Shown here piece by piece: positions 1-64,000 of a stretch of 64,000 nt of DNA; within the stretch, counting starts at the first letter, position 1, and each line of letters starts with the position of its first letter. The stretch is from Octopus vulgaris (Eukaryota). The DNA lies in contig OX597836.1 in NCBI GenBank assembly GCA_951406725.2, positions 44,640,001 through 44,704,000 of the forward strand, in the 5' to 3' direction. Under the pieces are notes generated by a model. The model did no database searches and was not told where the DNA came from. It saw nothing but the letters and a program-made list of their open reading frames with translations. A program made the translations under genes and the position numbers.

Positions 1-81
1 ATTGGACTATCAAATTGTCCAATAATCCATACAAGCTCAGAGGTCAGACATTAAAGGATGATGATGATGATGATGATTTAA

Positions 82-276
82 CCCTTTAGCATTTAAAATG
101 GTCATATCAGGCCAAAATATTTCGCCTATTTTATATTCAAACTGGCCAGATTTAGCCCTTCACATCTACCCTACAGTTTCTTTCTAAAAATCTGAAATCT
201 GTAAGACAATATATGATTAATTCAAAACAATGTGGATGAGCAATACATTTGGTAGAATAATCTGAATGCTAAAGGA
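82..276. mobile_element. piggyBac-type MITE, family 1
   Basis: TTAA|CCCTTTAGC...GCTAAAGGA|TTAA; related copies near 5258-5750, 12470-12690, 16240-16444, 25660-25880, 40975-41203, 57070-57272, 63451-63671. Confidence 0.8.
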
Positions 277-310
277 TTAAATCAGACGTCTTCATCCAGT
301 TTCTTTACCC

Positions 311-619
311 GTGGAGGCACATGGCCTAGTGGTTAGAGCAGCAGACTCACAGTCGAGGGATCGCGGGTTCGAATCTCAGACCGGGCGATGTGTGTGTTTA
401 TGAGCGAAAACACCTAAGCTCCACACTGCTCCGGCAGAAGGTAATAGCAAACTTCTTCTGCTGACTCTTTCGCCACAACCTTTCTCTCACTCTTTCCTCC
501 TGCATCTTGCAGCTCACCTGCGACGGACCGGCATCCCGTCCAGGTGGGGAACCTATACGCCAAGAAACCGGGAAACCGGCCCTTATGAGCTAGGCATGGC
601 TCGAAAAGGAACAAACAAC
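311..619 (+). mobile_element. tRNA-derived SINE, family D
   Basis: A box TGGCCTAGTGG, B box GGTTCGAATC, (AAC)n tail, flanking direct repeat TTTCTTTACC. Confidence 0.85.
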
Positions 620-705
620 GATTTTCTTTACCTATGGACCCCACTTTCATTCCTGTTTCACTCAGATGGACCCTAATAACCATTGGATGTTTAAGAAATC
701 ATATT

Positions 706-1109
706 CTCTTTACTCTTTTACTTGTTTCAGTCATTTGACTGCGGCCATGCTGGAGCACCGCCTTTAGTCGAGCAAATCGACCCCGGGACTTATTCTTTGT
801 AAGCCCAGTACTTATTCTATCGGTCTCTTTTGCCGAACTGCTAAGTAACGGGGACGTAAGCACACCAGCATCAGTTGTCAAGCAATGCTAGGGGGACAAA
901 CACAGACACACAAACACACACACACATACATATATATACATATATACGACAAGATTCTTTCAGTTTCCGTCTACCAAATCCACTCACAAGGCATTGGTCG
1001 GCCCAGGGCTATAGCAGAAGACACTTGCCCAAGATGCCACGCAGTGGGACTGAACCCGCAACCATGTGGTTGGTAAACAAGCTACTTACCACACAGCCAC
1101 TCCTGCGCC
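706..1109 (-). mobile_element. tRNA-derived SINE, family A (~400 bp)
   Basis: Near-identical copies at ~18180(+), 23948(-), 29220(+), 35601(-), 41475(-), 46281(+), 50260(+), 53817(-), 58514(+, partial), 59160(+), 62524(-); tRNA-like head, internal (TA/TG)n, tail GGCGGTGCTCCAGCATGGCCGC...GTAAAAGA. Confidence 0.9.
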
Positions 1110-1313
1110 TATCTTTTAATTAAATATTATAAGGAATCATATAAAATAATTGTTAACTTATTTTGTGTATAACCAATTGATTCTACGTAGATTTTGATAA
1201 CAAAATCCCACCAAGGGCCAAGAAGAGCTCAGATGATAATCATTGGTTTAAATGAATGCCAAAGTATCTGATATTTTCAGATCGTTATACTTAATTCTTC
1301 TGTTTATTTACAG

Positions 1314-1393
1314 TTTTATCAACTGATTGAGAAAGATACACAAACAAAATTAGATATTTTATTTCGTAAGAACCTTTACAACATAGCTATCAA
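1314..1393 (+). CDS. VPS11: VPS11 internal exon (first in window; gene begins upstream)
   Basis: cag|...|gtaagt; FYQLIEKDTQTKLDILFRKNLYNIAI matches the recalled VPS11 motif EKDTQTKLEMLFKKNL; ends in phase 2, compatible with the next exon. Confidence 0.93.
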
Positions 1394-2018
1394 GTAAGTC
1401 GGATTTTGCTTTCTTTTGTAAAATTTATATTTTCTTCTTTTTATTATTAGCATGACACAGCTGTGTGTGTGTGTGTGTACACACTAGGAAGGGCATCCAG
1501 CCGTAGAAACCCTGCCAGAACAAATAATGGAGCCTGGTGCAGCTTCTGGCCTTATCAGCTCCAGTCAAACCAACCAGCCTTATGCCAGCACGAAAAACGA
1601 ATGTTAAATGATGATGATATTTAAACATTTTTTTCCCCTTAACTTAGTGGTTCAGCAAAAGAGACTAATAGAATAAGTGCCAGGCTTAACAAAAAATAAG
1701 TACTGGGATCGATTCATTCACTTAAAAGTTTTTCAAGGCGGTGCTCCAACATGGCCACAGTCTAATGACTAAGTAAAAGATAAAAAAAAATTCCTAATAG
1801 TATTTATTCTTTTACTTGTTTCAGTCATTTGACTATGGCCATGCTGGAGCACCGCCTTTAGTCGAGCAAATCGACCCCAGGACTTATTCTTTGTAAGCCT
1901 ATCATTTTATCGGTCTCTTTTGCCGAACCACTAAGTTATGGGGGCGTAAACACACCAGCATCGGTTGTCAAACGATGTTGGGGGGGACAAAGACAAACAC
2001 CCAAACATATACACATAC

Positions 2019-2385
2019 ATCATCATCATCATCATCATCATCATCGTTTAACGTCCGCTTTCCATGCTAGCATGGGTTGGACGAATTTGACTAAAGGCTG
2101 GCGAACCAGATGGCTGCACCAGGCTCCAATCTTGATCTGGCAGAGTTTCTACAGCTGGATGCCCTTCCTAACGCCAACCACTCCGAGAGTGTAGTGGGTG
2201 CTTTCTACATGCCACCGGCACGGGGGCCAGTCAGGCGGTACTGATTATGACCTCGCTCGAATCTTTTTACACGTGCCAGTGAAGCGATGTTGGTAACGAT
2301 CACGCTCGAATGGTGCCCTTTTACGTGCCATGGCATGGGGGCCAGTCAGGCGGTACTGGCAATGACCTTACTCGAATCTTTTACA
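2019..2385 (-). mobile_element. SINE-like family C with RTE-type (GAT)n tail
   Basis: Core GGTTGGCGTTAGGAAGGGCATCCAGC and tail GGACGTTAAACGATGATG; copies near 2638, 7077, 7555, 14252, 15780, 19090, 21450, 27252, 31028, 33210, 39480. Confidence 0.85.
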
Positions 2386-2460
2386 CTGGAATTCCAGTTC
2401 TGATAAAATTACATATATTTGATTATATTTCTAAACTTTTTTTTTTTCAATCTTCTGCAG

Positions 2461-2614
2461 TCTGGCAAAAAGCCAACATTATGACCAAGGTGGCTTGATA
2501 GATATCTTCACACAGTATGGAGACCATTTATACAGTAAAGGAGACCATGATGGAGCAATTGAGCAATATATTAAAACTATTGGCAAGCTGGAGGCTTCGT
2601 ATGTAATAAGAAAG
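2461..2614 (+). CDS. VPS11: VPS11 exon
   Basis: Pyrimidine tract, cag|...|gtttgt; (N)LAKSQHYDQGGLIDIFTQYGDHLYSKGDHDGAIEQYIKTIGKLEASYVIRK. Confidence 0.97.
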
Positions 2615-3548
2615 GTTTGTGGCTTTCCACTATTATCTCATCATCATCGTTTAACGTCCGTTTTCCGTGCTAGCGCAGGTTGGACGGTTCGACCGGGGTC
2701 TGGGAAGCCAGGGGCTGCACCAGGCTCCAGTCTGATCTGGCAGAGTTTCTACAGCTGGATGCCCTTCCTAACGCCAACCACTCCGCGAGTGTAGTGGGTG
2801 CTTTTTACGTGCTCATGAATGAATTATACTGTACAACACGATTTTTGCCCCTGGGTAGCAATTGTTATTCCCTATTTGCTGACCCCTAGAAAGTATGAAA
2901 AATGGTTAATATTTCCTTCAAACTTTGCTACTGTTACATTTATTCAAACCCCAAAGAATCCCTCTCAACACATGGCTATGATGCTCCCCCACTACACCAG
3001 CTCATCATCAGAGATGCACATATTGTCAGCCACTAGGGGACCTGCTCAAGTGGTTATGGTCAAGCAACTGGTCAGCAAATCTGTGGTATTGAGCAGAATA
3101 TTTTCTATAACGATATTTCTGCTTCAGCAACTCCATGCTGAATCTATCAGAAATGTAATGGAAAATAGCTCAGTTCGAAAACATTGATGTCCAGGTCACA
3201 AAAATAAAGTTTAAAAGGAACAGCAGTCATTTCCTTTGATTTCTAGATAGATGCAAATAAAACAACACTTATTGACCAAAGACACAAAAAAAAATATTTG
3301 TTATACAGTGTTATCTGCAAAGATTTCTTAATGCAATTATAAGCACCACATTAAGACTAGAATCATCAAAGGACGACATTGGCATAACGAACATATTGTT
3401 AATGGATGGGGGTTAACATTTAATGTACCGGACAAAAAGATATTTAATCGACTTTAAGTTCTACAATTTGTAAAGAAAAAAATCCAATTTATTTGGAGAT
3501 GTACTTACATAGCAAGTGACCTGATCTGAGATCGTGTGCTGGAACGAA

Positions 3549-3853
3549 AACAATTGCAGCGAGGAAGATGTTTATAAGCCATTTAAGAAACACACAAAAC
3601 CGTTAGATTCACTTCAACATTTAAGTTTAATTTTCCAAAATATTTTCGTCGCTTTGTGACTGCGACCTGTTCACTGACAAGACTTCGTGCTGACAAAAAC
3701 TTTGAGATGCAGCACGAAGTTTTGTCAGTGAACAGGTTGCGGTCTCAAAGCGCCGAAAATATTTTGGAAAATTAAATTTAAATGTCGAAGTGAATCTAAC
3801 GGTTTTTGTGTGTTTCTTAAATGGCTTATAAACACCTTCCACGCTGCAATTGT
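3549..3853. repeat. Fold-back element (~143-bp arms) with a hammerhead-like motif in each arm
   Basis: 3549-3691 is the approximate reverse complement of 3710-3853. Confidence 0.9.
3632..3680 (-). ncRNA. Minimal type-I hammerhead-like motif, G3:C8 core variant
   Basis: Minus strand: ttgtca GTGAACA G GTCGC agtcacaaa GCGAC GAAA ATAT TT tggaaa. Confidence 0.55.
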
Positions 3854-4138
3854 TCAATTTGTTTGTTATAACGATTAAGTGATCGGGGAGGGGGGAGAAA
3901 GCAAGGGAGGCAACTTCGAAATCTCTGTTAATTAAAAATTGGAAGGGAACATTGAGTAGGGAGTGAGTTTGACCTTTTGCTGTGTACATATGCTTTTTGA
4001 AACTGCTATAAAGTTTCAAATTCTTTGGGAGTTAAATTGACAAATAGAATTCAACCTTTCTTTTTGAAACCATTATGTTTATTACCTTTTTGTATTTGAT
4101 TATTTAATTATATTTTTATTTTTTTTCTTTAATTTCAG

Positions 4139-4285
4139 TTTTTGGATGCTCAAAGAATCCACAATCTTACTCGATATCTCCAAGCCTTACACAAACAGAC
4201 TCTGGCCACTGAAGAACACACCACACTTCTATTAAACTGCTACACTCGATTAAAAGATGTGTCAGAACTTGATAAATTCATTAAG
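4139..4285 (+). CDS. VPS11: VPS11 exon
   Basis: cag|...|gtaaaa; FLDAQRIHNLTRYLQALHKQTLATEEHTTLLLNCYTRLKDVSELDKFIK (clathrin-repeat region). Confidence 0.97.
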
Positions 4286-4703
4286 GTAAAATCATTAGCA
4301 AGAAGCAGAAACAGAGCTCACCTTGTTCAAATATGTCTCTAAAGTTCCTTCTAGATCAGTGCTCCACAACTGATGTGCCACAGCACACTGGTGTGCCATG
4401 AGACGAAGCTAGGTGTGCCGCAGTGGAACCTGAATATAATTTCTTTCCCTATACTTTTAGTTATGTTTTTAGTTCAGGTGTTCTACCAAATTTTGAAAAG
4501 AATTTAAGTGTACCACAAGAGAAAAAAAGGGTGTGGAGACTCTTCTACATAATTGCTTAATATGGTGGTGGTGGTGGTACTTCTGTTTCTTTTTCTTCTT
4601 CAACATGGGGTCTACCAAAGGAGCCACTAAGTTGTTGCTTAAACTGTTAGAAATAGCTACCAAATAGGTCTCATCACATACTATTATCTTAAAAAGAAGG
4701 GCA

Positions 4704-5099
4704 TCTTTATATATAAAAGTGAAGTTGTGTGTCTGTCTCCTACGATTTAGATTCCTAACTACTTCCACATTTTGTGGTGCAGTTTAACCAAAACCGGGTA
4801 TCTTATAGTCGTGATTCATATCGAGCCCTTCTGGGTATTAGCGCGTGTCTGTGATGAGTCTACGATTTAAAAAAAAATTTACCATCATTTTTTCCCATTT
4901 TTAATGCATTTTTTTTTTGCTATTATATAAGGGAAGTAACTCGCGTCTACGATGAGTCTACGATTTAAAAAAATTTACCATAATTTTTCCGCATTTTTAA
5001 TGCATTTTCGCTCGGTTTATATAAGGGAAGTAGCTCTCTATAAATGCTTATATAGTTATTTCCCTTACAAACCCGAGCAACGCCGGGCGATACTGCTAG
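4704..5099 (+). mobile_element. Non-autonomous Helitron, family 1
   Basis: 5' TC, 3' CTAG, A|T insertion site, subterminal hairpin CCCGAGCAACGCCGGG. Confidence 0.85.
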
Positions 5100-5400
5100 T
5101 ATTATGATAATGTAATCCTAGATCCACTATATCATTGCTGGAATATGTCTGGTAATAGATGTACTCAATAAGAACTGCGCTTGGTGATTCACAGAATGAG
5201 AGCTGCCCCTTGGTGATTAACTGAAGCAGAACTTGTCAAGAACTAGAACAACATTAATTAATCCTTTAGCATTTAAAGTACTCTTTCAAATATAATAATG
5301 CTTGTTTATTCCTGTTGTTTTGAATTAATCCTGCACTAATCTCATTGTTTTGGGATCTCAATGATGTGGTTGATTATTTTTAGAATGACATCATAGAGTA

Positions 5401-5658
5401 TATAAAAAAATGTTCCTTCTCAAGCCATGCCAGGCTCATAAGGGCCGGTTTCCCGGTTTCAGTGGCGGAGAAATTCCCCACCTGGACGGGACGCCAGTCT
5501 GTCGCAGGATTACTCACTTTTGCCAGCTGAGTGGACTGGAGCAACGTGAAATGAAGTGTTTTGCTCAAGAACACAACGCGTCGCCCGGTCCAGGAATCGA
5601 AACCACAACCTTACGATCATGAGTTCAACAGCCTAACCACTAAGCCACGCGCTTCCAC
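5401..5658 (-). mobile_element. tRNA-derived SINE inserted into a piggyBac MITE
   Basis: 13-bp TSD ACATCATAGAGTA at 5388-5400 and 5659-5671; A and B boxes on the minus strand; 3' part shared with family D. Confidence 0.85.
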
Positions 5659-6143
5659 ACATCATAGAGTAGGTGTGAGAGGCTAGATCTGGCTGGTTTG
5701 AACATAAAACAGGTAGAATATTTTGGCCGGCTTGAATGCTAAAGGATTAGACCTTATTCGGAATACATAGAAGATCAACTTGTCTAGAGAGAGTTTTATC
5801 TCATCTGCATGATTCCATAAAACAGAAATAAAGCCTTAGTTTAAAAGACTGATGGATCTTAAAGATACATCTACATTTGTCTATCTACAGAACATGAATG
5901 GGCAGTTTGCTTATGTAGAGTTGATCAGGAACTACAGTGACTGCTTGAGAATGTGTGGGGTTAACAGAGGTGTTAGAAATAGTAGCTGAATTTCTCTCAG
6001 GTGATACACAAACATCTTTAAAAAAGGCAGGGGAACGAATCCATTGGATAGTATAACTTTTAGACATACAAAAATATGGGATGGTCACAGGCGGAATGTC
6101 TGTTCATTGAGTTGCTCTGGAGATTATACTACTACTACTACTT

Positions 6144-6376
6144 AAGGCGGCGAGCTGGCAGAAACGTTAGCACGCCGGGCGAAATGCGTAGCCGTTTTTC
6201 GTCTGCAGTTATGTTCTGAGTTCAAATTCCGCCGAGGTCGACTTTGCCTTTCATCCTTTCAGGGTCGGTAAATTAAGTACCAGTTATGCACTGGGGTCGA
6301 TGTAATCGACTTAATCCCTTTGTCTGTCCTTGTTTGTTACTTCTGTGTTTAGCCCCTTGTGGGTAGTAAAGAAATA
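6144..6376 (+). mobile_element. SINE family B (Meta-domain-like core)
   Basis: GGCGGCGAGCTGGCAGAA...GTTCAAATTCC...GCCTTTCATCCTTTC; copies near 8015-9000 (split), 9012, 12100, 30140, 37621-38052(-), 42722(-), 53565, 57923, 60250-60660. Confidence 0.85.
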
Positions 6377-6441
6377 TATACTACTACTGCTACTACTACA
6401 AAATCAGCAATTAAATTAAAAGCTTTTCTTTTTGTTTGCAG

Positions 6442-6633
6442 ACAAAAGACAGGGAAGTTGATTTTGATGTTGAAACTGCCATCAAAGTGTGTCGACAGGC
6501 TGGCTATTATGAACATGCCTTATTTCTGGCTGATAAATACAACATCCACAAATGGTACCTGAAAATCCAATTGGAAGATATCAAAGATTTCAAGAAAGCA
6601 CTGGAGTACATTGGCAAACTTAGCTTTGCAGAG
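6442..6633 (+). CDS. VPS11: VPS11 exon
   Basis: cag|...|gtaatt; TKDREVDFDVETAIKVCRQAGYYEHALFLADKYNIHKWYLKIQLEDIKDFKKALEYIGKLSFAE. Confidence 0.97.
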
Positions 6634-8122
6634 GTAATTAAGCTGTCGTCTTTGCACCCCTTCCATTATAGCAAGACACCTGTTTCTACCTCTCTGTCTC
6701 TCTGTCACACTAACCTTTCATCCTCTGATACAAGCCCCCTTCCTCAAATGCTCCGGGCCCCTCTCATAATTCCTTATCTTGTGAGTTACTTGGTGACCCT
6801 GCCAGTGCTGGTACCAAGTAACAAGCATCCAATCCATACTAAAGTGGTTGGCATTTGGAAGAGCATCCAGCTGTAAAAACCATGCTAAAACCAACCTTGC
6901 CTGTGCTAGTGCCACATAAAAAGCACTATGCCCACCCTGCTGAGTTGTTGGTGTCATGAAGGGTATCCAGCTGTAAAAACCCTACCAAAACAGACAGGAG
7001 TCTGGGGTAGTTTTCTTCCTGGTCGGCTCCTGTCAACCGTTCTACCCATGCGTGTATGGAAGACAGATGTTAAACAATCATCATCATCATTGTTTAACGT
7101 CCGTTTTCCATGCTAGCATGGGTTGGACGGTTCAACTGGGGGTCTGTGAAGCCAGAAGGCTGCATCAGGCCCAGTCTGATCTGGCAGTGTTTCTACAGCT
7201 GGATGCCCTTCCTAATGCCAACTACTCCATGAGTGTAGTGGGTGCTTTTTACGTGCCACCTGCACAGGTGCCAGACGGAGCAGGCAAACGACCACGGACG
7301 GATGGTGCTTTTTACGTGCCACCGGCACGGGGGCCAGGCGAGGCTAGCAACGACCACGAACGGATGGTGCTTTTACGTGCCACCGGCACGGAGGCCAGTC
7401 GGGGCGGCGCTGGCAACGGCCACGATCGGATGGTTCACTTACTTGTCACTGGCACTGGTACCACAGCTGCAATTTCCAATGATGATGATAAATCTTGTCT
7501 CCTTTCATCTTCAGTGAATTAACCATTAGTATTATTATTTAATATAAGTTAGTAATCATCATCATCATCGTTTAATGTCTGCTTTCCATGCTGGCATGGG
7601 TTGGAAAGTTCAACCGGGGTCTGAGAAGCCAGGAGGCTGCACCAGGCCCAGTCTGATCTGGCAGTGTTTCTACAGCTGGATGTCCTTCCTAACGCCAACC
7701 ACTCCATGAGTGTAGTGGGTGCATTTTACGTGCCACTGGCCAAAATCGGTTGGTGCTTATTATTAATGATTATAATTAATATTATTAATAAACTAGATTT
7801 GTCTTTATATCTTTTCCCTGTTCAAGATCTTTTCCCCTATCTCCTGGATTTCTTCTTCAACCTCATTTTTGGTTTTCATTCTAGTGGCTTATCTCAAACA
7901 GAGCCAAGCCAACAATGCAAGGAATCGATGAAATTTTTACTACTACTTTCCTACAACTTGTAGCTCTGTACTGATGTGAGAGATCATTATCATCATCATC
8001 ATTGTTATTAAGACATTGAGCTGGCAGAATCGTTAGCACGCCAGACAAAATGCTTAGCAGCATTTCATCCATCTTTACGTTCTGAGTTCAAATGCTACTG
8101 GGGTCGACTTTGCCTTTCGTCC

Positions 8123-8887
8123 TATGGCGGTTTGTTATGCTACCTTAAGCTTTCTCTTACGTTATATTATTTTATTTGGCTTTTTTCTGAGTAAGGAGGA
8201 ATATAATGATCAAACGTCACTTATACTTAAGTGTTATCATTATACCTAAAACCCTAACTACAGTATATAATGTCATAGAGACATATACACATGAAACGCT
8301 ATGAATATTAACGACATGTATGTTGAATATTTTCTTCGTGTCCTTTCAACTGCTATAAGAAAATATAATTTAATCATTACAGAAATGCATATTTATTTAT
8401 ACTCAGTTGAAAAAAAGAAATGTGAAGAGAAACATTTTCTTAATTATTTTTATTATATAAATATAACATTTTATATTATTTACAGTAGGAAAGAAAGATA
8501 ATGTTGTCGTGTAGAAGAACGACTATAAATTCATTAACTAATTCTTAATTCTAACTAATACATTAATCAACAAATCAAAATAGACTTGTGATTAACTTTA
8601 GACATGGCATGAAATATACCGATGTCTCCAAAAGAGTGAGTGTCGTGGAGTTCAGTGACATCCAACAAACACTGAAGTTTTTCCCAAAATCCAGGGTTTT
8701 TATAACTGCTCAACTTAAAAGAATCGAAATCCATTACAAATATTCTTTACGAAACTTTTAGAATCTTATGAGCAGTTATATTAACCAATGGAAAAAAACG
8801 AAAATAATAATTCTTCGCCAATATGACATTACGTCATATTGCCAATTCGCGCCATATTTCAAAATGGCTAAAATGGTTATTGCTACA
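8123..8887. mobile_element. ~765-bp insertion splitting a family B SINE (solo-LTR-like or Ginger-like)
   Basis: GTCC(T) duplicated at 8119 and 8888; right end ...ATTGCTACA; SINE halves rejoin exactly when it is removed. Confidence 0.6.
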
Positions 8888-9404
8888 GTCCTTTCAGGCT
8901 CAATAAATTAAGTACCAGTTACGCACTGGGGTCGATGTAATCGACTGGTCCCCACCTCAAAAATGTCAGGCCTTGTGCCTATAGTAGACAGGATTATTAT
9001 TATTATTATTAAGAAGGCAAGCTGGCAAGTCATTTAGCGAACCAGGGAGAATACTAAGCAGCATTTCATCTGTCTTTACACTCTGAGTTCAAATTCTGCT
9101 AGGGTCGACTTTACCTTTCATCCTACCGGGGTCCATGAAATAAGGACCTGTTGAACACTGGGGTTGATGTAATTGACTAGCCTCCTCTCCAAAATTTCAA
9201 ACCTTCTGCCTATAGCAGAAAGGATTATTATTATTATCATTTTTAAAGCAGCATACTGGACAAGATGCTTAGTGGAATTTCTTCTGGCTTTAGGTTCTAA
9301 GTTCAAATTCTACCAAGGTCAACTTCTCCTTCATTCTTTCAGGATTGGTAAAATAAGTACCAGTTGAGTACTGAGGTCAATGTAATCAACTAGCTCTCTC
9401 TCTC

Positions 9405-9724
9405 TCTCTCACTCACCACTCACTCCTCACTCACTCACTCTTCACTCACTCACTCCTCACTCACTCATTCCTCACTCACTCACTCACTCCTCACTCACTC
9501 ACTCACTCACTCCTCACTCACTCCTCCCTCACTCACTCACTCCTCACTCACTTTTCACTCACTCACTCACTCCTCACTCACTCACTCCTCACTCACTCAC
9601 TCCTCACTCACTCCTCACTCACTCACCCCTCACTCACTCACCACTCACTCACTCCTCACTCACTCACTCACCACTCACTCACTCACTCACTCACTCACTC
9701 CTCACTCACTCACCACTCACTCAC
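9405..9724. repeat. (TCAC)n compound microsatellite, ~320 bp
   Basis: TCAC/CTC units read directly; ends ~36 nt before the acceptor of the exon at 9761. Confidence 0.97.
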
Positions 9725-9760
9725 TGTATCTACAGCAGAAAGAATTATTTGTTATTTTAG

Positions 9761-9866
9761 GCTGAAGAAAACATGAAAAAATATGGTAAAACCCTAATGA
9801 GAGAAGTGCCACAACCCACCACAGAAGTACTGAAGCAGCTCTGTACAGATTATCGTCCTTCTGATC
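9761..9866 (+). CDS. VPS11: VPS11 exon
   Basis: tag|...|gtaagt; AEENMKKYGKTLMREVPQPTTEVLKQLCTDYRPSD. Confidence 0.95.
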
Positions 9867-9970
9867 GTAAGTTCCATTAATCCTATCGTTATAATTACTG
9901 TTGGCTATCTTATAAGATTTCTAGACACAGAACCACCATCTCTTTTCTACTGTTATTGCTTGCTTGATAA

Positions 9971-10491
9971 TCTCTCTATATATAAACAGCAAAATGTCTG
10001 TGTGTGTGTCCTTTATACAAATCCACAGTTTTTCAGTTAAGAGGGCTCGCACTTTCTATGGTCATTTAAAACCGTCCAAGGGTGGTCGTGCACATCTTTA
10101 CATTTCCCCAGTCACCCCACAAATCTCTATATATATAAACGGCAAAATGTCTGTGTGTGTCTCCTTTATACAAATCCACAATTTTTCAGTTAGGGGGCTC
10201 ACACTTTCTATGGTCATTTAAAACCGTCCAAGGGTGGTCATGCACATCTTTACATTTCCCCAGTCGCCCCGCAAAGCCATTTAAAAGAAATCAATAGCAG
10301 TGACTTTTTTGTGAATTTTCTATCCAACACCCAATCAAAATGCAGCGAAACTTGATACACCAATTGAATGCCAGCTAGCTGTATTTGGTTGGTCGCAGAT
10401 TTGGACAGTACTCATGTATAAGTGCGCACGCACGCAGCTGTATATGCATGCACTAGCACTATGACCTGGCGTTGCCGGGTCATAGTGCTAG
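9971..10491 (+). mobile_element. Non-autonomous Helitron, family 2, with duplicated 5' end
   Basis: TC start (repeated at 10124), CTAG|T end, terminal palindrome; second copy at 43589-43932 (-). Confidence 0.8.
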
Positions 10492-10749
10492 TCATTTTAC
10501 TATTTACCTTCTTGTGGTGTGAGATAGGATGAAGGTCCTTTCTCAAGATAACATGACAAATGTATGTTCATAAACAGCACTCTCACAACACACACACACA
10601 CACATTTTATTTATTTATTTATTTATTTATTAGGCTGACAAAAGGGGAATATTCCAATGACTTGCAGGATCTTTCAGACTGTTAGGGTCAATGGCGGGTT
10701 GATTTTTTTTTTTTTTTCCTCTGTTTTGCTGCTCTTGCAGATTGCCACA

Positions 10750-12100
10750 ACTCTGTTGCCATCCAATTCCATTGTTATGAATTTGAATTGGGATCTTGAG
10801 TCATAGGGAATCTTTCATTAACTGATTCCACAACCATGGCCACCACCCCTATGGATGCATTTGCAGTTACTCTCTTGATAGAGCTTGGTGATCTTGACTA
10901 TTGATTTCCTAAGATTCCTCTGCTCAGCATCAATGTAAGAAGCACCATTTGCTCGTCTGAGCTCTTGTGCTACCACTTTACAATTTACGATGCTACGGTC
11001 CAATGACTTTGCCATTTATCCCTAGCAGGGTGGCTGAATGGGTCCTATGCCTTGCCAAATGGCAGCCCCAAACCATGCAGGGCATAGCTGTCACACTCTA
11101 TACCTGTATACTTGCATACCCTGACCACCAAAATGCTCTGTCCACCAACATTGCCCTCTCTTATTTTTTCTCCGTTTTGGTGCTGGAACTTTTACTGCCA
11201 AGATTTGGGGTTTTGGCACATGGGACTGTTGTGTCTTATCATTATTTATCTTTATATATATATAAAAGTGAAGTTGCGTGGTGTCTGTCTCCTACAAATT
11301 AGATTCCTAACTACTCCCACATTTTGCGGTGCAGTTTAACCAAAACCGGGTATCTTATAGTCGTGATTCATATCGAGCCCTTCTGGGTATTAGCGCGCGT
11401 CTACGATGAGTCTACGATTTAAAAATAAATTTACCATCATTTTTTTCCATTTTAATGCATTTTTTTCGCTATTATATAAGGGAAGTAACTCTCTAAAAGT
11501 TTATTATCAAATCTCAGAACGTAAAAAGCTACAGTAACCCCCCCCCCCCTTGTGGTTAGCCATATTGAGATGGCTATTATACTTTACATCTCTAAAAATG
11601 CTTATATAGTTATTTCCCTTACAAACCCGAGCAACGCCGGGCGATACTGCTAGTTTATTATATAATATTTAGGTAAATTATGAGATAACAATTACTTATA
11701 TATAATTAATAATAATATTGATTGTGACTTCTGATTTTTTTTCCCCCACTGCTTTCATGGATTCCCATGACCCTCTGTCACCATCCAATTCCATTGTTAT
11801 GAATTTGAATTGGGAACTTGAATCATAGGGAATCTTCCATTAACTGATTCCACAACCATGGCCACCACCCCTATTGATGCATTTGCAGTTACTCTCTTGA
11901 CAGAGCTTGGTGATACTGATTCTTAATCTTCTAGGATTCCTCCACTCAGCATCAATGTCAGAAGCACCATTGGCTCAGTTGAGCTCGTCCACTCCCTCTT
12001 CACAATCCACCATGCTGCAGTCCCATCACTTTGCCATATCCCTAGCAGGGTGGCTGAACGGGGTGTTATGCCTTGCCAAAGGGCAACCCATAACTATGCA
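10750..12100. repeat. Diverged direct duplication of a ~330-bp unclassified sequence (10750-11080 and 11773-12100)
   Basis: Shared blocks such as CCATCCAATTCCATTGTTATGAATTTGAATTGGGA and CCCTAGCAGGGTGGCTGAA. Confidence 0.85.
11249..11653 (+). mobile_element. Non-autonomous Helitron, family 1, carrying a ~90-bp insert
   Basis: A|TC...CTAG|T with hairpin; same insert in the copy at 36503-36900. Confidence 0.85.
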
Positions 12101-12699
12101 AGGCGGCGAGCTAGCAGAATCGTTAGCGAAATGCTTAGCGGTATTTCACCTGGCGCTACATTCTGAGTTCAAATTCCGCCGAGGTTGACTTTGCCTTTCA
12201 TCCTTTCGGGGTCAATTAAATAAGTACCAGTTACGCACTGGGGTCGATATAATCGACTTAATCCGTTTGTCTGTCCTTGTTTGTCCTCTCTGTGTTTAGC
12301 CCCTTGTGGGTAGTAAAGAAATAGGTATGCTCACCACTATGTGAGGTATTTTTAAAATACCCACATACCTGAAATGCTGGGTTGATTCCCAGTTTAAATT
12401 TTGACAGAGCGGGGAGAAATCAAGCCGGCTGCAGCTCTAGGAAAGAATTGTCTAAGTACTGAACATTTTAGCCATTTAGCATTTAAACTGGCCATATCTG
12501 GCCAGAACCTGTTTTATGTTCAGACCAGACAGACCTGGCTTCTCACACTTACCCTACAATGTCATTCTAAGAATACAGAGCCACATGGTCAAACTCTCAA
12601 AGGTACAAGATAATGCACAATATATTGAAAATGGTGTGATTTAATAAGCATTGATTTTGACAGAATAATCTGAATGCTAAAAGGGTTAAAACATAACAA

Positions 12700-13197
12700 T
12701 AACTCTGAGCACCTTTTCAAACTCCACCCGTCTAACACCTGTGGACATGTTTACAAAGTCAGAAAACAGCACAGCTCCCATAACTTTCGGAAACATTTTT
12801 TCATGCTAAGAGTTGCTGAAGCATGGAACTGACTGCCGGCATCAGTTGTTAGTTGTCGGAGCACTGCATCCTTCAAAACTTCCATGCTTTCTGAGATTTG
12901 CCAACACTACACCTGATCTTCTCCCCTCCATACACACGCTGATGCATGGAACAAACTGCCGGCATCAGTTCTTAGTTGTCGGAGCACTGCATCCTTCAAA
13001 ACTTCCATGCTTCCTGAGATTTGCCAACACTACACCTGATTTTCTCCCCTCCATACACACGCCAGCATGTATCTGACTCATACATTGTTCGCTTTCCAGT
13101 CATTTGTACATTACTGCATATACTTTATACGCACTTTCTGACAAGTTGTGGTGCACCTGAGCACTGTATACAATAATTTCATTATTATTATTATTAT
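12700..13197 (+). mobile_element. CR1-group LINE 3' end with internal duplication
   Basis: LRVAEAWNxLPASVVSCRSTASFKTSM-type terminus, (TTA)n tail; fragment also at ~18025-18180. Confidence 0.75.
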
Positions 13198-13650
13198 AAG
13201 TGTTAGAGAAGTCTGACTGGAAGAAAATGCAGTTATAGAGAAGTCTGGAAGAAAATCTCCATTATAGTAGCTGTAGCAATGGCAGATAGAAAAAAACCCA
13301 CATTAAAAAACAAATACATGGGCTTGATGTACATGCTTATGGTACCATGTTGTTAGTGGGTGACCAATTAAACATGTGGGATCTACATGAATGGCAGATA
13401 CTAAGTGTGAGCTAAAAGAAAAAAAAAAGATATTTCAAATTTTCAAATTGTATGATAAATAAAATGAAATATCTGTTTTAGCTGCAGCCAGATAGAGTTG
13501 TAAAAATTCCTTAAAAAGAGAATTCAAATCTCAGAATTAATCAGTAAAGATTACTCTAAGGACAACTCCCAATATTAGTATTATATGTTAATGCTAAAGA
13601 ATATACTTTTCCTGTATGTATTTGTGAATCTTGAGGGATGTTGTTAATTT

Positions 13651-14071
13651 GGATCTTTTTGCTTTGACCGGCAGATTTTAAAAATAATTTCTAGCGATGT
13701 TATATGAAATTGTCACCCATAATTATGACCCTAGTATCGATCCATTGCATTTCAATCTGTTTTAGGGTTAGGGGTGGGGCGAAGGGTATCTTTTTTTCTT
13801 CAGAAATGTAAATAAACCCAATCTGTTTCTTAAACAAGGGACATATTCGTACGGCACAGAATGTTTTCACCTCAATAGACGTCACTGATTGGTTGAAATT
13901 GCAGAAATTGAAGAAAAAAAACAACAAATATCTTACAAACTATAGAATTTTCTCAATAAAGCCAAGAGAAAAAGATGTTTTATAAACACATTCTACCAGT
14001 ATACGAAGTTTAAAAGTGTTTGGTTACGTGGAAATTATTTAAAAAATCTGCCGGTCAAAGTGAAAAGATCC
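13651..14071. mobile_element. MITE with ~40-bp TIRs and 8-bp TSD (Merlin-like)
   Basis: GGATCTTTT..CTTTGACCGGCAGATTTT / AAAATCTGCCGGTCAAAG..AAAAGATCC; TSD GTTAATTT on both sides. Confidence 0.8.
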
Positions 14072-14172
14072 GTTAATTTTTAAGATATTTTATAATGTTA
14101 TCAGATGATCTCTGTTGTATCATTTAAATTAACTTCTTTTTTTAATGCTTTCCTCTCATTTCATATTCCCAG

Positions 14173-14202
14173 AGCCATTAATTGACCAAAATGTTTTGGA
14201 TG
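14173..14202 (+). CDS. VPS11: VPS11 30-nt microexon
   Basis: Long pyrimidine tract, cag|...|gtaagt; phase 1-1; (Q)PLIDQNVLD(G) fits in frame between DYRPSD and GIPKIQKA. Confidence 0.82.
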
Positions 14203-15109
14203 GTAAGTCAGTCTCTTTCTTCTGACCTGATAATTTTGTTTATATCTTCATAATCATCATTGTTTAACGTCCGTTTTCCATGCTAGCATGGGTTGGACGG
14301 TTCGACCGGGGTCTGGGAAGCCAGGAGGCTGCACCAGGCACCTGTCTGTTCTGGTAGAGTTTCTACAGCTGGATGCCCTTCCTAACGCCAACCACTCCAA
14401 GAGTGTAGTGGGTGCTTTTTACATGCCACCAGCACAGGTGCCAGGGGAGGCTGAACCATTCTGTGATCATTCTTTTCTTCCCAAGTATGACATACTTACT
14501 ACTTACCTGTAATTCACCTGGGATGTGTTGAACTGACTTTGACCAACGAGTTCACTACGTCCCTCACAAATGCTGACCACATCTCACCATCGGCTATGGT
14601 CAAGGCTGTAATGGATACCCACTTTCATTTCCATTGCCAAAGACTGTAGACTTGGAGGCCTGATTCAGCTTCCATGTCTGCCTTTCCTGTCGCCTGCCAT
14701 GTCTTCAGTTGTCCTCTTGTTCGTTTGCGCCAACCTGGGAGGGAAACCACGTTGAGCTTTTTCATGGAACTCTGAATCTTTTTGGGAAGAACCAAGGAAA
14801 TTATTTCCTTATTAGAGACCTAGCCTGATTTTTTGCAACAGAGTTGGATTTCACTAAAGGCATCCAAGGGACAAGTGATGGTGTTAAGTCTGCCACTAAA
14901 AATCCAATGAAATCTACCTGATGGGCTTCCACACAGTTTCCATCTGTCTGATTTCATTCACAAGTTCATAGTAGTAGGTGCCCAATGTACCATAGAGTTG
15001 GATTGAACCTGGAGCCACATGATTGAAAAGCCAAGTTTGTGACCATAAAAACGCCACCGCTGTGGTGATCTCATTCTCACTCACAACATCATAAGCAGAA
15101 AGTGTAACC

Positions 15110-15415
15110 TCTCGAAAGAGCTGTTCTTCACTCCTGCTCCAGAGTGTGGGCTGCGGGGTCACTTCAAAAAGCTCTATCTACGACGATTTCATCTCAATCG
15201 AAGGAGAGGGGCTTTCTCCGTCCGGGTTGCGAATCCGTGGAATAAGCTGCCGTAAGAGATAGTGAAGATGCCGACGACTGCTCGGTTCAAAGTCTCTCTT
15301 GACCAGAAATGGCCTGAACTCTTTGTATGACCACCCTTCCTGTACGTAACTCCCTGTCCCCCTACATGGCCTTGCTTTTTACTTTTTGAGCCAATAAAAA
15401 TTGAATTGAATTGAA
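15110..15415 (+). mobile_element. CR1 LINE 3' end
   Basis: LRGHFKKLYLRRFHLNRRRGAFSVRVANPWNKLP*...FKVSLD; (TTGAA)n tail. Confidence 0.85.
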
Positions 15416-15573
15416 TATTTACATTTCATACAATTTATTGAACAGCTGCACTTTGTTGCATCATTGCAAGAGTGTAACAGTTTGTATTTTTCTTTTATTC
15501 TTCATTTTTCTAGTTAATTTGTTACTCTTTTATTTTTTATTTTTTTCCTATCTTTTCTGTTTTCCTTTTCCAG

Positions 15574-15674
15574 GTGGTATCCCAAAGATCCAGAAAGCAC
15601 CTGCTGAAGAATTCATTCACATCTTTGTAAGCAGTTCTGCTCGTCTGACTGAGTTTTTAGAACACATGATCAAA
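15574..15674 (+). CDS. VPS11: VPS11 exon
   Basis: cag|...|gtaagc; (G)GIPKIQKAPAEEFIHIFVSSSARLTEFLEHMIK. Confidence 0.95.
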
Positions 15675-16469
15675 GTAAGCACATTTTGGTAACTTCAGAA
15701 TCTTTCGTTAACGGTTTAAATAGATATCTAAATTTCATTTAGAAAGCACATAAAAAACACATAAAAAGTCACTATTCAAGTGTGATCGTTACCAGCGTCA
15801 CCTTACTGGCACGTGAAAAACATTCGAGCAAGGTCGTTGCCAAGTGCCACAGGACCGGCTCCTGTGCAGGTGGCACATAAAAAGCACCATTTGAGCATGG
15901 CCATCGCCAGAACCGCCTGACTGGCTGACTGGCTCTTGTGTCGGTGGCACGTAAAAGCACCCACTACACTCTCGGAGTGGTTGGCGTTAGGAAGGCCATC
16001 CAGCTGTAGAAACTCTGCCAGATCAGATTGGAGCCTGGTGCAGCCATCTGGTTCGCCAGTCCTCAGTCAAATCGTCCAACACATGCCAGCACGGAAAGCG
16101 GACGTTAAACGATAATGATGATGATGAAAGCAGGACCCACAGTTTAACTCACCTAAGAGGATATCAAACTACAAATCAAAGGGACCATGGTTCATATTTT
16201 GTCTTTGCCTCTGCACTGTGTTCCATAGCTTATTCAGGTTACTCTGCCAAATGTAAGGCTTATTTATTCACACGGTTTTGAATTAATCATACATTATCTC
16301 ATAGCTTCAGGATTTCTATATGAATGTTTATTTTCAGAATAACATTGTAGGGTAGGTGTGAGAGGTCGGATATAGCCAGTTTGAACAAAAAACAGGTAGA
16401 ATATTAAGGCTGGATATGGCCATTTTAAGTGCTAAAGGGTTAATTCTAAATGGCCCAATGCACATAACT

Positions 16470-16840
16470 GGAGATAGGTTCACCCTGAGCCCTCAAGAGA
16501 CAAGTTGGGAGTTCGTGTTGGTGTTATGCCTAGGGTGCCATATAGTTGGTTTTGTACATAGTGTTGTACTAGTGAATGCCTAAAAAAACCATAAGAAAAT
16601 TATGTTTGTTTTAAAACTTGAGATTACATAGAAAGTATTTTGCATGGGATGTGGGCAGTTCCCATAAGCACTATCTTTTGAATTTCTGCCATTTCGGGGT
16701 TTCCTGGTATCTGAGCTGGGTAGCAATCAGCCCCCTTTGCGATCATTCCCAGGGCACCTCTGACAACAGGTATTGTTTTAGTCTTCAGGTTCCACATTTT
16801 GCTAATTTCTATTTCAAGATCTTTATACTTGCTTAGTTTT
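16470..16840 (-). mobile_element. R4/Dong-clade non-LTR retrotransposon 3' fragment (RLE domain end)
   Basis: KLSKYKDLEIEISKMWNLKTKTIPVVRGALG...IQKIVLMGTAHI; abuts a long (TAA)n tract. Confidence 0.8.
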
Positions 16841-16851
16841 TTATTATTATT

Positions 16852-16886
<35 letters not shown>

Positions 16887-16888
16887 TA

Positions 16889-16922
<34 letters not shown>

Positions 16923-17095
16923 CATTATTATTATTATTATCATTATTATTATTATTATCATTATTATTATTATCATTATTATTATTATTATTATCATTAT
17001 TATTATTATTATTATTATTATCATTAGTATTATTATTATTATCATTATTATTATTATTATTATTATCATTATTATTATCATTATTATTATTATCA

Positions 17096-17141
<46 letters not shown>

Positions 17142-17155
17142 TATTATTATTACTA
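16841..17155. repeat. (TTA/TCA)n microsatellite, ~315 bp
   Basis: Read directly; source of the spurious poly-N, poly-L and poly-I ORFs. Confidence 0.98.
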
Positions 17156-17163
17156 TTTTGCAG

Positions 17164-17247
17164 GTGCAACCCAACTCAAGCAGTCTGTTGTACAACACCC
17201 TTTTGGAACTCTACCTCCAAAATACTGGACATGAAACAGAACCTGTG
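17164..17247 (+). CDS. VPS11: VPS11 exon
   Basis: cag|...|gttcgt; VQPNSSSLLYNTLLELYLQNTGHETEPV. Confidence 0.9.
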
Positions 17248-18917
17248 GTTCGTTTAAAACTTTCTTAACCTCTTTCTCTGATTTGCACTTCCCTAGTCTT
17301 ATTTAAGTCAGAAGAAATATATATATATTGGCTTGAAAAAATCTACTTATCTTAGATGTTGTGAAACGGGTTGACATGTTCCTGAATATGAATCACAGCT
17401 ATAATAATGTTGGTCGACCTACCAACTAAATTGTTCCCTGTTTTTAACCTAGCATTTGTGTTGTGCTCTGTCCTTAATCAAGACACTCAACTTCAATATG
17501 TCAGTGATATAAAGAAGCATGCATTTTGCACTAAAAGCCAATATGAGAGTGTCTCTCGCGGTTTCTACCACAGTATAGTTTGTTCTAACAGAACACCCAT
17601 GTTTATGTGGGGATAAATATTACCTCTCGGTATTAATACTGCCTCTGTCACTAATATGTATTTATTATTATCGTTATTTTTAAAACGAATGTAATTTGAG
17701 AGAGATTTGCCTACTATTTCTAGCAGGTCAAACAACTATGTACTAAAGACTTCGTTAGTAGGTCAAATTAATGTGTAATTAGTTTGTTGATTTCATTATT
17801 AATTTCAAATACTTCCATTAGCAAAACTTATGTGGTATGTAATTAGAAGGCAATTTTGATTAATTGTTCTGTTTATAATAACAGAAATGTCTCGCCATGT
17901 TAAGGTTTAAATGCGGTGATTGGGGAGAAAAATATTAGTAACTAGTAATTAATTAACATAATTGTCAAGCTGATCAAACAAGAAAACAGCTCTGAGTGTT
18001 TCTGGTTTCTTTTATACACCATTGTCATCTTTCACGCTAAGAGTTGCTGAAGCATGGAACAAACTGCCGGCATTAGTTGTTAGTTGTCGGAGCACTGCAT
18101 CCTTCAAAACTTCCATGCTTCCTGAGATTCACCAAAACTACACCTGATTTTCTCCCCTCCATACACACGCAAGCATGTATGGTAAGCTGTGTGGTAAGTA
18201 GCTTGTTTACCAACCACATGGTTCCGGGTTCAGTCCCACTGCATGGCACCTTGGGCAAGTGTCTTCTACTATAGCCTCGGGCCAACCAAAGCCTTGTGAG
18301 TGGATTTGGTAGACGGAAACTGAAAGAAGCCCATCGTATATATGTATATATATGTATGCGTGTGTGTGTTTGTGTGTCTGTATTTGTCCCCCTAGCATTG
18401 CTTGACAACCGATGCTGGTGTATTTACGTCCCCGTTACTTAGCGGTTCAGCAAAAGAGACCGATAAAATAAGTACCAGGCTTACAAAAGAATAAGTCCCG
18501 GGGTCGAGTTGCTTGATTAAAGGCGGTGCTCCAGCATGGCCACAGTCAAATGACTGAAACAAGTAAAAGAGTAATAGTGTTCCTTTATTAAATTATCAAT
18601 TAATGTCATTTCTTGGGACCATTCAGTGTTTTTACAAGCATTTCTGTCTAATACGCTGCTTATTGGAGACCACCGAGCAAAAATGAGGACCATATCTCTA
18701 CTGATGACAGCAAAGAAACCAGAGACACCTGAAGTTGTCTCCTTTGGTCTTGCTTACCTCAAAACGACCCTATTTAAGTCTACTTTGATTATCTTTGATG
18801 TTTAAAAAAAACATTGGTAATAGTTAATCCACAATTATGTTACTAAAATAGGAAGTCAGTGGCCCCTTTTCTGCAATATACATTAAACATTAGATCTGTA
18901 CTTTGTGATATTTCTAG

Positions 18918-18950
<33 letters not shown>

Positions 18951-19011
18951 AATAATAATAATTTATAAAAATCGATGTAACTCTTCCACAAAGGTAAATA
19001 AACAATAAGGG

Positions 19012-19423
19012 AGAGCATGAAGGGATTTGTAATAGAGATTGTTTATTGAACAGATTAATATTTCAACAGATCATCTGTCTTCCTCAAGTTCATCATCATC
19101 ACCGTTTAACGTCCGCTTTCCATGCTAGCATGGGTTGGACGGTTCGACCGGGGTCTGGGAAGCCAGGAGGCTGCACCAGGCCCAGTGTGATCTGGCAGTG
19201 TTTCTACAGCTTGATGCCCTTCCTAACACCAACCACTCCGTGAGCGTAGTGGATACTTTTTACGTGCCACCGGCACGGAGGCCAGTCGGGGCGGCGCTGG
19301 CAATGGCCACATTCGGATAGTTCTTTTAACCAACATGTAAAATGAACCTGAAGGAGACAGACAATCTGTTGAAATATTAATCTGTTCAATAAACAATCTC
19401 TATAATAAATAACATCATGCTCT
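19012..19423. repeat. Fold-back element with a family C SINE at its centre, flanked by (TTA)n tracts
   Basis: ATAGAGATTGTTTATTGAACAGATTAATATTTCAACAGA is inverted at ~19364-19403. Confidence 0.8.
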
Positions 19424-19447
19424 TACTGTTTTTTTTATTTATTGTTG

Positions 19448-19526
<79 letters not shown>

Positions 19527-19806
19527 CATTATTATTATTATTTGTAATATTATTATTATTATTATCATGGCAGTGAGCTGGCGGAATTGTTAACATTCCA
19601 GGCAAAATGTTTCAGGCATTTCATCCGTATTTACATTCTGAATTTCATTGAGGCCAACTTTGCCTTTCATCCTTTTGGATTGATAAAATAAGTACCAACT
19701 TAATTAACTTACTCTTCCTCTGACCTTGCTGGCTTTGTGCCAAAATTTGAAACCCTTATTATTATTATTGTTATTATTGTCATTGGTAGATGTGTTTTAG
19801 TATTTA

Positions 19807-20103
19807 CTAGCAGTATCACCCGGCGTTGAAGGGAAATAACTATATAAGCATTTTTAGAGAGTTACTTCCCTTATATAACCCGAGCAAAAATTATTAAAAA
19901 TGCGGAAAAAATGATGGTATATTTTTTTTAAAATCGTAGACTCATCATAGATGCATGCTAATACCCAGAAGGGCTCAATATGAATGACGACTATAAGATA
20001 CCCGCTTTTGGTTAAACTGCACTGCAAAATGTGGGAGTAGTTAGGAATCTAAATCGGAGGAGACAGAGTCTCACACACACAACTTAAATTTTATATATAA
20101 AGA
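19807..20103 (-). mobile_element. Helitron family 1 copy
   Basis: Reverse-complement copy; CTAG at 19807; deletion in the 3' hairpin. Confidence 0.8.
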
Positions 20104-20242
20104 TATGCCCCTTTGTGTTCTGAGCACAAGTTGATAAAATAAGCATTAAGTAATGGAAGGAGGAGCTCAACTGCACACCCCTTCTTTAATCCATTGCCTT
20201 GTGCCTGTTCTTGAATTTATCATACCTTATTGTATAAAACAA

Positions 20243-20639
20243 TCTTTATATATAAAAGTCAAGTTGTGTGTCTGTCTCCTACGATTTAGATTCCTAACTA
20301 CTCCCACATTTTGCGGTGCAGTGTTACCAAAAGCGGGTATCTTATAGCCGTGATTCATATCGAGCCCTTCTGGGTATTAGCGCGCGTCTACGATGAGTCT
20401 ACGATTTAAAAAAAAATTTACCATCATTTTTTTCCATTTTAATGCATTTTTTTCGCTATTATATAAGGGAAGTAACTCTCTGAAAATGTCTACGATGAGT
20501 CAACGATTTTTAAAAAAAATTTATCATTTTTTTTTCCATTTTTAATGTTTTTTTTGCTATTTTTTGGCTATAACTCTCTAAAAATGCTTATATAGTTATT
20601 TCCCTTACAAACCCAAGCAACGCCGGGCGATACTGCTAG
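20243..20639 (+). mobile_element. Helitron family 1 copy
   Basis: A|TC...CTAG|T. Confidence 0.85.
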
Positions 20640-21619
20640 TATATAATAAAATAAATTGTTAGTATTATCATTTTCCTCAATCACATCTCTTTGGTAATAT
20701 TTTTTTATTGCTGACCTCGGTAGGTTGAAATCTTCTTTTAATAGTAAACAAATTGGAAATTAATCATCTTTACCATTATTTATCTATTTTGTTTCTTTAC
20801 ATGTGACGATGGCACTTGTGCGCTTTGATTCTGGATTTTTTTAAGGCCAAGTCAAAAACGGTATAATTTTTAAGAATGAATCTTTTCTGATACCTTATTT
20901 TCTTCCTTCCTCTCTAACATCAAGCCTCCCTCTTTACCATCATTAAAAGCTACATCATCATCATCATCATCATCGGCTTCCCTTTTTCTCTGCTTTTCCC
21001 TGCTGGCAAGGGATGGATGGGTTCCTATGCAAAGCAGGTTGAGGGATCACATCTCACTTATGCATTTTTTTTGTTTTTTTGGGGCATTGTTTCTACTGCT
21101 GGGGGTTTCTTTGTAAACATATCCCAGTTTGCAGTTTGCTCTGTATGCATTTTGTGGCTCCTTCACCAGAGGGATTGCTTCAACGACCATGAAGAACTGA
21201 AGAACATACCCTGGAAATAGTTGTGTCCAAATTCCTGGATACAAGCATGAAACCATGGCACAGAAACAGCTATAAGCACTTCACTCATGCATACATACAT
21301 AACTCTATGCTCTTTGGGATTCTTTGAGTCCATGTGAGCCCTTTGCTATTTTATAAGAAAACCAAAATTCTCTAACTCCAACATGTGTGTATGGTGTGTG
21401 TCTGTATATATTGAATTAGTGTTTAAGCACTGGAGATTATATATTTATATCATCATCATCATCATCATCATTTAACGTCCGCTTTCCATGCTAGCATGGG
21501 TTGGACGGTTCAACTGGGGTCTGGGGAGCCCGAAAGCTGCACCAGTCCAGTCAGATCTGGCAGTGTTTCTACAGCTGGATGCCCTTCCTAACGCCAACCA
21601 CTCCGAGAGTGTAGTGGGT

Positions 21620-21960
21620 GATTTTATGTGCCACCGACACAGGTGCCAGACGAGGCTGGCAAACGGCCACGCTCGGATGGTGTTTTTTTTATGTGCCACC
21701 GACACAGGTGCCAGACGAGGCTGGCAGACGGCCACGCTCGGATGGTGTTTTTATGTGCCACCGACACAGGTGCCAGATGAGGCTGGCAAACGGCCACGAT
21801 CGGATGGTGTTTTTATGTGCCACCGACACAGGTGCCAGACGAGGCTGGCAGACGGCCACGCTCGGATGGTGTTTGTTACGTGCCCACAGCACGGAGGCCA
21901 GTCGATGCGGTACTGGCTACGGCCACGTTCGGATGGTTTTCTTGTGTGCCACGTGCCACC
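21620..21960. repeat. ~61-bp minisatellite inside a family C SINE
   Basis: Units TTTTATGTGCCACCGACACAGGTGCCAGACGAGGCTGGCARACGGCCACGCTCGGATGGTG; similar arrays near 7250, 24950, 39490. Confidence 0.9.
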
Positions 21961-22352
21961 GGCACTGGTACCACAAAGATACAAATTCCATTGATGTTCA
22001 TCTATTTTGATTTGTTTATGTATATATATATATATATATAGAACTCACATAAAGAATCTTGCAAACCAAATCCAAAAACAAAATATATATGTATTAAATT
22101 AGTGCTTAAGCAGTGGGAAAATATATGCATTGAATTGAAGTGTTCAGTTCTATAACATACCATTAAACTCCGACCCCTAACAGGAATGGATTTCAAATGT
22201 TGGGAGGATATTTGGAAGAATCGAAAACAAAGGATTAGGCAGACAAGTTCTACATTGTTGCTGAATTTATTTGGATTAACATCCAAATCTCTTCCCAAGT
22301 TTGAACATAACTGTCTTAAGGGGAAGTTACACACTGGATATTGTTGTCTTAA

Positions 22353-22575
22353 CCCTTTCGATACCAATCTTGCTGAAACCAGCCTTGGCTCTGTAGTACA
22401 AATGTTTTGTTTTTATAAGTTTTGAATTAAAATCTTCCACCAAACTTTAGTCACGATTTATGTTCCTAACACTAGCTTAATGATAACTAAGTTATTCTAC
22501 TAAATTTTTTGTTATATCCAAAATTAAAATTAAAGAAAAACAGAGCATCTCAAAATAAATACGGTAACGAAAGGG
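22353..22575. mobile_element. piggyBac-type MITE, family 2
   Basis: TTAA|CCCTTTCG...CGAAAGGG|TTAA; other copies at ~38312-38532 and 54612-55329. Confidence 0.85.
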
Positions 22576-23111
22576 TTAATACATATCTAACTTGGTGGCA
22601 GTGGAGCAGAGATTGTTACTGCAAAGTCCCAAGCAGATATGGGATTAGCAGCATTCCACCTCTGACAATCTCAACTTTTTTATTGTTAGACATGGCTTAG
22701 TGCTTTGGGCTCGTGATTATAAGATTATAGTTTCAATTCCTGGATCAGGCAATGCATTGTGCTACTTCACTCAAAAATGAGTAACCCTGCAATGGACTGG
22801 TGTCCCATCCAGGGGGAAATATATGTGCCAAAGAAACAAGGAAACTAGCCCCGACAAATCTATATTACTTGGCAAAGATAGTGTATTACAGGCTACTTTA
22901 TCCTATGTGTTTATTCCCTTTTTTAAGACATGGAGATTGAAGGAGATTTATATGCTGTCTCTATCTGGTCAGTCAACAACATAGAAACCCCATCCTTGTG
23001 GCTTGTTGTTCCAGGAGTATAAAAGGCACAGATCGCCATGTGTCAGTGGGGTAACAGTTATTGTATATTGGTGAGTGGGTGGAGGTTTGTCTCTCAGCCA
23101 GATACCCTCTT

Positions 23112-23419
23112 GTGGAGGCACATGGCCTAGTGGTTAGAGCAGCGGACTCGCGGTTGAGGGATCGCAGGTTCAAATCTTAGACTGGACGATGTGTGTGTTT
23201 ATGAGCGAAACACCTAAGCTCAATGTGGCTCTGGCGGAAGGTAATGGCGAAACTTCTGCTGACTCTTTCGCCACAACTTTCTCTCACTCTTTCCTCCTGC
23301 ATCTTGCAGCTCACCTGCAACGGACTGGCGTCCCGTCCAGGTGGGGAACCTATACGCCAAGGAAACCGGGAAACCGGCCCTTATGAGCCAGGCATGACTC
23401 GAGAAGGAACAAACAACAA
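23112..23419 (+). mobile_element. tRNA-derived SINE, family D
   Basis: 13-bp TSD CAGATACCCTCTT at 23099-23111 and 23420-23432. Confidence 0.9.
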
Positions 23420-23675
23420 CAGATACCCTCTTCATGAATGCAATCAGTGTATGTTTGCCTCAGAACAAGGCTTCCAGAATAATCAACATAATCCAACAGC
23501 ATGAAAATGTTTTCATCTTCTTAAGAAACAGCATGCACTCCACCTCGCATCACCCTATAACACACCCTGTTAAACCTTCAACTAAACTTCTTCAATATCA
23601 ATACTAAAAAAAAAAGTCTGTATTTTATTCTTTTCTCTTTTTTATTTGCATATCTTTTGTTTTTTTGTTTTTAAG

Positions 23676-23726
23676 AGCAAAGAAGATAAAGAGAGAAAAA
23701 CTCTTGAATTACTTCAAGGATCAAAG
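23676..23726 (+). CDS. VPS11: VPS11 exon
   Basis: Long T-rich tract, aag|...|gtgagg; SKEDKERKTLELLQGSK; phase 0-0. Confidence 0.88.
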
Positions 23727-26008
23727 GTGAGGCGGTCTAAAATACCTTTCTTTACCATCAATATTACTTGACAATTACCTTATCTTCATATGTTGTTTCT
23801 TTTGTTGTTCAATACTAACTCAGTCCCAATTGAGCAAACCTATGTTCAAAGGTATACCATCTGGCCATCCTATCTTATTTTCAAACATAAGGTATTAGGG
23901 GCTACATCCCCTCTTTCTATATTTCTAAGGCTATATTGTCCAGTGTGTCTCTTTTACTCTTTTACTTGTTTCAGTCATTTGACTGCAGCCACGCTGGACT
24001 TATTCTTTGTAAGCCTAGTACTTACTCTATCGGTCTCTTTTTGCCAAACCGCTAAGTTATGGGGACGTAAATACACCACCATCAGTTGTCAAGTGATGTT
24101 GGGGGGACAAACACAGACACACCAACATATACATATATATACATACATACAACGGGCCTCTTTCAGTTTCCGTCTACCAAATCCACTCACAAGGCTTTGG
24201 TCGGCCCAAGGCTATAGTAGAAGACACTTGCTCAAGGTGCCACACAGTGGGACTGAACCCTGGACCATGTGGTTGGTAAGCAAGCTACTTACCACACAAC
24301 TCACAAGACACCATTTTTAAAATGGTGTCTTGTGAGTTGAAGATTTGGTTGCTACTTTTAGCAGATCAAGCATCCACAGAGAGGCAACTTGTTGATACCT
24401 ATCTTTACATATAATGTCATTTGCTTGTCTGGCCTAACCCTAGTGTTCACAGTGACAGCCATGTAAACCTGTGATTTCTCAAAATAGACTGTAATACCCA
24501 CACTAAACAAAACTATATCAGTTACGATGACAAGGAGTGTTCCAGTTGGTCTGATCAACGGAACAGCTTGCTCATGAAATTAACGTGTAAGTGGCTGAGC
24601 ACTCCACAGACACGTGTACCCTTAACATAGTTCTTGGGGAGATTCAGCATGACACGGAATGCGACAAGGCTGGCCCTTTGAAATACAGGTACAACTCATT
24701 TTGCCAGCTGGGTAGACTAGAGCCAAGTGAAATAAAGTGCCTTGCTCAAGGACACATTGCACCAACTCACAACCTTACAATCATGAGCAGAAATACCCTA
24801 ACCACTAAGCCATGTGCCTTCCCCAGAAATTGTGTCGACTTAACAGCACCCCATAGTGTCTGTAATAGCAACAGTGACTGTCTGTTAATATCCATTTAAC
24901 AGTGACTGTGATAACTTCAATCATAATAGTGGATGTCTGTACCCACTTTGGCTCCTGTGCCGGTGGCACATAAAAAGCACCATCTGAACGTAGCCAATGC
25001 TTGGTCCACCAGACTAGCTCCCATACTGGTGACACATAAAAAGCACCATCTGAATGTGGCCAATGCCAGTGCCCCCTTGACTGGCTCCCATGCCGGTGGC
25101 ACGTACAAAGCACCATCTGAACATAGTCGATGCCTGATCCACCTGACTAGTTCCCAGATGATATTGTCTGTATTTTGAATTACATGTACATGGGACGCCA
25201 AAATATTTCAAGACAATGGGTCTTAATCTGGGCCCTGATTCTATCCCTTGCTAAGCTCATCTCTCACAGGTGTTCACCCTGAGGTGAATGTTCTACTTTA
25301 CTACAAAAGCTTCCATCACAGCAATGATGATGATCCCAGCATTCATGCTCTGATCAAGACCCCTATGATTAAGCCATGACCATCCCATTTAATATTTATG
25401 TCAAGCTACCTACTTTATTCATTCTGTCTTTCTATATTTTAAAACAGTAGAATGTAATTTGAAGGGAATTTTACTGCTATTTTCAGCAGATCAAACTAAC
25501 ACATAATGTCTTCCTTATTTCAACATTGATAATGACAAGAACCACAATAATTGCACTGTCCTCATCATCATCCTTTAACGTCCGTTTTTCTATGCTGGCA
25601 TGGGTTGCACGAGGCATGGGGCTCTGTGTTTAAAGTAATACTGCCTATCTGTGTATTTAACCCTTTACCATTTAAAACACTTATATCCAGCCCAAAATAT
25701 TCTACCTGTTCTATATTCAAACCGATGAGATCCAGCCTCTCACATTTATCGTACAATGTCATTCTAAAAATAAACTCTCTCTTCATCAAACCCTCAAAGC
25801 TGTGAGATAATGCATAATTAATTCAAAACAATGTAAATAAATAACATTACATTTCACAGAATAACCTGAATGCCAAAGGGATGTGTGTATGAATATATAT
25901 ATATATATAATTAATAATATCAGGGTAATAAAGATTTTAGAAATTTTTACTACCTGTGGCCTAGAGTGTAGAAAAATTTAGTCAATAGACTATATATTAT
26001 TTATATAA

Positions 26009-26498
26009 ATACAGTGTACATTTAAACACATAAGAGGTATCCGTCAAAGGATTCCTTTCATGCTAGATGGAACAGCTAAAGTCCAAACAACTATTAGGGA
26101 TAAAAACTCAAAGGGAATGAAAAATAAAAACATTTACCATCTGGAAAATTGTTCGAAGAAATGCCGGTATTTTCTTCCTGCCAACAAAATATTGCGCTTG
26201 CGCAGTAGATCTGAAAATATATAATGTATAAGCAAGATGCACATGCTGGATTTGCCTCGTACTTATATGTTTAATCTAGGCTTACCTGTTGATGAAGACT
26301 TCGCCTAGCAAATTATTTTATTTTATTTGCTAAAAAAAAGTCAGAAACCATGGTCCAGGAAATAGATGGTAAATGTTTTTATTTTTCATTCTCTTCGATT
26401 TTTTTATCCCTAATAGTGGTTTGGACTTTAGCTGTTCCTTCTAGCGTGAAAGGAATCATATGACGGATACCTCTTATGTGTTTAAATGTACACTGTAT
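26009..26498. repeat. (TA)n-flanked fold-back element (~135-bp arms) with a hammerhead-like motif in the spacer
   Basis: 26009-26142 inverted at 26362-26498; CCTG TTGATGA A GACT..AGTC A GAAA CCATGG TC CAGG at 26285-26359; related copy at ~48925-49160. Confidence 0.85.
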
Positions 26499-26650
26499 GT
26501 ATGTATATATATATATATATATAATTTCAGTAAAACAATTAAGATTCAAGTGAGTTCCAATGAATTCGCATGAATGCAGTACTTAAATTAGATGCACCAG
26601 AAATCTTTATGGTATTAACCATAAAATAATGTGGGGTGATTATAAACAAG

Positions 26651-26841
26651 AAAAAAGCAACAAGAATGGATTAGTTGTTCAGTACAATTGTTTCATACGA
26701 AGAACAGATTTATTAAAAGCTGCAAATATTGCAGCAAATACAGGACACTTGTATTTGCTGCAATATTTGCAGCTTTTAATAAATCTGTTCTTCGTATGAA
26801 ACAATTGTACTGAACAACTAATCCATTCTTGTTGCTTTTTT
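26651..26841. repeat. Apparently perfect 92-bp-arm hairpin with a 7-nt loop
   Basis: 26651-26742 is the reverse complement of 26750-26841; arms carry the hammerhead 3' half GAAACAATTGTA. Confidence 0.95.
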
Positions 26842-27797
26842 ACACATATATATTCCCATATTTCATTCCATAACGGCTGCCTTTGATGAGTGCAGGGTTA
26901 CATAATCAGACTATTACCTAACACTATTGAACCCCTGGTGAAAACCATTTTGTAAGATCAGCTGTAAAGGATATATAATACTGTGCACTTCGATTAATAA
27001 ATATATATAGAGAGAGAGAAACCAAAAGGCTGTATATATATATATATATATATATAAGCACACATACATAAGGTACTTATGTGTTCTTTGGACATTTGCC
27101 CAGCAAACCCAGTCCCCAAAATATGCTACATATATTAGTACTACTGCCAGAACTAGCCTTTCACATCTACCCAACAGTATCATTTTAAAGATAAACAATG
27201 ATATCATTTGAATCTTTAAGCAACATGATAATGCATGAATAATTCAAAACAATCATCATCATCATCATCATCATTTAACATCCGTTTTCCATGCTAGCAT
27301 GGGTTGGATGGTTCAACCAGGGTCTGGTAAGCCATGGAGGCTGCACCAGGCTCCAGCCTGGTTTGGCAGTGTTTCTACAGCTGGCTGCCCTTCCTAATGC
27401 CAACCACTCCGTGAGTGTAGTGGGCATCTGCCACGTTCAGACGGTGCTTTTTACGTGTCACCAGCACAGGTGTCTTAACTACAATTTCCATTTGATTTTT
27501 ATTTTGATGTTGGTAAAGACGTACTTGACTCAATAGGTCTCCTCGAGAACAGCGGGTCATGTGTTACACTTAACAGAATAGTGTGAATGCTAAAGGGTTA
27601 AGGGGTCACATTTCTCTTACACCAGCTTCTCCTCCTCCTCCTTAACACCGTATAATAATCCCCCTCGCCACATCCTTTGAGATCATTATATCGTGATTCC
27701 CCTGATCCCCTTATATCTTGACCCTTCATCATGTACCGTCAGTTTTCTTTTGCCCCCTTTCTCCTTTTAACCCGTATCTGTTTTTGTTCTTCTGCAG

Positions 27798-27886
27798 GCT
27801 GGCTACGATATCAACCAAGCCCTTGTTCTCTGTCAGATGCACAACTTTACTGCTGGTATACTCTACCTTTACGAAAAGGCTGAGCT
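27798..27886 (+). CDS. VPS11: VPS11 exon
   Basis: cag|...|gtatgt; AGYDINQALVLCQMHNFTAGILYLYEKAE(L). Confidence 0.95.
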
Positions 27887-27941
27887 GTATGTATTATATG
27901 TGTCTTTTACTACAATTTCTCTCTCTCCCTAAATCTATCTA

Positions 27942-28373
27942 TCTATATATGTATAAACGGCAGTTTGTCTGTCTGTGTGTCTGTCAGGTTGTACCCTCAC
28001 CCTGACCACGGCTTTCAACCGATTCTGATGAAACTTGACACACACATAGCCCAATGTCATAATTCAAAACTAACGGAGCGAAAATTTTGAAAAGTTCCCC
28101 CAGTTCTGAAAAAAATCGATAAATTCGACATGGGGTCGAGAATCTAAGCTTTTTATATGCAACACATTTTCTGTCTAGGGGACACAACTCGACCTTTTTA
28201 TCGCCCAAAGGGACAGCTAGGAACATCGTATACACAGAAGTATTCGAGTGAAGAGAAGACATTGCAACCTACACATGCGCCTTCGTTCCCTAGAGGGAAA
28301 GAACTAGATTGGGATTAGTCGTTGCCTACTAGGGGTTCTTACATACCCGGGCAACACCGGGCTATGCTGCTAT
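27942..28373 (+). mobile_element. Helitron-like element, family 3
   Basis: TC(TA)n start like family 2; 3' hairpin CCCGGGCAACACCGGG followed by degenerate CTA[T]. Confidence 0.6.
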
Positions 28374-28560
28374 TATATATATAAAAAGTACAAAGTAAGA
28401 TAGGGGTTATGTGTGTAACCCACTATGGGATAGCATTTATCCAATATACTGTTGGTAAAGTACCCAGATTCTTAATACATAAATGTTTTTAATTGCATTG
28501 CAATTAACTCATTTATTGTATTAAACGGGTGAAGGTAAAGAAATATTTTTACCGTAAATT

Positions 28561-28990
28561 TATAATACAAATAAGAAAATGGAGAAACAAGTTTAGTTTG
28601 TTCATCAACTTTCGGATATTATAATGTTAGATTATTTATTCATTTAACAAAATGAGAACATCAAAAGCATACAAATATATCCTATAATTCAATACATATA
28701 AGATAAGAAAACAAATTATAAAAGTCATAATATAAATGATTGAAATCATTAAAATCACTTCTTACAGCTGTTTCAGCCTATGGCTAAAAGTAGTTACTTT
28801 TATCTTGTTTGCCTATATATTTATTATAACTTTTATAATTTGTATTCTTATATGTATTGAATTATAAGATATATATGTATGATATTGAGGTTCTCATTTT
28901 GTTTAATGAATAACTAATCCAACATTATAATATCCGAAAGTTGATGAACAAACTAAATGTGTTTCTCCATTTTCTTATTTGTATTATATA
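28561..28990. repeat. Diverged fold-back element (~170-bp arms)
   Basis: 28561-28735 inverted at ~28820-28990; GAAACAGCTGTA on the minus strand in the spacer. Confidence 0.85.
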
Positions 28991-29733
28991 TATGTGTGTG
29001 TGTGTGTGTATGTATATAGGTATGTTGGTGCAAACTTATATATATAAAATGTAATGTAAAACCAAAAAGGAAAAATTTAATTGTATTCACTATACTATGT
29101 ACCCTTTTAGATAATGGCCATTGTGTATGTATGTGTGTGTCTGTATATGTTTATGTGTGTTTATATATTTATATATATATATATACACATGTGCATGCAC
29201 ACACACACACACACATGCAGATGTGGTCTCAAGTTCAGTTCCATAGTACAGCACCTCGGGCAAGTGTCTCCTACTGTAGCCTCAGGCTGACCAAAGCCTT
29301 GTGTGTGGATTTGTTTGATGGAAACTGAAAGAAGCCCATGCATATATTTATGTGTGTGTCTGTGTTTGTACCCCCACTATTGCTTGACAACTAGTGCTGG
29401 TGAGTTTACGTCCCAATAATTTAGCAGTTCAGCATAAGAGACCAATAGAATAAGTACTAGGTTTACAAAGAATAAGTCCTGGGGTCGATTTCTTCCACTA
29501 AAACCCTTTAAGGCGGTGCTCCAGCATGGCTGCAGCCAAATGACTCAAACAAGTAAAAGAATAAGAAAATTCTAATACCACAACAAATTGTTTGGTAACT
29601 TAAAAACACAAATGATTTATTTTATTATATTTAACGAAGACAGTTTTTCACCTGAAGATGTAAAATCCTTAAAAATGTTTTAGCCCAAAGGCCGCGGCCA
29701 TGCTGGGGCACCACCGCTGAAAAGAAAGCTTTC

Positions 29734-29806
29734 CTATCTGCATGGGAGTCGAACCCACATCCCTTTGTTCACGCGACTAAGTGTACTACCGTTACACCAG
29801 CAAATC
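29734..29806 (-). pseudogene. tRNA-like head (Thr-CGT-like) of a very short SINE
   Basis: Cloverleaf: acceptor 6/7 pairs, D arm GTGT/ACAC, T arm GTGGG-TTCGACT-CCCAT; position 33 is not U; followed by the family A-type tail. Confidence 0.65.
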
Positions 29807-30815
29807 AGCCTGTAACTTAAATTCTGCATAATTTTGAAGGATTTCTTGCATTTTGCATTAATGCAGACATGGAAGTAATTTATTTGTTATTGAATATAAT
29901 AATATAAATTATTTACATGTTTTAAGTTACGAAACAATTTGTCATGATACTAGAATTTTCTTATTGTTAAATAAAATTCCATGTAACTGTTTCTCGGTCA
30001 TTTGTAACTTTATGCTCTCCTTATCGTTTTCTCTTCTATCATAGTATATATTCTATGTTTTGTAGGGAGCATTTTTTTAATGAGTACTGCCGGATTAGTT
30101 GAATCCATATATTGTGACTTAAATTTATATATATATATACGAGCGGCGAGCTAGCAGAAACGTTAGCACACCGGGCGAAGTGCGTAGCCATATTTCGTCT
30201 GTCGTTACGTTCCAAGTTCAAATTCCGCCAAGGTCGACTTTGCCTATCATCCTTTCGGGGTCAATAAATTAAGTACCAGTTACACACTAGGGTCGATGTA
30301 ATCGACTTAATCCCTTTGTTTGTCCCCTCTGTGTTTAGCCCCTTGTGGGTAGTAAAGAAATATATATATGAACAAAACGCCCCCCTGTCCAATGGACGTT
30401 GCTGAGTTGTCAAATATTTAAACCAAATTTTCTCAAAACAACTTGTCCGACCGTCCCATAGGCCTCCCCTTTGAGAAACACTGATTTAACCTAAATTTGA
30501 GACACCAGCAAAAGAAGAAATAAAGATAGACTTTTTTTCTATTCCAAAGAAAAGCGATTTCCCACGGCTTTATCGATCGCATTCTCACCTGGAATCGATT
30601 TTTGTAATTTTTTCAAGACTTATACACGCCCTGATATTGTCGGTATCTACATATCAAATTTGAGCGCAATCGGATGGAGGATGCCCGAGACCCTAGAAGA
30701 CACACACAGAACAGATTTTATATAAGAGATATATGTGTGTGTGTGTGTGTGTGTAGATTGCTGTTTTTAGTGTGTTATGATGTTCCTATTGGCAGCATTG
30801 TAATATTTTTTGCAG

Positions 30816-30890
30816 TTATGAACAAATTCTACGCTATCACATGGACCATGATGAATATGGACAGGTTATTAACACATGTAAACGGTTTGG
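30816..30890 (+). CDS. VPS11: VPS11 exon
   Basis: cag|...|gtaagt; YEQILRYHMDHDEYGQVINTCKRF(G). Confidence 0.95.
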
Positions 30891-31202
30891 GTAAGTACAA
30901 ATTTATAATTTCTCTACTGCTGAGAAGATTCTCAGTTGAAGGTGGGTAAATATGAATGTCTTATTGCCACGTATCCACAACATGGGGGATACATGTTATT
31001 GCCATGTATATAGCATCATTACTATTATCATCATCATCATTTAATGTCTGTTATCGGTTGGATGGTTTGGCAAGAGCTGGTAAGTCAAAGGGCTGCACCA
31101 GGATCCAATAATTTGTTTTGGCTTGGTTCCTACAGCTGGATGCCCTTCCCAATGCCAACCACTTTTCAGAGTGTACTAGGTGCTTTTTTGTGGCACCAGC
31201 AT

Positions 31203-31822
31203 GGATCCTTTTCACATGATTTAGACATGCTAGAACACCTACCAAAAGCAATTAATGAAGAGGGAATATTGGTCACCCTCGATGTTATCAATTTTTACAC
31301 CAACATCCTGCATAACTATGGAATAAAAGCAATCAAATTCTGGTTGGAAAAGTACCCCGAAGTCCTTCCAGAACGCATAAACCAGATCTTTATTATCGAA
31401 TCCTTAAGATTTATACTTCAGAACAATTATTTCCTATTTGATGACAGATACTACCGTCAGAAATGCGGAATTGCGATGGGAACGAAAGCAGCCCCTGTTC
31501 TTGCGAACCTAATAATGGATTATTTTGAATTCACCTTATATGAAGTATCACTTCAGAAATATGGTTACCCGTTTTACCTCCACATAAGAGAAATTTGGAA
31601 AAGATACCTGGATGACTGTTTTATCATCTGGAAAGAACATCGACAAACTTTTGGACTTCAAATCAACACTAAATGATATAAATAGTAACATTCAATTCAC
31701 AATAGAATATAACAAAGAACAACTCCCATTTTTAGACATCATGATAAAAAAAAGTTAACAATGAAATCATAACTGACATTTATTATAAACCAACTGATTC
31801 AAAACAATATCTTCTCTTTAAC

Positions 31823-31830
<8 letters not shown>
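31203..31830 (+). mobile_element. Penelope-like element reverse transcriptase fragment (frameshifted)
   Basis: LVTLDVINFYTNI...YRQKCGIAMGTKAAPVLANLIM...WKRYLDDCFIIW, then IQFTIEYNKEQLPFLDIMI and TDIYYKPTDSKQYLLFNSCH; ends in (TA)n. Confidence 0.9.
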
Positions 31831-31871
<41 letters not shown>

Positions 31872-31875
<4 letters not shown>

Positions 31876-32487
31876 CCAATTCAACTAACTTACTTCTTAA
31901 ATTTCAACTCCCGATCGATGTCCGCAGCAAGTTCTTTAAAAATTTATCTTAATATTTCCATTCGTTGTTACTACGTTTATTCATACATTGTTACGAAAAT
32001 TTAACCTTTTAAGGCTACTTTCAAGCCTTCGCCATAACTTGATTTATCTTTCTATCTCTCTCTCTACAAAATTTAACCTTAGGCGAGGCTACCTCAAGCC
32101 GTAATCCCATCTCTTCCCATCTCTTCCCATCTTTCAGCCATCTTTCAGCCATTGGCGGTCTTTTTTCCTCCTCTTACCATTACGATTCTACAATTTAAAT
32201 TCCCAATTCAACTAACTTACTTCTTAAATTTCAACTCCCGATCGATGTCCGCAGCAAGTTCTTTAAAAATTTATCTTAATATTTCCATTCGTTGTTACTA
32301 CGTTTATTCATACATTGTTACGAAAATTTAACCTTTTAAGGCTACTTTCAAGCCTTCGCCATAACTTGATTTATCTTTCTATCTCTCTCTCTACAAAATT
32401 TAACCTTAGGCGAGGCTACCTCAAGCCGTAATCCCATCTCTTCCCATCTCTTCCCATCTTTCAGCCATCTTTCAGCCATTGGCGGTG
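31872..32487. repeat. Near-identical tandem duplication, period 327 bp
   Basis: ATTCCCAATTCAACTAAC... begins at 31872 and 32199. Confidence 0.93.
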
Positions 32488-33469
32488 CGCCCGCCCCCCA
32501 CCCCCACCACCAATACCGATGAACACTGTTCTCACCCCCACCACCAATACCGGTGAACACTGTTCTCACCGCCAACACCACCAATACTGGTGAACACTGT
32601 TCCTCACCCCCCCACCACCAATACCAGTATACCCTGTCCTCACCATCTACACCGGATACGCCTTACTCATCTACACCGGGTAAGCCCTACTCCCTCCTCC
32701 TCCCCCCACTACCCCTTCTCCTCATATGCTTTCACTGTGAAAAGACAAGCTGCTAGCGCCATAGCTCATCAACTGCCCACCGATCTTACGCTTCCTCCGG
32801 ACACTGCTTCATTCCGACTATCCCCCTTTAGCACCCTCCCGCCTCGTAATATCCTACGTTTTTATTTCTTAGGAACCTACACCAACCCTTCCTGCCATCG
32901 TTCCTCCTTACCCCAACCTTCCCCACTGGTTGCTCCCCTATATTACCCACCTCAACTGGACCCCCCTCCCCAACTCAACTCTAGAATATCTGTATTCTTT
33001 CCTCTACCTAATAACGTTACTCAGTGACGATAACGAATGTCTTTATTTCTTAGGAACCTACACCAACCCTTCCTTACTCAGTGACGATAAATGCTGTGAC
33101 TACAAAGACCTGGGCTGCTTTCTGCAGCAATTCCACATACCCCCTACTCATTCTAAGTACCCCAGATCCCCAAAGTACCCCGGACCTCGTTGCCCCCGTG
33201 CCGCTGACACGTTAAAATGCTCGAACCGATCGTGACGATGCCGGACCCTCCGGCCCCTGTGCAGGTGGCACGTAAAAAGCACCCAATCCACTCACGGAGT
33301 GGTTGGCGTTAGGAAGGGCATCCAGCCGTAGAAACTCTGCCAGATTCAGACTGGAGCCTGGTGCGGCCCCTGGCTTCCCAGACCCGGTCAAACCGTCCAA
33401 CCCGTGCTAGCGCGGAAAGCGGACGTTAAACGATGATGATGATGATGATGATATATATATATATATATA

Positions 33470-33585
33470 CTTTATTTAAAGCAGCAGAAAATTCAACAAA
33501 AGCTGTAGCAAAAACTGTCCAATGAACGGCAACGGGAAACTCAGAGTAACAGGTTTTGTTGAATTTTCTGCTGCTTTAAATAAAG
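33470..33585. repeat. Short fold-back element with a degenerate hammerhead-like motif (33515-33552)
   Basis: 32-bp inverted arms; CTGT CCAATGA ACG GCAA CGG GAAA CTC A GAG TA ACAG. Confidence 0.7.
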
Positions 33586-33871
33586 CATATTACTCTACCA
33601 CTGGTATTTGAGTACTCTTTTTTCCACCTTGTTTCACATTTATGTGTTTACTCCGGTGTATATATATATATATATATTTATTTGTATGTATATCTGTTAT
33701 ATTTATATATATATGTGTGTGTGTATATCTGGGAGTGTGTCACTGTGTATTAACTATGTGTTTCCCAGTTTGTAAAAAGCCACTGTTGTATGAAAAAGTG
33801 GGAAGTAGAGATTTCAATAAATATGGCTTGATTCTTTTTTTTATATATTTTGTTTCTTTCTCTCTTTCCAG

Positions 33872-33963
33872 AATTCAAGAACCAAATCTCTGGGTTCAGT
33901 CCTTGTCATATTTTGCAATGAAAGAAGACAACTGTAAAACTTTCCTAATGGAAGTTCTTTCTC
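33872..33963 (+). CDS. VPS11: VPS11 exon ending at a U12-type donor
   Basis: cag|...|ATATCCTTT; IQEPNLWVQSLSYFAMKEDNCKTFLMEVLS(H). Confidence 0.93.
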
Positions 33964-35005
33964 ATATCCTTTGCAGATTTCATGCCTTTAATAAGTGTTT
34001 TTATTTGATACCGTGAGAAATGTGCAGAAGCATGTCTCCCTGTTGACAGCAGACAACAGATGCTTTTGGGATGATGATAATGCAGAGGGATGCCAATATG
34101 TTTTATGAGACACTGTGGCTGTGAGGTATGAAGGGTGGATTACTGGACACATAACCAGAAGTTCAAATTTTACTGCAACCACTATATATATATAGTTGCC
34201 ATGATAGATTGTTAGCCATTACACTTTCTTTATTTTCACTTCTTATTTCCTTCTGTGTCCCTTTCTGTAGAAGAGCGTAGGCTCGAAACATAAAAGACTT
34301 TTTCTATTCCTGAGTGTTATACTAATACATCCGTTTGTTTTGTACACCACCTGTCTTCGTCTTTTGATTTTTTCATAAATTCTTCCTATAGATATATACT
34401 CGAGCGTTTACCTGAGTATTTATTTAATGTGTTATCTATGTTTGTTTTCTTATCTCTCTCTCTCTCTCTCTCATACAGACATGTGTAGGTTGAAACAATC
34501 GTAGTTAAATAATATAAAACTCTACATATGTATTTCATGCATTGATTATTAAATATGAAAGAAGTCTTTGATGAAACCTAATTGAACAGATAACATCATC
34601 ATCACTCTATCTATCTATCTATATCCATCTACTTCTATCTATAGGGAGAGTTTACGAAAAAAAAAACCAAAAGACGAAGACAGGTGGTGTACAAAACAAA
34701 CAGATGTATTGGTATAACACTCAGGAATAGAAAAAGTATTTTACGTTTCGAGCCTACGCTCTTCTACAGAAAGGGACACAGAAAAAACAAGGAGAGAAAA
34801 AATATATATACATATATAGGGAGAGTTTACAAAAAAAAGCAAAAGACGAAGACAGGTGGTGTACAAAACAAACAGATGTATTAGTATAACACTCAGAAAT
34901 AGAAAAAGTCTTTTACGTTTCGAGCGTACGCTCTTCTACAGAAAGGGACACAGAAAAAAACAAGGAGGAAAAAAATGTGTGTAGTGGCTAACGATCTATC
35001 ATGGC

Positions 35006-35043
<38 letters not shown>

Positions 35044-36247
35044 AGAGTTTACGAAAAAAAAAACCAAAAGACGAAGACAGGTGGTGTACAAAACAAACAG
35101 ATGTATTAGTATAACGCTCAGGAATAGAAAAAGTCTTTTATGTTTCGAGCCTACGCTCTTCTACAGAAAGGAACACAGAAGGAAATAAGAAGTGAAAATA
35201 AAGAATGTGTAGTGGCTAACGATCTATCATGACGACTGCCAGACAGAAGGGTCTCTCTATCTATCTATCTATCTATCTATCTGCATGTCTCTCTCTATAT
35301 CTGTCTGTCTGTCTCTATTCAGTTTCCCACCTGTTAATTGCCTTACTCACTTCCATCCTTTGTCTTATTTCAATTCTTCTCTCTTGCTGGATACATCACC
35401 ATTTTCCTCATCTCTATTTCTCTCTCACCATACAGCATCCAAGTACATCCACTTATCAACTTCTTTTGTTCTTAATATTCTATTTCGTTGTCCTTTTTTT
35501 AAGATTGTAGGCTGTGATCTGAGTGAGATTTGGCTACTATTACTGGTAAGTTAAACGACTGCAGAGAGAAGCTCTCACTGATTTGGATTATCAGATATTC
35601 TCTCTTTACTCTCTTTTACTTGTTTCTGTCATTTGACTGTGGCCATGCTGGAGCACTGCCTTTAGTCGAGCAAATCAACCCCAGGACTTACTCTTTGTAA
35701 GCCTAGTACTTATTCTATCAGTCTCTTTTGCCGAACTGCTAAGTGACGGGGACGTAAGCACACCAGCATCAGTTGTCAAGCGATGTTGGCGGGACAAACA
35801 AATACACACACACGTACATATATATATCATATATACGACGGGCTTCTTTCAGTTTCAATCTACCAAATCCACTCATAAGGCTTTGGTCAGCTCGTGGCTA
35901 TAGTAGATAAACACTTGCCCAACGTGCCACGCAGTGGGACTGAACCCGGAACCATGTGGTTGGTAAGCAAGCTACTTACCACACAGCCACTCCTGATAAG
36001 TAAGTAAAATGAAAAATGGCTTGACTGGAATTTGAACTTGTATCATGTACTCGGCTGTTCAGAGACGGCCTTTACCTTTTATCTCACTTACACCAAACAT
36101 AGTATGCCGCCAGATTTTTGAAAACCTGTGATGCACTTTTGACATCACTCACAGAGCATTGCTGCACCACTTTACCACTGCATTGAAGTATATCTTTGTT
36201 CTTAGTGACCCTTGTTATCAAGAAAAACCTTCCTTAACACTGTTCAA
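33964..36247 (+). other. U12-type (minor spliceosome) intron with AT-AA termini, 2284 nt
   Basis: 5' site ATATCCTTT at 33964; branch site TTCCTTAAC at 36230-36238; the junction ending ...TTCAA|ATATCGAC restores VLS-H-IDKKNLLPPLLV. Confidence 0.9.
34195..35240. repeat. Four ~160-200-bp copies of a hammerhead-like repeat: one + (34195-34390) and three tandem - (34643, 34818, 35041)
   Basis: Shared CTTT CTGTAGA A GAGC GTA(G/C) GCTC GAAAC(G/A)TA AAA; separated by (TA)n. Confidence 0.85.
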
Positions 36248-36333
36248 ATATCGACAAGAAGAACCTGTTGCCTCCGTTACTCGTCATCCAGACATTGGCC
36301 AACAACTCTGCTGCTACACTGTCAGTTGTAAAG
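36248..36333 (+). CDS. VPS11: VPS11 exon following the U12 intron
   Basis: (H)IDKKNLLPPLLVIQTLANNSAATLSVVK|gtaaat. Confidence 0.93.
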
Positions 36334-36502
36334 GTAAATTCCTTCGTTAAAGGGGTCATTCAAGGGAGTAATTGTTGTTATTGTTTAGCTAAATGGTTCT
36401 CTACCAGGATCCATAAGGCCCTTGAGGGTCCTTATAAGATTTTGCTGTTAAAATTTATTACCAATAAATTGCTTTTAGTTCTGAATACAATCCCTAATAA
36501 TG

Positions 36503-36900
36503 TCTTTATATATAAAAGTGAGGTTGTGTGCTGTCTGTCTCCTACGATTTAGATTCCTAACTACTCCCACATTTTGCGGTGCAGTTTAACCAAAACCGGG
36601 TATCTTATAGTCGTGATTCATATCGAGCCCTTCTGGGTATTAGCGCGTGTCTACGATGAGTCTACGATTTAAAAAAATTTACCATCAATTTTTCCCATTT
36701 TTAATGCATTTTTGGCATATATAAGGGAAGTAACTCTCTAAAAATTTATTATTAAATCTCAGAACATAAAAAGCTACAGTGACACCCCCCCCTCCTTTGT
36801 GGTTAGCCATATTGAGATGGCTATTATACTTTACATCTCTAAAAATGCTTATTTAGTTATTTCCCTTACAAACCCAAGCAACGCCGGGCGATACTGCCAG
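36503..36900 (+). mobile_element. Helitron family 1 copy with insert, nested in a hAT-like MITE (~36390-37273)
   Basis: TC...CCAG; outer ends TGGTTCTC / GAGAACCACTG. Confidence 0.75.
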
Positions 36901-36929
36901 TTTAATAATAAAACAATAATAGAATTTTT

Positions 36930-37232
36930 TTTTTTACACATTGGCCCACAGCTCTTCAATATCATCCCGAAGGACTTGAGAGACCTGCATTTGGTGGATG
37001 CAGATGTCTTTAAAATAAAACTGGATCTCTTCCTGTCAGGTGTCCCAGATGAACCAACTTCACGGCAGGAGGTGCAGATGAGGGCAGCTTCATCAAACTC
37101 TCTCATGCACCAAATGGCAATTGCTAAAAAGCATTCGTGAAGTAAAATCATGTAGCAACACCAAATGGCGGTGCCCCAGCATGGCCACAGCTCGTGAGCT
37201 GAAACTAGATAAAATAAAATAAAATAAAAATA
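36930..37232 (+). mobile_element. LINE 3' end (Jockey/CR1 group) whose 3' UTR matches the SINE family A tail
   Basis: GPQLFNIIPKDLRDL...FKIKLDLFLSGVPDEP...SNSLMHQ*, then GGCGGTGCCCCAGCATGGCCACAG...TGAAAC and (TAAAA)n. Confidence 0.8.
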
Positions 37233-39292
37233 AATTGGGGTCCATAGATAAAAAAAATAATTGAGAACCACTGGTTTAGGCAAAGGTCAATTCTAGTCAA
37301 GTAGACATTATCAAAGACGTTCCAACTTTGACCATCCCATCTGTTATTTTCAGATATTGTATATTGACAACATCAACCAAAGTGCCCTTTTGTTTTATAA
37401 CAACAGTATGTAACACAAAGGGTGTTTGGCTGCTCCTTTTAGCAGATTTTGTGATTGCTTTTGTTAGCTTTTGTTATCCTGTTGTTTAGATCCAGGGCAT
37501 CTCTGACGAAGCAGATACATTCAAAAGCCTTCTAGCCATGACTGTCACTTTTATTCATATAATCTATGCAGGACTACGTTAGCCATGTCCCTCAGACATA
37601 GCACATCTCAGGTCATGGTGTTCTTATTTCTTTATTGCCCACAAGGGGCTAAACACAGAGGGGACAGACAAAGGGATTCAGTCGACTGCATTGACCCCAG
37701 TGCGTAACTGGTACTTAATTTATTGACCTCGAAGGGACAAAAAGTCGACCTCAGCAGAATTTGAACTCAGAATGTAAAGACATGAAATACCGCTAAGCAT
37801 TTCGCCCGGCGTGCTAACGTTTCTTATTTCTTTATTACCAACAAGGGGCTAAACATAGAGGGGACAAACAAGGAACAGATAAAGGGATTAAGTCGATTAC
37901 ATTGACCTAAGTGTGTAACTGGTAGTTAATTTATCAGCCCCGAAAGGATGAAAGGCAAAGTTGTCCTCGGCAGAATTTGAACTCAGAACGTAAAGACAGA
38001 CGAAATACCGCTAAGCATTTCGTCCGGTGTGCTAACGTTTCTGCCAGCTCGCTGTTCTGATCTACTGCCATCTTGAGTTACCAGTTAGCAATTTGTTGTA
38101 TTCTATCAAGACAGAATTACAGAAAAGGTTTTATAAGATAGGAGCTGTTCTTTTTATCTTCAGATACAGTTTTGTGTCATTTGGGAAAGAAATCATTAAG
38201 AAAGAAAATCTCTTATAACCCACTCACTATGAATTTCATCTTGTAAGGGACTCCTTGTAGTCTCCAAGCTCATGAAAGGATTTAAATCCACTTTCTGTGG
38301 AACAGACTTAACCCTTTTGTTACCGTATTTATTTTGAGATGCTCTGTGTTTCTTTCAATTATTTTAAATATAACAAAGAATTTAGTAAAATAACTTAATT
38401 ATCATTCAGCTAGTGTAAGGAACATAAATTGTGACTAAGGTTTGGTGGAAGATTTTAATTCAAAACTTATGGAAACAAGACATTTATATTACAGAGCCAG
38501 AGCCAGTTTCAGCCGGGTTGGTCACGAAAGGGTTAATTATCCATTTCAGTGAAATTGGACTAATTTTTTTTAAAACAAACTTTTATTTATGTTTATCATG
38601 TTTAATATGTGTTAAAAGTGTATATTTTATGATTTTTATAATAATTTTATTTTCATTTCTGCTGGATCCCACTTACCTGTCCACAGCAGCTTTTTACTAA
38701 TTGGCTGCAATCGTTGGAAGATTTTAATTCAAAAACTTCTGAAAACAAGACATTTGTACTCAGAGCCAGAGCCGGTTTCGGCCAGGTTGGTAATGAAAGG
38801 GTTAAGCTGTTGCCTGGTTTGACAACACCAACACCTCAACCAGATCTGTGGGTGCTTTTAGTATAGTCCACTCTGTCACAAACATTCAGATTGGGTATTT
38901 GGCCTGGGTATGTCTTCCTCACATCAGTCTTGGAAGCTCTGCAAGAGGTCATGGCCATTTCCCTTTCTCTTCTCACGAAGCCTTTAAAAATTAAAATACA
39001 AAATATCAATCATGCAATGAGAGCGGCCCACAGCAATAAATTGCATGGTTCCTATTTGTAATTAGATGGACTGAGCCAGTGAAAATTAAGTTTTTTCTTT
39101 TCTGTATTTTTTATCACATAATCAGCTTAGTTTCACTGTGTGTGTGTGTGTGTGTGAAGTAAGTTTACATGAGGTTAGTGTGTGTGTGTGTGTGCATGTG
39201 AGAGTGTATAAGTAGGTGTTGAGATAGCTTCTGCAAGATCCGTATGCTTCTGTGCCTGCAATGATGTGAGTTTGTTTTCTCTTCCGCCATAG

Positions 39293-39414
39293 GACTATAT
39301 TGTCAAGCGTCTGCAGCAAGAAAATGATCAGATAACTGAAGACGAACGGCTTATCCAACAATATAGGGAAGACACTCTGAAGAAAAAAAACCAAATTGAA
39401 GAATTAAAGACTTC
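39293..39414 (+). CDS. VPS11: VPS11 exon (coiled coil)
   Basis: tag|...|gtaagt; DYIVKRLQQENDQITEDERLIQQYREDTLKKKNQIEELKT(S). Confidence 0.95.
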
Positions 39415-40289
39415 GTAAGTTCCATTAGCTTTGCTTTTTTTTTCCTTCTGTTTCACCTTCCTCTGATTTGCAATTAACAAAGGCACATAAGGGGCCCTAT
39501 TCGATCGTGGCCGTTTGCCAGCCTCGCCTGGCCTCCATACCAGTGGCACGTAAAAAGCACCATCCAATCGTGGCCGTTGCCAGCCTCGTCTGGCCTCCAT
39601 ACCAGTAGCACGTAAAAAGCATCATCCAATTGTGGCCATTTGGCAGCCTCGTCTGGCACTTGTGCTGGTGGCACGTAAAAAGCACCATCCGATCGTGGCC
39701 GTTGCCAACCTCGTCTGGCACATAAAAAGCACCCACTACACTCACGGAGTGGTTGCCGTTAGGAAGGGCATCCAACCGTAGAAACACTGCCAGATCAGAC
39801 TGGAGCCTGGTGCAGCCTTCTGGCTTCACAGACCCCAGTTGAACCGTCCAACCCATGCCAGCATGGAAAGCGGACGCTAAACGATGATGATGATGATGAT
39901 GATGATGAAAACCATTGAAACCATCCCAAAGATGATATCAGAGTTCAACACAACCCTGCAGCCCACTAGTTCCGTGTCAGACCATCCTACCCATGGAAAC
40001 ATGTGATGATAGTAGTGGCAGCAGCAGCAGCGCCATCTTTATCCTGGTCCTGAAAGATTATCCCCACCTGTCTCTCTCTCTCTGTCTCTCAATTAGCACA
40101 AAGAAAAATCCAGAAATATATACCACAATTTCTCACCTGAATTTAGTGCTCGGTTGTCAAAAATCATGCCTCTTTCTTATATTTTCATTTTATTTCTCTT
40201 CCATCTCGTAAGAAATTCTTTGAAAATTGGTTCATGTGTTAAACAGTCTTTCTTCTTGTAATTAAGTATTGTATTACCTATGTAAATCA

Positions 40290-40575
40290 TGGGAAACTAC
40301 CACCTGTGTCATCTCTTGTGAAAGGTAGGAGAGTCCAGTTTGCTGGACATTGTTGTAGAGCTGAAAACGAGGCAATTTCTACTCTTCTCCTCTGGAAACC
40401 ATCTACTCGCAATACCAGAGGGCGCACACTCTCCTACCCTGATGTAATCTCCAGGGATACAGGCATCCAGCAACAGGACCTCTGTAATGCTATGATGGAC
40501 CGTGAAGTCTGGCATAACATGGTAAATTCCATTGTCTCAACCACGGTCGAACAATGATGATGATGATGATGATGT
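40290..40575 (+). mobile_element. RTE/RTEX-type LINE 3' end
   Basis: RRVQFAGHCCRAENE...LLWKP...MMDREVW...STTVEQ* followed by (GAT)n. Confidence 0.85.
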
Positions 40576-40784
40576 AAATCAGATACCCCCCACCCCTTTC
40601 TGTCCTTTTTTTAATAGTCTTTAGCAAGGATATACTGCATGTTAGTATTTGTGGGATTACTGTTCTGATACAAATTGCTAGAAACAACTGAAAATACTAT
40701 TCTTATAATGGCCATTAATGAAGGCCTGTCTTTAGTCATAAACTCATATGCCTTGTTTAACATGCTTAATTTCCAATTTTCCAG

Positions 40785-40883
40785 CGCAAAGATCTTCCAA
40801 GCCCCTAAATGCAGTATTTGTAACCATCCTTTGGAAATCCCATCGGTACATTTTCTCTGTGAACCTCACTCTTACCATCAACA
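40785..40883 (+). CDS. VPS11: VPS11 exon (RING-H2, N-terminal half)
   Basis: cag|...|gtaagt; AKIFQAPKCSICNHPLEIPSVHFLCEPHSYHQ(H). Confidence 0.96.
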
Positions 40884-43588
40884 GTAAGTAACACAGAATT
40901 TATTATTTGCTGTATTTGCATAAAAAAAGAAACTGTGTGAATCTTGTGGTCTCATATCTTGTATGTAACATACTTAACCCTTTACTGTTCAAATATTTGG
41001 GCAATATCAGGCCCAAATATTCTATCCTTTTTACGATAAAACCAGCCAGGTCTGGCTTCTCATACCTACCCTACAATGTCATTCTAAAAATAAACAATCA
41101 CATCTTTGAAATCTCAAAGCTATGAGATAATGCAGGATTAATTCAAAACAATGTGAATAAATAAGCAATACATTTGACAATAGTTCGTATGGTAAAGGGT
41201 TAAAATAAGAAACTCTGGGAAAACTGTGGCTTTCAACAGCTGAGTACTCACCTGGAAAGCACCTGGTAACATCGTTCGATACAAAGTTGAATAAAGGAAC
41301 TAATGTCAGTCATTAACCATCCAAGTTTAAATTTTCATTTCCAATATGTACCATGTTTACATCATTTACATGGTAAATGTTTGTGGCAAAGGCATGAATG
41401 CTACATTATTGACTCTCTCAATACCACATGGTTCCATGCAATATATAGGTGTTAAAATACCAGAAATAGATTACTCTCTTTTACTCTCTTTTACTTGTTT
41501 CAGTCATTTGACTGCGGCCATGCTGGAGCACCGCCTTTAGTCGAGCAAATCGACCCCGGGAATTATTCTTTCGTAAGCCCAGTACTTATTCTATCGGTCT
41601 CTTTTGCCGAACCGCTAAGTGACGGGGCTGTAAACACACCAGCATCGGTTGTCAAGCAATGCTAGGGGGACAAACACAGACACACAAACATACACGGACA
41701 TACACATACATACACATATATACAACAGGCTTCTTTCAGTTTCCGTCTACTAAATCCACTCACAAGGCTTTGGTCGGCCAGGGGCTATAGCAGAAGACAC
41801 TTGCCCAAGATGCCACGCAATGGGACTGAACCCGGAACCATGTGGTTGGTTAGCAAGCTACTTACCACACAGCCATTGCAAAAACCAAATGTGTCAGTGG
41901 TTTCCAACCAGAGATTCAGAGACAGTGGCTAAAGATGTGGTGAGGTTTTTTCTGGAGTTTATTTTATCTCTGTCGGGACAAAACAAGAATTGTCATGGGC
42001 CTTAAGCATTAGAAAAAAAGAATGATGAGCTCACAAAAATGTTGGACACCACTTATGAAGTTCACTTATTGGTTAACACTTTGGCATTTCATCTAGCCAT
42101 ATCCAGTCTAAATACTCTACCTGTTTTATGTTTAAAAAAATGATATGGCCAGTTTGAATTCTATAGGGTTAAGTCAGTCATAATATCTCGATTCCAGAAG
42201 GTAGAAAGGCAAATTTAACCGTGACAAGATTTCAAAATGCAAAAGACATAACAAAATGCATAAGGAATTTTGTTGATGCTCTACCATGTTTCTAACTGAG
42301 GCAAAAGGCCTGAAATTGGTGCGAGGTGTTTCATCATCATTTGGTTGAGCTTCCTCGGACACTTTTAACCTACACACATCATCATGCACTTTGGTCTTGC
42401 ATTGGTCGAGGGAAGTCTTCAGGGGGGCATCCAGTGTCTCTGCTGAATTGATGTCTGTTGTGTCCGGATGACCTGCTTGAGTACAGCCACACTTTGGCTT
42501 CTGTAGCAGTAAGTCATTTTCCAACTCTTGTTTAGCTTGCTGGGCAATGTCCCACAAAGTGCAAACGCCCTTTCCCTATAATGGTGAAAACAGACACATC
42601 TCCATACAGCTGCTTCATGGTGGGATGAGTTCTCTAAGGTTGCTCTACCCCAATACTTGACTGGTACTTTAAGTGACCCCCGAAAAATATGACCAAATTT
42701 TCCTCTCTGTGATTTGAACTTGTTTCTTTACTGCCCACAATGGGCTACACACAGAGGGGACAAACAAGGACAGACAAACGGATTAAGTCGATTAGATCGA
42801 CCCCAGTGCGTAACTAGGTACTTATTTAATTGACCCCGAAAGGATGAAAGGCAAAGTCAACCTTGGCGGAATTTGAACTCATAACGTAGCGGCAGATGAA
42901 ATACAGCTACGCATTTCGCCCGGCGTGCTAACGTTTCTGCCAGCTCTTGAGATGTGCAAGTGCATTACTAAATACCACAAGGCATTTCAAACAATACTCT
43001 TGTGGTTTGCCAATTCACCAGCTTTAATGATAATTTTTATTATTGCTGCTGGGGCCCTTTCTTATCATACAACATATGTATTCACATTTAGGGTTTAGAA
43101 AATGTGTGTAAAGTGGACAAAACAAAGATATATAAAAATAAGGGGAAGGGCAAAAATACATTATATGGCTGTGTGGTCAAGGAGTTTGCTTTGTAACCTC
43201 ATGGTATGGGGTTTGGTCCCATTGTGTGGCATCTTAGGGGAGCATTTTCTATAATAGGCTCTGGTTGATAAATGTCTAGTGGATTTAATTTCATAGAAAG
43301 AAACTGCAAGGAAGCCCATCTTTTTATATATGTCTTTGTGTCTGTTGTATGAGCATTTGTTATTACATGTTTTCACATTAACACCACTTGGACAGTCGTG
43401 ATGCTACATAAACAGTCCAGTAATTTGGAAGGCCAACATACAAAAATGTCAGAGTATCCTACTTGAGAACAAGAGTTGGCATCAGGAAGGGCATCTAGTT
43501 GTGGCAATACTTGCCTCTAGAACCTTCCTTCAACTCATGCATGGTTGTAAAAACAATATATATAGACATAATCAAAATTTTATATAGA

Positions 43589-43932
43589 CTAGCACTATGA
43601 CCCGGCAACGTTGGGTCATAGTGCTAGTGCATGCATATACAGCTGTGTGCATGCGCACATACACGCGAGTACTGTCCAAATTTCTGACCAATCACATACA
43701 GCTAGCTGGCATTCAATTGGCGTATCAAGTTTCGGGCATTTTGATTGGGTTTTCAATAGAAAATTCTATTATTTTTTAATGGCTTTGCGGGGTGGCTGGG
43801 GAAATGTAAAGATGTGCCCGACCACCCTTGGACGGTTTTGAATGACCATAGAAAGTGCGAGCCCTCTAACTGAAAAATTGTGGATTTTTTAAAGGACACA
43901 CACACAGACATTTTGCTGTTTGTATATATAGA
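43589..43932 (-). mobile_element. Helitron family 2 copy
   Basis: Reverse complement of 10124-10491, including the terminal palindrome. Confidence 0.8.
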
Positions 43933-44349
43933 TATGCATGATAGACAATAGGAGCTGCTAATTATGAACACTTTGAAATGAATCTTTTAATAATTACTGG
44001 CTGATAAGGTGAGGCAAATAAAGAATTCAAGGACCACAAATTTGGTGACAATAACTAATTGGTAATATTATTTGTAATTGTAATAAACATCTTCTACTGC
44101 ATGAACACAAATAAGTACAAATACCGTAGATAAGGGAAACTAAGGGAGTGGCAGGTTGTCACCTAGGTTTGCTATAGTAATATAAAGCCAGATAATTTAT
44201 AATAGGAATGATATTTAAGCAAATTACTTCGTCTGCACAATAATTCTATAGCCATTAATTACAAAAGTCATTCCTAAATTCAATAAAATAGTTGTTTTTT
44301 TTAATAGAATCTAACAATTTCTATTTTTTTCCCTCTCTCTCTCTACTAG

Positions 44350-44403
44350 CTGTTTTGAATGTTATGGTGAAAATGAATGCCCTGTTTGTATGCAAGAAAA
44401 CAG
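44350..44403 (+). CDS. VPS11: VPS11 exon (RING-H2, C-terminal half)
   Basis: tag|...|gtaaga; CFECYGENECPVCMQEN(R). Confidence 0.93.
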
Positions 44404-44534
44404 GTAAGATCTTTATTTATTTTATCTTATCATTTAAGACAAGATACCTTCTTTTGTATGTCACTTTCCTCCTTTACCCTAGCTCATCAACCAAACAGCT
44501 TTACCATAGAGGACGTGCTCCCTTTTCCTGTAAA

Positions 44535-45320
44535 TTACAAAACTTTAGGGCTGCAGCAATAAATATAGGCCTAATGATAGGTAGGTTTAGTGAGATTGTG
44601 GAAATGCTGGAACAGAGACAAGTGGTTGTGTGTTGTGTGCAAGAGGAAAGATGGAAGGAATCCTCAATCACACTCTTCACAGGCAAGAGACAGCAGTACA
44701 CATTTTTCTGGCTGAGTAATAGAGACAAGGCATACTCTTACCTGAGAAATAAAGTAATTGAGGTAGTCAGTGTTTCTAATTATAGGCAACTCAATAACAA
44801 CATTCATCTTGGCAGAAGTCATTAAGCGAATGTTAAACGATGACTCCCCTGTGCAGACAGGACAGAAGAACCACTTCTGTGAGACCCTTCAGCACACATC
44901 CTCAGTAGTGACTGACAGTAACCTCATTATCGTGGCCATCAACGTCAATGGATGTCAGCCAAAACAGTGATGATTTCAGCAGTATACATGGAGGCTATGG
45001 TTTATGGTTCAAGAAATGAGGAGGGTGTATGATACCTGGAGTTCTGTGATGCAAGTGATCTAACAATTTGCAACACATTTTAGGAAACCAACTAAACACA
45101 TCATGACCTACCTGTCTGGCGAGCACTAGTTGGACAGGTTACACTCTCAACAGTAGTGCTATTGTAAATGCCAAAACCTTTCTTGAAAAAGAATATATTA
45201 TGCAACATAGATTAGTGGCAGAGCCAGGCAGACACTGAAATGAAAGACAACATGGAAAAGGAAGATATGGAAACTAAAAGAGCCTGCAATTAAGAATAGA
45301 TTTCGAGAAATTCTGACACT
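44535..45320 (+). mobile_element. Decayed RTE-type LINE AP-endonuclease region
   Basis: NIGLMIGRFSEIVEMLEQRQVVVCCVQEERWK resembles the RTE APE N-terminus (NVGTM..GR..E....L..R.VD..CVQETRW). Confidence 0.7.
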
Positions 45321-45401
45321 AAGATTACAGATAAATTCCTCTATTTACATAATATCGAGGTCTCTTTCTTTCTCCTGTTGTCTTACCATTTTTATCAATA
45401 T

Positions 45402-45942
45402 ATATAATAACAATTTAATAAATAAAACATATGCATACATACATATATGTACATACCTACATTTATATGTATATATACATGCATATATGGGTACAGGACA
45501 CCCCAAAAAAAAAACGTAGAACACAACAGGAAACGGAAACATAAAAACAAAACAAGGAAAGGGACTTTTGTTTTTTTAACAACGAAAAAACAGAGTACAG
45601 GACAAACAACACAAGGAACACTCCCCTTCTTCAGATGCCCCTGTTTCGACTCAATGCATGTTTCGAAGGTAAGGGCAATTTCGAAACACGCAATGAGTCG
45701 AAACAGGGGCAGCTGAAGAAGGGGAATGTTCCTTGTGTTGTTTGTCTTGTACTCTGTTTTTTCATTGTTAAAAAAAAAAAAGTCCCTTTCCTTGTTTTTA
45801 TTTTTATGTTTTTGTTTCTCGTTGTGTTCTACGTTTTTTTGTGGTGTCCTGTACCCATATATACATGTATATATATATATACATGTAGGTATGTACATGT
45901 ATGTATGTATGCATATGTTTTATTTATTAAATTGTCATTATA
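45402..45942. repeat. Large fold-back element (~265-bp arms, 12-nt loop)
   Basis: 45402-45667 inverted at 45680-45942; produces the mirror-image ORF pairs in the ORF track. Confidence 0.95.
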
Positions 45943-46014
45943 TGATCAAATGCCATGCGTCGTCTTCTTCCAAGTAAGTTTTATATAAATATATATATAT
46001 GGATTTCTCTGCAG

Positions 46015-46081
46015 GAAAGTGATGGAAGTGATCCGAGCCCAAGAACAAAACAAGGATATTCATGAACATTTCCACAATGAG
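46015..46081 (+). CDS. VPS11: VPS11 exon (VPS11_C)
   Basis: cag|...|gtattt; KVMEVIRAQEQNKDIHEHFHNE. Confidence 0.95.
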
Positions 46082-46995
46082 GTATTTTTTTATTCTCCCC
46101 TTGCTTTCCTTCAATTCCTTATTCTCTAAATATGACTTCTGTCAGTTCTGTAGTTACAAAGATCAAGTACCAGGCTTCAAAGACATAAGCACTGAGGTCA
46201 ATTTGTTCAACTGAACCCTTGAGAACAGTGCTCCAGCATGGCTACAGTCCTATGACTGAAACAAGCAAAAGATGTATATAGGTGCACGAGTGGCTGTGTA
46301 GTGAGTGGCTTGCTTACCAACCACATGGTTCTGGGTTCAGTCCCACTGCGTGGCATCATAGACTAGTGTCTTCTATAGCTTCAGCCCGACCAAAGCCTTG
46401 TGAGTGGATTCGGTGGACAGAAACTGAAAGAAGCCCGTCGGTTATATGTATATGTGTGTTTGTGTGTCTGTGTTTGTACCCCTACCATCACTTGAAAACC
46501 AATGTTGGTGTGTTTACGTCCTCCGTAACTTAGCAGTTCACCAAAAGAGGCCGATAGAATAAGTAAGTTCTAGGCTTGCAAAGAACAAGTCATGGGGTCG
46601 GTTTGTTCGACTAAAGTCAGTGTTCCAGCATGGCCACAGTCAAATGACTGGAACAAATAAAAGAATAAAAACATGTACTCTGTACTATGTCATACTGATG
46701 GCAGCAAAGAGTGTTACACCCCTAAGCTAGAAATTGATCTATGACTAAACCTTTTTAAAAAGAAATCTTTTTTGTTCTTTTCCCTTGCTTTCAGCCCATT
46801 GTCTGTGATAAATAAGGAAGTTTTAGAGCCATTTGGCATCTACTTCCAGCATGTGGCACTACTCAGTACTTGCTTTTGTTATATTTATAAAATTATGTAC
46901 TTTGTGTTAATTTTTATCTAAATGGCTTGTTTCATGCTAGCTACTTGATAAAATCCTATATAAATTTTATCCTTGATTATAATGATATATATATA

Positions 46996-48260
46996 CAGGG
47001 GTTGGACAAAATAATGGAAACACCTTAAAATTTCAAACAAATTTATTTCAATATGGGGCAGGACTGCCTTTGGCAGTAATTACAGTTTGAATTCTACAAG
47101 GTATAGACTCGTACAAAGTTTGAATTGTTCCCAAAGGAATTTTTGTCCATTCTTCAGCTAAAACAGTCTCCAGTTCTTGTAGAGATGATGATGGTGGAGG
47201 ATATCGACTCCTTGCTTGTTTTTCTTAAATGTTCAACAATATTGAGTTCTGGGAACTGTGGTGGTCAGATAAGATGTTCAACTTCACTAGAATGTTCCTC
47301 GTGCCATTCATTAACAACTTTAGCTGTGTGAATTGGTGCATTATCATCCTGAAAGATAGCATTTCCCCCCAGAAACAGTTCTGCAAACATAGGATGAATT
47401 TGATCAGATAAAATGCTTAAATAGTCTTGACTATTAATTCTGCTATGAAGGGAGACCATTGGGCCGGCGGATTTCCAAGATATAGCCCCACCCCCCAGAT
47501 CATCACAGATCCTCCCCCATGTTTAACAGTTGGAAGAAGGCAGTCTGGGTCAAATTCTTCTTTTGGTTGTCTCTACACGTATACTTGACCGGTGGTTGGA
47601 AATAAGGTAAAGGATGTCTTGTCCGAGAAAATAACATTCTTCAACTGCTCTCGGGACCAATTCTGTAGGTTTTTACTTCACTCTAAACGTTTTGCAACAT
47701 TCGTTTTTGAAAGTTGTGGTTTTCTGATTGCAGCCCTCCTGTGAAATCCAGCTTTGTGCAACTCCTTGCAAAGTGAACAGTTTTTGTGGAAACTGGGTTC
47801 TGGAGGTGGTCATTAAGCTCTGCAGTAATTTTGGGAGCTGTACTTTTGTGATCCTTTCTAACAATTTGCGTAATAGTTCCGATGATCCCTATCTGAAACT
47901 TTTGGTTTTCTTCCGGAGTTTTGTTTTGATGAGGATGTTCTTCCCTCTTTCGCAAAGGCTGTCATTACTTTCGAGACAGTACTTCTTGATAAACCAAACA
48001 TTTCAGCTGTTTCCATTATGCTAGTGCCTGCCATACGAGCACCAACAATTTGACCTCTTCGAAAGTCCGATAGATCTGTCATTTTAATGAATTTCAATTT
48101 CCTTTCTCTGATGATATCTGCAAAGAAAGAGCAATTTTAGCAAAACTTAAGCAACACTAATAATAAATAAAAAAACATGAAAATAAACAAGCTTTTGATG
48201 GTTTTATAGATATTTCAAAATTATGATGCTAGGTGTTTCCATTATTTTGTCCAACCCTTG
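46996..48260 (-). mobile_element. Tc1/mariner DNA transposon, full length, with pseudogenised transposase
   Basis: 30-bp TIR CAGGGGTTGGACAAAATAATGGAAACACCT (one mismatch in the right copy), TA at left; fragments MTDLSDFRRGQIVGARMAG..., IFSDK, FQDDNAPIH, PELNIIEH with frameshifts. Confidence 0.92.
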
Positions 48261-48265
48261 TGTGT

Positions 48266-48307
<42 letters not shown>

Positions 48308-48310
<3 letters not shown>

Positions 48311-48863
48311 AAAGTATAGAAGCCATCTTATCATGGCTAACCACATTGGGGAGGGGGTGTTACTGTAGCTTTATAGCTCCAAGAGATCTTCGTCTCTAGC
48401 TGGCTCTAGACACAATATCTGTGTCCTTGGAGTATTTGCAAAGGGAGGCCATCCCTTCCTCGCAAGCCTGAGTGATACGCTCGAACTAGTTTCGGGATTG
48501 TTGTCCCTCGTCAACGGGTGGTAACCACCAGGTAGCGATGAACGTGATTATGCTTACTGTTCGTTTTTCGACATCAGTGGCAGACGCCATTAGAAAAACT
48601 TATATCTATTTGCAAAGGAGCCTTCACTTTCATCGCTACCTGGTGGTTACCGCCCATTGACGAGGGACAACAATCCTGAAACTAGTTCGAGCGTATCACT
48701 CAGGCTTGCGAGGAAGGGATGGCCTCCCTTTGCAAATACTCCAAGGACACAGATATTGTGTCTAGAGCCAGCTAGAGACGAAGATCTCTTGGAGCTATAA
48801 AGCTACAGTAACACCCCCTCCCCAATGTGGTTAGCCATGATAAGATGGCTTCTATACTTTACA
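48308..48863. repeat. Young (TA)n-flanked fold-back element (~235-bp arms) with a hammerhead-like motif in each arm
   Basis: 48308-48542 inverted at 48629-48863 with few mismatches; TTGACGA GGGA caacaa TCC(C/T) GAAA CTAG TT at 48478-48520(-) and 48651-48693(+). Confidence 0.93.
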
Positions 48864-49157
48864 TTATCGAGCGATTACTGTTTCAATCTCATTCTGAGAT
48901 TTGATTATGCCTATATATATATATATACGATATAGCGTATATTTAAACACATAAGGAATCCACTTATAAGAATTCTACATGCTAGAAAGAACAGCTAGGT
49001 TCTATAACCACAAAAATTAAGGATAAAATTCGACAGGAACGAATTGAAAAATGATAAACATTTTACCATCTAGTTTCCTGGACCAATTGGTTTCTGATCT
49101 TATTTTAGCGAGTCAAGGAACTCGCTAGGTGTGATCTTAGCCGCAGTCCTTTGCTGG

Positions 49158-49189
<32 letters not shown>

Positions 49190-49518
49190 TCATCATCATC
49201 CATTGTTTAAAATCCGAGTTTTATCCCTGTTAACAGGGGTGGCCAGATCTACTTCAATGCCATAGTAACTGAGGTAGGTAGGTGCAGCCTACCCTAACCT
49301 TAAGGCTTGCTAGTGTCCATTCTCCCTTGCTGTCATGAGGCTTTTTTGGAGCTGCATTTTCTATGGGGAGCATGCCCTTGCTTACCCCCAACCTCAGTTC
49401 CTAGACATGAGTGGCCCCGAGACCAAGGCCTCTACCACAATTATTAAGAAATGTATTGGAAAACTACCTCAGGAAGGCAGAGACACTACTCCCCGAGACC
49501 CCTTTCGGAGCCCCCCTA

Positions 49519-49569
<51 letters not shown>

Positions 49570-49676
49570 GGGGTAATAGAATTTAATATATGTATGTGTG
49601 TGTGTCTGTATATATGTGTTTACCTGAAACATGCAACTGGTTCAATCATTATTTTTGTCTCTCTCTCTTATTATAG

Positions 49677-49742
49677 CTTGACCGTGTCCAGGATGGATTC
49701 TCTTTGATTGCTGATTACTTTGGCCGTGGTATTTTTAGTAAG
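49677..49742 (+). CDS. VPS11: VPS11 exon (VPS11_C)
   Basis: tag|...|gtttgt; LDRVQDGFSLIADYFGRGIFSK (recalled conserved motif FSVIADYFGRGVF). Confidence 0.95.
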
Positions 49743-50430
49743 GTTTGTAGTACTCACCTTTCTCAATAATTTCTCCTTTGTCCATTTGTACACATTATTC
49801 CCAGCTGACATGACCAAGTACACTTCTTTGGGCTCAAAGTTGTGTTCTTGAACAAGACACTTTATTTCACGTTATTCCAGTTCTCTCAGCTGTAGAATTG
49901 AGTTGCGGCAACACTGGTGCCGAGCCCTATTGGTGTTTGCCTTTCCTTGGGAAACATCAGTGGTATGGAAGAGGGGAGACTGGTATGCGTGGGCAAGTTC
50001 TAGTTTTCTATAAAACAACCCCTAGCCTCCTGAAGAAGGTCTTTACCCTTTAGTGTAACTGAATGCTAAAGGGTTTGTTCTTGGGTGTCTGTAGCAGAGT
50101 TCATTCTGTTGCAAGCATTCAGACCATATCTGAGGATAACTCAAAGTGCTGTGGCTTCTTGTCTTTTATGCACAAGTTCCAGAGATCCTGAAAAACTCAC
50201 TGGCACAGCCCTTACGTCTCTTGAGTAAGACATAAAAAAGAAAAAGAAATTACAATATAGGCACAGGAGTGGCTGTGTGGTAAGTAGCTTGCTAACCAAC
50301 CACATGGTTCCGGGTTCAGTCCCACTGCGTGGCATCTTGGGCAAGTGTCTTCTGCTATAGCCCTGGTCCGACCAATGCCTTGTGAGTGGATTTGGTAGAT
50401 GGAAACTGAAAGAAGCCCGTCGTATATATG

Positions 50431-50461
<31 letters not shown>

Positions 50462-50717
50462 TTGTCCCCCTAGCATTGCTTGACAACCGATGCTGGTGTG
50501 TTTACATCCCCGTCACTTAGCGGTTCGGCAAAAGAGACCGATAGAATAAGTACTGGGCTTACAAAGAATAAGTGCCGGGGTCGATTTGCTCGACTAAAGG
50601 CGGTGCTCCAGCATGGCCGCAGTCACATGACTGAAACGAGTAAAAGAGTAATAAAAATAATATCTTTTTATTTGTTTATTAATTTGTTTTTTCTCATTTC
50701 TTTTTATTTTTACCTAG

Positions 50718-50750
50718 AAATCTCCAATGAAAGAATATATTCAGCCTTGA
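50718..50750 (+). CDS. VPS11: Candidate VPS11 terminal coding exon (KSPMKEYIQP*)
   Basis: Strongest pyrimidine tract plus tag acceptor downstream of 49742; phase 0; TGA at 50748-50750; no recognisable homology; AATAAA at 51763. Confidence 0.5.
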   Translation, partial: KSPMKEYIQP

Positions 50751-51364
50751 AAGATTTCAATCAACCCAGTATGAATTCTGAACATGTCACCTGTCCCCTC
50801 TGGTGCTCTGGCCTTGAAACCGTATTTTAAGATGACACTTTGATGTCATATACCAGATTGACATCCGTACCATATATCTGTACAGTTATGTGATAAACCG
50901 CTTCCACCACCATGACCCTATTTGAGGCAAAGATAATGGTACCACTGAGAATTTCCTCCCCCTACTCCACCACCTTCTCTCGGGCAGTACAGGGTTCTTT
51001 ATCTTAATTCTTGCAAGTCTCAAAAGCTAGCTATTAGCATAATCAATCTGTGATCCCTAAATTGGAAATGAATAAGGAATGTTTCTTGACATTCCCTATT
51101 CATTTCCATTGCATTGTACCTTAAACATTCCCTGGTTGCACTTCATGAGACCACAAGACCACTTCTTCGTTAATTCTCAAATTCTAGTCAATTTCTATCA
51201 AATTAATTAAGGCCATCAATGTATTGTATTTATTCCGTTTTCTTTTTCTCGTTACCAATTATTGTTTTCAAACTTTTTGCTAAATTTAACGATATTTTAA
51301 GTTTTATGCATCCATGATTAAGTTTTTTTTTTTTTGGTTTTTGGAAAAGTCTTATGGTTTAAAT

Positions 51365-51672
51365 CAGTGGTTCTCAAACCAGGACCCCACATGGCCCCTG
51401 AGGGTCCACATAACAAAATAGTAAACCAGGGATTCTCAATGATATTCTAAGAGCCCCTACAAAAATGTTGCTTTAGATGTATTGCAAGAAACAGCCAGGT
51501 TGCTTCTTTCTCTAACATTTCAAATAGTTCAACCTACACAAGTGTATGTGCGAAAAACAAAATTGCAATTTTAAAAGAAGCTTCTATAAAACTAGTTTTT
51601 AAACATCGAATAGCAGTGAAGCTCCACCAGAATAAAATAATCAAAGGGATAAAATATGATTGAGAACCCCTG
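51365..51672. mobile_element. hAT-type MITE
   Basis: CAGTGGTTCTCAA / TTGAGAACCCCTG; 8-bp TSD GTTTAAAT / GTTTACAT. Confidence 0.75.
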
Positions 51673-51823
51673 GTTTACATAGTTAATCATTTAACATACA
51701 CATATACACTATTAGTAAATAATATATCAAATAATCGGAAACACAATAGGTCTGTACATTGTAATAAATCCAACAGAAATCTGAAGCTTGTTTTTTTTCT
51801 TTAGAATTGTGTTTTATAAATGA

Positions 51824-52216
51824 CTAGCAGTATCGCCTGGCGTTGCTCGGGTTTGTAAGGGAAATAACTATATAAGCATTTTTAGAGAGTTACTTCCCTT
51901 ATATAATAGCAAAAAATGCATTAAAAATGGGAAAAAAATGATGGTAAATTTTTTTTTAAATCGTTGACTCATCGTAGACATTTTTAGATAGTTACTTCCC
52001 TTATATAATAGCGAAAAAAAATGCAATAAAAATGGGATGGTAAATTTTTTTTTAAATCGTAGACTCATTGTAGACGCGCGCTAATACCCAGAAGGGCTCG
52101 ATATGAATCACGACTATAAGATACCCGGTTAAACTGCACCACAAAATGTGGGAGTAGTTAGGAATCTAAATCGTAGGAGACAGACAGCACACAACCTCAC
52201 TTTACTATAAAGAAGA
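51824..52216 (-). mobile_element. Helitron family 1 copy
   Basis: CTAG at 51824; reverse-complement body. Confidence 0.8.
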
Positions 52217-52539
52217 TATAGTAATAACAATTGTCAATACTTTCACTTTTTTTTTTTTTTTTTACTGTATTTCTAAACATGGTGTACCATAATTTAAAAC
52301 ATGTGGTAATTAATAGAAAGCACAATGTATACGACATTAAATCTGAATGTAATTAACAATCAATGAAGATAATTTATGACTATTGACATAGTGTTAATAA
52401 CTGAAACAGTACAATTACTGAACATTACGATTCATGTAACCATATTTCTTGATAACAAATCTATCATGTGGTTGATTATCAGTAAATTGAGTTTATTGAT
52501 ACTGTGACATAGATAGAAATAATAAAGTATACTAAGGGC

Positions 52540-52571
<32 letters not shown>

Positions 52572-53526
52572 ATATATATCTAATATAGGATACAATTTTT
52601 CGAAAAAAATTCAATGGTCAGCATATTAAAAAAAATACCTTTAAAAGTTAAATTTATGTTTATATGTGTGTGTGTGTGTGTATGTATATATATATATATA
52701 TATATGTGTGTGTATGTATGTGTGTGTGTGTGTGATTTTAGAAAGGGTAGAATATAAAAGCTTTCACTTTTATATTAATAACTATGGAAGACTGATGGGA
52801 ATATAATCTGCATGGACTTCGAGGGCTAGGTTGCTATTTAGTTAGATAATTTCGAAGTTAGTTATAGGTTTACTAATTAAATTTATTTACCGATACTGTT
52901 TTCGTACATAGGGTAAATGTGCTCCTTTGTTGTAATTTAATTAATGTTAGTTTATATTCCTTCCTAGAATTAAGATTGTATGGATGTGGTTATATCTGAG
53001 GTCTGTTTGTTCCCAAACAACACATATTTTAGTGCTGTTGACACTACCGGATTGAGTGGTATTGCCCAGGTGTCAAAACCATAGTGAGATCTGTGAGGCA
53101 GCTGATGATGGGGGTATGTTGGGTTGTTCGTATGGCTGTTATTCTATGTGCAGAATAGTTTTATAAGACTTCTATTTGATTATATATATAATGTTTCCCT
53201 TTTAGTTTGTGTATAACAAACCAAATGTGAATATCTGTATATAAGGATATATGCAGAGAAATTAGTGTATATATATATATATATGCAAGATTTGCACTAA
53301 AAAAATAATCCCAACTAGTTTTTCAATATGCCTAGAATTATTAGCACTCTGGGCAAAATGCTTAGTGGCATTTCATCTGTCTCCATGCTCTGAGCTCAAA
53401 TTCCGTTGAGATTGACTTTGCCTTTCATCCTTCCATAAAATAAGTACCAGCTGACCACTGGGATTGATGTAATCAACCTACCACCCACTTCCCCTGAAAT
53501 TGCTGGCATTATACCAAAACGTGAAG

Positions 53527-53563
<37 letters not shown>

Positions 53564-54611
53564 AGGTGGCAAGCTGGCAGAATCATTAGCACACCTGGGA
53601 AAATACTTAGTGTCATTTGTTCTCTCTTTATATGCTGAATTCAAATTCCACCAAGGTCAACTTTGCTTTCATCCTTTCAGGGTCAATAAAGTACCAGTTG
53701 AGCACTGGAGTCAATGTAATAGACTAGTCCCACCCCCATCCCAAATTTCTGGCCTTGTACCTTTAGTAGAAAGGATTACTATTACGATACAAAATTCGTT
53801 CATAGTTTAGATGGTATACTCTTTTACTTGTTTCAGTCATTTGACTGCGGCCATGCTGGAGCACCGCCTTTAATCGAGCAACTCGACCCCGGGACTTATT
53901 CTTTTGTAAGCCCAGTACTTATTCTATCGGTCTCTTTTGCCAAACCGCTAAGTAACGGGGACATAAACACACCAGCATCGGTTGTCAAGCAATGCTAGGG
54001 GGACAAACACAGACACACAAACAAACACACATACATACATATATAAATATATATATGTATATGTACGACAGGCTTCTTTCAGTTTCCGTCTACCAAATCC
54101 ACTCACAAGGCTTTGGTCGGCCCGAGGCTATAGCAGAAGACACTTGCCCAAGATGCCACGCAGCGGGACTGAACCCGGAACCATGTGGTTGGTTAGCAAG
54201 CTACTTACCACACAACTACTCCTGCGCCTATTTGAGTATAAATCTGAATCTTTTAGCCACAATTATATATGGGTGGTGTAAATGCTGAAGGGTGAAAAGA
54301 TGTTAAAGGGTTGAACAATGAAGAGGGAGAATGAAAAGAGAATCCATTTTTTTCAACGTATTCTGAAAAAATATGTATAAATTATGTTTCGTTTTTTAGT
54401 GTGTACTTATGTATGTATATATAACATAAACCAGAAGGCATGTAAATAATTCTGTTCGAAAATATATGTAAATAATTAGGATATATAATTAGTGTTACTG
54501 TAAAATAAACCCAGCATTATTTTTGAACAGGATTAAATATGTGTGTGTGTGTGTGTCTTGTTGTGCAGAATTGATTCATAGCTCTGCTGCGTATGTAAAG
54601 AATGTAATTAA

Positions 54612-55329
54612 CCCTTTCGTTATTGTATTTATTTTGAGATGCTCTGTGTTTCTTTCAATTACTTTAAATATAACAAAGAATTTAGTAAAATAACTTAGTT
54701 ATCATTCAGCTAGTGTTGGGAATATAAATTGGGATTAAGGTTTGGTGGAAGATTTTAATTGAAAACTTATGAAAACAAGACATTTGTATTACAGTGTCAG
54801 AGTCGGTTCTGGCCGGGTTGGTAACGAAAGGGTTAAATATAACAAAGAATTTAATAAAATAACTTAGTTATCATTCAGCTACTGTTAGGATCATAAATTG
54901 GGATTAAGGTTTGGTGGAAGATTTTAATTGAAAACTTATGAAAACAAGACATTTGTATTACAGTGTCAGAGTCGGTTCTGGCCGGGTTGGTAACGAAAGG
55001 GTTAAATATAACAAAGAATTTAATAAAATAACTTAGTTATCATTCAGCTACTGTTAGGATCATAAATTGGGATTAAGGTTTGGTGGAAGATTTTAATTGA
55101 AAACTTATGAAAACAAGACATTTGTATTACAGTGTCAGAGTCGGTTCTGGCCGGGTTGGTAACGAAAGGGTTAAATATAACAAAGAATTTATTAAAATAA
55201 CTTAGTTATCATTAAGCTAGTGTTAAGAACATAAATTGCAACTAAGGTTTGGTGGAAGATTTTAATGAAAAACTTATGAAAACAAGACATTTGTACTAAA
55301 GAGCCAGAGCCGGGTTGGTAACGAAAGGG
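54612..55329. repeat. Tandem array derived from piggyBac MITE family 2 (169-bp period)
   Basis: One left end and four right ends; TTAA at 54664, 54833, 55002, 55171, 55330. Confidence 0.92.
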
Positions 55330-55639
55330 TTAATGTCCAACATAGTGTTGACAATTGTGCATATATCACAACATAAAAACACACTATACTACACAACCAT
55401 ACAATGAATGCTGGGGACATTTGGATTAAAATTGTAATAAACTAGTTTAGTTTCAAGATACTTCTCACAGGCGTTCTAGGATTGGTGATATTCCTTGAGT
55501 CTTAAAGGGATGCCGCCAGGTCCTTCAACTTCAAATTCTCTCATTCGGTTGATCGAGTCACAGATTGAATCCCAGCAGCATCATGCCACAATTCTGCCCC
55601 CTTTTTTTTTTTTATCTTGTGTAGTATTCTTTGCAGCTT

Positions 55640-55870
55640 CTGTAATGAATGCATGCCTTGCTCCCTCTCTTTCCTGGAAAACCAATCGGAACTTTGCAAA
55701 CCAACCCCCCAATAAATTCCTAGCAGCCTACTTCAAATCGATCACAGCATATACTCCCAGCCTTGGCTTCTGCACTGCTCTGCTGATTCCCACTTTTTGG
55801 CAAGCTTTCTCTCAAGAGCCTCCTTCTATGCGTTCTTCCCAAAGCTCAAGTCAGCTTGTCACAGGATCTC
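55640..55870 (-). mobile_element. Decayed HERO/NeSL-like RLE endonuclease relic
   Basis: Fragments WEERIE, ALERKLAK, EQCRSQGW, FEVGC across frameshifts. Confidence 0.55.
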
Positions 55871-58800
55871 GCCTGCTTTAGTGAAATCTAAAAAGATGAC
55901 TATGTCTAGCTAGGCAGAGTGTCATTAGTATGATGTGCTCTGGGAACTTAATGTATGTGTGTATGTATTTATTCACTGTGAGATTTTTTTTTTTTTTTTG
56001 CATGACTCTTAGTGTTTCTGTCAAGCGTCATGGAAAAAAAAATTTAATCTTGTGAGTCACTTGAGAGAATTGTGGCTGATAAATAAAGAAATATATATAC
56101 TTTTGTGAATTGAATTCTATTTTCCTTGTTTGTACCACCAAAACTTTATATCTATGTCTCTATGAGTGTGCATGTGTATATATATATATACACACATAAA
56201 TGATGAAAATGAGTGCTCAACACTGCATTGGTGGATAGAATTTTTAAATTTGTGTATTAAGGCTACCATTGGTTTCCTTTTAAGAAATATCTTAATTTTT
56301 CAAGCCGATCACATGGATCATATATACGTATGTATGTATGTATGTATGTATATATTCTTCAAAAACACACAAATTAACTAACGCAATATTAAAATCAGTG
56401 TTTTTAAAACAGCTTTCATTGTTAATACTAACGACTGAAATTCAGTTCAATTAATACATAAGAATGCTAATAAAACGACCTTTTGACGAATGTATGTCAC
56501 CGTTGGTGACAAAGAGAACAACTGAATATTATTATTATTATTCAATAAATTGAAATTGATTTATCTCTTTTTTTTTTACTTACTGACTTCAGTTCGTTGC
56601 ATGTGTGTCACTGGGTGCTCAAATATATTTCACTGTGGATGTGAGTGAGTGTAACAATATGCTCTAAAATGTCTTTTTTTTTGTGAGTGTTTGTCAGTTA
56701 GTATGAGTGCAGGGGCTGTATCATGGCCTTGACAATTAGCGAGAAATATCATTTAATGTCCCTTTTTATTTTAACATGCTTACCATGGGTCACGTAGAAA
56801 TTGTTGAGGTATATTTTCTACAGCTGGATGCCTTTCCTCTCACCAACCCTACGTTTCCTGTGGATCTCTCATCGGTCCCAAATAAGATGGCGATGTTAAC
56901 TTGAGATCACATGATTCAAAGGGACAGAATGCAATAACAGAACTATTGCACTGATGAACCCCTGTTGTGAAATCCTACTAAAATCATCTCAAACAGAATA
57001 AAAACAAGGCCAGAAGAAATTCGTGAAGAACAGGTGGGGGTTTGACTCTTTACTGTTTGCATTATTCTGCCAAAATTAATCCTTTTTTATCCACATTGCC
57101 TTGAACTAATCAGGCATTAATCTTGTAGCTATGAGATTTTGATGAGGTAGCTGTTAATTTTTAAAATGACATTGTAGGGTTGGTGTGAGAGACCAGATCT
57201 GGCCCAGTTTGAACATAAAACAGGCCGAATACTTTTGGCCGGATATGGCCAGTTTAAATGCTAAAAGGTTAAACCCAGAAGAGGAACAAGAAACCAGATA
57301 TTGGACATTAAAATGGTAACTGTAAAAAAATCATAAATTGAAGAATGATGGATATTAAAATTAAGCATAGACCTATGACGATTATTAGGTAAAGACTGCC
57401 TTCAGTCATGAATGACCATGGGATTGCAGCTAGAAAGTTTCTCTCTGAGACAAAAGTCCAGGCAAGGTTGGAACCTGGTGCATACTTTACACCTTTTGAG
57501 CTCTACAAACTTGAAACCAAACAATTGTTGAGAAAAAGATGGAGGCTACATGTAAATTTAGACCCCTTTCGGTCATACATGATCATGGAATTGCACCTAG
57601 AAAATTCCCTTCCAAAGCATAAGTCCAGGTAAAGTTGTTTATGGAAAACCAGCAGTTCCCCTCTCCACACCACCAATATTATCCAAGGGAAAGGCTAAGG
57701 GGTCGATACAGCTTGGCACCAGAGACATTGCAACACATTTCTACAGCTGAATGGAACTGGGACAACATGAAATAAAGTGTCTTGCCCAAGAAATACAACA
57801 TACAACCCAGTCCAGGAATTGAACTCGCTATCTCATGGTTGTGAGCCTGATGCTCTCACCACTAAATCAAGTGCCTTCACATATCTATTAGGTAGTAGAC
57901 AGGTAACTGGTATTTCTAATGTAAGGCGGCGAGCTGGCAGAAACGTTAGCATGCCGGGTGAAATGCTTAGCGGTATTTCGTCTCTACTGTTCAAATTCCG
58001 CCAAGGTCGACTTTGCCTTTCATCCTTTCGGGGTGGATAAATTAAGTACCAGTTACGCACTGGGGTCGATGTAATCGACTTAAAACCTATGTCTGTCCTT
58101 GTTTGTCCCCTCTATGTTTAGCCCCTTGTGGGTAGTAAAGAAATAGGTATTTCTAATGTAAGCTCCAATTATAATATTGCACACAACATATGTATGTAAA
58201 AGCAAAGGTGGACTGACAGAATTGTTAGCTCACCTGTCCAAAAATGCTTAGCGGCATTTCGTCTGTCTTTACATTCAGAGTTCAAATTCTGTCATGGGTG
58301 GCTTTGCCTTGGTAAAGTGAGGACCAGTTGAGAACTGGGGTCGCTGTAATCAACTTAATCCCTCCCTTATGCCAAAATTTGAAGCCAATATGTAAAGCAT
58401 ATATCTATGAATATTTAACCCCCTTAGCCTTCAGATTACTCTGTCAAATGCAATGCTTAAATATTCATGTCATTTTCAATTGATATTGCATTATTTCATA
58501 CCTTTGGGAATTGGTGTGTGGTAAGTAGCTTGCTAACCAACCACATGGTTCCGGGTTCAGTCCCACTGCGTGGCATCTTGGGTGTGTCTTCTGCTATAGC
58601 CCGGGCCGACCAATGCCTTGTGAGTGGATTTGGTGAACTAAGCCTGTCATATATATATACCACAGGAGTGGCTGTGTGGTGTAGTTAACCAACCACGGGT
58701 TCAGTCCCACTGCGTGGCATCTTGGGCAAGTGTCTTCTGCTATAGCCCCGGGCCGACCAATGCCTTGCGAGTGGATTTGGTAGACAGTTGCCTCAACAGG

Positions 58801-59012
58801 TCTTCACAAGTAGAGTTTTGTGTCCCAAGAAGGAAAGGTATGCATAAGTGGACTGATGCCATGGGTTATGGTCTCACTTGTCCTGCCAGGTCTTCTCACG
58901 CACAGCATACTTCCAAAGGTCTTGGTCTCCAGTCATTTCCTCGGTGAGACCTGTTTTTAATAAACAGCTATGAGAGCGAGGAACAGTGGCCCTCTTGTTT
59001 CATTGCCTAGAA

Positions 59013-59642
59013 CAGTGATTCCCAAACGTCTTCAGGCTGCCGCCCCATTGACATCCAGGCCACATTCCTAGTGCCCCCACCCCAACTAACCATCACAAAC
59101 ATAGACCTCTTTCTGGAGCAAATTCAAAACAACTGTATTTCACAAATAAAACTTAACCTGGAGTGGCTGTGTGGTAAGTAGCTTACTTATGAACCAGATG
59201 GTTCAGGGTTCAGTCCCACTGCATGGCACCTTGGGCAAGTGTCTTCTACTATAGCCTCATGCCGACCAAAGCCTTGTTAGTGGATTTGGTAGACGGAAAC
59301 TGAAAGAAGCCCAGCATATGTATGTATGTGTGTCCCCCCCAACATCGCTTGACAACCGATGCTGGTGTGTTTACATCCCCATAACTTAGCAGTTCGGCAA
59401 AAGAGACTGATAGAGTAGGCTTACAAAGAATAAGTCTTGGGGGTCAATTTGCTCGACTAAAGGCGATGCTCCAGCATAGCCACAGTCAAATGACTGAAAC
59501 AAGTAAAAGAGTAATGAACCCATTATTTTGTTTTTACATAAATCACTACCCCACTATCACCCCACTTTTCTTCAATGCTCTCCCGGAACTTTCCACCACC
59601 CCTAGGGGCAGAAGGGAATACCGCCCACTTTGGAAATCACTG
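59013..59642. mobile_element. hAT-type MITE with a family A SINE inside
   Basis: CAGTGATTCCCAAA / TTTGGAAATCACTG; degenerate 8-bp TSD. Confidence 0.65.
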
Positions 59643-59649
59643 GCCAAGA

Positions 59650-60235
59650 GGTATAGACACCTGGATACCTATAAGAAAACATCCAGTAAGAGCAATCTGA
59701 GCTGCTGTAAGTCCACAATTAATCTGTCAACACAAATATTGGATTTTAACAAGAATCCAGATGGAAAGAGGTCTAGAAAGGAGTCATTGGGGTAAGAACA
59801 ACCTCAGGCCTCCACACTGAATAGAGGACCTTACAAGGTATACAAGAACTGCACCAGGATGCTTCACAGACAGGAAAATTCTGAAGGTGATATGGAAGAT
59901 AGGCAAGATGGGGCATCTGTGGAGGTGCATTGAAGGAGTGTGGATTCCTAAGAGTTGCTCAACATTGTTCAGTTCAGATCTATGTCACTGCTAAGTGTTG
60001 AGGAGAAGATATTCTTCAAACTCTGTTGCCAGGTGCCTGACAGACTACCTTCTATATCACACCCACATAGTTAGTTTGGCCCAGTAAGGAGGGAATTCCG
60101 AATGCACCAGGGTGTCTGGAGCACGTGCATCACCACCCAGTTGATCAGGAAACCTGAGAGATAAGAGGAAAGCGAGAATACTATAGATGAACCTGGCAAA
60201 CACATTTGGTGGAAGAGGCACCATGTTGCAATCGG
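59650..60235 (+). mobile_element. Decayed HERO-clade non-LTR RT relic
   Basis: PYKVYKNC...ILKVIWKIGK...EGVWIPK...QFRSMSLLSVEEKIFF...PGCLEH...NLANTFG across stops and frameshifts. Confidence 0.65.
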
Positions 60236-60919
60236 GTTTAGGGGTCTCGCTGAGCTGGCAGAAATGTTAGCATGCCAGGCAAAATGCCTAGCAGTATTTC
60301 GTCTGCCACTACATTCTGAGTTCAAATTCCACCGAGGTCGACTTTGCCTTTCATCCTTTCGGGGTCAATTAAATAAGTACCAGTTACACACTGGGGTCAA
60401 TATAATCGACTTAATCCGTTTGTCTGTCCTTGTTTGTCCTCTCTGTGTTCAGCCCCTTGTGGGTAGTAAAGAAATAGGTATTTCGTTTGCCACTACGTTC
60501 TGAGTTCAAATTCCACCGAGGTCGACTTTGCCTTTCATCCTTTCGGGGTCGATTAAATAAGTACCAGTTACACACTGGGGTCAATATTATCGACTTAATC
60601 CGTTTGTCTGTCCTTGTTTGTCCCTTCTGTGTTTAGCCCCTTGTGGGCAGTAAAGGAATAGGTTTAGGGGTCTCATTCTGGACTACTATAACAGCTCTAT
60701 TGGATATACCTTTTCCAATTATCCTTTTTTTCCTCTTCACCAGGAATATGTCGGTAAAGTCTGCTGAGATTCAGTACAGAATGCTCAGTAAATTATAGAG
60801 TGCTTGGGATGCAGTGTCTCATGGAAGAGCTGAAGTCAGCCTGGGAGAAGTACTAAACTATGTTACAAACTCCATTATTTACAATTGATGGATATTTGTC
60901 CTCATCTAGTTTGTTGTTA

Positions 60920-62122
60920 ACACAGAAGCTTGAGAGGCGGTTGGATGGAACTTACACTCGCCTCCTTATGAGAGCTCAAAATATGCCATGGAAGCATTAT
61001 CCAACCAAAGTACGAATATATGAGAAATTACCACCTGTGTCATCTCTTGTGAAAGGTAGGAGAGTCCAGTTTGCTGGACATTGTTGTAGAGCTGAAAACG
61101 AGGTAATTTCTACTCTTCTCCTCTGGAAGCCATCTGCTCGCGATACCAGAGGGCGCACACTCTCCTACACAGATGTAATCTCCAGGGATACAGGCATCCA
61201 GCAACAGACCTCCGTAATGCTATGATGGACCATGAAGTCTGGCGTAACATAGTAAATATGTCGTGGAAGTGTCATCCAATCAAAGTACGAATATATGAGA
61301 AATTACCACCTGTATCATCTCTTGTGAAAGGTAGAAGAGTCCAGTTTGCTGGACATTGTTGTAGAGCTGAAAACGAGGTAATTTCTACTCTTCTCCTCTG
61401 GAAGCCATCTGCTCGCGATACCAGAGGGCGCACACTCTCCTACACAGATGTAATCTCCAGGGATACAGGCATCCAGCAACAGACCTCCGTAATGCTATGA
61501 TGGACCATGAAGTCTGGCGTAACATAGTAAATATGTCGTGGAAGTGTCATCCAATCAAAGTACGAATATATGAGAAATTACCACCTGTATCATCTCTTGT
61601 GAAAGGTAGAAGAGTCCAGTTTGCTGGACATTGTTGTAGAGCTGAAAACGAGGTAATTTCTGCTCTTCTCCTCTGGAAGCCATCTGCTCATGATACCAGA
61701 GGGCGCACACTCTCCTACCCTGATGTAATCTCCAGGGATACAGGCATCCAGCAACAGACCTCCGTAATGCTATGATGGACCATGAAGTCTGGCGTAACAT
61801 AGTAAATATGTCGTGGAAGTGTCATCCAATCAAAGTACGAATATATGAGAAATTACCACCTGTATCATCTTTTTTGATAAAGGTAGAAGAGTCCAGTTTG
61901 CTGGACATTGTTGTAGAGCTGAAAACGAGGTAATTTCTGCTCTTCTCCTCTGGAAGCCATCTGCTCATGATACCAGAGGGCGCACACTCTCCTACCCTGA
62001 TGTAATCTCCAGGGATACAGGTGTCCAGCAACAGGACCTCCGTAATGCAATGATGGACCATCAGGTCTGGTGTAACATAGTAAATTCCATTGTCTCGACC
62101 ACGGTCGAACAATGATGATGAT
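60920..62122 (+). repeat. RTE/RTEX LINE 3' end amplified as a four-copy tandem array (275-bp period)
   Basis: Near-identical ORFs at 61222 and 61497; only the last unit has the native end and (GAT)n tail. Confidence 0.92.
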
Positions 62123-62360
62123 GTTAACACAATGTTTCAGCTGATATACCTTCCAGCCTTCTTCAGGTGTCTTGGAGAAATTTCGAACCTGGGTTCTCAT
62201 TCCAAAGGTATTTTCAATGTTGTTGTTATTATTATTATTGTTCAGGTCACTGCTTGGAACCGAACTATGGCATGGTGGTTAAGAGCATGGGCTACTAACC
62301 CCAAGATTCCAAGTTCGGTTCCAAGCAGTGACCTGAACAATAATAATAATATCGAAAATG
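62123..62360. mobile_element. tRNA-headed, hammerhead-bearing element in inverted arrangement
   Basis: tRNA-like head on + at ~62268-62330; 62228-62266 is the reverse complement of 62312-62350; the minus copy continues into the hammerhead. Confidence 0.65.
62126..62171 (-). ncRNA. Minimal type-I hammerhead motif (canonical CUGAAGA core, stem III apparently CpG-decayed)
   Basis: GACAC CTGAAGA A GGCTG gaaggtatat CAGCT GAAA CA TT GTGTT. Confidence 0.65.
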
Positions 62361-62711
62361 TCGCTGGTAAACTGGGAAACAAAATCGAGATGTTTCATTT
62401 CCCTCGGCGAATATTTTTCAAGCTTAGACCGTAAGGGGAATGTAAGGGGTTTATGGCCCATGTTGATGGTAAACTGTCTCCCTTCAAGGTAATGACGGAA
62501 GTGTTTTACTGCCAGGTAAATATACTCTTTTACTTGTTTCAGTCATTTGACTGCGGCCATGCTGGAGCACCGCCTTTAGTCGAGCAAATCAACCCCGGGA
62601 CTTATTCTTTGTAAGCCCAGTACTTATTCTATCGGTCTCTTTTGCCGAACCACTAAGTGACGGGGACGTAAACACACCAGCATCGGTTGTCAAGCAATGC
62701 TAGGGGGACAA

Positions 62712-62744
<33 letters not shown>

Positions 62745-62915
62745 CATATATACGACAGGCTTCTTTCAGTTTCTGTCTAACAGATCCACTCATAAGGCTT
62801 TGGTCGGCCTGAGGCTATAGTAGAAGACACTTGCCCAAGATGCCACGCAGTGGGACTGAACCCGGAACCATGTGGTTGGTAAACAAGCTACTTACCACAC
62901 AGCCGCTCCTGCGCC

Positions 62916-64000
62916 AATAATTCATGTCCAAAAGTGCTATAGTGGGTCTCGGCAGGTTACAGCTGCCGAGATAAAAATGCCAAAGGTTGCATATGTTCTT
63001 GATGGAACTGCTGTAACACAGCACCTACAGCTGTATTTGATGCGTCCACCATAAGCAAAAGCTTTGTGCCATAAACAGGGTGCACTAACAGTGAAGATTG
63101 TGCAAGTTCATGCTTTACCATTTGAAAGGCATCCATTTAGGAAGATGAAAGTGAAATAGCTTCATGTTTGTTCTTACGATTCTTTAAAAGCTCAGTAAGA
63201 GGAGCAAGATGCTCTGCACAGTGAGGGATAAATCGTCTCTAAAAGTTCAATAATCCCAGGAAATGATGAAGCTGCCGGAGCGAGGCAGGAGGAGGAAGTT
63301 CTTGGATAGCCCAGACTTTTCAGGAAGAGGCCTAATACCCACTTCATCGATGAGGTGGCCAAGGAAATCAAGTGAAGAGGATCCAAAAACACATTTAGCT
63401 GGATTTATTCTAACTCTGAATTGGGTCAGGTGCTGGAAAAGCAGCTTTAACCCTTTAGCATTTAAACCGGCCATATCCGGCCAAAAGTATTCTGCCTGTT
63501 CTATGTCCAAACTGGCCAGATCTGGTCTCTCACACCAGCCCTACAATATCGTTTTAAAAATTAACAGCTACCTCATCAAATTCTTATAGCTACAAGATAA
63601 TGCCTGATTAGTTCAAAACAATGTGGATGAAAAAGCATTAATTTTGGTAGAATAATGCGAACACTAAAGGGTTAAATGTTGTACGTGCTCGTCAGCACTA
63701 GAACTGGCAATCAACAGATCATCGATATAAGCACAGACGAAGTCCAGCCCACGAATGACCTCATCTATAAAGCGCTGGAATGTACTGGCAGCATTCTGTA
63801 GCCCGAACGGCATTGTCAGAAATTCAAAAACACCAAATGGTGTTGTCACAGCAGTTTTAGGGATGTATTAGGGATGTATCTGATGATAGGCCTGAACCAG
63901 ATCGAGCTTAGAGAAGACTGTACACCCCTGTAAGGATGAAGCAAAGTCCTGGAAATGAGGGATCGAATAATGATCATGCATATCCTTTTAGGGAGATTCA
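62916..64000 (-). mobile_element. Ty3/Gypsy pol relic (RT and RNase H), interrupted by a MITE; extends beyond the window
   Basis: TTPFGVFEFLTMPFGLQNAASTFQRFID...AYIDDLLIAS; INPAKCVFG..LDFLGH; MVDASNTAVGAVLQQ. Confidence 0.92.
63451..63671. mobile_element. piggyBac MITE family 1 inserted in the Gypsy RT
   Basis: TTAA TSD at 63447-63450 and 63672-63675; removal restores EHVQHLKLLFQHL in frame. Confidence 0.93.

Follow-up and report, generated by a model that had tools for sequence, protein, structure and literature searches.

In a 64,000-nucleotide stretch of Octopus vulgaris genomic DNA (hereafter, the window), an intron of VPS11, a gene serving endosome and lysosome traffic, very probably starts with AT, ends with AA and is removed at the junction 33963/36248, with the minor (U12) spliceosome as the likely agent. 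Judged from the sequences found at the same site in other animals, this intron, intron 21, belongs to the ancient minor introns of animals, and its ends have changed between AT-AC, AT-AA, and GT-AG.

The exon at 6439–6633 is 98% identical to the named VPS11 proteins of O. vulgaris and O. sinensis. Exons were mapped by tblastn with named octopus VPS11 proteins on the window plus 120 kb upstream, followed by junction refinement. The map comprises 28 coding exons and 27 introns, with exons 1–9 lying outside the window, up to 14.6 kb upstream. The stretch 36150–36400 is single-copy in the 2.8-Gb octopus genome. The features referred to below are as follows:

1314..50747, + strand: VPS11 coding exons 10–28 (tblastn, junction refinement, Pfam on P0003)
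33872..33963, + strand: exon 21 (junction refinement; equal over 33934–33963 to the loose ends of the RNA-like contigs)
33954..33955, + strand: weak GT within exon 21, which the gene models that are seven residues short imply as donor
33964..36247, + strand: intron 21, probable U12-type with AT-AA ends, 2,284 nt, phase 1
33964..33972, + strand: putative U12 5' splice site ATATCCTTT (sequence; predicted pairing with U11 and U6atac of the same genome)
34014..34016, + strand: TGA met when intron 21 is retained
34194..35237, no strand: inverted repeat in intron 21, with arms at 34194–34373 and 35058–35237 (180 nt, 95% complementary)
36230..36238, + strand: putative U12 branch site TTCCTTAAC (sequence; complement in the U12 snRNA of the genome)
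36246..36247, + strand: AA acceptor (DNA contigs X3 and X7; RNA-like contigs start at 36248)
36248..36333, + strand: exon 22 (RNA-like contigs, junction refinement), whose first five bases are identical to the start of intron 21
36257..36258, + strand: AG within exon 22, which the same short gene models imply as acceptor
40785..44403, + strand: exons 24–25, Cys/His RING-like region (tblastn, junction refinement)

The name RING for exons 24–25 is based on residue spacing and on the precomputed PF13923 assignments of homologues; the octopus VPS11 protein itself gave no RING match in Pfam at E 0.01. At 40850–40883 this region reads Cys-Glu-Pro-His, which adds one residue compared with the homologues of echinoderms, corals, and placozoans; the longer form is also present in cuttlefish and in a bivalve-like protein. 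Elsewhere in the window, stop-to-stop open reading frames at 63250–63867 (− strand) and 31588–31755 (+ strand) contain short fragments that we take to be reverse-transcriptase-like.

A check of the sequence placed the U12 donor, the branch site, the TTCAA end, and the next exon where the original prediction had put them. The donor sequence ATATCCTTTG starts at 33964, and ATATCCTTT fits the 5' splice site criterion RTATCCTT at position +1 of a boundary that is defined by both RNA and protein. The last base of exon 21 opens a His codon (phase 1), TTCAA at 36243–36247 forms the end of the intron, and exon 22 follows from 36248. The branch A is 36236 or 36237, 11 or 10 nt before the intron end, and the sequence upstream of the acceptor is purine-rich, with no pyrimidine tract in the intron. 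GT-AG ends with ordinary donors were found in 26 of the 27 VPS11 introns, leaving intron 21 as the sole AT-AA intron; none of the others carries a U12 branch site within its last 40 nt. When both strands of the window and of the 120 kb upstream of it were scanned (368,000 nt in all), TTCCTTAAC was found at this single place and ATATCCTTT at five, so that their joint occurrence at a boundary set by the protein is no coincidence.

With the U12 donor, each of ten other A-N ends lying 3–27 nt past the branch A causes a frameshift. The original claim that the nearby acceptors frameshift stands to this extent, but it overlooked an in-frame combination of the GT at 33954 with the AG at 36258 that deletes seven residues. 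An AC one base past the branch A is also in frame; we infer that it lies too close to be used. Within the intron, at 34183–35237, a 172-nt repeat occurs three times in direct orientation and once inverted. The repeat looks like a mobile-element fragment, and its 180-bp duplex (−291 kcal/mol) is a possible editing substrate.

Of 24 listed runs, 4 were aligned, as assembled contigs, at 36040–36480 on the 3' side of intron 21. The RNA-like runs X18 (organism B, study P10) and X20 (organism E, study P11) gave one contig each, both matching 36248–36334 without difference. In both contigs, the 30 letters preceding 36248 equal 33934–33963, and the letters after the match run on into exon 23. The exact 33963/36248 join, as predicted for a U12-type AT-AA intron, is present in both of the two RNA-like runs aligned, where RNA-like denotes an automated guess for runs of which none is recorded as RNA, and where contigs drop rare isoforms. 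The spacing of the protein agrees with this join: 33 residues separate the anchors flanking the junction in 91 of 112 homologues of at least 700 residues, exactly as 33963/36248 gives, and 102 of the 112 have 32–34 residues, with 10 deviating.

Two DNA runs from two other studies, X3 and X7, both cover the acceptor, and positions 36230–36238 and 36246–36247 are unchanged in both. X3 departs from the window at positions 36168 and 36383 and therefore represents another haplotype. X7, which carries the label of organism D, has one gap and 14 substitutions; G36242C falls between the branch site and the intron end. As the A at 36247 is present in both contigs, it is not an assembly error, and the original reading of this base proved genuine.

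Several other accounts of this junction were weighed. The counts of conserved animal minor introns in PMC10639083 (16,044 AT-AC, 823 or 1.117% AT-AA, and 54,669 GT-AG) put AT-AC about 20-fold ahead of AT-AA, which by itself would favor an ordinary AT-AC intron whose last base was misassembled or is a private allele. We regard this as next to impossible, since neither the other haplotype of X3 nor the other organism label of X7 has any other letter at 36246–36247, and the AA end recurs at the same site in nine coral-like loci. An ordinary GT-AG intron running from 33954 to 36258, with a protein seven residues shorter, would be in frame, and exactly these residues are deleted at the exon 21/22 junction in the public models CAI9739698.1 (O. 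vulgaris), A0A0L8GJ43 (O. bimaculoides), and KAL3888023.1 (the mussel Sinanodonta). However, the full exon 21 end is joined to 36248 in both RNA-like contigs; the residues are kept in the RefSeq models of O. sinensis and O. bimaculoides, in Argonauta and Sepia, and in four Logan transcript-contig proteins; and the donor at 33954 is poor. Tested as a U2-type GT-AG pair, 33954/36258 failed, being unused in the RNA-like contigs and having no pyrimidine tract before the AG. We consider it very improbable that this pair delimits the true intron; it may be spliced as a rare fallback isoform. The contigs hold neither a different GT-AG junction nor a C at 36247, and the mis-annotation that the original prediction had feared is realized in the three short models. 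The O. vulgaris model also lacks some beta-propeller residues (exons 7–9), and O. bimaculoides models lack exon 14 (P0002, P0122, P0127), which are either further annotation gaps or isoforms.

The predicted slide of the junction by up to five bases is real: six registers (AT-AA, TA-AA, AT-AT, TC-TA, CC-AT, and CT-TC) give an identical mRNA, and the AT-AA register is fixed by the donor consensus and the orthologues, not by the mRNA alone. AT-AT minor introns exist, and a cut two bases on would produce such ends with the same mRNA. Nevertheless, ATATCCTTT stands at +1 in the unshifted register only, and orthologous AT-AC and GT-AG introns occupy that register, leaving a slid cut with very little probability. 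Cephalopods show heavy RNA editing, and the long inverted repeat in intron 21 could form double-stranded RNA, so A-to-I editing might convert AA to AI, read as AG, before splicing. However, the repeat lies about 1 kb from the acceptor, and a search of 33872–39400 turned up no pairing partner for the acceptor: the best duplex of 36225–36270 with that range reached −23.4 kcal/mol, weaker than those of all 25 control 46-mers. Moreover, the same AA is present in the coral-like loci, and AT-AA introns of other species are spliced unedited (PMC1557818), which makes editing a most improbable explanation. On the basis of the contigs, the junction analysis, and the duplex calculation, we rejected the assembly error, the GT-AG main isoform, the slid register, and A-to-I editing.

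A U12-type intron calls for a minor spliceosome, and the octopus genome was found to contain U12 (125 bits), U6atac (97 bits, the best of 43 scored matches), U11 (94.5 bits, five matches), and the CCDC84/CENATAC gene (three exon matches). Duplexes were predicted for the U11 and U6atac of this genome with the intron 21 donor and for its U12 with the branch site. At least 43 U6atac-like matches above the Rfam cut-off are spread over most chromosomes (the best being L017 and L018), compared with 5 for U11 and 3 for U12; the surplus U6atac-like copies are probably retrocopies.

According to PMC3584512, U12 introns are defined by the 5' site and the branch site, not by the terminal dinucleotides, and the distance from branch to end matters, with an optimum of 11–13 nt; the 10–11 nt of intron 21 is at or just under this optimum. 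Its motifs make use of the minor spliceosome likely. U11 and U12 would bind the donor and the branch site, and U6atac would then take over from U11 at the donor. The acceptor would be chosen mainly by the 10–11 nt spacing from the branch A, so that AA would be used despite the AC and AG further on. An intron-retaining transcript reaches the TGA at 34014 before the RING-like region, as had been predicted, and retained or mis-spliced VPS11 transcripts would probably be degraded after meeting such early stops. The accompanying idea that slow splicing limits VPS11 output is plausible by analogy only, namely with the human VPS11 minor intron, whose retention rises upon CENATAC depletion (see below). 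CENATAC serves AT-AN introns, a class with high basal retention (PMC8280824), and the human analogues of intron 21 have control PSI values of 0.11–0.29.

The comparison of orthologous termini that the original prediction had proposed revealed the same site with AA, AC, and AG ends. In one pattern scan of metagenome contigs, whose pattern demanded a U12 branch site and was thus blind to loss and conversion, 28 loci matched, of which 22 were VPS11 at the same phase-1 site. The six loci with no VPS11 match (L026, L028, L037, L039, L041, and L046) were dropped as chance. The scan gave no match in viral contigs and seven in prokaryote genomes, none of them VPS11, and short-query protein searches added little (2 and 34 matches). 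With taxa assigned by protein likeness only, nine stony-coral-like loci terminate in AA at a distance of 11 nt from the branch A, and the AT donor was seen in three; they represent five sequence types, one of which is 84–85% like the rest in the exon. Nine loci of a lophotrochozoan-like lineage, whose likeness to molluscs, to nemerteans, and to Lingula is in each case about 70%, end in AC; six of them show the AT donor. An AG end is present in three heterodont-bivalve-like loci and one Paralvinella-like (alvinellid-like) locus, and a U12-like GT donor was seen in three of these four. Following exon 22, a GT-AG intron (36333–39293 in the octopus; loci L022, L034, and L035) is present in the coral-like, lophotrochozoan-like, and alvinellid-like loci and absent in the bivalve-like ones.

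Mis-annotated protein models that read into the intron extend this comparison. In those of Porites evermanni (CAH3181686.1) and the sea spider Nymphon striatum, the branch site appears as Phe-Leu-Asn, followed by three residues and then Asn, suggesting A as the last intron base. For Trichoplax H2 and Ciona savignyi, the final residue is His, suggesting C; the Trichoplax model also reads across the AT donor. Two echinoderm-like open reading frames, flanked by non-homologous sequence, run straight across the site, and the intron is therefore absent there. By hand-counted parsimony, an AC ancestor and an AA ancestor tie at five changes when the sea spider is included, and the AC ancestor is favored, four changes to five, when it is left out. 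At a frequency of 4.5% AA among A-type introns, the probability of one more AA lineage among four others is 0.17 and that of two among five is 0.019; the recurrence of AA is suggestive but falls short of proof. We lean slightly toward an ancestral AT-AC intron that changed to AA independently in corals and in octopus, over an AA end dating from the coral–bilaterian ancestor.

Human VPS11 has one listed minor intron, an AT-AC intron at chr11:119068011-119069195 (PMC8280824 supplements 1, 2, and 5; PMC11347168 Table S6). Like octopus intron 21, it is A-type and phase 1, and its next exon starts with ATAT. It is retained in human cells upon loss of CENATAC or mutation of ZRSR2, with retention rising from 0.24 to 0.71 upon CENATAC depletion according to PMC8280824. 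However, its flanks encode Gly-Asp near the N-terminus, at approximately residue 49 of the octopus protein, whereas octopus intron 21 lies at residue 734; orthology of the two was rejected for this difference in codon position. The octopus has no intron at the human site, where exon 2 is unbroken (−12461 to −12288 relative to the window, L006), and no minor intron is listed in human at the site of octopus intron 21. The amphioxus and Trichoplax VPS11 models (P0039 and P0104) are disturbed at the N-terminal site, with traces of the human intron. To go by these sites, the ancestral VPS11 likely carried two minor introns, one surviving in human and the other in octopus.

By the counts of PMC10639083, no other non-canonical end is as frequent among animal minor introns as AT-AA. 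In PMC1557818, eight AT-AA introns are listed, AT-AN introns are reported as spliced, mis-mapping is warned of, and the ends switch between human and mouse in 14 of 24 non-canonical introns. The AT-AA introns of human PIGB, ABHD18, MSH3, and RASGRP4 (PMC1557818 Tables 2–3; PMC8280824 supplements) resemble the octopus intron in their AT donor with TCCTT, a TCCTTAAY-type branch site near the end, the AA terminus, and last-base switching between species. They differ in gene, and the AA of intron 21 is common to octopus and coral-like DNA, far beyond the human–mouse distance covered by PMC1557818. Switching of subtype is likewise on record, with 36 clusters holding both U12 subtypes given in PMC2831892; as in those cases (PMC2831892, PMC1557818), AT-AC and GT-AG occupy one position of VPS11 in different lineages, but the VPS11 site adds AA as a third state, present in two and probably three lineages far apart. 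We found no mention of octopus VPS11 intron 21 in the literature on VPS11, U12/minor introns, or the octopus minor spliceosome, or in the supplements searched. As the survey in PMC10639083 took in O. sinensis, O. bimaculoides, and Sepia, and the RefSeq junction is correct, the intron may well stand in its per-species tables. What is new here is the antiquity of the intron; the AT-AA class itself is already known.

Octopus VPS11 intron 21 reveals no new splicing chemistry or mechanism. Its use is for annotation, where gene models need correction: seven conserved residues at its junction are missing from no fewer than three public VPS11 proteins. A single intron in three terminal states across animals also provides a compact case for weighing drift against selection of AT-AA ends. 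It is conceivable, although we think it rather unlikely, that the AA end has been kept since the coral–bilaterian ancestor, or selected repeatedly in corals, octopus, and probably the sea spider, as a weak acceptor, surrounded by alternatives that shift the frame, that meters VPS11 and hence HOPS/CORVET assembly. If so, few conserved non-canonical splice sites of animals would match it in age.
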